From positions 12,154,001 through 12,218,000 of the forward strand of contig CM075989.1 of assembly GCA_038087875.1 (NCBI GenBank): 64,000 nt of DNA, written 5' to 3'. Position numbers and translations under genes: made by a program. Of the stretch, positions 1 through 64,000 are shown one piece after another. The stretch is from Malacoraja senta. Its lineage: Eukaryota. The notes below the pieces were generated by a model, which did not search any database, had not been told where the DNA came from, and was given only the letters and a program-made list of their open reading frames with translations. Numbering within the stretch: position 1 is the stretch's first letter; every line of letters begins with the position of its first letter.

Positions 1-3000
1 TTGGTGAATCCTCAAGGTATACCAAGTAGCATATTCTTGCACTCCAGAACAGGCTCATTTCAATAAGGCAACATGGTACTTAGTGTTAAATGTCAGAACA
101 GCAACAAATTGAAAGAATTTCACAATTTTAATATTTTTCACAACTTTCAGAAATTTTAAAGCATTGTTACACCAAATGAGGTACTTACAAAGCATAGTCA
201 CTACTGTAATATAGGAAATAATACAGCAATGTTCACAGATCAAACTATTATTGACAATATCTAGGTATGCATTTTTATTGATGACGATAGGGATAAGTAC
301 AGTTTAGGGCATAAGGGGAAAACCTGTCTGCTCAACTTCAAAACATGGCTGTTGGGTCGTTCAGATGAGGCCTGGTTAACATTTCACCTAAACCATACCT
401 ACAACACCTAAAACATAATGGTACAGCACTCATCAATATTGGACATAAACTTTGCCTTATATTTTATGGTCAAGTCTTTAAACTAGAAATCTATTGATAC
501 AGAGACAAGCGTGGTACCCACTAAGCCAGAACTGATATGTGGGACAGGAGGGAAAAATGGAAAACGATAAGGAGAGCTGGAAGTTGGTAATCAATTCTTT
601 ATTAAGCATTTCATCAGCCAGTGCATTCACAAGCATGACAATATTGTGAATAACAGGATGATCCTATGTCAAAAAATCAATCCCATCTGAAATACAGGCC
701 ACCAACATTGAGCATGTGAAAAGATTCAGAGAGAACGCTCTACTAGAAAGGCAGAGTAGAAAAAAAGTGACAGTTCAACTACTCTGAGTGTGTCGAGAAT
801 TGCTCCTATAACTGAAATATAAACGAAAAGACACATATATAGTGGACTATATCTTTTTTAAACTACTCTGCTGAGGATTGATTCAGAACGAGTTTACAAG
901 TGGTCAGACACCTAAAATTTAACAAATATGAACAAACTTTTAGACGGCTTAAATTCTGAATTTATATGCCATAATTACACAATAATTAAAAGGAGGTCAA
1001 ATGATGTTTGATGTACCAATCAGAGATTGTGGTTACAAAACATAACCATAATTCAATTTTTTTTTAAATAATTTCCTTGCTGGGAGTATGTAAATGTTAA
1101 AACAACACAATCCATATCCTACTAGACATCTCTCAATTTCACTATGAGAGATTGCCAAAAAGGAAAAAGCCTTTGAACTGTTAAAGCTAACAAGAATCAT
1201 AATGACAATCCTCCAGCAGTTTCATCCCGACAATTGGCCTATTTAGCAACAATTATTGAAGAAGCAAGTTACCCTGAAGTCTCTTCAAGCTCTACAAATT
1301 ATTTATAGCTCCAAAACAGGTCAATGTAGTCAAGTGGTCTATGTCAGTATTTATTTTGGAAATTATTATTTTTATTATGTTTTTATACATGGGTATGAGA
1401 GAATCAAGGAGATCACATATTCTACTCTGAACTGCACAAAAAGATAAAACATCCTCATCTACTTGTTCATACTCCAACAATTAGATGTCTCCTCTCTCTA
1501 GTCAACACAAAAGTTGGATAATTGTAATTGAATACTTAATTCTGGCTTTCAAGTTTTTATCTGACCAGTTAAAGCTGCTGGTTAATCTTAAGGATACAAG
1601 ACAATGCATTTGTTTTGTTACTAGATGCCAAAATAACATATGAATACAAGAGGAGAGATTGTAACTGTAGCCAGGCTACCAGGTAAGTTCTTTTATTTTA
1701 AAATAAGCAGATCAAGTGAAATTTCTAAGGAGGAAAAACGCCAATTAACACGAACAGAGAAATAAGACGATGGCTTATCGACCTCACCTCTACTTTCCTA
1801 TCCATTCCCATATCCTATAATTCAATTAGTATCTAAAGCTTTAATAATCTCTCCTGGGTGTACTATGTATCTGAGTAATATCCAATAACCCATTCACTGA
1901 CCCCTTATCCTGAGACCTATGCCAACTCACTACCAGAGCAACTCACTAGATCTCAATTTTTCATCCGAGATGTACTTTCTTCTGTAAACATGCCTCTCCC
2001 CCGTTGTCGTAGGTGTAACCCTCACCCACATCTCTGTGTCCTGTAGTTCTGATCTTGCTACCTTCTCCACATTGATAAAACAAGGATACAGGTCCCCTCA
2101 TCCTTACCTTTCTCCTCATCAGCCTCCACATCTAATGCATCATTCTTCCACCACCTTCAACATGATCCCACCACTAGTCACATTTTCCCACCCCACCTCT
2201 CTTCCAGCTTTTTCCTTCCTTTTACAATCAGTCTAAAGATGAATCTCAGCCTGATGTCACCTATCCATGTTCTCCAGAGCTGCTGCCTGACCCAGAACTT
2301 TGTGTTTTTCTTATTAGATCGGTTCTTAGTCCTATCTACATCACCTTGCAGATATTTTTCCATCATATATTTATCTAATTCCTCTAAAGCCACTACCACC
2401 ACATCTGCAGATTTCAAAACACACGCTGCATAAGAAACTTTCCTCATGTCGTTCTTAATTATTTTTTATTTTTACTTATGACCTCTAGTCCTCAACATCT
2501 CCACCAAAGAGAACAGTCTCTCACAATCAACTCTGCCTAGACTGTTCATTACATCTGTCAAATATCCTTTAGGGTTTCCATTCTCCAAGGAAAACATATC
2601 CAGCCTCTCTAATCTATCCTTGTAATTGTTATCCCTCATTTCAAGAACCATTGTCATAAATCTTTGCTGGACCCTCTCCAATGCTTTCACATTCTTCCAA
2701 TAGTTCTATCTGCTGTGCCACTCTGCGATAACTCTCTGGGGATGCATGTAGAAAACCAGGTAAATTTCTCTTAATTCAAAAAGATTTACACACTCTAATT
2801 AAGATGTCACATTCAAAAAAGGATCTGCATTACATGTTCAGCATCCTAAGTATCAAGAGCATCATGCCTCAGGTTTCTCCTATATACATTCAGACATACC
2901 CTTTTTCACTCAGAAGAAGGTTCACATATGAAATTAAGTACCAGAGGAAGTGGTTGAGGTCAGGACAATTGCAATGTTTAAAGGACATTTGGACAGGTAC

Positions 3001-4199
3001 ATGGATAGGAAAGGCTTAGAGGGACGTGGGCCAAATGCATGTAAATGGGGTTAGCTCAGGAATACACTTGGTCAGCATAGATGAGTTGGACCAAAGGGCT
3101 ATTTCCATGGTGTATAACCCTATGACTCTAAACAGACTGTCCACCACTCACCAATCAATCTATATGTAGGGCTTAAATTCTTAAATAGATACAAAATGCT
3201 GGAATAACTCAACAGGTCAGGCAGCATCCCTGAAGAACATGGATAAATAACGTGTTGGGCTTCAAAGTGCTACTGTTGATCTTCTGATCACATGGAGTCA
3301 AAGTGTTCTGTAAGAAGTATGTTGAGGAGTTCTTTAAAATACTCTTGGCAGTGAGGGCCTCTCTGTTCTTGATAAACTCTCGTACAGGCTTGGTTTTCAA
3401 ATACTCATGCTCAATTTACTGGGAGACAAGGATGTTGCACAATGCATTGCTTGGTCCATTCTTTCCACAGCCCTAGCTTGACAAAAGATTGAAAATACAT
3501 TATACCAACTGAAAAACTATACCTTAGGAGAAGAAAATATCCCTGATGATGTTGTAAAACTAGGCAGGGAGGGACAACTGGTACCAATTCACCACCTCAT
3601 CTTCTTCTGGGAAGAGGACGGCCCTTGGGAACACCACCATTGTGATATCTTCAAGAAAGTAAACAAATCTAATTGTAGCAAATTACTATCCACCACAGAG
3701 AATGTGAGCATAAAGAGGCTTCTTGAACCATCTGTGGGATTTTTGTCTTTTTAGAGACAGAATCAATATGATATACAGAAGTGTGAAAACGCACACCTCC
3801 AGATTCAGGGACAGTTTCTTCCCTGCTGTTATCCGAAAACTGGATCACCCTATCAGCCTTTTGTGGTGATGAGTTCCACAGATTCACCACCCTCTGACTC
3901 AAGACATTCTTCCTCATTTCCTTCTAAAGGAACATCCTTTAATTCTAAGGCTATGACCTCTGGTCCTAGATTCTCCCACTAGTGGAAACATCCTTTCCAC
4001 ATCCACTCTATCCAAGGCCTTTCAGTATTCGGTAAGTTTCAATGAGGTCCCCCCTCATCTTTCTAAACTCCAGCGAGTAGAGGCTCAGTGCTGTCAAACT
4101 CTCATCATATGTTAACCCACTCATTCCTGGGAATGATTGTGTCACAGCTAGTACTAATAGACTATTCAATGCCTTATAGTTGAAGGAGTAAGGTGAACT

Positions 4200-5230
4200 G
4201 AAAAGGATGCTGCAGAATGACTTGGACAGGTTGGGCGAGTGGGCAGAGAAGTGGCAGACGGAATATAGTGTAGCAAAGTGTGGAGTATGTATTTTGGTAG
4301 TAGGAATAAAGGTGTAGACTATTTTCTAAATGGGGAGAGAATTCAGAAATCGTAGGTGCAAAGGGACTTGCGAGTGCTGGTGCAGGATTCCCAAAAAGTT
4401 AATCTGCAAGTTGAATCGGTAGTAAAGAAAGCAAACTCAATGCTAGCGTTTATTTCAAGAGGGATTGTATTTAAAAACAGGGATGTAATGCTGAAGCTCT
4501 ATCTTCTTCCTATTGAGTCCACACACAAGCTTAGAAGTTGTTCAGCCAGAGCTGAACACACTTCTCAGCATCTGCATACAATGGTGTATGTCTTGTCGCT
4601 GCTTGTGCGTGGTGGTGGAAAGATTGGTGGAAACAGGGCCGCGACATGAATGCTCTTTCCTTCAATTGCCCTATAAGGCGCTGCTAAGGCCGCATTCGGA
4701 ATTTGTGAGCAATTTTAGGCACCATATCTGAGGAAGGATATGCTAGCTCTGGAGAGGTTCCAGAGGATCATTTACAAGAATGATCCCAGGAATGAGTAGG
4801 TTAACCTATGAAGAGCATTTGACGGCACTGGGCCTGTACTTGCTGGAGTTTAGAAGAATGAGGGGGTACCTCATTGAAACATACAGAATAATGAAAGGCT
4901 TGGATAGAGTGGATGTGGAGAGGATGTTTCCACTAGTGGGAGTCTAGGACTAGAGGTCATAGCCTCAGAATTAAAGAACATTCCTTTAGGAAGGAGATGA
5001 GGAGAAATTTATTTGGTCAGAGGGTGGTGAATCTGTGGAATTCTTTGCCACAGAAGGCTATGGCCAAGCCAGTGGATATTTTTAAGGCAGAGATAGATAG
5101 ATTCTTGATTAGTACAGATGTCAGAGGTTAAGGGGAAAAGGCAGGAGAATGGGGTAAGGGGGGAGAGATATATCAGCCATGATTGAATGGCAGAGTAGAC
5201 TTGATGGGCCTAATTCTACTCCTATCATTT
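4200..5230 (+). mobile_element. CR1/HER1 LINE fragment with a nested ~165-bp insertion (4502-4668)
   Basis: QRDLRVLV..VVKKANSMLAFISRG and a CR1 3' UTR. An opposite-strand CR1 fragment lies at ~3855-4130. Confidence 0.85.
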
Positions 5231-5944
5231 ATAAATGGGCCAACAGAATGTAAATTAATGAGCTCATTTGTGTACTAATGGAATACAATGGCAGGGAAGT
5301 TAAATGTAAACAGAACTTAGAACTATTATCTTCAACTAGTTTCTATAATACATGTGTGAAAGAAAGGGAATATGGCAGGGTTAGAAAACATAATTTAAGT
5401 GGAAGCAGGCTGGTGTGGAATTATAAAGCATGTGAATGTACAACTCAGCCGCTAGCTTAAACACCATTTAATGTCATAACTAATTTAGTTGCAGCCTCAA
5501 CTCCATATTCCTGAATACCTTTGGTACACTTTCACTTCTTAAGTTAAACATTTTCCAACACTCCGCCCTCTCCACTTTATGACAATGTTTCAAAGGCTCA
5601 TGACTTTTTCCGAGAGAAAAAAAGCCTCATCTCTGTCTTAAATGGTGAACATCTTATTTTTAACCAGTGACACCTAATTCTCGATTCTTCAAGCCAGGAA
5701 ACGTGCTTTCCTTCAGGATAGAGAGACATGCCTGCAGATGCTGGAAGCTTGAGCAAAACACAAAGTGCTGGAGGAGAGCAGCGGGTGAGGCAGCATCTGT
5801 GGAGGGAAATGAACAGACGATGTTTTGGGACGGGACCCTTATTCAGACAGTTTGAGTCCCTCCAGCAGTTTGTTTTTTTGCTCGAGACCTTCAGGATCTT
5901 TTATTTACAATCAACTCCCCTCTCACTTCATAGCCCCCAGACAG

Positions 5945-6545
5945 GGTTCGGGCAACTCACACAGCTTCGAACTTTCTGGCACCCGAGGCTCGTGGTACTT
6001 TGCAACGTTAAAGGTGCTCGATTCGGTGTAACCAATGGACAAAACCACTGAGGCAGGATTAACTCCACAATCGGCAGTTCGGCCACAGTGGGCTTCACTT
6101 CAGGCTGTCGATGCCGACGCTGGAAGCGGGCTCTGGGTGAACGCCGCCGCAGCCACCACAGCTCCACCGTTTGCAGGCGACCTGCGGTTGCTATCTTTGG
6201 TTGCTAGGGATTTGACGTGTCTCCAGCCCGCATGCGCGGGGAGTCGGAAGTGACGGATGGGTTGCGTGGGGCAGCGGGTTCCGGTCGTGTCGGACGCCGC
6301 GCAGGTGGGACGTGTTCAGGTAGTCAGCGGGGCGACGGGCCGGCCGGTCGTCTATCTATCTGGTGGGTGGGTGCAAAGAACCCCGAGCTGCAACTGAAAC
6401 GCCCAAGCTCACAGTCTCAGCGAAACCTTGTACTTTGCACCGGTTTCTTCAAGTCTGATGGTTAAAAACGGGGCGTTGTGAATGATAAGTTTGCAGTGCA
6501 GCAAGGTGTGTGACCGGCATATGTCGTCGGCAGCCAGGGCTTTCA
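5945..6545. promoter_or_regulatory. CpG-island promoter, likely SNAPC5 TSS and possibly bidirectional
   Basis: The only long CpG-dense non-repeat segment upstream of SNAPC5. ETS/GABP-like CGGAAGTG at 6245-6252, NRF1-like GCATGCGC at 6230-6237, RFX-like GTTGCTA half-sites at 6187 and 6200. Candidate + donors after 6304 and 6319. Confidence 0.7.
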
Positions 6546-6920
6546 TCAGGGAATTAATCTGCAGCTGTTAGTGTGGATTTGATGATAAAGCTTTTCCTCT
6601 GCCTTAAACGTTGTTGAGTTTGAGTCATGGAGCTCCCTCCCTGACAACTGTGGAAACATTTTCTTCTTGCAACGAACAGTCTGTTAGAGGAACGTAGCGG
6701 GTGGAGCAGCATGTGTAAGAAGAAAGGAATTGTGGATGTTTGCGGTCGGGACTCTGCTTCAAGACCCTGCAATTCCTTTCCCGATCCGCTGAGTTTCTTC
6801 GGCAGATTGTTTGTTGCTCCAGATTCCAACATCCGCAGTGTCTTGTGTCGCGACCCGAAACGTCACCTATTCATGTTGTCTATAGAGATACTGCCTGACC
6901 CGTTGACCCAGCACTTGTGT

Positions 6921-7329
6921 TAAAGAAGGAACTGCAGATGCTGGAAAATCGAAGGTACACAAAAATGCTGGAGAAACTCAGCGGGTGCAGCAGCATCTAG
7001 GGAGCGAAGGAAACGGGCAACGTTTCAGGCCGAAACCCTTCTTCAGACTGATAGGGGGTGGGGAGAAGAAAGGAAAAAAGGCGGAGGAGGAGCCCGAGGG
7101 CTGGGGGAGGGGAGGAGACAACCAGAGGGCTGATGAGGGGGAGGGGACAGCAAGGGCTAGCAGAATTGGGAGAATTCAATGTTCAAGCCCCCAGGATGTA
7201 GACTGCCCAAGCGGAATATGAGGTGCATTTCCTCCAATTTCCGGTGTTGCTCGCTGTGGCCATGGAGGAGACCCAGGACAGAGAGGTCAGATACGGAATG
7301 GGAGGGGGAGTTGAAGTGCTGAGCCACAA
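6921..7329 (-). mobile_element. Penelope-like element 3' fragment (GIY-YIG end and pLTR)
   Basis: VAQHFNSPSHS...RKLEEMHLIFRLGSLHPGGLN GIY-YIG C-terminus. 16-bp TSD GACCCAGCACTTGTGT at 6905-6920 and 7330-7345. Confidence 0.85.
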
Positions 7330-8465
7330 GACCCAGCACTTGTGTCTTCCCGTGACTCCCCCACCTTAAACCGTGCTAGTGAAGGTGCAGCTGCCATATT
7401 ACTGGGCGATAAATCCTATGGCCTGGACTAACAGATCTGAATTAATATCCAACTGCGACTGAAATTTTTACACCAACCCTACCCTGACTTATTTTATTCT
7501 CCCAACATTCTTATTAACGCGCCCCTTCTCACTCTCCCCCATAATCTACTCACAGCCACACGATGGGCAATTTACAGTAAATCCACTTAGTCACATGGAG
7601 AACATGTAAACTCCACACTGACAGCAGGGTCAGTTACGTCATACCTCGTCTCCATTGCAACTCGGTTAACCAACCGCCACCGCCAGATATGTGCCTTCAT
7701 CATCCACAAACTCGTTTTTTGGGGAAACACCTACTAAGATTTCCACCATCCTTTGTTTAGAAAATGTATTGCTTCTAATTTCAAAGATGAATGGCTTGGT
7801 TCTCAGTCCTTTACTTAAATTTCTTCCATGTCAAATCATTTTGAACATTTCCATTAGAATGAAGCATAACTTTCTAAAGTCGGTGTTTACTCAGATTGGA
7901 TATTTAAGCTAAAGTGGGTAGCGGATGGAGAGAGCTTCAGTTTTTTTAGTAGTACACAGAGCAGTGTAGAGATAGTGTACAGGCTTAATTTTCCTTTGCT
8001 GGATGCCTAAGGTCAATGGTCGATATGAGATCTGAAAATTCTTCCACAGATGGAGTGAATGGGTGGACAGTTTGGATGCTAACGCACTCCTGCCATTTGT
8101 ACCAGGCTTCTGACAAAAGTATTTGAAGTACTTGGAGCCATCATAAATGCTCTTTCTCCATTTTAAGCTGTGAATGACCTGGGATTCTCATGTCGGTGAA
8201 GGTTAACTAATATTGTGGATGTGATTCCTCCAAGTACTGAACAATTTTTCTCTTTCAGGTATTGATTGACTCGTGAAAAGACCTTTATTTCATGACGTAC
8301 TGCTATTTTGTCTTTAATTAGCAGTCTAATTTCCGAAGCTGCTCCTGCATATCTGTCCTGGTCTTCACACATAGATAGCTGCTCCTGGTAGGACTGCAAT
8401 GTATGATTGAGAGCAAGTGAATTAAACATCTTGCAGGTGAGCTGTAAATCACAGTGAGGCTTAGA

Positions 8466-8555
8466 ATGTTGAGTCGGCTACAAGAGCTGAAAAAAGAAGA
8501 GGAAGCTCTACTGAAGATCAAAAGCACTTTACAAGATCAATTAAACCGACTCAAG
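8466..8555 (+). CDS. SNAPC5: snRNA-activating protein complex subunit 5, coding exon 1
   Basis: MLSRLQELKKEEEALLKIKSTLQDQLNRLK matches the recalled SNAPC5/SNAP19 N-terminus. Donor AAG|gtaaat, phase 0. Confidence 0.95.
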
Positions 8556-10277
8556 GTAAATCCACAAAGAAGGTTTGTGTTTAGTGGATTGTCCTCTTGT
8601 GGTGCTGTTCCATGCCAGGAGATGGAATCCCTTTCAATCAAATATTTCCAGGTTAGGTGATGTGCCAGATAAAATGCACAAATCCTTGCCACTATCTTAC
8701 CATTCATCTGTCCAGTCTTAGAACATAGGACAGAGCAACGCAGGAACAGGCCCTTTGGCCCACGATGTCTGTGTTCCATCTGATGCCGAATTAAACTAAT
8801 CTGTTCTGCCTGCATGTTATCCATGTCTCTCCATTCCCTTATCCTATAATAGCAACAGCTTGGCAGGTAGGATAATATTCAAATCCCATCTCTAACAAAC
8901 CCTCCAGTGGACTTGGGGAAATTTAATCAAATAAAAATCTCAGCAGTGTAGTTATATCACATCAGTCCATCTCAGCAGATCATGTATTTCTGTTAAGGTG
9001 AGAAATCCACTCAGGAAACTTAAACTGGACTGCATGATCTGCTATAGGTGTGTAAAAAGAAAAAGGCAAGCACAGATAGAGATGAGTCCCTGACACAAAG
9101 AGATGGGAGGATTTGTATTATGGAATAAGCAAATGGCACAGAAACAATTACCATGTCTTCATGAATTAATCCAGCCAGAAATACCAGAAAAGTGTCTAAT
9201 AATTAAATAATATATATTTTTAAAAGTACTAGAAATACAAAACACCTTTAATTTACTTCTCAGAGTTTTAAAAGAGGTAGCGATAGAGATAGTAAACGGT
9301 ATGGGTATGATCTTCCAATCATCTGGAATTGTTTGTGTGTGTTAACATGCAGGCATTACAAAGGAAAATTGTATGTTATCCTTATTTATCATCAGAAGAT
9401 TTGAGTACAGGAGTAAAGAAGTATTGCTGTAATTATATGGGGGCATTGGTGAGTTCTGTGCACAGATTTGCTCTCTTTATCTTGCAAGAAAGTATACTTA
9501 CTACACAAGGAGTGCAGTGAAGGTTCCCAAGACTCGTTCTGAGGATGATTTGTTTTCCATGAAAGATTGAGTTGGCCAGACTTGTATTGTTAAGAGCTTT
9601 TAGATGAACAAGAGATTGTATTAGCATTTAGAAAAGTTAGGGCTCAACAAGGTGGACATAGGAAAGATGTTTCTACTGGCCTATCCTGTTACATAGTGCA
9701 GGCTCTGTCATGAATTTGTTCATAACCAAGATGGAGTTGGGGATGTGGAGATATTTCTGGAAAATGGCACTTAAATAGATTGGTCATGATCCGGTCAAAG
9801 TACTCAGTCTTGTTAGAATGCAGCTGAAAATTTAATAATACAATTAGGCCCTACAGGTTCACTAAGATCATAATTAATCAGGTTGTGGCCTCAACTTAAC
9901 CTCCCTGCCTAACCATTGACTTCTCTGAGCCCCCAAATCATGCCTCCTCATCCTTGATTATATTTAAATATATTTAATAATTTACAATATTGAATGAGTC
10001 ATTCAGCCAGTATTTGTGTCAGTCATAAAATAATAATCTAAACACCTTCCAGCATTTGGTCTAAAAACATCAGGCCATGCTGAATTTTGATAGAGGCCTG
10101 AGGGGCTAAATAGCTTTTCAGTTTCTGTGTTGTATACATGTTTGATTTATTTAACCTTTATGTGACTAGCAATGTCGCTATTTTTCAAAATACATTATGA
10201 ATGCAAGTTATTGTTAATGTGGCTATCTGCAGCTTTAGGAATGTGTCCATGTTAATGTGAGTTTGCTATGATTGCAG

Positions 10278-10373
10278 GTAGAAGAGTTGGCCTTGCGATC
10301 CATGATCATGACCAAAGATGAAGGCCACACTGTTGGCACTGACAAGTGTGGCCAAACACCTGAATCCATGGAG
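10278..10373 (+). CDS. SNAPC5: SNAPC5 coding exon 2
   Basis: ttgcag|GTA...GAG|gtgaga. VEELALRSMIMTKDEGHTVGTDKCGQTPESME continues the conserved LKVEELAL motif. Confidence 0.93.
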
Positions 10374-11672
10374 GTGAGAAATGTGTTTTGTGCTGTAAAT
10401 ACTGTCATGTTTAATAACATTTCCAAGATGACAGATTAGACAGGCACAGTGACTGCTTGTAATTTTGTTTTGGTTCTGTGCTGTCTTAATTCTGGTATGC
10501 TTTAGTATTTATATGTACTTTTCTTCATTCATACTTGCACCTCATTTCTTTGTTCTATTTTCCATTACTTGGAGAAAATATTGCAGGAATTTAGAACAAG
10601 ATAATAAGGTTGAATAGATTAATTTGTAAAGAACCCATTGTGTACCTTCTTCCTTACATTTCTACTCTGCTTCCCCTGTAGTTTGCTCATTTGTGTATGT
10701 GCCTTTTAATTTTTTCTCTTGGGTTCTGCTCTACACTAACTATTCTTTGGTCAGCTTGTCACCAGTACTCATTTTGTCAATTTGAATGCTGATCCTGTGA
10801 TTGTGAGCAAGTCAAAGCTTGGAAATTCTGCTGAAAGTGAATCATCTCATGACACTCAAGTCTTTAAATTTGCAAAGTACAAATACAGAACATGACAGTG
10901 TACTATTCACTTACCTAGATAAGCACAGTTCAGATAACATTCAGAAACTCAAAGCCATCCAGGATAAAATAGCCCATTTGATTCACGTTCTCAGAATTTA
11001 CAGGAATAAACACAATTTTTTTTCAATTTGCATTTATGCACAGATAACATGACTTTGCGTTAAAGAAAATTAGGATACAGGCCATTTTCTAGGGATACAA
11101 CTCCCCATTAATCTGGGGTACCCTGTGTTTGGTCCTGATTCTCAGTGAAGTGAAGTTGTGTATTTTCAATGACACATTAAATGGAGAAGCCCATCCCGGT
11201 GAGAACGATCCCAGAACATTACTTTTGAGGAGCTCTTCCTGATCTCCCTGCCTGACATTCCTCAATTCTGAAAGATACCTGATCAATTTCTCATTGCTAT
11301 TTGCAGAAGCTTGCTATGCACAAATTGGCAGCTTTACACTCCAACACAACTGTAAATTGATTTGAGATGTTATAAGGATGTGAAATTTTCCAGAGAATCA
11401 AAAGGTATCTTCCTCAAGCCTACGTAATCCATATCCCTGTCCCCTCCAAGGTTCTCAAATGTAGGGACCCAACAGACTCATTCTCCTCAAAATGGGTTTT
11501 GAACTAGAAAAGAGAAGGGAGCAAAACATTTAATATTATGCAAAAGCATATTTTGCATTAGAATAGTCATTCTAATCTTAAATTTAAGGAGTGAAAGTTC
11601 TTTAAGATTCATTATATCTTTAACATAATGTGTCTATTGATTATTTTCATTGCTAATCATTTCCTTCTACAG

Positions 11673-11807
11673 TCTTTGATGCAGGTAGACAATGAAAATG
11701 CCATCAATCAAACCCAGCTACAGTTAAACACATCCCAGTTTGTTACTCATATAAGACATGATGAGGAGGAGGAGGTGGAAGAAGAAGAGGATGAAGAATA
11801 TAACTAA
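11673..11807 (+). CDS. SNAPC5: SNAPC5 coding exon 3 (stop)
   Basis: ttctacag| SLMQVDNENAINQTQLQL...EEEEVEEEEDEEYN*. VDNE-x-x-INQT motif and acidic tail are typical of SNAPC5. AATAAA at 12036 and 12326. Confidence 0.92.
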   Translation, partial: SLMQVDNENAINQTQLQLNTSQFVTHIRHDEEEEVEEEEDEEYN

Positions 11808-13935
11808 ATCATGCTTTGTGTCAAGACTTTAAATTAATAGCACAAAAGATGTCTTCAGATTTTTTTTCAATGTACAGCAAGTTGGATGTATCAACACAAC
11901 AGCCTTTGAGAACTGCAGACCGTAACTTCTGAAACATTACGTTGAAAGTGTTGTCTTCATTGCTTCACCTCCTTGACAGAAGCGAGAAGGGCAGCTGCAG
12001 TGGACAACAGTTGCAGCGGTGCAACCTTTGTGCTGAATAAAGATGTGTTATCGGCACAAAAAAATGACAAGTCCCTGATAGTTAGGAAGACAAAATCAGA
12101 AATGCATCTCTGAGGGTGTGCAAATTTTGCAATTTTGAACCTTCTTGGAACATGGGTGCTGAGGTTTTGGAACAATAGACAACAAAGTTAGCTGGATGTA
12201 TGAATTATATTCACATGCTGCAGTCTCTGTGCTTGGTCACGGGATCTTTTATTATTTTATTACTTCTGTGCATCCCCTGAGGATCTCCAATAGTGTCTAA
12301 TCACTATTGCAGTATTAGTTTTGTTAATAAAAAAAAAGCCTGTGCCATTACAATAGTACCTGAAAGTACCATTACAATAGTAAGTGTCCATGTTTATGGT
12401 AACAAGCTTGGGTAGTCTAACAAGGAGAGAGGAATGTCTACCGAATGTCGGCAGAAATTACAGGGAGACGGGAATGTCTGGTGTGGCATCCATATTACTC
12501 ATCTACAGCTGAGTTGGTGACTGCTTCTTGGTGTCATTACATTTCTTAACAGTTCACAGTATTGCATTGGCTATGCTTGTAGCAATGCAATTAATTACCC
12601 GTATCAGCACAAAGTGCACATAACCCCATGCATTTATTAAACCACGATAAAAAGATTTCCTTTAAATTGTTTTGGGGAATGTACCCTGAGACAATTTTAG
12701 TGACGGCTGATTGCTGAAAACAATGTTGTTGACCCTCCACCTGAGCAGGGCGTACTAAGCTCTTTGCCAGCCTTAATGCTGGGGCAAACAACCACTGTTC
12801 TTAGTTAATGTAAGCTGCGGAGAAAGACAGGAGGAGAGGAAGGAATAGGGTGCTATTTTTGATTGGGTGTCCTTGCAGTCCATTCACACTGTTGGACTGT
12901 GCCTGAGCTCATCTTATTTGTACTTGCAGAATATTTGGCAGAAGCAAAGCATTTCAGATATGAAATGAGATTCAGAATTTGGGAGTTGAGAAAGTTTATT
13001 TTTCTTGTATTTTAAAGGGAGAATATGTGTCAAGATGCAGGGTGCAAAATGGCATTGATTTAGTTTGTATGTTAGTGATGGGAGATTGTAACAATCTATA
13101 TGACATACATTTTTTTTCTGAATATAAATCTTAACAACACATATTTTTACTCCTAAATTGAAAGTAGTCATAATGATTGTAGGATTATCCAGTATAGACT
13201 TGAAGCTAATCATTGACAGGTAAACCATCATTACAATTAAATATAATTTTAAGCCAACTCAGTGCATGTCAGATGAGACTCGGAACCAAACAGCACATAA
13301 GCTGAATACAACAGAATGAAGCCACAGGCACTTCATGAATTGTTTTTCAAATCTAGTGCAATGAGAAGATTCCAGAGGACTGAGAATGCCAACATTGTTG
13401 CCTCTCAAGTGCTAGTGACAGCAGGAATAGGAGGAAAGGGCAGATGAATGCATGGCTGAGGTGCTGGAGCAGGAGTTAAGGCTTTTGGACCATTGCGATC
13501 TATTAGGAGCAGAGGTGACCTGTATAAGACACAGAAGCAGCTACTGAACTATAAGAGGAACAATATCCTGGCGCACAGGTTTGCTGGACTACTCAGGAGG
13601 CTTTAAACTAGTCTAAACTAACAGGAGGGTGGGTACCAAAAAGGGCTTATCCAGAGAGGTATTGTAAACAAAATCAGTTGTATTTTTTTGCTGTTTTGAG
13701 GAAACACTTTGGCTCATTGATCATGAAACTTTGTGGCAGGTGCTAGACAGATTAGGCTCCCTTTAAAAGATAATAAGATTCTGAAGCTGTCGCAGTCAGA
13801 TGACTGAATGTTCTGTAGTGGCCTGGAGATGGACCAACGTCATTTGAACTGGGATTAAATAGTTCATAACTGTTCATAGTTCATCAATAGTTAAATAACT
13901 GTGTTATTGATCCTATCCCATTCTCCTTCCTTGTC

Positions 13936-15217
13936 AATAGACAATAAGTGCAGGAGTAGGCCATTCGGCCCTTCAAGCCAGCACCGCCATTCACTGTGAT
14001 CATGGCTGATCATCCACAATCAGTACCCTGTTCCTATCTTCTTCCCATATCCCTTCTCTCCGCTATCTTTAAGAGCTCTATATAACTCTCTTGAAAGCAT
14101 CCAGAGAATCGGCCTCCACTGCCTTCTGAGGCAGAGAATTCCACAGATTCACTACTCTGGGTGAAAAAGTTTTTCCTCTTCTCCCTACTAAATGGCCTAC
14201 CCCTTATTCTTAAACTGTGGCCCCAACATCGGGAACATGTTTCCTGCCTTTAGCATGTCCAATCCCTTAATAGTCATATGTTTCAATAAGATCTCCACTC
14301 GTCCTTCTAAATTCCAGTGTATACAAGCCCAGTCGCTCCATTCTTTCAACATATGACAGTCCAGCCATCTCGGGAATTAACCTCCTGAACCTACACTGCA
14401 CACCCTCAATAGCAAGAATGTTCTTCCTCAAATTTGGAGACCAAACACTGCACACAGTTTTGGTGAGACCACACTCCAGGTGTGGTCTCACCAAGGCCCT
14501 GTACAACTGCAGAAGGACCTCTTTGCTCCTATACTCAACTCCTCTTGTTATGAAGGCCAACATGCCATTAGCTTTCTTCACTGCCTGCTGTACCTGCATG
14601 CTTACTTTCAGTGAATGATGGACAAGGCCACCCAGATCTCGTTGTACTTCCCCTTTTCCTAACTTGACACCATTCAAATAATAATCTGCCTTCCTGTTCT
14701 TGCCACCAAAGTGATTAATCTAATTTATCCACATTAAACTGCCTCTGCCATGCATCTGCCCACACACCCAACCTGTCCAAGTCATCCTGCATTCTCATAG
14801 CATCCTCCTCACAGTTCACACTGCCACCCAGATTTGTGTCATCTGCAAATTTGCTAATGTTACTTTTAATCCCTTCATCTAAATCATGAATGTATATTGT
14901 AAATAGCTGTAGTCCCAGCACCTTACGGTACCCCACTGCAATTCTGAAAGGGACCCGTTAATCCCTACTCTTTGTTTCCTGTCTGCACACCAATTTTCAA
15001 TCCATGTCAGTACCCTACCCCCAATACCATGTGTTCTAATTTTGCCCACTAATCTCCAATGTGAGACCTTATCAAAGACTTTGTGAAAGTCAAAGTACAC
15101 TACATCCACTGGCTCTCCATTGTCCAATTTCCTAGTTACATCCTCAAAAAATTCCAGAAAATTAGTCATGCATGATTTCCCCTTCGTAAATCCATGCTGA
15201 CTCGGACTGATCCTGTT
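13936..15217 (-). mobile_element. CR1/HER1 LINE, 5'-truncated
   Basis: RT fragments FFEDVT..VDVVYFDFHKVFDKV, KFADDT, LYRALVRPHLE. 3' tail repeat. Confidence 0.9.
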
Positions 15218-16977
15218 AGTTGTTGTGAGACTTGCTCTATTAAAGACAGCATCCTAAATGGAATTTACATCCAAAACAGAGCGGATGACCTACTCTTTAA
15301 CCTTCATCACCTCTGCATGAAGATTGGATTCTCAAATATTACTTGCTGATCTATATACCAATGACTTGTCGCACTTGGAGAATGGGTATCATTTCAATGT
15401 CTTTTTTTTTTGCACGAACTTACTGTAGCCTTGGTTTTTAAGAATATTGACAAGACCAAGATACTCTACCAGTTTGCCTCAGCCTTATACATAATCCACC
15501 TTACACAATTGAGCATTACCCTGGAGATGCTCGAGAACTGTTACCACTGTACCACCTCTTCTGGTTTCTGTTTTTATGTGAAATTGCACAATGTACCGTA
15601 GGGGCCAGATCTCGCACAAATTCACAATGAATTAGTGGAAGAAGATGAAGACTTTGTAAATGGTGTCAAGATGGCCGAGAGCTTCAAATTCCAAGGCGTA
15701 TTAGCATTTTATTCTAGACCAATCACATTGAATCTCCTGTATGGCCAGAAAGCACACCAATGCCTATAGTTTCTCAGAAGACTAAGAAAATTCAGTATGT
15801 CTCCTACAAATCTTGCCAACTTCTACAGGTGCACTGTTGAAAGTAACTGATTGGATGCGTCACAGCTTAGTTAGCAACATCTCTGCAAAAGGCTGCAAGA
15901 AATTGTGGAAGTAATCTGGTCCATGATACAAAGCCTCCACCCCATTGACTCCAACTACACCATGCTGCTCTGGGAAAATAGCCAACGTTAACAAGGACTA
16001 TTTTACCCCAGTAATTCCCTCTACTTCCCTCCCCCGATGACCATAAGATACAATAGTTTGAAAGCACGTACTACCATATTCAGGGCCAGTTACTCTGATG
16101 TCAGACTACAGTCCTCCCAAATGTTAGGGAAAGATTCCGATCTTCCAACCAACCTCATTGCGGACCTTGCACTTTTTTATAAACTGCACTTTCTCCAGAA
16201 CAGTAACGCTATAATGCAGCAACATTATATTCTGCACTCAATTCATAACTCAATGGTCTTTCACTTTGATGTGAAAGTTTGGGATTCACAGAGAAAGATT
16301 AGAGGAATGGGTTTTGGCCAGGCACAAATCTCTGATGGACAAGCAATTGACGCAACATAAAGCAGCTCAGGTCCTGCTTCCAGGCTGGCCCAGAAACAGA
16401 AAATAGGTGCAGGAGTAGGCAATTCGGCCCTTTGAGCCAGCACCGTCATTCAATATGATCATGGCTGATCATCCTAAATCAGTTGCTGCTTTCTCCCCAT
16501 ATCCCTTGATACTGTTAGCCCCAAGAGCTATATCTAACTCCCTTGTAAACATCCAGTGAATTGGCCTCCGCTGCCTTCTGTCGCAGAGAATTCCACAATC
16601 TGTCTGTATTTTATGAATCTTAGTTCAGTGAGACTGATGCATGCATGAGATAATCCAAGCTAATTAGGACTCCCAATGCAACATTACAGATGTTTCATTC
16701 TATGATTAGTAGCACTGTTGAAGGTCCCATTTAATACATCTTCAAATTTCTCTGAAAGCTAAACATTCATATGTGAAACAAGAACATGACGGTTTAGGGG
16801 AGCAGTTAGGCTAACCTTTTGAGTAGAAGTGCAAATATGCCAAGGGAGATCGATTTGCATCCATACTATCACTCACTTGCAAGAAAATTGGCTATCTTCT
16901 GCTTCGAGGAACTTGATGCACATACTGACTCTTGTCCTGTGACTCTGGGGAAAGATCAGGTTAAACACACATGGCAA

Positions 16978-17122
16978 CAATGGCGGACTGGGTCTAAAAA
17001 TATTGGTTGCCAGGAGATGAAGGGGGCCCACTTCATCAGGGGCCCACTTGATATAGGGGGCCCACTTCATCAGGGGCCCACTTGCCATCAGGCAAGCTGA
17101 CACCCTGGCCAGTCCGCCACTG
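16978..17122. mobile_element. hAT-type MITE
   Basis: 14-bp TIR CA(A/G)TGGCGGACTGG (13/14 match). 8-bp TSD CATGGCAA at 16970-16977 and 17123-17130. Internal GGGGCCCACTT x4. Confidence 0.9.
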
Positions 17123-18777
17123 CATGGCAACGTCACTATACAGATACTACGAACTATCATAGAACGTTTCAACAACTACCTCAAGCCTACTGAAAGGTTA
17201 AAACTCACTGTAAATTAAAGATAATTACAACAATGAACTCCCTCATCCAGTTCAGTTTAGTTTATTGCCACGTGCACCGAGGTACAGTGAAAAACCTTTG
17301 TTGTGTGCTAATCAGCCAGCGGAAAGACAATACATAATTACAATCGAGCCATTCACAGTGTACAGCTACATGATAAGGGAATAACTTTCAGTGCAACGTG
17401 TGTTTGGAAGAATAATATCCCCATTGGAATTTTATCAGGAGTTTGGGTTTGTTGCAAAAGATCTTTTTTGGAAAACGTGCAATACTTTTCAGAGGGGTGA
17501 GCCATTCTAATTCTGAGGCATTAACCCCATTGCAGTATCTAGGCAGCGGGAAAGAGAGGTTGAACTTGCTTTGTCAGTGGTTGCCACTGAGCAGCTGTTT
17601 CCAACCTGGCACAACATTGTGATCCTTTATATGCTTACATTCAGAACTATTCCTATGAAAATGACACACAGCTCATCCTCACACTGAAGTATTGTCATCA
17701 AAAACACACAAGAGAGGCTGGTTCAAATACAGCTTAAAAAGTTTGCTTACAAGGGAAACTCAGCCTTTACAAAGAGATTTGTCAAGTTCAGCTAAATTTG
17801 CTAACGCATCATTGAATTCCAAATGACATTCTCTCTCTGTTTGGAACCAATGAATAGTTTGCTAGATTGTTCTCCAAATTTTTACTTTATTTTTGGACTG
17901 TGTACGGCTGCAGGGTGGATTTATTCTGAGTGCCTGGTATTGGTGTCATCTTCTCATCCAGATAAATGAAGAAAGGTTAACAGGTAAGATGATGATTTGT
18001 GGCAGTCAGTCTTTCATTAATCTCATTTGCCAAACTTGACTGGATGTGTATATAACACATAAGATCATTGCATTAGGAATTCATTTTTTCTACAATATTG
18101 TCTGGAAATCAACAATGTGATATCAAGGTGATACCTTTAAATACCTGGTGCATATGTTCAACATCAGTAACTTGGAGAATTCTGCACTCAACAAATGAAG
18201 GAAAGAGCCCAAAAGCTGTATTGTGGCTTTCTGAATGGAGAATCCAATCTGAACGCAAATTCAGTAAATGCTATTTCAATTACTTGGATGGCGAGGATGC
18301 CAATTAATATAATGCAAAACAAAAAATACATGGTAGTGCATATCTTTGATACTAGTGCCTGCGGTAGAAGCTATGATGGTTAATAACCAGCACTCATTAA
18401 TTTTGTATGGAAAACACAGCATAGAAAGAGATCATTCAGATCAAGTGCTCACTCACGGCGTGACATTCTCCCCATTCATCCAAACCCACCATCATCTCCT
18501 ATTCCATCCTCCTTTGGGAAGAAGTTTCACATTTGCACTCTGAATTCATTAAGATGGGGACTTGTTTTCTCTACATTTATCAATCAAATTAGTTCAGAAT
18601 TTGAAAGACCTGTCAGGTCATCACTCAGCTTTCACTTTACTCCGTGCTCTTGCCCATGTGGGGTTTTTCTGCGGCACTCTTCTGCATGATTGTGTTGTAC
18701 TCTGTGTGTGGACAGATTGTGGAGAGAAGCTGCCATCGGGTGCTAGGTAACGACACTGGACTTTTAAAGGCTGAAGG

Positions 18778-18898
18778 ATGATGCAGCACCTGGTTCTGCA
18801 CGGAGGGCTGCTGCTGGCGCTGCCTCTGTGCCTGACTCTGGATTTTGACTGGGCAAAAGAACATGGCGGATCCTTCTACTATGGGACTTTCCCTGCTG
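18778..18898 (+). CDS. LCTL: Lactase-like protein (gamma-Klotho), exon 1 with signal peptide
   Basis: MMQHLVLHGGLLLALPLCLTLDFDWAKEHGGSFYYGTFPA. Hydrophobic signal followed by the GH1 start SFYYGTFP. Donor G|gtaagt, phase 1. Confidence 0.9.
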
Positions 18899-21104
18899 GT
18901 AAGTACATTGAAGGACTCAAGTAGAGCTAGGAACTAGTGCGATGTATTAATTTACTGTTAATACTTTTAAGATGCTGTATGATTAAGGTATGAGTTTTAT
19001 GGTTAGAACAAATCTATCATTACAGAATGTCCATTTCTGGTCACTGATCTAAAAGTTTAAGAATAATCAAGAAAAATAATGTTGGTCCTTCTCAGTTCTG
19101 GAATCTTTATACCAGATTTGTTTCTAAACTTTACGCAATATAAGAATAAACTGATCTTTTGATATGTTCTCTGTGTCCAATAGCTTCAGAATTCTTACCA
19201 GTTTAGAGCAGGCCAATGTTTGTTACCAGAAGCTGGATTATATGCACCACATTAAGTTTTCAATGCCGAAGGACTGTTGGCCCTGTAGTGGCAGATTATT
19301 GACAGTTCCCGTAAGAAACAGTATGTAAATTTACAAATCAAGATCCGGGTGAAAAAAAGAGACAAATATTCAAAATCTTGATTGGTTGAATCTAACAATT
19401 ATTCTGAAAAGACTTTAGGATATTGGAATTGTTACAGCACCAAGGACTAGGATCTATCTGCATCATCTTCCACTATCCCAATGGTCAATTGATACAATAA
19501 TAGCAGAGTCACTGAGTACACAGACGATTTATTAATCAGTCCACAACAAATCTAGGCTAGAAATGAATAAAGCCCCCATGATACGTAGCTTTAGGAACTG
19601 AAATGAATGGCCGCTCCATCTTTCCATAAAATAATTCGACTTTACATTAACTTTCCAATATCCCTTAATTCATTACAACCTCAGAAACTACCTAATCTGA
19701 GCCTCAAACATGCAAATGACGAAGCACCAATTGTATGGTGCTGCAGAGAATTCAAAATAAATCTCTACTCAGCTCTCCCAAGTAGATGACCTTATTGATT
19801 GAATCCATGATTTCTAATTCTGGATTTCACAACCAGTGGACATGTCCTTCTGTCTAACCCTCCCAAGATCTTTTATGAAACCTCTCTTGTTCTTGTGTGC
19901 TCCTATGTGTGAGTGAGCATAACACTTGGGAAACATTAAGTCCAAAGACATCTGCTTTCCACTGTACAACCTCTCAGATTATTCATGCAGAATCTCAAAA
20001 TGTTATTTCCTTTAAGAAATATGTCTAATTTGCATTCCTTCCACTTCCAGTGCTGTGGGAGTTATGTAGGCTTCAAATTAAATAAAGGTCTTGATATTAA
20101 AAATTCCAACTTTGCTTTTAAGTTCCTCCAAGATTTTGCCCCTAGTCACCCTGAGTGGAACACTTCCATCCCTGTAAACTCTGGTTCTACAACTCTCTAG
20201 GATCTCTGTGTTCCCCCAACTCTCACAGCCTTCCAATCAACGTGGATTTTAATCTCTTTGTCAGTTACTTGGACACCAACCCTAACTTCTCTGCCTCCCT
20301 CTCCTCCTTTCATGCTCCTTAAAGCACAACTCGTTGGTTGACTTTTGGTTCTCTCTCTGCCATCTCCTTTTGTGACACGCCTTGGATGTTTTACTATGTT
20401 CATGGCAGACTATACAAATTAATGAACAGTCCCATGCAGCTGCAGATCTTGTGACAGCATGGTTGTTGTTTCTCGTCTCGTACTGGACCAGACACAATCA
20501 GCTCCACACCAATTTTCTAAAATCACTTCAGTTTGTATTTGGAGCTGAAAGTCATGCAGTACAATCTTTAAACGTTCTGTGCTGCAGCATATATGAGCAA
20601 CACAGTGGTTCAGCAGGTAGTTCTGCTGCTTCACATCTCCAGTGACCTGGGTTTGATCCTGACCTTAGCTCCGATTTCCATGTTCTCTCTGTGACAATGT
20701 GGCTTTTGTCTGGGTACTCTGAGTTTTCTCCCATATCCGAAACTCATAAGAGTTGTTGGGTTTATTGGTCAGACTAAGTTGTCCCAAGTGTAGGTGGGTG
20801 GCTGGTGAATTAGGGTAGATTTCAAGGCGCGTCACGTTTATTGTCACATGCACAAGTGTGGTGAGATACAGGTACAATGAAAATCTTGCTTGCAGCAGCA
20901 TCACAGGCATATAGACTCAGAATAGAGACGTCCTGCCATGTATGAGAAATAATAATTACAAGGGAAATAAGTGGGATAATGGGATTTTACTAACAGCCAG
21001 CATAAGCTCAATCAGATGAATGGCCTTGGAATATTTCCAAGTACCAATCAATGCACAAATATATTGTCGTGAAACACAGCGTTTAAGTACTCTACTGATT
21101 TTAG

Positions 21105-21265
21105 GTTTCTCCTGGGGTGTGGGCAGTTCAGCCTACCAGACAGAAGGAGCTTGGAATCAAGATGGGAAAGGTCTCAGTATCTGGGATGTTTTCACGCATA
21201 AGAAAGGAAAAGTATTCCTGAATGAAACAGGGGACTCATCCTGTGAAAGCTATTATAAATTCAAG
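21105..21265 (+). CDS. LCTL: LCTL exon 2
   Basis: [32 protein letters not shown], the GH1 N-terminal signature. ag/gt junctions. Confidence 0.95.
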
Positions 21266-21770
21266 GTAAGAACATAGAATATGGGTTTGTGTTAGAGTTT
21301 TTCACATCTCAAGGTATTTTGCAGGCAATGATACCCATTTAAGGTGGAATATGGTGAAATTCCATAACAGAATGGGTATGATTGGATCACCCACTGTCAA
21401 TCATGTCTATTGACCACTTTTCTGAGACTGACTAGATTTACAATTCTATATGCAACTATCCTCCATCGCCAAGTATTTCTGGTGAAAATACCTTGTTTTG
21501 ATTACCTAACCGAGTTAATCCTACTTGCCTGCACCTGGCCCTCATCCCAAACCTTTCCAATCCATCAACATGTCCGAGTGTTGTGGTAATGTACCATAAC
21601 ACTCGGACCATTTTTTCAGGTAGCTATTTCCAAATGTGCACCATCCTTTTTGTGAAAAATTTGCCCCTCAGGTCTCTTTTAAATGTTGCCCTCTCACCTT
21701 ATACCTCTTATGCCCTTCGGAAAGATTTTGGGCGTTCGCCTTATCTATGGTCTGTCTGTCTGTCTATCTA

Positions 21771-22804
21771 TCTATCTCTAAAATTCTCATCTTGTTTGTT
21801 ATTATGTATGTCTGTCTGTCTGTCTGCCTGTCTGTCTGTGTCTGTGATGTCCTGAATTACGCCAAAACGGTACACGATAGCGCTACAATTTTGGCCCACA
21901 TTACTCACCATTGTCCTGTGGTGTGTTGTATCAAGTTTTGTTCAGATTAATGGTATATTTTATAAGTTATTGACATTTTAATCTTTACAAAGCCCCACTT
22001 TAAAAAAATCTCTTCCATCTGCACTGGCAGTTAGCAGTGTATGATGTCACAATGGGATCTAATTTACATAATCTGCCCGTCAGCAGTGTTCCACCCCACG
22101 ATGACATCACAATGGGATCTCATTTACTTTTTTAAAAGTCTGTTTTAAAAAACACAACAGCATTCTATTCAGATTGATGTTATATTTTACAAGTAGTTCA
22201 CATTTTAAACTTTAAAAAATTAACTTTTCACTTTAAAAATCAAACTTTTCACTTGAAAACTTGCCCTGCCTGTTAAAATGTTACCAAATGACAGAACACC
22301 CAGTGCAATGAGAGATTTGTTACGTTATCAGGAGAGAGATGGAATGGGGGAGGGGAGACACGACTCCAAGTGCAATGAGAGATTTGTTACATTGTTGTAA
22401 GGAGAGGGAGGGGGTGGGGAGGGGAGGAGGCGAAATGTTATTTAAACATTGTGTTTACTGGGGGAGTGGGATGGGGAGAGGGGAGATAGAGGGAGAGGAT
22501 GGGGGGTAGGGTGGGGAGAGGGGTTATGAAGGGAGGGAGGGAGGGAGTGATCGAGGGTACGGGAAAGGAGAGGGAGGGAGAGGTGATGGAGGGTGGGGGA
22601 GGGGAGGAGGGGAAAGAAGATGGGAGGTGTAGAGGAGGTTGAGGGAGTGCTGGGGATGAGGGGAAATGAGCCGCACCTGTGCAGTTGGGGGCTATGGGTG
22701 AGTGGTGGAATATTGCGTTGGGGGAACGGGTTGCGTTGGGGGAATGGGTGAGTAGTGGAATATTGTGTTGGGGGAACGGGGCCCAATGGGTCCCACTTGG
22801 TCTA
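21771..22804 (+). mobile_element. Non-autonomous Helitron-like element, copy 1
   Basis: TC start. 3' hairpin GGGGCCC-AAT-GGGTCCC followed by ACTTGGTCTA. Homologous to the other two copies. 5' boundary approximate. Confidence 0.7.
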
Positions 22805-23577
22805 TTATATTACGAAAACTCTCATCTTGTTTGTTATTATGTCTGTCTGTCTGTGATGTCCTGAATTACGTCAAAACGGTACACGATAGCTCTACAATTT
22901 TTGGCCCACCTTACCCACCATTGGCCTGTGGTGTGTTGTATAAGGTTTTGTTCAGATTGATGGTATATTTTACAAGTTATTGACATTTTAAACTTTACAA
23001 AACACAATTTTGAAAAAATCTCTTCTATCTGCACCGGCAGTTTGCAGCGCATGACATCACAATGGGATATGACATCACAATGGGATCTAATTTACAGAAA
23101 CTGCCCATCAGCAGTGTTCCACCCCACAATGACATCACAATGGGATCTCATTTACATTTTTAAAAACTCAGTTAAAAAAATTACAGCAGCTTCCACCTCA
23201 CATTCATGTCAAGGTGGGTAGGGAGGGGAGAGTGTTATGGAGGGAGGTAGGGAGTGACTGAGGGTCAGGGAAAGGAGGGGGAGGGAGAGGTGAGGGAGGG
23301 AGTGGGGGAGGGGAAAAGGAGAGGGCAAAGAAGAGGGAGGGTGAAGAGGAGGGGGAGGATGTGCTGGGGATGAGGGGGAATGGAGGATAGCGGTAGGAGG
23401 GATGACGAGGCACAGTTGGGAGGGTTGCCGTGACTCGCGTCACCACGGGGATCTCTGGCGTCACAACGGCAACCTGTCAGCCTGCACAGTTGGGGGCTAT
23501 GGGTGAGTGGTGGAATATTGCGTTCGGGGACCAGCCCTCCCGTGTGACAAGGACACAACGTGTCCCACTTGGTCTAG
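22805..23577 (+). mobile_element. Non-autonomous Helitron-like element, copy 2 (head-to-tail)
   Basis: Same 5' sequence as copy 1. 3' hairpin GGACAC-AAC-GTGTCC and terminal CTAG at 23574-23577. Confidence 0.72.
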
Positions 23578-23729
23578 AAATATTATAAACCTCTATAACA
23601 TAATCCTTCAGGCTCCTATGTTCCAGGTAATTAATTCCTAGCCTGTCCAGCAAACGTTCTAGACCCAGTAACATCTTCATAATTTTCCTCATGCATGCAA
23701 AGCCTGGTTAACACCTGATTTTATTACAG

Positions 23730-23817
23730 GAGGACATTGCCTTGTTGAAGGAATTAAAAGTCAATCATTATCGCTTTTCTATATCCTGGCCTCGAATCAT
23801 ACCAACGGGGATAAAAG
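23730..23817 (+). CDS. LCTL: LCTL exon 3
   Basis: EDIALLKELKVNHYRFSISWPRIIPTGIK. ttacag| acceptor, G|gtaaca donor. Confidence 0.95.
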
Positions 23818-24454
23818 GTAACATCTCTCACTTTACTGTCTTGCTGGGAAGGGAGTCAGCCTTCTCTGAATGCTAGTAAGCTAATGTTAATGCTGTCAGA
23901 ACTGAGCAGATTCCATCCTTGTTCACAGGGAGAAAATGAACTTTAGCATAATCTTTTGTTGCACTTCAGCATCCACAGATTTGCACATAATTGGCAGAGA
24001 GTGGAAGGGTGTCAGGCCGGGTAAAAGTTCTGGGACTAAGCAGATATTAAGTATTTTTACTTTGTAATACAAATCAATTACAAGGAGTTATGGTTTGCAT
24101 TTCTGGTCGCCACATTATAGGCAGGATGTGTAGGTTTGGGAAATCAGATATAATAGCAATGATTAAAAGGCACAGAGAGACAGGAACTGAGGGATATAGA
24201 CCTATATAGATATAGGTAGATGTGAAGTTTACAATGGTGTCATGTTCGGCACAAAGTTTATGGGCCAAAGGGCATAGTCCCGAGCTAAGAGTTCATATGA
24301 CGTCTCTCTTTTCACACTTTTTGGTTTGGAACCCCCTTTAAACATTTTCTGCTTCATAAGCATTTGGCCTCAGTCACCCTGTAAGGGAAGGGAAAGAAGC
24401 TGTGCATTTGCCCACAGCTGTGACAGACCAGGCTTGAAGAACCAGGATGGCATC

Positions 24455-25030
24455 ATATTCATAATCATACTTTATTAGCCAAGTATGTTTTGCAACATAC
24501 AAGGAATTACAGTGCAACATACATGCAACATACAGTCATACCAATAAAAAAGCAACAGAACACACAAAATACATTTTAACATGAACATCCACTACAGTGA
24601 CTCCTCCACATTCCTCACTGTGATGGAAGGATAAAAAAAGTTTTATCGGGGGCCTTCTTTCTCCCGTAGCCGGGGCGATCAAGCTCCTGCATCGGGGGGG
24701 AATCTCAGCTCCCCCGCTCCGGGCGATCTACCCCGGGTTGGGGCTAGTCGAACGTCGTGCGGCTTTTGGAGCTTCCCGACATCGGTCTCAACCCGAGACT
24801 GCAAGCTCCTTGATGTTAAAGGCCGCAGGCCGCAGTTGGAGCATCGAGCCCAGGCAAGGGATCGGCTCTGATGGTAAGTCCACGCCCTGCGGTGGGGCTC
24901 AAAGTCAGTCCCGAGCAGGCCTCCAGCTCCACGATGTTAGGTGGCAGAGTGACCGGAGATACAATCCGGATAACAATCGCATCTCCGGCAAGGTAAGAGA
25001 TAGAAAAAGTTTCCCCCGACTCCCCCGCCC
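24455..25030. repeat. Probable interspersed repeat (GC-rich body, LINE-like tail), family unidentified
   Basis: Abrupt CpG-rich block in an AT-rich intron with a simple-repeat terminus. Confidence 0.4.
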
Positions 25031-25596
25031 ACTACATATCCTTCCTGCAATGGGGCGAACGGAACTGAAATCCACGATTCCTATAATTATTTTGTATTAT
25101 TGAGAAAAAATACCTGTTATGCCCACCACTTTAACCTTGGCTGACACCCTTCCACTCTCGGCCAACCTTGTACAAATTTATGGGTACTGAAGTGTAACTA
25201 AGGATTATACTAAGGTTATTTTCTCTCCCTGTTTCTGTGCTTTGAGTTATGAGGATAAATCTATCATCCTGAGTGAGGTCAGTTAATAGCTGTATACCTC
25301 TGCTTACCAAACTTGCTGATGCTGGGATACTAAGTCAGTATTAAAAATTCCATGCTGAGCAATGACACCTCCCAACCTTTCCTCCCCACTACATCAACTC
25401 CCAAATCTGATCTCCGGCACTGCCACATACAGTAGCCTAGCAGTATTATCACTACAAAAGAGTCTTGATATAACTGTGGGAGGAGGTCCTCACTCTAGGA
25501 AAGTTAGAGTAGAGTATAACAAAGATTGTATTTACAAATAAATGTTTCATTTGTACATTATAGATAATCTATTTCTTATCTTTCAAAATTCTCCAG

Positions 25597-25706
25597 CCGA
25601 GCAAGTGAATGGCAAAGGAATCGACTATTATAATGAACTGATAAACACCCTACAGGAGAGCCAAATTCTGCCCATAGTGACCCTGTACCACTGGGATCTT
25701 CCACAG
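25597..25706 (+). CDS. LCTL: LCTL exon 4
   Basis: [37 protein letters not shown], with the GH1 TLYHWDLPQ motif. Confidence 0.95.
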
Positions 25707-27599
25707 GTCTGTACCAAACGTTTAAATGTGATTTAGGATATACTGGTACAGTTTCAGTCAAGGGAATGCCGAGTTTCAAAGAGACAATAAACCCAACCTT
25801 GCCTGTAGTGTGAGAACAAACAAATAAATGAGCACTGACTCTTCAGCTGAATGTCAGTCACAAAAAGGCAACAATTATACACAATAGCCACATCCCACAG
25901 ATAAATAAAAATAAAAGAGCATAGGCCTCATCCACATGATTAATTTTAACCTGTGCAGGAGGGGACTGTTGTGTTCGTCCTAAGGACCATGCTTTTAGAG
26001 AAAGTGGTCGTGTCGCTCAGAATACTGTGATGCTACAACCCAGTCTTAATCTACTGAATTCTGACATTGCAACCAAAATGATTGCAATCTTTCTCAGCAG
26101 GGGAATCCGCAAGGGTGGGGTGGAGGGAATGGAAAGTGGGAAATCGACCATCTCAATAATCATTTAAAAATTCAATATGATTGTGAGCATACATTTGTCC
26201 ATTTACATCAGAATGCATATATGTGCCTCTCCACAAGATGGCAAATCTGAATTTCTGCACTTCCCCCTGTATGTGAAAAGTCTGGCTTTATTTTACCTTT
26301 TCAGATTTAGGTACTTGTGACCAACTTTAACAACTCTGCTACCACTCTTCCCACCACAGACTGAACGACCAGGGACCAGACGTTCTAGCTCTAGTACAGC
26401 TGTGTTACACACAGGTTCCTATATTACTGTCGGACTAGTGTCTCCACCTATCTGAGTGGGGTTTGATTACTTTGGTTGTGCAGAAGTGTTATTAAGAGAT
26501 TTAATAATGACAATAGATCAGGATTCTTAGTTCTGTGGTGATATAGGATTTAACATCTCTGAGGTTGACAGACTACAGTGGCAACAATGTAACAGCTGAC
26601 ATAATGAACTCCCTCCCTACCCTTATGTGCTATCAGTGGAGCAGGTCCTCATGATCAATTTGGGGTCAACATGCAGATAATCTAATGATCTATAATGTTT
26701 GATGACTGATCAGGTCACCCTTCCCTGGCTGCAATGTCTTTTAAGGTAAAACCCTGCCAGTTATTAACTGATTTAATTGTTACTTCTCCTTTAACATTAC
26801 ACTAAATGTCACATCTCACTCTTCCTTAGTGTAAACAAACAGGATTTCAGACCAGACTAACTTTGCTGCCTGATTTAAAACTGTATCAATGCCACATTTT
26901 GAATTGCATTCTCGTGGCTACACTCAGCTTTAACATATAGTCACAATTAAGTTTAAGATTGGAAAATACAAAATTTAATCTATTCCCGCCACCTGCTCTC
27001 TCCTTTTGAATGCACTGCCTTTATGTCAGGGGTTTATTGGAACTGATATGTAACTTGAACAAACGGTCCCACGAGACACAGAGGAATTGAGATTATAATC
27101 ACTCTGTTCGGATATGAACTCTGTTGAAATGCTCTAACAATATTTATTTTGACTCAATACCTTTGACTATTTAATATTTACAAAGAAATTGCTATGAAAC
27201 CAGCCTTCTTGGAGTCCTTTTTATTACTGTCAAGAATTTCATTGTCTTGGGAAAGGAGTTCAGAAAAGAGCTGTGTTAATCTTAACAAAGGCGTCTCTCT
27301 CCATCTCTTTTCACAGCCTGTACATTTATGGTTCTCTTAGGGCATACTGGGTTATTAAAATATTTTTTCCAATTTCTGTGGATGCGGTCCACAATTCCCT
27401 TTACTGTACAGCCACCTGGCCCTGTTAATGTAAGTACCGTAAACCACATTATATTGGACCAGAAACAAACAACTGCAAGTGCTGGAGTAACTCAGCAGGT
27501 CAGACAGCACCTCTGGAGAACATGAATAGGTGACGATTTGGGTCGAGACTCTTTTTCAGACTCTCAGTCCACAACGAGGCGTGGATTCCAGGTGAGTAG

Positions 27600-28046
27600 A
27601 TGGCCCGGGCCTGCTGACCCAAGGAGAGGTGAAGATTAGTGGAGTCGTTGGTACCGGCCTGCAGGCGGCTGGAGTGCAGGTAAGGGTCGGCAGCGGGCTA
27701 GAAAGCTGTGTGGGCCGGCAGAGGCAGCAGTAGGTCTGGCCTGGAAGCGGCCGGGCAGGGCAGTGTGGGCCAGGGGTGGTGTCGGCATCCCAGCCTAAAA
27801 GCGGCCGGGAAGATGGTGTCGGCAGCCCAGCCTGGAAGTGACTAAGGGTGGCATTGTTAGCCCAGCCTGAAAGTGGCAAGGGAATCGGTGTGGGCCGGCC
27901 TGGAAGTGGCTGGTGGTGGCATCGGCAGCGCACCTGAAAGCCTGAAAGTAGCCCAGCCGGGGAGGCGGTGAAGCCGGTGGTGGTTAGAATCTGCCGCTAT
28001 AACCAAAATCCGTTTTAAGGAGGTTCATTAAAACGAAGATTTACTG
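27600..28046. repeat. GC-rich imperfect tandem repeat ending in a pogo-like TIR remnant
   Basis: Recurrent GGTGTCGGCA(G/T)CCCAGCCTG(G/A)AAG(C/T)GGC units. Ends ...CGAAGATTTACTG|TA. Confidence 0.5.
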
Positions 28047-28244
28047 TACAGTTAGCCATGCTCTTCCTACAGATACCTTCGCCAATTGATCTGTTTACGT
28101 CTGATGACTGGCTTGTTTTTTTTGTTCATCTGTCATGTTAGCCCACTAGAAATTGGTATGCACTACAGCGTGTTTAAAAGAGAAGTTATAATGCATTAAA
28201 TGGCATTTGATTCTCATTTCGTATTTATCTCTATTATTTTTTAG

Positions 28245-28373
28245 GTCCTCCAAAATAAATATGGTGGCTGGCAGAACAGTAGTATGATTAACTTCTTTAA
28301 TGATTATGCCAACCTGTGTTTTGAGAAGTTTGGTGACCGCGTGAAACATTGGATTACTTTCAACAATCCATGG
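28245..28373 (+). CDS. LCTL: LCTL exon 5
   Basis: [43 protein letters not shown]. The acid/base NEP motif reads NNP. Confidence 0.95.
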
Positions 28374-30268
28374 GTACGTTTTATGTCATAATGCAGTTTG
28401 ATTAATTGAACATTAACTTGTGGAACGCAACGCTGGGAGATGAGAGGTATCAGTCACCAATTGTTCAGCACTGATACATTTCGACTCCAGTATTCCTTAA
28501 AAAGCTGTGCAAGTAAAGCCTTTTAGATAGGCATGTGGCTATGCACAAATGGAAGGATATGAATCACATCTACAGGCAGAGCAGATTAGTGTAACTTATC
28601 ATCATGTACAGCATTGACACTGTGGGCCAAACTGTACTGTTCTATGTACATGATTAGAGTTATTTTATTTGTATCTGTTCTAACAATGTAACTCTTCCAC
28701 ATTGCACAATTGTATATATGCTCTCAGTTGTTTGTTTATAAGCAAATTGGCTCTGAACTCTCCCCATTAAAAAAAGCTCACACTTGTATGATTAAACATT
28801 TCTCCATTCTTATTGGATCCAGTTTCAATCTAATGTTAAAGACTTGGTTCCCTGTGCTTTGGTAGCATGATAGCCCATTGCAAAAGTGGCCACACTGTTC
28901 CCAGAAGGAACAGTGAGAAGACTTGCTTTTACATAGTACCTTTTCACACTGCTGAGGTGCGGTGACATACTTTGTTTTGGAAACATGGCAACTACCTTTC
29001 ATACTCAAAATGTTGAGCGCTGCCATGTGTTCAGAACTCTATTTGAAAGTAACAACTAAAATTATTGAAAATGGTTTCAAAATAAATATTAATTATGATG
29101 ACTTGAGACCATCTTTTTCCAACTTTACTTTTCTATATCATTCAGTTGAAGCCCATCTTATACCATTCTCCATGGTGTTTCCATTCTGTTTCATATATTA
29201 ATTGAAAGCATAAGTAAGAAACAAAATTTAAAATATAAAAATTGAACCATAGGATCTAAAATTAATTAGTTCTCAAATATTATTTTTTTGAGAATGAATT
29301 AAGCAAAATTCTCTCCAATTCAACAAACTGTTTATGATCTGTAATGCGATGTCCTCGTCGCAGGCAGTGGCCTGTGATTGGTTAATTACCAGTTTATCCT
29401 ATGTGTTGTGTTGGCAAATTTATGAAGGATTATCCTTGGCAATTTCTTGTTTAACCCATTCGTCTCACCTCTCAAGCTCCACCTCCATTATTGATGTCAC
29501 TCTCAATCTCACATGAGAATTCTATAACCAGACAGAGTCATAGAGTGATACAACGTGGAAACAAGCCCTTCAGCCCAACTTGCCCACACCGGTCAACCTG
29601 TCCCAGCTACACGGGTTTGGTCAATATCGCTCCAAATCTGTCCTATCCATGTACCTAACTACTTCTTAAATGTTGGGATAGTCCCTGCCTCAACTCCCTC
29701 CTCTGGCAGCTTGTTCCATATACCCACCACCCCTCAGCTTCCGATTAAATCTCTTCCCCTTCACCTTAAACCTATGTCTTCTGGTCCTCGATTCGCCTAT
29801 TCTGGATAAGAGACTGTGCATCTACCCAATCTATTCCTCTCATGATTATACACCTCTATAAGATCACTCCTCAACTTCCTGCTCCCAAAGGAATAGAATC
29901 CCAGCCTACTCAACCTCTCCCTATAGCTCAGAAACAATCATTTTTTTGCTCAATGCAGATATCCTGCTGTCAACACTTTTCTTATAAACCTGATGAAAGA
30001 CCACAAAGCAAATATCCCTTGCCAGGCTAATAACTGGTACAAATACTTATTTCTTTCCCACTCTTTGCCACTCGTTTCGAATGACTGCAAGCAAGGAAGA
30101 TGGGTAGACCATGTTTGGGAAAATACCTGGTGCTGGCCTACATGGTTGCAGCTCCATCGTGGGAAATCTAAGTACAATTTCCACTCCTCAGGAGCTTTAG
30201 ATAACAATAGAATAAGTGGGATATGTTTGGACTACCATCAACGGATGCTTATGTATTATATATTGTAG

Positions 30269-30364
30269 TCCATAGCTGTCGAAGGATACGAGGTTGGACA
30301 GCATGCCCCAGGGTTAAAGCTCAATGGAATAGGAGGTTACAGGGCAGCACATAACATTATTAAG
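30269..30364 (+). CDS. LCTL: LCTL exon 6
   Basis: SIAVEGYEVGQHAPGLKLNGIGGYRAAHNIIK. tag| acceptor, |gtaagt donor. Confidence 0.93.
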
Positions 30365-31213
30365 GTAAGTTTCTATATCAAAAAATTGTTTAACAATGAA
30401 ATAAAAGAACACTAAATTCTGATAATCTAGCACACTTGGTACTTTGGTGGTGCTAGACTCACAGATGTTATTATCCCTTTTTGAAATACCAACTAACTTT
30501 TAATTCACTTTATGATAAACTTCCCAGTGAATCGGGTGTTTAGAAGGATGTGGGAATGCGGCTCTGGTGAGTTCAAAGGAAGTATAAGAATGGGGTCTCA
30601 TGAGATTAAAGGCAGTATGGGAACAGCGTCTTCATGAGTTTCAAGGGAATGTAGGATTGGGGCCAGTTAGTTAAATAGGAGCACAGTCAACAGAACCAAG
30701 TGAGCTGGATTCCAATCCATGAGGATTTATGAGAAAACAGATAGTGGATCATCAGTTTTGCTCTATTTGCTTGCAGCCAGCATCTTCCCTGATCTGACGA
30801 GGTCCTCATGCAGCATTCTCCAATCAATTTGCATAAAACAAAATGCAACAGACATGAGGAATTAATCAGTTTTGCCAGTGGTTGAGACCAGGACATGAGC
30901 AGCACATGCATGCTCAGCCTCATAGGATCTGCCATATACCGTACTGGACCTCTGGCAATGCAGCACTGCTTCAGTATTGCACCAAGGCCAAATGGGTTCC
31001 CACAATGTGGCTTCAATCCATGACCAAGGTCGAGGGTCACCAATGGGAGAAGCCTTACTCACCACCTTCTGATGTCTGGTTTTGGAGGAAGGGCTTTTTC
31101 TGTTCCTTTTGGTGGGTGAGACAGCTGGAAATTTTAAATAAGGTTGTGGGGGAGGAAAATGTGAAGAAGCCATGATTTCAGTAACACTCTTGGTGTTGAC
31201 TTCTCTTTCACAG

Positions 31214-31268
31214 GCCCACGCGACAGCTTGGCACACGTACGACAGACTCTGGCGCAGTCGCCAAAAAG
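31214..31268 (+). CDS. LCTL: LCTL exon 7
   Basis: AHATAWHTYDRLWRSRQK. cacag| acceptor, G|gtatcg donor. Confidence 0.93.
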
Positions 31269-32893
31269 GTATCGAGCTCTCAAAAATAAGGAACAAGTCT
31301 CAAACATAAAACAAATAAGTAGCACAGGAGTGAACTGGAACTTCTAGTGTAAAGTATAGTGCATGATTTCACTACTTTCTGCTATATAGATGTGATAGGG
31401 TGATGTATCATCTGTTTCAAGTAGAATTTATGATTCGCAAGCTCCAGACTCAAATAATTCCATTAAAGATTAGAAAGGTTTAAGTTCAGCACATTTTGTT
31501 ATATTTCAGTGAGTATTAATGACTGCGCAGTTCTGCAAAATTGGGACTATCCTCCTTTAAATTGGTGGTTGAGAGGTTTTAAAGAGCTTCATATTGATGA
31601 AAGGGTTTGATAGATTAAATTAAAAAACAACCGTCCCATGGACAAGAAACAGAAACCAGAGAGCATAGATTTAAGGTAATTGGCAAAATTACAAGAAATA
31701 ATAGTATGATATTTTATGCATGTTATTTATACACTGGCTGGGAATGTTGCAAAAGCAGAATAATACCATACACATGTAGATATTACAGATAATTAAACTA
31801 TTTGCTAGATTATGGAGAAAGAAGTTGGGAATAGAACTAAGCTATGTCTTTTAATGCACATTACCACATTATAATGTTTCATAATTCAAAATAGCTAAAT
31901 TCAGTCAGTTTTAAGCAGTGTGCAAAAGATGAGATAAAAGACAAAGAGAGTCAGGGAAGGCCCTTAAGAACATCTTGTGGTTGAAGGATGGCAACAGTGC
32001 TGAATGAATGCCAGGATCACTGAGCCTTAAACATCTGGAGGCCAAACACGAGGGACTTTATCAAATGGCTTACCAAAATCAATTTAGACATCTACTACCC
32101 TTTCCTCAACGGTGACCTGTGTCATATTCTTTAAAAAACCAATCAATTTCGTAAGACATGATCAGCCGTGCTGCCATGCTAACTGCCCCGGAGTAGCCCA
32201 TTCTCTTTCAAATGTGAGTTAATCATATCCAAGAGCTTCCCTACCACTGACATGAGGCTCATCATCATATCATTTCCTGGATTCTTTCTATTTCCCTTCT
32301 TAAACGGGTCATCAATTGCTGTTCTCAGTTCACCAGGACCTCCTTGTGGCGAGAGAAGATAGAGTTCTTCATCATGGCTCTGAAATCTCCTTGCTTGCCT
32401 CTCTCAATAACCTGGGATAGTCATGGAATTCCCTCCCCAACAGCACTGTGAGACCACCTTCAGCAGAAGGATTGTGGCAGGAGAAGGCAGCTGCTCCCAT
32501 TCCATCAAGGGCAATTAGGGATGGGCAAGAAATGCTGGTCTTGCCAGCAACACCCAGATCATGAAAAATAAGTGAATGCAAAAAGGAATTTTAGAAAGTC
32601 TCCAGGAATTGAAAAGTCACATTTGAGCAGTTAAAGAGCATATTGTGAATCAAGAAGTTGACAGACCAGGAGACTACATAGGATAGTACATGGTTTAGTC
32701 CAAAACATAGCAAATATCAAAGCCAAGAGATCTTGACCAGTGGAGAAAGAGAACAAATGGTGGTTGAGGATATAGTGGATGATCTTCAACTCAGGAACCA
32801 TTTTGATTTACAAAAATCACAACTGAAACATATATATTCTAATTTAAAAGACTATTCATGTGGTACTTATTAAACATTATTTTAATATTAAAG

Positions 32894-33055
32894 GCATGGT
32901 GGGTATTTCCATCACAAGTGAGTGGGGAGATCCAGTTGACATTACAAGTCAAAAGGATATTGAGGCTGCTGAGCGATACATCCAATTTAATCTTGGCTGG
33001 TTTGCCAACCCTATTTTCAATGGCGACTACCCTCAAGTTATGAAAGACTGTATTG
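32894..33055 (+). CDS. LCTL: LCTL exon 8
   Basis: GMVGISITSEWGDPVDITSQKDIEAAERYIQFNLGWFANPIFNGDYPQVMKDCI. Confidence 0.95.
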
Positions 33056-33954
33056 GTAAGTATAAAATAATAGGATGGAATAAAGTGAGTGCACACTCCA
33101 CGCACACAGATGCATACACACACAAAGCCTATACAGCAACTTAACCTGACACAACAGAAACTAAAAACAGAGAGTAAATGAATCTGTTTAGACACATATA
33201 ATTCTGATTTTCCAATGGATTATTTAGGGGTCTAAAATGCAACCAGGCAAATGTTACAGAATGTATTTTGTTTTCTTAATATAATTTAAAATGGCACCGA
33301 TTTTGCAGTTCTTTAATTTCCCTTGTTCACTGCAGGCCAGGTGGGAACATGTGACCCCAGAAGTACCGCAGTATGGATGTAAATGCCATCCGATTTAAGC
33401 CTGGCTTTATATTAGGCAGGCAAAGGCAGAGATTCATCATATCATAACGACATGCATGAACAGTGGATGGCAACTCATGATGTTACAGCACCTGTGTCTG
33501 CATCAGTTAAAGAATTTTAAGCAGGAAGCGAAAAAATCCAAAAGTGGTAGATAGAAGGGATTCACAGACACATTGCCTGGGAAAGATACATTGTCCTATA
33601 TGACATCAGAAATGCATGTATAAATTATTTTCATGTTGTTATATATTCAACAGGGACAGTTTTTCTTCTTGTCTACTATCTACTCTGCTGGTCGGAATTA
33701 TTTCCAGCAACTAATATTGCATTCATTCCTACTCTTTCAATTTAATAAAATGTGAAAGATTTTGATTGAATCTGAGCAATGTAAAACTATTTTTATGAAG
33801 ACAATGCAATTCAATGTCACGACTGATAAAATCCAGGACAAAATGGGGCCAGTTCAAGACTTGGGCAAATTTAGCATTGGAGCCAATGGTAGTGTTCAGA
33901 ACATCTAATCTTTGAACTAATTCTAAATAACCACGGTGTTTACTCCATCAACAG

Positions 33955-34229
33955 GGAGAAAAAGTTCACAGCAAGGCCTGGGCAACTCAAGACTGCCTGC
34001 CTTCACTCCACAGGAGAAACACTTCATCAAAGGCACGGCAGACTTTTTTGGGCTGGGTCACTTCACGACCCGTTACATCACTCACAAGAATTACCATTAC
34101 AGCAAGGGACCAAATTATCACACTGATCGTGATTTAGTGGAACTCGTCGACCCACAGTGGCCAGACCCAGGATCTGAATGGCTTTACTCAGTACCCTGGG
34201 GTTTCAGAAGGATCCTGAATTTTATAAAG
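33955..34229 (+). CDS. LCTL: LCTL exon 9
   Basis: GRKSSQQGLGNSRLPAFTPQEKHFIKGTADFFGLGHFTTRY...WLYSVPWGFRRILNFIK. Confidence 0.95.
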
Positions 34230-37032
34230 GTATTTACTACAAATCGGTGACGCGTAATTCAATTTCTCATTTTGGAGTAATGACAAATGATTTACATTTA
34301 TTTATTTCATGATCCCACGACTTGTAAACGTACTATAGGCCAAAGTCCTACTTTCTCAAACCCGCCATCAGTTTGTGCACAGAAAGTCCAACTAACAGCA
34401 ATCTGATGATAACTACACCATCCACTCTTTTACTGAGGGTTAACATTTGGCCAGGACTCAGATGGCATCTTGGTTTAATGTCTCATCTCAGTACTCTACT
34501 TGAATGGTCTTCAAACTCTATAGTGGGAGTTGACTGATCCAAAGACAAGTCCGAAAATGTTTTGCAGTGTTAACCTCAAGCCACAAGTATTCAACCTTTA
34601 GCCTTCACCCAGTAGGTAGTGTTCTATGCTAGCCAAGTGTAACATCAAAAACCTGAAAACATAATCGACCAGTGTGGTTCTGAGGCGGTGTGACATCAGA
34701 ACAGATCTGGTATTTGGTTGAGACATTAAACAAGAGCCCATCTCCAGGAAGAAACAAGACACCCCATTGCAATACTTCAAAAATAGTGTTCTCTCAGTTT
34801 TCAGGTCTATATTTATCTCTCAACCAATTTAACTCCTCCTCAGATTGCTGATAGTGGGATCATAGAACACACAAATGGATTGTTTTCTGCATCATGGCAG
34901 AAAACATTTAATTAGCTGTTAAACACTTTGAATAAATCAATTTGAGTTATTAAATATGCTACATAAATGTGTTCTTTCTTTATAAACATTCATATCCTTA
35001 CACCTACATTCAGTAGGCCATTGTTTGTTCAGCACTGTATAACTTTACTCTGAATTAGTACTGCTGCCCTGCTAAGCCAGCGTGAGCACTCACCAAGGAC
35101 GTTATTAACTCTAATCTGTTCCTTGGCACCAGTTTGCTAACTACGCTTTCCAGCCTCCAGTTTGCATTGTCGATCCATGGTGCAAAGGCTCATTAAATGT
35201 TAGGAGCTCAGATAGGATGGAAACTTCCTGCAAAGTGCAACACCAGTAAATACTTCCCTTCACTGAGCACAAAGATAAAACAAATCTAACAATGAAAGAA
35301 TGTAACAAGCTCTATCTCAGATTCCTATCCTGAGAGGAAAGGTGTGAAGACATTAAAAAGAACCATGAAAAGATTGATGAGAATATTTCTAGAAGTGAGG
35401 CTCTATGAATTCAAGGAAAGATTGGAGAAATTGCAACTGTCCTTTCCAGCAGGAAAGAGTAAAGTATATAAAATGATGAAGGGTCAGGACAGAGTTGATA
35501 GCGGGAGGATGTATCACTGTTGAAGGGCTCCGGGAAATAGAGGTTATGGGCATAAAATAAGAGAGAAGGCACAAGAGGATTTTTTTTTGTACATAGCATG
35601 GTTGGAATCTGTAGTGCATTATCTGTAAGTGTAGTCAAGGCAGGTCCATATCGTCTTCGAGACTGCATATTTATGGTAAGGAATAATTTGCAAGGCTACA
35701 GAGAAGAGGTGGAGTAGGAAGAGGTGGATAAGAAAATAGTGAGCTGCATATATGTATGGCAAACAAAAAAAGCACAATTTCTGAACTCTATTTTGTTCCC
35801 TTATTATAATGGTTGGGTTCATGCTGCATTATGGAAGTACGAGAACAAATGCACCATTAGTTTTGAAAATCTTCTTAAAAAATAAATTTCACAGCCTCAC
35901 CCAGAATTTACCTCATTCCGTTGCCCAGGAAGATGGTGGTCACTCTAGTCCTAGTGGTGGAGTACTTTAGGTAGGCGGCAGTTCCTTCATTTTAACATTC
36001 TCAAAGATAATAAAAGAATAGCAATGGGTCCAAGATGGAGGGAAAGTTAGATTCCATCCACTAGACGGAAGTGTTCGATTTTAAAACAGAAATGGTGTTG
36101 AACTCAACCAATCAAGCTGCATCTATGGAAAGAGTAACCAGTTAATACTTCAGGTTGAAGACCCTTCATAACCAAAACATTAACTGGTTTCTCACTTCAC
36201 AGATGCTTCTTAACTGGCTGAATTCTTCCAGCTTTGCCACTATTGTTCCAAGATCTTTTGGGTTGTCAAGATCACAAGATTGGGACGTGGTGCTGAAGAA
36301 GCTTCATCCATCTGCCACTGTGACAGCCGTGGACAATTTATCCACACTTGTACCGGGATTATAACACAGACTCAGAAGCAGGCCTCTAACTGAAGCTTTG
36401 GAAGATGAACACCATACCCAACATCATTTTTAAATCACATAGAAGTTTAGAAAATATGTTTTTATTAAAAGAAGCAGAACAAACAACATGAAATACATAA
36501 ACAGCAAAAATAACAAAATTCCAGGGAGACATTTCAGACATTTAATTGTGTTAACATAGATTTGAGGTGAAGGGTATGTGTAAGCTCTTGCGTATATACG
36601 TTCATCTGGAAAAAAAACAAAAAGGTTGGTCTCATAAATTGCATATTATTTGTGGAAAAACTGACTTTTTGTGATTCCTCACCCTAATTACGATCCAAAG
36701 GTGCTGAACAAACAAATTACTTTCCAGTCATAAATACCATACATATTTGTGGGAATTTGCACACAGCAACTTCATTTGTTCAGAAATCTCTAGCTCTTTG
36801 TACAAAAAAAAATCACCACATGCATTTAAAACAATACACAATGTAATAGTTCACTCCAGCAGAATTGGCTTCTTTACAATTGGTCAACAATGCAAGACAT
36901 GTTCTGCTTTCTGTCAAGCCTGGCTTTAAAATAAAATTAAAAGTCAGTCTGGATGAGTTCGACTAACAATAAATTTGAAATTTGGGAATGAAATTTTTGA
37001 TTTGCAACACTTTTGTTTTCTATTTGTTTCAG

Positions 37033-37159
37033 AGTCGATATGGTAACCCTAGGATCTATGTGACAGAAAATGGAGTGTCGGAGAAATGGCAGTGTACTGA
37101 GTTGTGTGATAAGTGGCGAATACAGTACATGAATAATTATGTTAATGAGATTCTTAAAG
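37033..37159 (+). CDS. LCTL: LCTL exon 10 (nucleophile motif)
   Basis: SRYGNPRIYVTENGVSEK...NEILK, with the GH1 IYVTENG motif. Confidence 0.95.
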
Positions 37160-38391
37160 GTAGGTCTTCATATCTAAATAAGGCATTTTCCATGATAATA
37201 CATTAAACTTGAATTAATTGCTATTGTTATTCCCCCATGGGAGTGAACAAAAATTAGAAGGCGGGTATTTGTTTTTAAATGAAATTTGGTGGTCTGCTGA
37301 AGGTTAGTTGCATCAATTAGTACATCACACCTTCAGTAGCCTGGATCCAATCCTGATCTCGGGTACTGTCCGCATGGTGATTGCATATTCCTGCAGCCTC
37401 AAAGTGTGTTAATTGCAGAAATCATCTAACATTTTGGTACTAATGCCTCCATATATCTTGCATATTTGGATATTGTTATGAAAATTTAGTTGCAAAAAAT
37501 TGTTTAAATTATACATATTCTAAATAAGTTGAGGAACATAAGGAGTAGGAGTAGGAGTAGTCCATTCGACCTTTCTGAATTTGCTTCACCATTCATCATA
37601 ATCTTAGCTGATCTCCCTCAGCATTGTTTTCCTGCACTATTTCCTTATCCCTCAACTCCCTTTGTATCCAGAAATCTATAAAACTCCTCAGCAAGTGGAA
37701 CTACCCTGTATACAGCTGTCAAGGCCGACAGGTATTTTATCAAAGTTTCAATGAGATCACCTCTCATTCTTGCGTGAGAATACAGACCCAGACCACTAAA
37801 GCTCTATTCTTACGGCAAATTTGCCATGACAGTGGAGAGGCAGGTGGTAGCAGTGTTTGCTCTACATCGTTCTGTAATCAAACAAAATCCACCATGCAGC
37901 AGCTGGATTAAAAAAAGATGAGACAGAGAAAGAGAACGTGGGTGAGCATGACGGAAGGCAGCGAGAGAAAAGGGAACATAAGAGTGAAGATGGAGAAGAC
38001 AGTCAGGGAGAGAAAGCAGAGGAGAGAACTGATTTGATTACGATAGGCAGAGTGAGATGATACAAAGATAGGAGAAATGGCTACTTTTCTCTTATCAATA
38101 AATAAACATCTGCTTATATTTTTAGATGCTGCAATTGAGAACAATCAATCCTGATAGCCTTTTTGAGAAAAAGATGATTTGTAGTTATTTTAGTATCATC
38201 CAACCAAAGCAAACAAAATTCACAGTGGTTTGGACCTAAACCTTTTTTTCTGACTGAAACATTGCTATGTATGTATTATCTGAATTTTTCTTCATGTAAA
38301 TGCTCATGAGATCATGATGAGTTTCCAGCATTTCCTGATGCTATATCAAATCGTTGTGTTTATAATCACATGTGGTTTTGAAACATTGCAG

Positions 38392-38591
38392 CTGTGAAAG
38401 ATGGTGCTCAAGTGAAGGGTTACACATCCTGGTCACTGCTGGATAATTTTGAATGGGATGAAGGGTATTCAGAAAGATTTGGCCTTTACTACATTGATTT
38501 TAAAACCAAACACAAGAGAAGGTATCCCAAGGCTTCAGTTCAATATTACAGGAAGATGATCAGCTCCAATGGATTTCCCAACCAGAGAGAA
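38392..38591 (+). CDS. LCTL: LCTL exon 11
   Basis: AVKDGAQVKGYTSWSLLDNFEWDEGYSERFGLYYIDF...NGFPNQRE. Donor |gtgagt. Confidence 0.95.
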
Positions 38592-38645
38592 GTGAGTACC
38601 ACAGTTTATTTAATTAACAACAATAATACTCACTTTCAGTGATTA

Positions 38646-39565
38646 CTCGACCAAGTGAGACCCGTCGGGCCCCGTTCCACCAACGCAATATTCCACCACT
38701 CACCCGTTCCCGTTGTGACGCGAGTCACGGCAACCCTCCCCCAACTGCGCCTCGCCATCCCTCTTTCTACCCCTATCCTCCTCCATTCCCCCTCATCCCC
38801 CAGCACTCCCTCCCCTCCTCTACACCCTCCCTCTTCTTCCCCCTCTCCTCCTCCCCTCCCCCACTCCCTCCCCTCTCCCTTCCCCTACCGCCACTCCCTC
38901 CCTCCGTAACCTCTCTCCCCTCCCTACCCCCCTCCTCTCTCTCTCTATTCCCGTTCCCCCACTCACCTCCCCCCATCCCACACCCCCACTCTCCCTCTGG
39001 ACCTCCCCCACTGCCCTCCTCTATCTCCCACTCCCTACCTCCCCCCTCTTTCCCTCTATACCCCCCTCCTCCTCTCCCTCTATCCCCCTGCTCCCCCATT
39101 CCTCACCTCCCCCCTATCCCCCCCCAATGAAAATTGGGTGTGTTTTTTTAAATGAAACCTCCCCCTTATCTCCCCCCCACATACGAGAAAAAAAAATGTT
39201 CGGCACGGACTTGAAGGGCCGAGATGGCCTGTTTCCGTGCTGTTATGGTTATATGGTTATATTTTGAAAACGGCTTTTTTAAAAATGTAATGGAATTCTG
39301 GATCCCATTGTGACGTCATTGTGAGATGGAACGCTGCTGTGGTTTTTAAAAGGGAGTTTTTTTTCATGTAAAGGAGATCCCATTGTGATGTCATTGTGGG
39401 CTGGAACACTGCTGAGGGGCAGAGGTTTTTAAAAGCTTTTTTTAAAGTTTTAAACGTGAATAACTTGTAAAATATACCATCAATCTGAATAAAATTTGTT
39501 TAATTTACATCACAGGACAATGGTGAGTAAGGTGGTGCAAAGGATGTAGCGCTATTGTGTACTGT
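38646..39565 (-). mobile_element. Helitron-like element, copy 3 (5'-truncated)
   Basis: Reverse complement shares the hairpin/ACTTGGTC end, G-rich tract and internal motifs with copies 1 and 2. Confidence 0.65.
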
Positions 39566-39914
39566 GGTGTATTGTTGAACGGCAGTGCAGTCCTGTACCT
39601 ATTTTTTATGTTTCTCTGAATCAATGGACTGTTGAGAGAGCATCAGGTTATAAAACTAGCTGAATGTGCTATTTCTCATGTTGCTTAACTATCCTGAACT
39701 CAGTAACACTGATTCAGTGCATCTCGTGATGTTTTTATTTTTCACGTTGAATCAGCAGTGGAGGAGAAAGATATTGATTTAAATGAAAAGGTGGAAAAGT
39801 GTGGAATTGGAAACTTCAATGTGCATTTCACTCCTACAGCCTTTGTAAACATTTTGCTATTTTATGCCTGATAAAAGGTAATTAGATAACACTGGCATGA
39901 AAGTAAAGAATGTA

Positions 39915-40290
39915 CGTATAAGATTGTTAAGGGTTTGGACACGCTAGAGGCAGGAAACATGTTCCCAATGTTGGGGGAGTCCAGAACCCAGGGCCACAGT
40001 TTAAGAATAAGGAGTAAGCCATTTAGAACGGAGACGAGGAAACACTTTTTCTCACAGAGAGTGGTGAGTCTGTGGAATTCTCTGCCTCAGAGGGCGGTGG
40101 AGGCAGGTTCTCTGGATGCTTTCAAGAGAGAGTTAGATAGGGCTCTTAAAAATAGCAGAGTCAGGGGATATGGGGAGAAGGCAGGAACGGGGTACTGATT
40201 GGGGATGATCAGCCATGATCACATTGAATGGCGGTTGGTGCTGGCTCGAAGGGACAAATGCCCTACTCCTGTACCTATTGTCTATTGTCT
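39915..40290 (+). mobile_element. CR1/HER1 3' fragment
   Basis: FFSQRVVSLWNSLPQRAVEAGSLDAFKRELD followed by the 3' UTR and tail. Confidence 0.85.
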
Positions 40291-40460
40291 ACTGATACTG
40301 AACAAATCAATACTTAGTATAATTTAACAATACAGTAGGAAACTGGCCACCTCCCGTGTTTTGTTTACCATAACATTGTTTTTCCTCCCCACGGCAGCAG
40401 AATGTTGGTTCTTATCCAAATGATGGTGATTAAACAAACTTTCCACTTTTCTTTGGGTAG

Positions 40461-40524
40461 ATTGAAAACTGGCTGCGTAAGGCCGCTGAGACATGCTCAA
40501 CCACCAATGCATTGCTTGCTGCAG
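40461..40524 (+). CDS. LCTL: LCTL exon 12
   Basis: IENWLRKAAETCSTTNALLAA, an LCTL-specific stalk. Donor G|gtaggt, phase 1. Confidence 0.9.
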
Positions 40525-41165
40525 GTAGGTGAACATTGTCACAAAGGCATTTAGAAGCACATCTGGAGCAAGGCAACAAAGCCCATCAATGTCTGCTCTA
40601 GCCAGAGCACAAATGTAGTAATTATACCATTGTCTTTTTCTGGGCTGCCTAGCTGATGATATTTCACCTTATGGGACACAAAGATCCCTCCCTCTTTGCA
40701 GAACACAAACAAGTTAAGTCATTATTTATATAACTCAAGTAATCACCCTCCCACTCCCCATTCGACAAAGAACAGTTGTGTGTGTTTATCAAAATATGGG
40801 AAGGAGCGTTATTCAGTGACAGTGCCCATCCATTCTATTTGATTAGCATCAGACAGTGGCAGCTCACTATTATTGCCTGCTGTAAATACCTTGGAATTTG
40901 CATTGGCCAGAGTAAATTATGAGTCAAACAGCACAGAAATGGGGTCTTCTGAACACACCTTCAGCATTAGGGCCACACCTTCCATGCCGTGCCTATTTAA
41001 CTGTCTTGTCTAAATGCCTCCTAAAGTGATTGTATCTGATTCCACCGCCCCTCCTCTGGCAGGGCATTCCATATATCAATCACTCTGTGTAATAATAATC
41101 TTTCCACTACGGTCCTCTTTAAATCTCTTGCCTCTTAACTTAAACCTATGCCCTTGTTTTTGATA

Positions 41166-41660
41166 GGAAGTGCAGCGTAGGTTCACCAGATTAATTCCCG
41201 GGATGGCGAGACTAACATAAGATGAATGAATGGATCGACTGGGCTTGTATTCACTGGAATTTAGAAGGATGAGAGGGAATGTTATAGAAACAAATAACAT
41301 TCTTAAGGGATTGGACAAGCCAGATGCAGCAAAAATGTTCCTGATGGGGGAGTCCAGAACCAGGGGTCACAGTTTAAGAATAAGGGGTAGGCCATTTAGG
41401 ACTGAGATGAGGAAGAACTTTCAGCCAGAGAGTTGTGAATCTGTAGAATTCTCTGCCACAGAAGGCAGTGGGGGGGCAATTCACTGAATGTTTTCAAGAG
41501 AGTTAGATATAGCGCTTTGGGCTAATGGAATCAAGGTATATGGGAAGAAAGCAGGAATGGGGTACCGATTTTGGATGATCAGCCATGATCACAATGAATG
41601 GCAGTGCTGGCTCAAAAGGCCGTATGGCCTACTCCTGCACCTTATTTCTATGTTTCTATG
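41166..41660 (+). mobile_element. CR1/HER1 3' fragment
   Basis: RLGLYSLEFRRMRG..SRTRGHSLRIRG and a (tttctatg)n tail. Confidence 0.85.
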
Positions 41661-42959
41661 ATACACCTACCATAGAAAAAACTGTTTTGCGCTACCTACC
41701 CTGCTACGCTTCTTCTAATTTTATATATTTATTTCGAGTTGACCCACAGCCTCCTGTGCTCCAGGGAAAATGGGCCCAGCCTATCCAATCGCTCCCCATA
41801 GCTAGAATCCTATAATCGGGCAACATTGTGGTGAATCTCCTCTGCACTCTCTCCAGTATAATCCCATCCACAGCATCACATACAGTGTTTTCTAACCTTC
41901 CCATAAAAGGTTACATTAAGCTAAACTAAAGGACAATGTTACGTTAAAGCTGAAAATACTTGGAAATACTCACCAAGTCAAGCACCATATGTGTGAAGAG
42001 AAATAGTAAATGTTTCAGGTCTGAGATTTTTTGTCAGAATGGGGGATGAGAAAAAATAAGTACATTTTCTGTGGCAGAGAGGGTGGGTGAAGGATGGGTA
42101 GAACAAAGGGAATATCTCCTTGCACCAAATGGGTCAATGTGGCAGCCAGAAGCAAATTATGGTTTGGGCTGTAGGATATGGCCAGTTGGCCAGACTCTAT
42201 TAATGCAGAGAGTAAATAATGAGTCAAAGATCACAGTTGGATGAATGCAGAAACTGCTAGTTTTGAAAGACAGAAGACCAAGTTACCCAAATTTGGAGAT
42301 GTTAATTTTGAGTCTAGAAGGTTGCAACGTGCCCAGAAGATGAGTAACACTCAGAAAAATCATAGTGGGAGTAGAGTGGAGAATAAATATGGTGAGCAAA
42401 AGGAAGCTCAGGGTCACTGTGTGCAGTAGTCTAGAAAGCAATCATCTAGTCTTCTCTTGGGTTCTCCAGTGCTGAAGAGATTACATTGTGAACACGAAAT
42501 GTGGAACACCAGATTGTAAATTCAAGTGAATTGCTACTACACCTGAAAAGACTGTTGGGTCACATTAGGCAGGAAATGGTGTTGGACAGACTGATGGGAC
42601 TGAAGGCTGATAAATCCCCAGGGTCTGATGGTAGTGGCTCTAGAAATGGTGGATGCATTATTGATCATTGTCAAATGTTCTATAGATTCAGGTTCAGTTC
42701 CTGTGGATTGAAAGGTAGCTAATGTTATCCCACTTTTTAAAGAAATGCGGGAGAGAGAAAACAGGGAATTTTACTTCGGAGTCACGTGAGTGACTACGTG
42801 AAGAAGACCCCGTCCAGCCGCACACGCGTCATATCGATCAGACGCATAGCGTTCATGACCGTGTGTGGAGAAGCAGGAGCTCCTCCAGGCGGTGAGTAAA
42901 AAGCATAAAGTAAAAAGTCGAGAAGGTAAGTGCTTTCATTTTCACTTACAGGGTGCTTT

Positions 42960-44500
42960 TCTTCCCGCTCAGACGTGTTGGAAAGAGGGTAGGGGAAGGA
43001 GAGGACAGGGACGCACCGCAGGTAAAACCCCAGATTCTAAGGGTAGCGGGCGTCAGGCAGAGGAGTCAGTGGCATCGAAGCCATTAACTCCCGTTGAGGT
43101 CGAATGTGCTGTCAAACCGCCGGCGGCGGGGCGCAAGGCTGGACAAAAGTCGGCCCGACCTGTAGACTCAGATAAGTCAGACCCAGAGGTATACCCTCCT
43201 GAAGCAGAAATGTTATAGCTGCAAGGGTCGCTAGCTTAGAGCTCCTGAGGGGAACAAATTTACAAAGAACTCCCACAGGAGGATTTAGGTCGGTGTTGGC
43301 CAATAAAGGATATCACAGGGTGTGCCTTGGGCAGGCACAAGGGTGGCCTACAGGAGAGCCATCAGAAATGCCTGTGCAAAGCTATTACAGTGGTTGGCCT
43401 ACAGGAGAGCCAGTGCCAGAAATGCCCACAAAAAAGGCAACATATGTGCTGGCCTACAGGAGAGCCAGTGCCAGAAATGCCTGTAAAAAGGCAATATATG
43501 TGCTGGTCTACTGGAGAGCCAGTACCAGAAATGTCTGAGCAAAGACAGTACAAATGTACATATGTGCCAGCACCGACAATTTCAAAAGAAAAAATTATGA
43601 AGCGTTGGCCTAGAGTTGAGCCAGCGCCAGCAGCACCTGAAACAGGGCTGCCTATCCGTGGGCCTACAAGAGAGCCCGCGCAGGGGGAATCTGGTATAGA
43701 CTTACCTGAAACAGGGGAGCCAGAATTTACCCAACCTGAAGAGGAACATCTAGATTCAGAAGATGATTTCTATGAGGATGAGAGCCCATTATCAGAGCTG
43801 AAAGTTCCTGGACTAGCACAAAAGTTTGCTGTTCCCAGAAGAAAAGAAAAAAAGAAAAAAAAAGGGGGAACCTTTGAGAGAGGAAATAGCAATGACTATA
43901 AATTATCTACTCTCCCATCAGCTCCATGAAGTAACTATGGATGAGACTATTAAACAGTATGAGCCCTGGCGAATTGTGACTGGCTAACAGTTCCAGCAGT
44001 GAATAACTTGACATGGGGTTATTTGAGCATTGGGTTTGCCAGGGGATTGGATGATGATTTCATATCAGATTCACAACAAGATGCCTTAGCACTCATGTGT
44101 AGTGCACACTTTGATATAAATTGTATTCGTAAAAATGCAATAAAACCAAATATTCATCCTAAGTATGCAGGGCTCTGGAAATCATCCAACATACAAATGC
44201 CTAATCTGCTGTTTGGAGAAAATCTAGCAAAGAAACTAAAGGACTTGAATGAAGAGTCAAAAACCATGAGTGGTATGATGATGAAACCACCGATGCTGAG
44301 CAGAGCGGTGCGAAGACAGTATCCCTACAGGCGGAATGCTGCTGCTGGAGAAGGAACAAGCCGGTCATTCTCGTATACACGTTGGCGTGCTGCACCGGGG
44401 ATACGTAGGGGTTCCAATATGCCTACCAGAAGGGGACAACAATTGCCAGTGGCAAACCCCGAGTTAGGGAGTCCTGGTCTGGTAAGAAATACAACAAATG
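42960..44500 (+). pseudogene. DIRS gag-like ORF1, frameshifted
   Basis: Fragments containing RKNAIKPNIHPKYAGL...LLFGENLAKKLKDL, typical of DIRS gag C-termini. Boundaries approximate. Confidence 0.6.
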
Positions 44501-44509
44501 TTTTCCATT

Positions 44510-45920
44510 CACAAATAGGGGGAAGGTTACGATTCTTCCTAAAAGAATGGCAGTTAATAACAAATGATTCATTTATTCTAAGTAGCATTGTAGGATTCAA
44601 AATTAAGTTCTATCCACACTTGGATCCTCCAATTCAGAAAAATTCAAGCTGGTCACGGATTTTCTCAAAGGAAGAGAATAAATTGATCAAAGGAGAATTA
44701 GAAACTTTAAGCAAAAAGGGAGAACGAAAAAGGAATGGTGGATGTAGAATCATTTTGGATCTGACAAATCTTAACTTTTATGTACAATATAAACATTTCA
44801 AAATGGAAACATTTACTAATGCCATTCAGCTGATCACAAAAAATTGCTATATGGCAAGCATAGATCTGCAAGATGCATATTATTCTGTGGCAATGCATGG
44901 TAATGATCAAAGGTATTTGAAATTTAGATGGATGTCAGTTATGGCAATTTAAAGCATTGCCCAATGGCCTGACTTCAGCACCAAGATTTTTCACTAAATT
45001 ACTCAAACCAAATTTTAGCTCTGCTAAGAGCTGAGGGCCATGTACTAATGTCCTATTCAGACGATATTCTGATTGTAGGGTACACTTTGGCTACTGCAAA
45101 ATTGTCAGTATCTAGAGTCAAGTACAATTTTGAGAAAATGGGTTTCATTATTCACCTACAAAAATCTAAATTGTTACCAAGCAAGAAGATTGATTACCTA
45201 GGGTTCACAATTAACTTTGAACACATGGTAATCACTTTGCCAAAAGAGAAAAGGCTGCAGTTAATTGAAGGTTGCATCAGACTCATAAACGAGGACACAC
45301 CTTCAATTAGAGAAGTGGCAAGCTTGCTGGGCAAATTAATTGCTGGGTTTCCAGCTGTCAGGTTTGGACCATTGCATTATCAATGTTTGCAGAGGGCTAA
45401 GGTACCAGCATTAAAAATAAATAAAGGGCATTTTGACAGGCCCATGAAATTGACAATTGGATCCATTACAGAAATAATATGGTGGATTAACAATGTCTCT
45501 AATGCTTCCAGAAAAGTTCTGGTAGAAACACCTTCCGTCATTCTACAGACTGATGTAAGTGCTCTTGGATGGGGTGCGACTAACAAAATTTCCAGCTGTG
45601 GAAGTAGGTGGAATGTGAATGAAGTACCTTTGCTGGAAAATCAGGGGATCAATTACCTAGAGCTGTTAGGAGCATTTTATGGCCTTAAAGCTTATTGCAC
45701 TAATATGCAAAATGTGCATGTTCAGGTACAGGTTGACAATACTACAGCTGTAGCATACATAAATCACATGTGTGGTATTAAATCAGAATCATGTGATAGA
45801 TTGGCAAATGAAATTTGGACCTGGTGTATTGCCAGGAAAATTTGGCTGTCAGTAATATATTTACCAGTAAAATTTAATATAATTGCAGACCAAAAATCAC
45901 GTAAATTTAATAATAACAGA
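44510..45920 (+). pseudogene. DIRS reverse transcriptase / RNase H, frameshifted
   Basis: GGRLRFFLKEW, RIILDL, FKMET, SIDLQDAY, YSDD (45054-45065), YLGF. RNase H motifs TDVSALGWG, INYLELLG, DNTTAVAYIN. Confidence 0.9.
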
Positions 45921-46284
45921 ATGGATGTTAAATCAGGATATATTTACACAAATTATAACACAATTTGGAATGCCAGAGATTGATTTGTTTGCATCAAGAC
46001 TGAACCACCAATTGCCTAAGTATATGTCGTGGGAACCTGATCCTGATGCAGTAGCGGTGGATGCTTTCTCGCTACATTGTGGTGGTATGTTTCTGTATGC
46101 ATTTCCACCATTTTGTTTAATCAACAGATGCATACAGAAAATTAAACAAGACTCAGCCTCAGGGATTTTGGTAGTACCAGATTGGCCTACACAGCTATGG
46201 TATGTACTGGTGTCAAAAATGATCAAAAAAACCCTTATGATTATTCCAAAGCAGATAAAACTGCTTGTACACCCTGTAAACTGA
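45915..46284 (+). pseudogene. DIRS methyltransferase-like (MT) domain
   Basis: PEIDLFAS...DAFS...LYAFPPF...LVVPDWPTQLWY. Confidence 0.85.
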
Positions 46285-46323
46285 TGAACCACATCCTTTA
46301 CATGATCGTATTGGTTTGTTGAT

Positions 46324-47405
46324 TTGCAGATTCTAAGAAGGCCATATCTTGGAAAAGGATTATCAGATCGTACGGTGGATGTTATGACAGCAGCCTGGAG
46401 GAATAGTACCCAGAAGCAGTACATTTCCTATATAAAGAAATGGGCGGTGTTTTGTTCAGGAAAGAATAGTGCATATAACACAGCAGAAATTTCAGATGTA
46501 ATAGAGTTTCTTTAAACTCTATACTACAAATTAAAATGTGTTTTGTTCAGGAAAGAATAGTGCATATAACACAGCAGAAATTTCAGATGTAATAGAGTTT
46601 CTTTAAACTCTATACTACAAATTAAAATTAAGTTATATTGCAATCAATACTGCACGAAGTGCACTCTGCATATTTAAGCAGTGAATCAGAACAAAATCCA
46701 ATAGGATCACATCCTTGGGTCTATAGGTTTATGAAAGGAATTTTCAACTCCAATCCTCCTAGACCTAGGTATACAGAAATCTGGAATGTAAAAGATGTAC
46801 TGATGCTGCTGAGGGATTGGAATCCTATTGAAACTCTGTCATTAGCCAAAATCACCATGCAATTGGTTATGCTCATGGCATTAGTTTCAGCTCAGAGAGT
46901 TCAAACATTACAGAAACTAAGAATTGACATAATGAAGGTAGGGGCGAATGCCGTTACATTCTACGTCTATGATTTACTGAAGGTAAGTAGACCTGGGTTC
47001 ACGGGATGTAAGTTGGAGTTTTCAACATATCCTACGGATCCACGGCTATGTGTAGTAACATATGTAAGATGTTACATGGAAACAACCAGAATCTTAAGAG
47101 GCACAGAATTGGCATTTTTTATTAGTCATAAAAAGCCTCATAAGAAAGTGTCAACACAGACAATTTCAAGATGGTTGAAACAGGTGTTGATTTATTCAGA
47201 TATTGATACTGATAAATTTAGATCTCATTCCACCAGGGCGGCATCAACATCGGCGGCCAGGGATTCAGATGTGCCAATAGACCTTATCCTCGCGGCCGCA
47301 GGATGGGCAAGTGAACAGATGTTTCACAAGTATTACCATAAGATTAAAGATCTCGGGGTGTTTAGTGATGCCGTGCTGGATTCAGTATTAAATCCCCCAT
47401 TATAA
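46324..47405 (+). pseudogene. DIRS tyrosine recombinase, disrupted by a stop and a 91-bp duplication
   Basis: SAQR, HSTR, AAGW and FHKYY catalytic-type motifs. N-terminal WRNSTQKQY. Confidence 0.9.
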
Positions 47406-49915
47406 TAAATGGGCCTAATTTGTTACTTTTGTTAAAATAAATAGAACCATTAACTGATTACATTTAATGTTGTGGTTATGCATTGTTGATTGTGCTTACT
47501 CAAATAGAGTCAATCAGTGCAGTGAGCACCTGGATTTTAATCCACGGTGTGAAATCACAGAGCTTTGAAATCTTCACGTAGTCACTCACGTGACTCCGAA
47601 GTAAAATAGTAAGATTAAACGAAAACTTACCAGTTTGAAGTTTGATCTTGATTTTATGAGGAGTAACGTTGAGGGATTACGTGCCCTCCGCTCCCACCCT
47701 CATAAAAGGATCAAGCTGGTAGTTCTAAGTCTTTATGCATCTTACTATCATACTTCAGTAATTATCGTCTGTGATTGTCACTCCGCTGCTTTGAAAGATT
47801 GACGCGTGTGCGGCTGGACGGGGTCTTCTTCACGTAATCCCTCAACGTTACTCCTCATAAAATAAAGATCAAACTTCAAACTGGTAAGTTCTCGTTTAAT
47901 CTTACTATTATAGACCAGTTAGCCTGACATTGGTGGTGGGGAAGATGCTGGAGTCAATTATATGAAATAGCGACACATTTGGATAGCAATAGCAGGATCG
48001 GTCCGAGTCAGCATGGATTTACAAAGGGGAAATCATGCTTGACTAATCTTCTGGAATTCTTTGAGGATGTAACTAGGAAAATGGATAAGGGAGAGCCAGT
48101 GGATGTAGTGTACCTGGACTTTCAGAAAGCATTTGATAAGGTCCCACATATGAGATTAGTGGGCAAAATTAGAGCACATCTTAAACCCATGTCCTCTGGT
48201 TCTTGATTCCCCTGCTCTAGGCAAGAGACTCCGTGTGTGTACCTGAGCTATTCCTCTCGTGATTTTATACACCTCTGCAAGATCACCTCTCATCCTCCTG
48301 CGCTCCAAGGAATAGTCCCAGCCTGCTCAACCTCTCCCTATAGCTCAGACAAGTCCTGGCAACATCCTCGTAAATCTTCTCTGTACCTGTTCCAACATGA
48401 TAACATCTTTCATTTGACATGGTGCACAGATCTGAACACAGTACTCAAAATGTTGCCTCGCCAGTGTCTTATATAACTGCAACATGACCTCCCAACTTCT
48501 ATACTCAATATACTGACAAATGAAACCTATAAACAAATTGCAGACACTTGCCATCATGGCACTCTTTCCTGGATATGGTCAAAGGCAGAAGAGCTCCAAG
48601 AAGTTATGGTTTGATACATTATATTGTATTCTTACATGTTATTTTGGATGTTAACAATGGCACCAGAAAGATTCATAACCATTTTGGGGGGGAAAACACA
48701 GCAATTAATTCAGTGCAAACCCTCCCAATTATAAAATATTGCAAAGGTAACACAAAAAGTTATTATCTGCAGAATAACCCTGAAATATAGATTACGTGGA
48801 CAGGGAAACAGAAGCATGGCAAAGCTTGATTTACTCACAGGTTATGAATGACTACATCAGCTGACTTGAATGATCAAAAATAAGGTTTGTACTGGGAAAC
48901 AGAAAAGTTGGGTAACCGTGAATGAGCAAAATGGCTGCCTTGGTCAAGTAGATGTTCCACTACCTTCACAAATTGACTGTATTAAGAAATTGTCACCACT
49001 TTCTCTATTCCAGTCAACAAAATGTTTCATAGTTCTATACAAATTATCAGCAGTGAATTAAATATTGCTTTGACTCCAAATTCCAAATAAAGCATAAACC
49101 AAACTATAATATTGAAACAATGCCACTATCTAGATGGAAAGATTTAATTTGCAGCTACATCAGACCATTCCTCTATTTGCAAAATGAAGATAGCCCATTC
49201 ACAAAAGGAACATATCCCATTTCATTAAAAATTCAGAGAATAAATGAAATTTGTTACAAAAGACATCATCAACCAATTAGAAATTGAACTATTTAAGTTA
49301 CTCACTTCCCAGCTGTCTGTAGCCTTTTTCATTTTGGTTTTCAGATACTTAATAATCAGTTCACATTAGGACAGGCAAGACCATTGTTTTTTTTTTCCTT
49401 AAAGGGACCATAAAATCTAATGCACACATCACAATAGGCTGCAACCTCTACCTGCCTTTTAAGAACGTTAATTTTAAGATAAAGATTTCTGGGGTTCAAA
49501 ATAAATTTAGCTTTCCCCCTAAATAAAAGCATTTTTGTTAAAAAAAGTTCATGTTTTGAAACTCCAATGATTCCATTAATAATATACTGGCTTATGTTTT
49601 ACAACTGCATTCTTCTGATTCTATTACACTTTATTTGAAATAAACATGACAATACATACATCAATAATTAATGTTTTGAAAAAGAAATTCTACTAATCCT
49701 AACACTATTAAACACACACACCACAGAACATGTTGCACCACTCAAGGTTATATTCTCCATACATTTACTAATTTCCACAAACACTCGGTTGACCAATGCA
49801 TCATTTTTTTATAGTGCTTTTAAAGTGACAATGACATCACTTTATTTAAAATTGCAGGAAGGTATAGGAGGACCTCTCATGGGCTAATGGGTTCTTTTCT
49901 GTTTGCCCTTTTCAG

Positions 49916-49989
49916 CTGGAAGAACAGACGGAACAAATGAGAAGCAGGCACATTTGCCAACAGTTTGGCCAGTGCATGATGAAGTTTAG
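49916..49989 (+). CDS. LCTL: LCTL alternative terminal coding exon ending in HDEV (soluble isoform)
   Basis: Branch-like ctaat and a long polypyrimidine tract ending ttttcag|. Phase 1 join gives AGRTDGTNEKQAHLPTVWPVHDEV*. Confidence 0.7.
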
Positions 49990-51635
49990 GTATTAAGGGC
50001 TTGATGTCATTTTTTCAGTGCCAAGATCAAGTCTTGAAAGCAACAAAGAAAGATGCGCACATTAGCCTTTTAGGTTACAAATCATGACTACAATAGGTTG
50101 AGATTACTTTGTCCTTTCATTTTTACAATTTCCCTAAAATAATTACATTGAGTAAATATTTTGAAAAGTTGTGCATTTTGATTTTAATGCTTTCCTATTT
50201 AAAATATTATATTGTTTTTAACTAAAATGATTCATTTTCTGCTAGTTGAGTTGTTTGGTTTATAAAATCACAATATCAGACAGCTTTCAAATTCTTGGGC
50301 TGCTGGAATATAACAGCAGGAGCCAGTTGGCCCATTATATCCGTGCCACCTCTCAAAGCAAACCCATTCTTCCCCAAAAAACGTATTTCCCTGCTTCATA
50401 TTTTCTCTCACAGGTCCATCATCATCCGCCCTTCCCCTCCCCCTAATTCCCTCTGTTTCTCTTAAATCTACACAAGAGAAATTTAAAGGAGCCAATTAAC
50501 CTACTGGTATGTCTTTGGGATGTAACATGCAAACTCCAAACAGACAACACCAAACTCAGTACCACAAAAGTGCCACCTGCAAAGTGAAAAAAGCTAAGAA
50601 ACTTGCTGGGAAGAGTGGAAAAAGCAAATCTACAGGTGGCAAAAGCTGGAATAACGTTTTCAGAAAGAGTTATATAATTGCACAAACAATGAGGCCAACC
50701 AGATTTACTTCCAAGCCATAAGAACTTCAATAAACACATACAAAATGAATAGATATGATGGACAGAGAATTACGTGAGGTTGTATAGATCCTGGTTGGAG
50801 ATGCAGGGGAGGAGAAAAGTAAACCCACAAGACAGACAATGAGGGTGCCATTAGAAGATCAAAATGTCCATGATAGAAAGAGTTGGGTTTGTTGTTCTTG
50901 ATGAAGCAACAGAGCCAATAGATGTTACGAGCATTGAGTTATCATAAATCGGCCCTTACAAAATTCTCAAGTCATTACCCAAAAATTTGACATTTGGAAT
51001 ATAACTTACAGAATTTGTAAAAAGTAAATAAACAAAATTATTTTTTTTCACCTTAATTCTTGACTTGTTTGCAGATGACTCAGCTTCACTTTATGGAAAA
51101 TTTAACACGGGCCATTTTCTAGGACACAACTGCCCCGTAATCTGGGAGTTGCTTTTTTTAAAGAAAGAACAGATGGTGGCTATGAACTGGGTCCAGGCGC
51201 CCATGGCAGCAAGATATAAACAAGCTCAATGGGGAGCAATTGAGTAAGCATGTACGGGTCTTGAAAAGGGGAACAAGGATTAGACAAACAAAAAAAAACA
51301 GAAAATAGGCAATGAAGACATGTGAGAGTAGCTGACCTCTTTAAATGATTGACTCAAAGATATTTGGTTACATGGACCCGAGTCAGAGAATTAGAAATGG
51401 CAAGGAACATGCTTACGATGCTTTAATACAAATAGGTTATTAGCTCAGTATCTCTCATGTTCTGCTGAAATTTACAGGCACAATCCAAATACATTAAAAG
51501 GAAAATAATCATTGATACTTTTGAGTGGTTTCAAGATATAATTTCTATATTCCTATGACATTACTACTGGAAAATGATCAATGTCTTAGCTCAAACTTAC
51601 AGAATTTGTAAAAAGTAAATAAACAAAATTATTTT

Positions 51636-52034
51636 AGAATCTTATAGAAACGTACAAGATTCTTATGGGGTTGGACAGGCTAGATGCAGGAAGATTGTTC
51701 CCGATGTTGGGGAAGTCCAGGACCAGGGGTCACAGCTTAAGGATAAGGGGAAAATCCTTTAAGACCGAGATGAGGAAAAACTTTTTCACACAGAGAGTGG
51801 TGAATCTCTGGAACTCTCTGCCACAGAGGGTAGTTGAGGCCAGTTCATTGGCTATATTTAAGAGGGAATTAGATGTGGCCCTTGTGGCTAAAGGGATCAG
51901 GGGGTATGGAGAGAAGGCAGGTACGGGATACTGAGTTGGATGATCAGCCATGATCGTATTGAATGGCGGTGCAGGCTCGAAGGGCCGAATGGCCTACTCC
52001 TGCACCTAATTTCTATGTATCTATGTATCTATGT
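51636..52034 (+). mobile_element. Young CR1/HER1 3' fragment
   Basis: Open ORF2 end, 3' UTR and (tctatgta)n tail. Candidate TSD AAACTT at 51593-51598 and 52035-52040. Confidence 0.88.
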
Positions 52035-52138
52035 AAACTTCTAACCTGTAAACCTGTCAAGGTTGTATCTCTATCTGTAGCTTATGTGCTTCAAAGGAAT
52101 TTAATGCTTCATTTATGAGATCTTGCCATAAAAAGTAG

Positions 52139-52177
52139 AAGAGCACAACACTGCTGTCAATATTCTCAGCAAAAGAT
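52139..52177 (+). CDS. LCTL: Candidate 39-nt LCTL cassette microexon
   Basis: tag|AAGAG...AGAT|gtaaca, phase 1-1, encoding EEHNTAVNILSKR(Y). Weak polypyrimidine tract. Confidence 0.35.
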
Positions 52178-52327
52178 GTAACACAGTTTTTATTAAAAAC
52201 AGAATGGGCACATGATAAAAGAATTTTATCGCATATTAAATAAATTCACTTGATTTAGTGCAAACAAATTATTTCTCAAATAATTGAAAGGATTATTTGC
52301 ATCATGTCTTTTTGTTTTGACTTTTAG

Positions 52328-52440
52328 ATCCTCTCATCAATCATATGGAGATGGTGACTGAGATTGTAGTTCCAACCGTGTGCACCCTATGTATACTCCT
52401 GAGTGCTATTTTACTGATGTTCCTACTTCGGAGAAAATGA
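52328..52440 (+). CDS. LCTL: LCTL last exon (transmembrane helix and stop)
   Basis: ttttag| DPLINHMEMVTEIVVPTVCTLCILLSAILLMFLLRRK*. The 13 exons sum to 1701 nt = 566 aa. AATAAA at 52898. Confidence 0.93.
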
Positions 52441-54002
52441 GAAACGAAGATTGTTGTTGCGCTATACAAGAACAAATATGGATGGCTAACCATCTTCTAT
52501 TTCTTCAGCAAGTTTGTTGAAATAGAAAAAAGTTAACAAAAAGTGATTTGATACTTCATTAGTATCAAGTCCAAAGATACTACTTGTTTTATTGCCAGTG
52601 AATGAGATAGTAAATCTTGGGATAGTAAAACTGTTTTTGAAACAAAACCATCATCCAAACCTGCAATTAATATTCCATGACTGAGGTAACAACAGGATAA
52701 CTGGATTCTTCTTCCAATTGTTCCTTCCCTACTGGGCACCGTGTGCTATGCAAACCCATATTAAAAATGATTCAGTACAGATAAAAGATAATAAATACTA
52801 CAACCTATGTCTCTTCTTAAAAATTCAGACCCAGTTCCTGCAGAAGAACAATTTTGACTTTGGCAACCAATGTTAAAAGTTGCAAGATGCAATGTTCAAT
52901 AAAGTATAGTGAAAACAATATTACTGTGTGCTAATGAAAAGTGCCACGTTGAATAAATCAGCCAGTTCTTCAGTGTGTCATAATGAAGACCATAACAACT
53001 TGGTCTAGATTAAAATATAGTAAAAAATGAGTCAAAAGGCAAGTTGAACATATGATTTTTACACGTGAATCACTAACCATTGACACACAATTCCCCTGTC
53101 CATATAACATATACTCAATGTTATATTATCTCTATAAACAAATATTATTAATTGATCTATTGTAAAGTATTGCTGACAAAACATAACAGTTGTCAAGGGG
53201 TTTGTCCAAATAAAATTTCCACTGAAAGATGGAATCTTAAAGCTATTATTCTAAACTTGTAAAATGGGCATCAAAACCAATTCTATTACACAAAATTAAA
53301 AGCTCAGTCGGGTTCATATTAAGTTTTGCCACTCATAATCCCAAACTAGAGGGCATTGGTTTAAGTGAGAGTGGAAAGATATAATAGGAACCCGAGGAGC
53401 AACTCTTTCCACATAGAGGGTGCAACATATATGGTATAAGCAACCTAATGAAGTAGTTGAGACACATACGATATCAAGACATTTGGACAGGTAAATGAAT
53501 AGGAGGTTTAGAGAGATATGGGCCAAACACAGGCAAATAGAACAAGCTTAGATGGGGCACCTTAGTCCGCATGGATGGGTTGGGCCATAGGGCCTCTTTG
53601 CATGCTGTGCAACTCTACAATACATTTGAAATTATCTATTGTGTACCAGTTATTCATCTTTATGAAATCATATTCAGTAATTGTGGTAACTTAGTAAACT
53701 GCGTTCTAACAGTAGGTCGACCTGAACAGTTAATTTTGTTTATTTTCTACAAAATGCTGCCCGCTGAGTATCTCCAGCATTTTTGATTTGATTTTAGATT
53801 TGCATCATCTTTCATGTTTTGCTCTTCTAGCCACATACATTATCCTGGTTGCTAGGTAGTACTGGAGAAAATCTTGAAGGAATAATGTTCAAGCTGCAGC
53901 AAGTGCCTGTAGTAGAATGATTAACTCTCCATGTCGAATAAAAAGGTACAATGTTTGGAAAAAAAAATTATACTGTTAGATTTACCTTTTTCCTACAATG
54001 AT

Positions 54003-54097
54003 TTAGCTGAAATGTGCTTGACTGCAGTTAATTACTGTATTGTAATAAAATGCTTCCTCACAATTGCCACTCAGAGTTGTGTCATCAGTTTGCAGAT
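54003..54097 (-). CDS. ZWILCH: Zwilch kinetochore protein, last coding exon
   Basis: ttttgaag| DLQTDDTTLSGNCEEAFYYNTVINCSQAHFS*. Resembles the recalled ZWILCH C-terminus ...CSQVHFK. Confidence 0.88.
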
Positions 54098-54715
54098 CTT
54101 CAAAACAAAAGGGAAACAAAATTAGCTGTGTATATTTTTAACTAATTTAAAACCAGTGTATCAATTTTCTTAGGCCATAGGAAGGTTAAATGACCACGCA
54201 TTTTCAAATGTGCTTTGATAAAGTATAATGCAACAGTACAGAAATTGACCATAAACATTCAAGTGTCATGTAATACATTTTGAAAATAAAGCATATTTTA
54301 AACAAAGTAACATTTAAAGCTCTCAAATAGGAACCCATTTAAAGTGTAATCTAAACTGACTAAAACACAGGTCACAGCTGTAGGTTTCCTAAACTACATA
54401 GCAATTTATACATGAACTCAGTGAGATAGAAGCATATTGTTAACTTAAACAAATTTATCTAATAGATATTTTTGATTAGAAAAGGTTACAAATAGGCCAA
54501 AACGATTCAAGGAAATCACTTAACAGCTAACTGAGTGGTCCATAATTTGAATCTGTACCATACAATGCAGCCCTGCCAACAGACCGACTTGGCAGCCAGT
54601 AAACAATGATCTGGAGATTCACTGCCATTTCCCCCTCATCTACTCCAACCTCATACCTGCCGAATGCCTTCTATCTCAATCTCATCTTCAAACCCTGCAA
54701 ACAAGGACATTGCCA

Positions 54716-55270
54716 CCGTGGTTGCAGCCAACAACCTTCTCGGCTGATCGAACGATGCGCTGCAGCCTCCGGATGTCATGCTTGGTGGCTGAGCCAAACC
54801 AGACCATGATGGAGAAGGTGAGGACAGACGCTATAATATACAACTGGACCATCATTGCCTGTGGCAGATTGTGTTTTCTCAGCTGCCGCAGGAAGTATAT
54901 CCTTTGTTGGGCCTTTTTGACTGTGGAGTCGATGGTGGCCTCCCATTTTAGGTCCCTGGAGATGATGGTTCCAAGGAACTAAAATGACTCCATAGATGTG
55001 ACTGTGGTGTTGTTGATGGTGAGTGGGGGGAGGGGAGGGGGAGCTCTCCTAAAATCTACAATGAATTCCACTGCCTTAAGATCATTGAGCTTCAGGTTGT
55101 TGCGATGGCACCAGGACACCAGCGGTGTCACTTCCTGTCTGTAGACAGATTGCTCCCCATCCTGGATCAGTCCAATCAGGGTTGTGTCATCAGCAAACTT
55201 GAGAAGCTTGACAGAGGTGTCTGTGGAGGTGCAGTCGTTGGTGTAGAGAGAGTAAAGGAGAGGGGAGCTG
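54716..55270 (-). mobile_element. Rex1/Babar-type LINE RT fragment
   Basis: Minus-strand translation LYSLYTNDC..KFADDTTLIGLI..WCHRNNLKLN..KKAQQRIYFLRQLRK. Confidence 0.8.
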
Positions 55271-55491
55271 GAAACTCTCAGACACCTCCTCGTACCTATC
55301 CCTGGACCATGAACCCACTCACAATTAGGCCACAGACTCCCATACCATCACAAAGCTCATCACTGTGACACCAAGATTGCTGGAGTTGCAGACTGTGAGG
55401 AAGGCTGTCAAAATATACAGCGGGATATATATCAGCTACAGAAATGGGCAGAGAAATGGCAGATGAAGTTTGAATGCATAAAAGGAAATAC

Positions 55492-55610
55492 CTGGGGTAG
55501 TAAATGTAATATGATCCACAGGTGGCTTGGTGTTCACCTGCCATATCGTCTTTAATTCTTTTTGCCCGTGACCACTAATAATCTCCATTCTCCACATGAT
55601 GGGATTTTCA
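55492..55610 (-). CDS. ZWILCH: ZWILCH internal exon
   Basis: ENPIMWRMEIISGHGQKELKTIWQVNTKPPVDHITFTTP. Phases 2/1 are consistent with its neighbours. Confidence 0.9.
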
Positions 55611-55959
55611 CTGGAATACAAGAAGCCAGAATTATAAGGAAATCAGTTACAAATATAAAGAACATTGTGTTTTATTACTATTTTCTCCAAAGCATCAACT
55701 CTATTCAGTCTTTGACCAGTAGCCAGATCAGTTTGCCAGAACCATTGTTTAACATATTTCTACAGGAGGTCATGAGTTGAATCTTAAATCATCTTATGTT
55801 TGAAGGCTGAGTATCCTGGTTGCACTAGGAGCACAATTTTTCTTAATCACTCAAAAGTACCAATGACTAAAGGCACAAAAGATAACCAGGGAGTCCACAG
55901 TTTAATAAAATTTAAATTAAACCATAAATTAGGGGAGGGGCAAAAAGTATATTGGATTA

Positions 55960-56308
55960 ACACGAAGATAGACACAAAAAGCTGGAGTAACCCAGCGGGA
56001 CAGGCAGCATCTCTGGAGAGTAGGAATAGGTGACGTTTCGGATCGAGACCCTTCTTCAGACAGGTTAGGGATATGGGAAACAAGAGATAGGCAGTGATGT
56101 GGAGAGATAAAGAACTATGAATGAAAGATATGCAAAATAGTAATGATGATAAACAAAACTGGCCATTGGTAGCTGTTTGTAGGGTGGAAAACGAGAAGCC
56201 AGTGCGACTTGGGTGAGGGAGGGATAGAGAGAGAGAGAGAGTGAGAGGGAATGCCAGGGCTACCCGAAGTGAAATAAATCAATATTCATACCACTGGGCT
56301 GTAAGCTG
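55960..56308 (-). mobile_element. Penelope-like pLTR fragment with hammerhead-like motif
   Basis: Same family as 6921-7329. CTGAAGA...GAAAC core on the minus strand. Confidence 0.7.
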
Positions 56309-56342
56309 TTGGATTGTTTTTTATACAAAAAGAGACTCCATT

Positions 56343-56465
56343 AGGGTGGCACAATTGAGCAGCTGGTAGAGCCACTACCTCAAAGCACCAGAGACCCAGT
56401 ACTATCCTGACTATGGATACTGCCTGTGTGGAGTTTACATATTCTCCCTCTGACTGCATAGATTT
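56343..56465 (+). mobile_element. HE1-like tRNA-derived SINE, degenerate; related copies at ~20596-20815 and ~37297-37392
   Basis: GGGTGGCACA..GCAGCTGGTAGAGC..GAGACCC..ATCCTGAC..TGTGTGGAGTTT..TTCTCC head recurs in the window. Confidence 0.6.
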
Positions 56466-57129
56466 CTACCTCCCTGCCCTTTAAGTATTTAAAAAAAAAA
56501 AAAAACATTCACCTTATCTTTAAATATTTCCCATAATCCCCTCCTACTCCACATTCAATTTTTTCAGTTAAATGTTTTCTCACAGCTGAGCCACTATACA
56601 AATGCAAGTTCTCTCAAACACAAATACAAATTACAAGCAGAATTAAGCCATTTAATAAATATGTCTAATTAGATTGTATCTGAAAGGAATACAATGTTAA
56701 AAAGTGGACAATTTTCAATATTTTCTTTGACATCTTATGCACTTCATCTATCTATATCGATTTGTAGCCTTCTTATTCCTCTTCACAATTTATATTCCTA
56801 CCAGTTATATCTATGCTGACTATCAACATTTTGATATAACTCATTAAAAGAAAAGACCTCAGCATTGTTTGTTCCCTGTGGCATACCACACATTGCATCT
56901 TGTTAATAAAAAAAACGATTAATGTTTACTCCGTTTCCTGCTAGCCAGCCACAGTGAAATGCTACCTCCTTACTTTTCCTCACACAGACTATAAGGATTA
57001 TGATTTTGTCCATTCTCCTTCAAGAAAGTAAACACAATAAATATATAAACTAACAGCATTTTCTAACATAAATTATACTCCAAATACCTATTTGGGCATT
57101 TTGATCAAAGATATTGTTCAATACCATTC

Positions 57130-58175
57130 AATACCATTATACCATCCAAGCTCATCTCCAAACTCGTGGAACTTGAGAGTCAGCATTCACCTCTGGAACT
57201 GGATCCTCGACTTCCTGACCAACAGACCACAATCGGTGAGGATACATGAAAAATCATCCTCTACAATAATCCTCAACACTGGTGCCCTGCAAGGATGCGT
57301 TCTCAGTCCCTTCCTTACACACCCACGACTGTGCAGCCAAATACAAAATCAAACTCAATTTACAAATTTGCAGATGACACCACTATAGTGGGCCGAATAT
57401 CAAATAATGACGAGACACAGTACGGGAGGGAGATTGAGAAACTCGTAACCTGGTGCCAAGACAATAACCTTTCCCTTAATGTCAGCAAGACAAAGGAGAT
57501 GTGATTAATTTCAGTAAGCGAAGCGGTACACATACCCCGATATACATGGATGGCACCAAAGTAAAGATGGTTGAAAGCTTCAAATTCCTAGGAGTAAATA
57601 TCACCAACAGCTTGTTGGGAAGTTTGGCATATCCCAAACAACTCTCATCCCAACTTCTACAGATGCGCCATATAAAGCATTTTTATCGGGATGCATCACA
57701 ATATAGTATGGGAACAGCTCCATCCAAGACTGCAAAAAAATTGCAGAGAATCGTGGACGCAGCCCAGACCATCACACGAACCAACCTCCCTTCTTCCATT
57801 GACTCCATCTACACCAGCATAATCAAGGACCAGTCACACCACAGTCATTCCCTCTTCTCCCCTCTCCCATCAGGCATGAGGTACAGGTGTGAAAACACAT
57901 ACCTCCAGATTTAGGGACAGTTTCTTCCCAGCTGCTATCAGGCAACTGAACCATCCTATCACAACTAGAGAGCAGTCCTGACCTACCATCTACCTCATTT
58001 GAGACCCTCAGACTATCTTTAATCAGACTTTACTGAAGTTTACCTCGCACTAAACATCATTCCCTTTATCCTGCATCTGTACATTGGAGATGGCTTGATG
58101 GTAATCATATACAGTCTTTAAGCTGACTGGATAGCACGCAACAAAAAAGCTTTTCACTGTACCGTGGCAAAAAAC
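57130..58175 (+). mobile_element. Rex1/Babar-type LINE fragment
   Basis: [50 protein letters not shown]. (aaact)n tail. Confidence 0.8.
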
Positions 58176-58216
58176 TAAACTAAACTAACAGCAGACACAT
58201 TTCATTTTAGCCTTAC

Positions 58217-58312
58217 TTTTCATGGAAAGCTTTAATGGCCCTAGGATTGATTGGTAACTGGAAAACATGTTGTTCATCTAGTGGATTGTCCTTGTAGTAT
58301 CTAGAACAGGAC
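58217..58312 (-). CDS. ZWILCH: ZWILCH internal exon
   Basis: SCSRYYKDNPLDEQHVFQLPINPRAIKAFHE, with the NPLDEQHxFQLP motif. Confidence 0.92.
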
Positions 58313-58974
58313 CTGTTGTAAGAGAAACCAAGGGGAAGTAATATAATATTTTTTTTTGTAAAGACAAAAGATACTACCAAAGAAAATAAATTTACAATAA
58401 AAATGTATATATTAAATCCTCCAACTCCAAAGTATACTATTGATTTCCATTATCAATCAAAACCCTCTAATTTTAGTGCATTACAAACATTAACCCTTCA
58501 TTCAGTTCATTATCTCAATTTTTTAATCAAAGCAAACAGAAACCAAGGTTAACGACCTTCCCCATTCTCTCTTCTTCCTTCACTGTGTATGCCTCTCTCC
58601 TCCTTTCTCCCTTTGCATCCTCATCACTTTCAAAATGAGATGAATACTGTATAATCTAATCATTTTCAGATAGTTTTTTAGCCGTTTCAAATATTATTCC
58701 ACGTGTATTCATTTAAATAATTCTCCGATTTTCTGCACAATGTAAAATTCCCATTCTTGCCAACTCTATAAGACACGTCTTAGATACCTACCAATTCTCA
58801 TTTACTTTAAAATGTATTGATTGTGAAAAGCACACTTTTAATATAATGAACATATTTGTATTTATTTTCTATATTTCACACTTTTTACAAAGATGTGCAG
58901 CATTGCAACAAAATAATCTTGTCTGTACCTCCCCAATCTACATTTTTGTTGGAAAACAAACTCTTCCTAAAACA

Positions 58975-59372
58975 AAGTAGACACAAATTGCTGTAGTAAT
59001 TCAACGGGACAGGCAGCATCTCTGGAGAAAATGTCTGCACAATGTTAGATTTAGCTCTTAGGGCTAAAGGAATCAATGGATATGGGGAAAAAGCAGGAAC
59101 GGGGTATTGATTTTAGATGATCCACCATGATCTATATTTAATGGCAGTGCTGGCTCGAATGGCCAAATGGCCTACTCCTGCACCTATTTTTCTATGTTTC
59201 TATGAAAAGGAATAGGTGACATTTCAAGTCGAGACCCTTCTTCAAGAACGGTCTCGACCCAAAATGTCACCTATACCTTTTCTCCAGAGATGCTGCATGT
59301 CCCGCTGAGTTACTCCAGCATTTTGTGTCTATCTTCAGTGTAAACCAGAATCTGCAGTTCCTTCCTACACAT
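58975..59372. repeat. Fold-back Penelope-derived element, interrupted by a CR1 3' end at ~59046-59203
   Basis: Inverted arms meet at ~59240. The CR1 tail is flanked by GAAAA. Confidence 0.7.
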
Positions 59373-60030
59373 CTCCAAGTGGTCTTTAAGAATTAGTATA
59401 ACAAAGATCAAATGGAAAAAGATTAAGAATGACGGTGAAGAGGGAATATAGCTGATTGAAAGAGTTGAGGGGGATGGATGGAGTAAAACTAAAAAGTGAT
59501 AAGTGGATCCAGATGAGGAGTTGATTGCAGATAGATAGCGGAGAGGACAGTAAAGATAGTACCCAAGCCTTGAGATGAAGGGGACAAGACAAAAGGGTGC
59601 AAATGGTGGAATCTAATAAGGAAGGGGGAGTGAATTGTAGAATCAGAGGGAGGGATGGTGGGTGGAAGGAAATGGAGAGGTTAAGGGGTGGGGAGGGTGT
59701 GGAGAAGAAAAATGTGGTTTCTTCTATCTCCTCTCTCGTCCATCAGTCTGAAGAGGGATCCTAACCCAAAACATTGTCTGTCCATTTTCTTCCACAGATG
59801 CTGCCTGACCAGTTTGTTGTTAGTTCAAAATTCTAGCATCCACAGTCTCATGTCTCCATTTTCGGGCACTGTTCAATTAAAAACATATTCTAGAATTGAA
59901 GGGACTTCTAAAGGAATAGATTTTTACAAGCAAAAGATGTGTTTTTTTGCAAGTCTGCAATCTTTGTTGTAACAAGACCATTATTTACGTAGAAATTTTA
60001 ATTAAAAAGGGTGCTTTTCAAAATACTCAC

Positions 60031-60167
60031 TGTGTCAACGCAAAGAGCTTTTCGTGGTTTAAAGTGAGAAAAGCACTGCAACTCACTACCAGCTCAAGCA
60101 TGTGATGGAGCTTATGGAGACGGAGCACCTGCTCTTCTAAATTTACAGTGGAATTCACAAAGTAGTC
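60031..60167 (-). CDS. ZWILCH: ZWILCH internal exon
   Basis: [46 protein letters not shown]. Confidence 0.92.
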
Positions 60168-60264
60168 CTGCAGAATAGCATCAAGTGTCAATAAAGCATA
60201 ATTATTAGACAGGAAATAACGTTTAGTCGAGTCACAATTTATAAACATTATTCATTGTCCTTAC

Positions 60265-60293
60265 CAAGTAATTCAAAGTAGTGAGTTCTTGAC
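60265..60293 (-). CDS. ZWILCH: ZWILCH 29-nt exon
   Basis: ttccag|GTCAA...TTG|gtaagg. GQELTTLNYL bridges the phase-1 and phase-0 neighbours. Confidence 0.88.
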
Positions 60294-60790
60294 CTGGAAG
60301 AAAATAATTTGTCAATAACTAATTCCATTGAACAAAAAATTACATTCATATTTTTGCAATGTGCAAGAGACATGCAGGGCTTGCAGTTACTACCCCCCCC
60401 CCCCCCCCTGCCCCCGCCCAACATCACATCATATGCAATTAACCCTCTCATTAAATTGGTTCTAAATCCTTGGGGGAAGAGTGCTCATGTCATTGACCAG
60501 ACTTTCCAGATTACCTTTCCTTATCACTCTTACTCCTCTCCACTCTTTAAAGGTTTGTTGGAACTCTACTTGTCCTCAATTGATTCAGCAGCAACAGAGG
60601 ATGAGAATATATCCTATCACAATTAAACAGTGCCATGTTACACAAACACTTCATGCCATTACACTACCTCAACCTTCTCCTGCACCTATTTTCTATGTTT
60701 TTGTATATGGAAGAAGTGTATAGACATTTTCAAACATAATGTGTTATTAATATTTTCGTTACAAATCAATAAATACTCTGGAACACCTAC

Positions 60791-60947
60791 CGATAAAATA
60801 ATTTATGTAATCCCTCCGCAATTTATCCAGACCCATCTCCAAAAGCATTCGTATAGCAGTTAGTCCATTAATATGGACAGCAGGCATAGCGGATTGGTAG
60901 GACTGTTGGATTAATTTGCTGAGAGAACTGTTGCTCCCTCGGTGAAT
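60791..60947 (-). CDS. ZWILCH: ZWILCH internal exon
   Basis: [17 protein letters not shown]...[19 protein letters not shown]. Confidence 0.93.
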
Positions 60948-61455
60948 CTGAAAATTGATCAGAAATTGTACAGTGCTCAATTACAGTAGGCATATTGTAA
61001 GAATTACACCTAGCTACAAAATTTGTGAAAACAATTTAAGAAATGATTCTCTTAACAGCTGTACTTCTGGAATATCTGTATAACTACAACAATTTGGATG
61101 GTTTGACTGAGGAATTATAAATGACGCAGTGCAGAAATCAGTCAGAAGGCACCAATTGGAAGTATTGTGGCCTTTACGCTTAGCTCCAAATATTGTCAGA
61201 TACAAGTACTCTGCAGATAGTGCCAATAATAAATCACACTACCTCCAAATACCCAATTGCTCTGTCACACCAAAACAGATGGTCTCATGCCCTAGCATTA
61301 ATCACCAAACAATGAAATAAACATATAAATCACATTTTAACTGATCCTGTATTAGAGTATCTTCCAAAACTTCCAAATCTTAAAAGCAATATATTTTAAA
61401 AATATATATTTCAGTTAACATTTTAACAAACATTAAAATATGATTTTCTCCATAC

Positions 61456-61535
61456 CCATGGTTGAATATCCTTGCATTTTAAGTGTTGGATAACTAGCAT
61501 TAAGCAATCTACCACATCTCGATATGAAGAAACAG
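61456..61535 (-). CDS. ZWILCH: ZWILCH internal exon
   Basis: VSSYRDVVDCLMLVIQHLKCKDIQPW. Poly-T acceptor, |gtatgg donor. Confidence 0.9.
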
Positions 61536-62827
61536 CTAAAAAAAAAAGAAAAAAGAGTAAAACTCAAAGAAAGGAACACCAGGCTAACAAGAGGAGTAGA
61601 AAGCGCAGGAGTTCCAACGGCATAGTCCTTTTTAAAGGTACTGATTGAAAGCTTTCACGATAACTCTCAAGCAACCTCCTCTTTGCTCTCCACAGATGCT
61701 GTCTGACGTTTAGAATATTCAACACTCTGGTTTCAGGACAAGAGAAAGCGAAGATCACCTACTCTGTTTTCACTTAAATCTACATTAATTGCAATATATT
61801 TCAATACTTTCTACTTTTCGCAAAATGTTTACAGTTCTAACTATTATTGAACCTAATTATTGCATGAATACTGTCCCCAAGTAAGCAAATCTTCTGAGGG
61901 TGACCACATGTATTCATTATGTATCTTTCTTGGCAAGACACCAGCAGAGAGTGAATCTATTAGGAGCATGTATTCCAGTCTCTGATATCTTGAATACTCT
62001 ATCAAACTTCTGTAAGTGTATGGTGGAAAGTACACCAATTGGTTGCATCAGGGCTTGTTTGGTCACTCAAACACCCAAGAATGAAGGAGGCTACAGAAAG
62101 TGGTGAACACTGTTGTATTTTTCTATGTTCATCCCAGGTATTGACCTCACTACCATCAAAAGGATGCCACTGACGGCTGTGGAGGGCAAGTCAGTGGATT
62201 GATTAGTAAGGGTGTCAGGGGTTATGGGGGGGAAGGCAGGAGAATGAGGTTGAGAGGGAAAGATAGATCAGCCACGATTGGATGTTGGAGTAGACGATGG
62301 TCCAAATGGCCTATTTCTGCTCCTAGAACATATAAACATGATGCTCTGGATGCACTTCCTCAGGCAGCTGCAAATGTCATCAAAGATGTCACCAAACCAC
62401 CCTGGCCAGGCTCGCTGCCAACTTGGGAAATGTAGTACAGGAGCCTGAGAACTGTTAACTCTAAGTACAAGAACAGCTTCTTCCCAGCAACCATTTAGCT
62501 CTGCACACTGTACCTCAGCAACAACTATTATGGATTTTGTTTGGGTTGCGCCGTGTACTTTGGTTTGTGCTATTATGGTCTGGTTACATAGTATTACTGA
62601 TTATTTATTCTATTATTGATTATTTTATATTTATTTGTTGTGTTAGTGTGTTAATGTGCCTGTAAAGCTGCAGCAAGTAAGAATGACATTGTTCCGTTCC
62701 CAGTGCATATGACAATTAAATACTCTTGACTCTATCCAACATTAGTAAGTGGAATCTATGTATCACTATGCTCTCTTAATGGGAAAACCTAATCCACAGG
62801 CAGCATCTGTCCCGCGGGAATACATAC

Positions 62828-62936
62828 TTTCCCTCATTCTAGTCCAAAGCTGCTCCGCAAAATCAAGATCACCACGTTCAGGCGTAAATGACGAATGGAT
62901 GGTTGATTCAACAGCAGCTGCATCACTTCTCAATTT
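62828..62936 (-). CDS. ZWILCH: ZWILCH internal exon (most 5' exon found; gene continues toward or beyond the window end)
   Basis: [36 protein letters not shown], with the [11 protein letters not shown] motif. Confidence 0.9.
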
Positions 62937-62998
62937 CTGATGCAAAACAATCAAAAATTAATTAAAACAAAATCCTGGTCAAAAATCTATTGCTAGTA

Positions 62999-63426
62999 CA
63001 GGTCCACTACTGATTTTCCAGCACCTTTGGTTCTAGACCTTTTCTGGATTATCCGTTTTGCCAGATCGACATACATCACGGCCTCTGAAAGGAGTCCAAC
63101 GTTACCAGAAAAGTCCATTCAGGCCGCCAAGGGGCCGAGATACGGGCCCACAGAGTTGGCCTCGGCTGGAGTTCCATAGCCCCGGTCGCAGGGGACAAAT
63201 CTGATCTGCCAATTAGCCGTGGAAGTTGGATATGGGAACGGAGTTCCAGAGCCCCAGCCGCACGGGGCAAATTTGACATTTCGATCAAGTGCCGATGACG
63301 TTGAGATTGGCTGCCTCACTCGGCCTAGGCACTACATTTTCAGAGGGATTTCAAGTTCTCTCGCAATTTTGTCCGGATTAAGAAGGTGTCAAACTACCAG
63401 TGGCCGGAAAATCAGTGGCGGACCTG
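62999..63426. mobile_element. Tc1/mariner (pogo/Tigger-like) MITE
   Basis: 24-bp TIR CAGGTCC(A/G)C(T/C)ACTGATTTTCC(A/G)GC (21/24 match) flanked by a TA TSD. Confidence 0.88.
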
Positions 63427-64000
63427 TATCTTAGATTATTTGAATGATATATTGTATTCCATGGTGCTGCTATCGTATTATGATACTAAATGTTGCAAAC
63501 AGTTATTCACAGAAGAGATTTACCACAAAATCCTGTCAGCTCAAAACGGAAATTCCAAACATATATGAAAATAACTTACAAATTGACAAGTATCCAGAGT
63601 ATTTGCAGTACACAGAAACATGTTGAAAATATGTCTTACACTTTACATGACTTACACTAATTTTTTTCTAAACTTATTTAAAATTATTCTATTAAACCTT
63701 TTTAAATCTATGAAATGGATGGTTTAGATACTGAATTAAATAGTCTTTTGTAACTCATTTATATTGAACACCTTTAAACTAAGTACAATAGAAACATAAC
63801 ATAGATTTAACATTCTATCTCCTATTTTTAAACAACAAAACATCAATGAATATCCCCCAGCATGAACACCCCTCACTTTGTGGAGGACAAAGAAAAGGAA
63901 ACTCTGCTGCCATTTATAACCAAAATGTTTAGAAGGCATAAGCATGCTACTTCAGGCATGTTATTTGTAAAATAATATCCATTGACAAAAATAAATCAAA

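What the first reader, a model, noticed from the sequence alone, without database searches (positions are those of the whole stretch)
49860..49995. Alternative LCTL exon swaps the membrane anchor for a KDEL-like HDEV tail
Seen: a strong acceptor (ctaat branch-like motif, ~25-nt polypyrimidine tract, cag) lies 2.4 kb upstream of the TM exon. Joined in phase 1 to exon 12 it reads AGRTDGTNEKQAHLPTVWPVHDEV-stop, giving a 553-aa protein with signal peptide and no TM helix. The stop TAG is followed immediately by gtatta, a possible donor. Splicing on to the last exon would then put the stop at the final junction, and by the 50-nt rule it should escape NMD. Known: C-terminal KDEL/HDEL variants drive ER retrieval, and LCTL is described as single-pass. 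Inference: a splicing switch between membrane-anchored gamma-Klotho and a soluble ER-lumenal, or leakily secreted, isoform. I recall similar ...VWPVHDEV ends in teleost predicted lctl isoforms but have not verified this.
Basis: partly seen in the sequence, partly recalled or inferred. Interest (0 to 1): 0.8.

Follow-up and report, generated by a model that had tools for sequence, protein, structure and literature searches.

The report
Ancient anchor-free gamma-Klotho splice form
A 74-base alternative exon of the lens gene LCTL (gamma-Klotho), found in gene models from sharks to frogs, is predicted to replace the protein's membrane anchor with a short tail ending HDEV, which likely makes a soluble form held back only weakly in the ER, because its last residue is valine rather than the leucine of a standard retention signal.

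Summary
Exon 49916-49989 joins exon 12 in phase 1 and gives a 553-aa LCTL with no transmembrane helix, ending WPVHDEV-stop. It matches an existing RefSeq skate model (Amblyraja radiata isoform X2) at 549 of 553 residues.

The tail is ancient. 31 of 364 fetched proteins end in HDEV, from 28 named sharks, rays, ray-finned fishes, coelacanth and amphibians. None ends in HDEL, and 0 of 41 sampled amniote proteins carry the tail. A teleost genomic copy has the same 74-nt exon, and 10 of 10 synonymous sites are identical, against 34 of 89 in constitutive exons, so the RNA is constrained too.

Junction reads were not shown. The stop-at-last-junction layout should escape NMD.

ER retention is the weak link. 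A systematic KDEX screen names L, F, M and I, not V, as working last residues, and a review ranks HDEV last in binding. Best reading: a soluble isoform with a tuned-down KDEL-receptor signal (0.45). It is in databases but was not found in print.

The parts
18778..38591 (+). lctl coding exons 1-11 (18778-18898, 21105-21265, 23730-23817, 25597-25706, 28245-28373, 30269-30364, 31214-31268, 32894-33055, 33955-34229, 37033-37159, 38392-38591): N-terminal hydrophobic leader and one GH1 barrel
   Evidence: (GT donors throughout, AG acceptors for exons 2-11)
40461..40524 (+). exon 12 (64 nt, phase-1 donor CAG|GTAGGT), last exon shared by both isoforms; part of predicted helix 506-536
49884..49888 (+). 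branch-point-like CTAAT (CTAAC at the matching place in the teleost copy)
49892..49915 (+). pyrimidine tract and CAG acceptor; most pyrimidine-rich of 13 acceptors, conserved with a teleost
49916..49989 (+). alternative 74-nt exon giving the 24-residue tail ending WPVHDEV and the stop codon (49987-49989)
49965..49992 (+). 28-nt block identical between skate and teleost, spanning the last 8 codons and the first 3 donor bases
49990..49995 (+). candidate donor TAG|GTATTA; 5 of 9 consensus matches, like constitutive donors at 31268 (5/9) and 34229 (6/9); use not shown
52138..52167 (+). likely relic of the in-frame 15-residue exon that bony vertebrates place before the TM exon (7 of 10 residues match)
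52328..52440 (+). coding part of the last exon: TM helix and 3-residue cytosolic tail (membrane isoform); would be 3' UTR in the HDEV isoform

Best explanation
This 74-nt alternative lctl exon, conserved from cartilaginous fishes to amphibians, is predicted to end the protein before its membrane anchor, likely giving a soluble luminal gamma-Klotho whose HDEV end would act as a weak KDEL-receptor signal that slows but does not stop secretion. Shown on sequence: splice signals, frame, loss of the TM helix, an invariant W..HDEV-stop, and nucleotide constraint at the exon's 3' end. Inferred: (1) the exon is included in a regulated fraction of transcripts, either spliced on to the last exon or running into the intron; (2) either way no exon junction lies far downstream of the stop, so the mRNA would escape NMD; (3) the tail is a free, unstructured 18-residue arm after a linker helix (AlphaFold prediction); (4) His at -4 raises and Val at -1 lowers receptor affinity, so the form would cycle in the ER-Golgi and leak out when the receptors are saturated. 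The cell would thus set the ratio of anchored to soluble LCTL by splicing, probably in lens, where zebrafish Lctla and Lctlb proteins are detected.
For: 31 of 364 stored proteins end in HDEV, from 28 named species plus one unnamed record; W at -7 and H, D, E, V are invariant in 31 of 31. The exon-derived tail is 19, 21, 24 or 25 residues, so indels keep the frame (that set was picked for ending in HDEV). The unpicked genomic ORF P0088 reads the exon in another frame with 22 codons against 24, also a multiple of three. Teleost locus L001 has the same 74-nt exon between exon 12 and the TM exon. Its acceptor scores 29 against 11-20 for three constitutive acceptors, and 15 of 2000 shuffles reach it. 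The tail matches HDEL at -4, -3 and -2 and sits at the extreme C-terminus. HDEL binds 10-fold tighter than KDEL, and variants widen the dynamic range (PMC8248988, abstract and passages). Retention is graded by the -1 residue, L > F > A (PMC7617889, passages). A review lists HDEV among bound but weakest peptides (PMC12328878, passage). Model mean pLDDT is 90.7, with residues 536-553 below 50 and coil from 537. Lctla and Lctlb are listed in zebrafish lens proteomics (PMC12232379, passage and supplement rows).
Against: In the systematic AKDEX screen the -1 position favours L and F, then M, with I above 20% of cells; V is not named (PMC2140024, section 7 read, figure not seen). No stored LCTL has drifted to HDEL (0 of 364), which strong-retention selection would be expected to allow. 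All 10 synonymous sites in conserved codons of the exon are identical to the teleost's, against 23/43 two-fold and 11/46 three- or four-fold sites in three constitutive exons (one pair only), so RNA-level constraint alone could freeze the peptide. The receptor structure makes no contact at -6, so the conserved W and P need another reason. No junction-spanning contig was displayed. All HDEV proteins are predicted models, not peptides.
Confidence: 0.45

Rival explanations
1. The isoform is simply secreted. The exon's job is to supply a stop before the TM helix, and its 3' end is frozen by splicing-regulatory sequence (enhancer plus weak donor), so the likeness to HDEL is a relic or a coincidence with no effect on traffic.
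For: 28-nt identical block and 10 of 10 identical synonymous sites. Three further teleost records read the same bases in another frame as GQCMMKFRY. V is not named as working at -1. A soluble form by splicing is the proposed precedent in alpha-Klotho (listing).
Against: A three-of-four match to HDEL with a hydrophobic last residue right before the stop is unlikely by chance (one search found it at one stop among 845 acceptors). Position -5 varies V/L and -6 P/Q while H, D, E, V never vary. In Ascaphus a second model (P0240) reads HDEV and continues into the next exon out of frame, which implies a donor placed differently from the skate's while HDEV is kept (inferred from protein models).
Confidence: 0.27
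2. The W-P-[VL]-H-D-E-V C-terminus is a ligand for a different partner (a luminal or extracellular protein, or the GH1 barrel of a second LCTL molecule), and needs Val specifically.
For: Invariant W at -7 and near-invariant P at -6 lie outside the KDELR contact zone. Val is never replaced by Leu. The barrel lacks its acid/base Glu, so an acidic tail could in principle complement it.
Against: AlphaFold leaves the tail unplaced (pLDDT about 30). No partner is known. The D-x-V end resembles a class III PDZ ligand (recalled), but PDZ proteins are cytosolic and this protein has a hydrophobic leader.
Confidence: 0.12
3. The exon is a regulatory dump. Inclusion diverts transcripts from the membrane form and the product is unimportant or the RNA is degraded, as reported for the alternative alpha-Klotho mRNA.
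For: Nucleotide-level conservation of exon and acceptor is typical of regulated exons. Alternative alpha-Klotho mRNA is reported to be an NMD target (PMC8255843, passages). A long 3' UTR is likely.
Against: The stop is the exon's last codon, so no junction lies more than 50 nt downstream in the skate, and at most 45 nt even if the bony-vertebrate 15-residue exon follows. The frame is kept through several indels.
Confidence: 0.1
4. HDEV is a fully effective ER-retention signal in fishes and amphibians, giving an ER-resident glycan-binding or chaperone-like LCTL.
For: His at -4 gives tenfold higher affinity. HDEV itself is not mentioned in the screen's main text (0 occurrences), so it may be untested. 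Non-mammalian receptors were not examined here.
Against: Val at -1, and HDEV ranked last in binding.
Confidence: 0.05

Closest known systems
LCTL / KLPH / gamma-Klotho, membrane isoform
   Same: Same gene, same single GH1 domain and linker; 562/566 identical to RefSeq skate isoform X1. Described as a type I membrane glycoprotein needed for lens sutures (PMC13168428, abstract and passages).
   Different: The HDEV isoform has no TM helix. No paper naming it was found, although predicted protein models carry it.
Alternatively spliced 'secreted' alpha-Klotho
   Same: A Klotho-family member losing its membrane anchor by alternative splicing.
   Different: The alpha-Klotho transcript has a stop upstream of further introns and is reported to be an NMD target with disputed protein (PMC8255843, passages). 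The LCTL form keeps the whole ectodomain, places the stop at the last junction and adds a conserved tail.
KDEL/HDEL/RDEL ER-retrieval signals read by KDELR1-3
   Same: Extreme C-terminal H-D-E-hydrophobic on a predicted soluble luminal protein, on a predicted free arm.
   Different: Val at -1 instead of Leu, Phe or Met; HDEV is the weakest in the quoted binding order.
Membrane versus secreted switching by alternative 3' exons, e.g. IgM mu-m/mu-s and sFLT1 (recalled, no call)
   Same: One gene gives an anchored and a soluble ectodomain through an exon upstream of the TM exon.
   Different: Here the soluble tail resembles a KDEL-receptor ligand, and polyadenylation versus cassette use is unresolved.
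KDEL-tailed plant ER-body GH1 glucosidases such as PYK10/BGLU23 (recalled, no call)
   Same: A GH1 barrel with a C-terminal retention-type tetrapeptide.
   Different: Those carry a canonical constitutive KDEL and are active enzymes; any likeness would be convergent. None of 147 new GH1 cluster representatives had HDE in the last 40 residues.

Membership tests
LCTL / gamma-Klotho | single GH1 domain orthologous to LCTL | tested here: met
   PF00232 exon hits; 549/553 to the RefSeq lactase-like isoform; barrel model pLDDT 90.7; SNAPC5 exon upstream in the window
LCTL / gamma-Klotho | acid/base Glu replaced, nucleophile motif kept | tested here: met
   NNP in the skate and in 162 stored proteins; TENG in 246
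LCTL / gamma-Klotho | C-terminal single TM helix | tested here: not met
   absent from the HDEV isoform (max 0.51), present in the 566-aa isoform (2.63)
KDEL-type ER retrieval signal | tetrapeptide at the extreme C-terminus of a soluble secretory-pathway protein | tested here: met
   stop follows V; hydrophobic leader and no TM by hydropathy only
KDEL-type ER retrieval signal | K/H/R at -4, D at -3, E at -2 | tested here: met
   H, D, E in 31 of 31; criteria
KDEL-type ER retrieval signal | L or F (M weaker) at -1 | tested here: not met
   V in 31 of 31; V not named among working residues
KDEL-type ER retrieval signal | accessible, unstructured tail | tested here: met
   predicted only: residues 536-553 pLDDT below 50, coil from 537
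KDEL-type ER retrieval signal | pH-dependent KDELR binding and ER retention in cells | not testable with these tools
   needs binding and secretion assays
NMD-coupled poison exon | stop more than 50-55 nt upstream of the last junction | tested here: not met
   the stop is the last codon of the exon; the next exon appears terminal
NMD-coupled poison exon | nucleotide conservation beyond coding need | tested here: met
   10/10 synonymous sites against 34/89; one skate-teleost pair
Cassette exon (both splice sites used) | junction reads on both sides | tested here: inconclusive
   joint table swamped by a repeat; exon 12 lay outside the stretch laid

The most novel reading that the evidence does not exclude
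Jawed vertebrates ancestrally switch gamma-Klotho by splicing between a membrane co-receptor and a soluble form carrying a naturally detuned KDEL-receptor ligand (high-affinity His, low-affinity Val). This would make HDEV a natural Val-ending retrieval signal, outside the XX[DE][FLM] motif used to list human KDEL-like proteins. It would act as a release valve that secretes the protein when receptors are saturated, and the switch was lost in amniotes.
Probability: 0.25. Interest if true: 0.75.

Novelty: new variant of a known kind. Interest (0 to 1): 0.52.

Why it matters
Gamma-Klotho is the least understood Klotho and is treated as a membrane protein only. A soluble isoform kept since the split of cartilaginous and bony fishes implies a second role away from the membrane, and it is directly testable in zebrafish, where a predicted lctla isoform carries the tail, and in frogs. 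If HDEV gives graded retention, it widens the ER-retrieval code to Val-ending signals that motif screens skip. If it does not, the exon is still a clean, ancient membrane-to-soluble switch, unlike the contested NMD-prone alpha-Klotho splice form.

Tried and rejected
RNA evidence: the run search with the last exon listed 9 runs, none on record as RNA ('no RNA holder listed'). Four were laid on 49600-53100. X1 and X2 (one sample of a related organism, RNA only guessed) each have a contig that ends at 52326, on the AG of the TM acceptor, where DNA run X4 continues; by my reading of the record coordinates it runs about 2.9 kb past 53100. Both have depth in the two bins holding the exon and none in bin 49717-49833, and both also cover much of the downstream intron. 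The listed joints and loose ends were all from a high-copy repeat at about 51640-52000 (77 joints and 998 loose ends not shown), so neither junction was seen. I count this as inconclusive, not as support.

The tail-region protein search had only 6 candidates and missed known teleost HDEV forms, so it says nothing about absence in amniotes. The first fold (30-row alignment) failed (pLDDT 34.9) and was discarded. No special RNA structure at the exon (z 0.28). The zebrafish lens supplement holds protein-level tables; the tail peptide had 0 hits, which is uninformative. Literature searches for KDEV with KDEL and retention (0 papers) and for Val-ending variants (irrelevant hits) gave nothing. The primary KLPH knockout paper and two KDEL-receptor papers were not held, so KLPH's reported localisation and the primary HDEV binding data were not read; the review cites Raykhel 2007 for the binding order, but HDEV does not occur in that paper's main text, and its figures and supplements were not seen. 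Earlier scan findings: none. A complex prediction with KDELR was not run, because it could not separate Val from Leu. Rejected: chance ORF or annotation artefact (conserved splice signals and frame in a teleost genomic copy); dual coding in the +1 frame (seen only in 3 ab initio or genomic ORFs). P0081, labelled lamprey, was set aside as probably teleost in origin.

Full report
Observation. The window holds a complete lactase-like (LCTL, gamma-Klotho) gene of a skate-like fish: 12 shared coding exons from 18778 to 40524 and a last exon at 52328 that encodes the TM helix. Inside the 11.8-kb last intron, 49916-49989 has a branch-like CTAAT, the most pyrimidine-rich acceptor of the gene's 13 (0.86), and a frame that continues exon 12 in phase 1 to WPVHDEV-stop. 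The two models are 553 and 566 aa and match stored RefSeq Amblyraja radiata isoforms X2 and X1 at 549/553 and 562/566. The HDEV form has no hydrophobic window after the leader. Of 845 AGs in the intron, only the 4 inside this exon lead to a KDEL-like end.

Conservation. Three homologue searches (the first and third listed 120 of 209 and 120 of 223 hits) and three cluster look-ups (at most 15 members listed per cluster) gave 364 proteins, including fragments and a few non-LCTL sequences. 31 end in HDEV: 7 shark and ray species, 15 named ray-finned fishes (paddlefish and both teleost paralogues, including zebrafish lctla), coelacanth, 5 amphibians and one unnamed record. W at -7 and H, D, E, V are invariant; -6 is P in 30 of 31 and -5 is V or L. 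The exon-derived tail is 19, 21, 24 or 25 residues. None of 41 amniote proteins (18 turtle, 1 tuatara, 22 mammal) has the tail. That is a partial sample without birds, squamates, mouse or human, so loss in amniotes is a lead, not a result. Neither of the 2 lungfish proteins has it.

One orthologous genomic locus was obtained: L001, a teleost lctla-type contig found with a pattern degenerate at synonymous positions. It has the same order (exon 12, 74-nt exon, TM exon), a conserved branch point and tract (alignment score 29 against 15, 11 and 20 for constitutive acceptors; 15 of 2000 shuffles reach 29), and 28 identical bases across the last eight codons and the donor. In codons with the same residue, 10 of 10 synonymous third positions match, against 23 of 43 two-fold and 11 of 46 three- or four-fold sites in exons 11, 12 and the TM exon; for the last eight codons alone the chance is about 0.001. 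Three more teleost records read the same stretch in another frame with the same nine residues. So the exon's end is constrained as RNA as well as, or instead of, as protein. This rests mainly on one sequence pair.

Splicing outcome. The donor after the stop scores like two constitutive donors of this gene, and its first three bases are conserved in L001. Direct RNA support was not obtained (see Tried and rejected). An Ascaphus model (P0240) reads through HDEV into the next exon out of frame, while sister models stop at HDEV. I infer that in this frog the donor overlaps the Val codon and that the HDEV end arises when it is not used, so cassette use versus read-on into the intron is open. Both put the stop at or beyond the last junction and should escape junction-dependent NMD (established rule, recalled). 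That contrasts with alternative alpha-Klotho mRNA, reported as an NMD target (PMC8255843, passages).

Protein. With a 102-row alignment AlphaFold gives a confident GH1 barrel (mean pLDDT 90.7), a helix at 506-536 and an unplaced tail at 536-553. The tail is therefore predicted to be free, with no sign of docking on the barrel. The barrel has Asn in place of the acid/base Glu, so it is probably not an ordinary glycosidase.

What HDEV does. It matches HDEL at three of four positions, at the extreme C-terminus. HDEL binds KDELR tenfold better than KDEL, and signal variants are proposed to widen dynamic range (PMC8248988, abstract and passages). Retention falls from L to F to A at -1 (PMC7617889, passages). 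In the systematic KDEX screen L, F, M and I are named as working and V is not (PMC2140024, sections 7 and 8 read, figures not seen). A review ranks HDEV weakest (PMC12328878, passage). By the -1 criterion it is not a member of the canonical signal class, but it may work like a weak one. That Val never drifts to Leu argues against selection for strong retention. It fits a tuned weak signal, a different partner, or RNA constraint. I commit to the weak signal at 0.45, plain secretion at 0.27, another partner at 0.12, a regulatory dump at 0.10 and full retention at 0.05.

Novelty. Searches for lactase-like/isoform/Klotho, LCTL/KLPH/lens, HDEV with KDEL, KLPH with ER, lctla/lctlb and the tail peptides (0 papers) found no description of this isoform; these were read as search listings only, and the library lacks most subscription papers. 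[quoted passage not shown] Membrane-to-soluble splicing is a known kind of switch. The deep conservation, the NMD-safe layout and the Val-ending HDEL mimic make this a new variant of it. Interest 0.52.

Noticed in passing
window 52138-52167 (+): Reads EEHNTAVNIL, 7 of 10 identical to a second, in-frame 15-residue exon present in 78 of 319 stored proteins (ray-finned fishes, amphibians, turtles) between exon 12 and the TM exon. The skate copy lacks a pyrimidine tract, and no stored shark or ray protein includes it, so it is probably a relic. None of the stored mammal proteins shows it.
   Followed up: partly
window 28245-28373 and 37033-37159: The GH1 acid/base Glu is replaced (NNP in skate and most fishes; SNP or SSP in others) while the nucleophile motif TENG is kept.
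   Followed up: partly
window about 43200-47400 (+): DIRS-like retrotransposon in the last intron: reverse transcriptase (44973-45980), tyrosine recombinase (46632-47402) and a weak PCIF1-family hit (45883-46281), with a 54-bp tandem array and an exact 91-bp duplication.
   Followed up: partly
window 8448-8657 (+): SNAPC5 exon upstream of lctl; two teleost gene models fuse the same two Pfam families (P0052, P0058), which points to conserved adjacency.
   Followed up: no
protein P0081: Labelled Lampetra planeri, but its C-terminal 75 residues are identical to teleost lctlb models; probably contamination, so lamprey status is unknown.
   Followed up: no
window 51640-52000: Very high-copy repeat that dominated the read laying.
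   Followed up: no
window 52326-53100 and beyond: In a related organism one contig runs unbroken from the TM acceptor for about 3.7 kb, suggesting a long 3' UTR (RNA status guessed).
   Followed up: no
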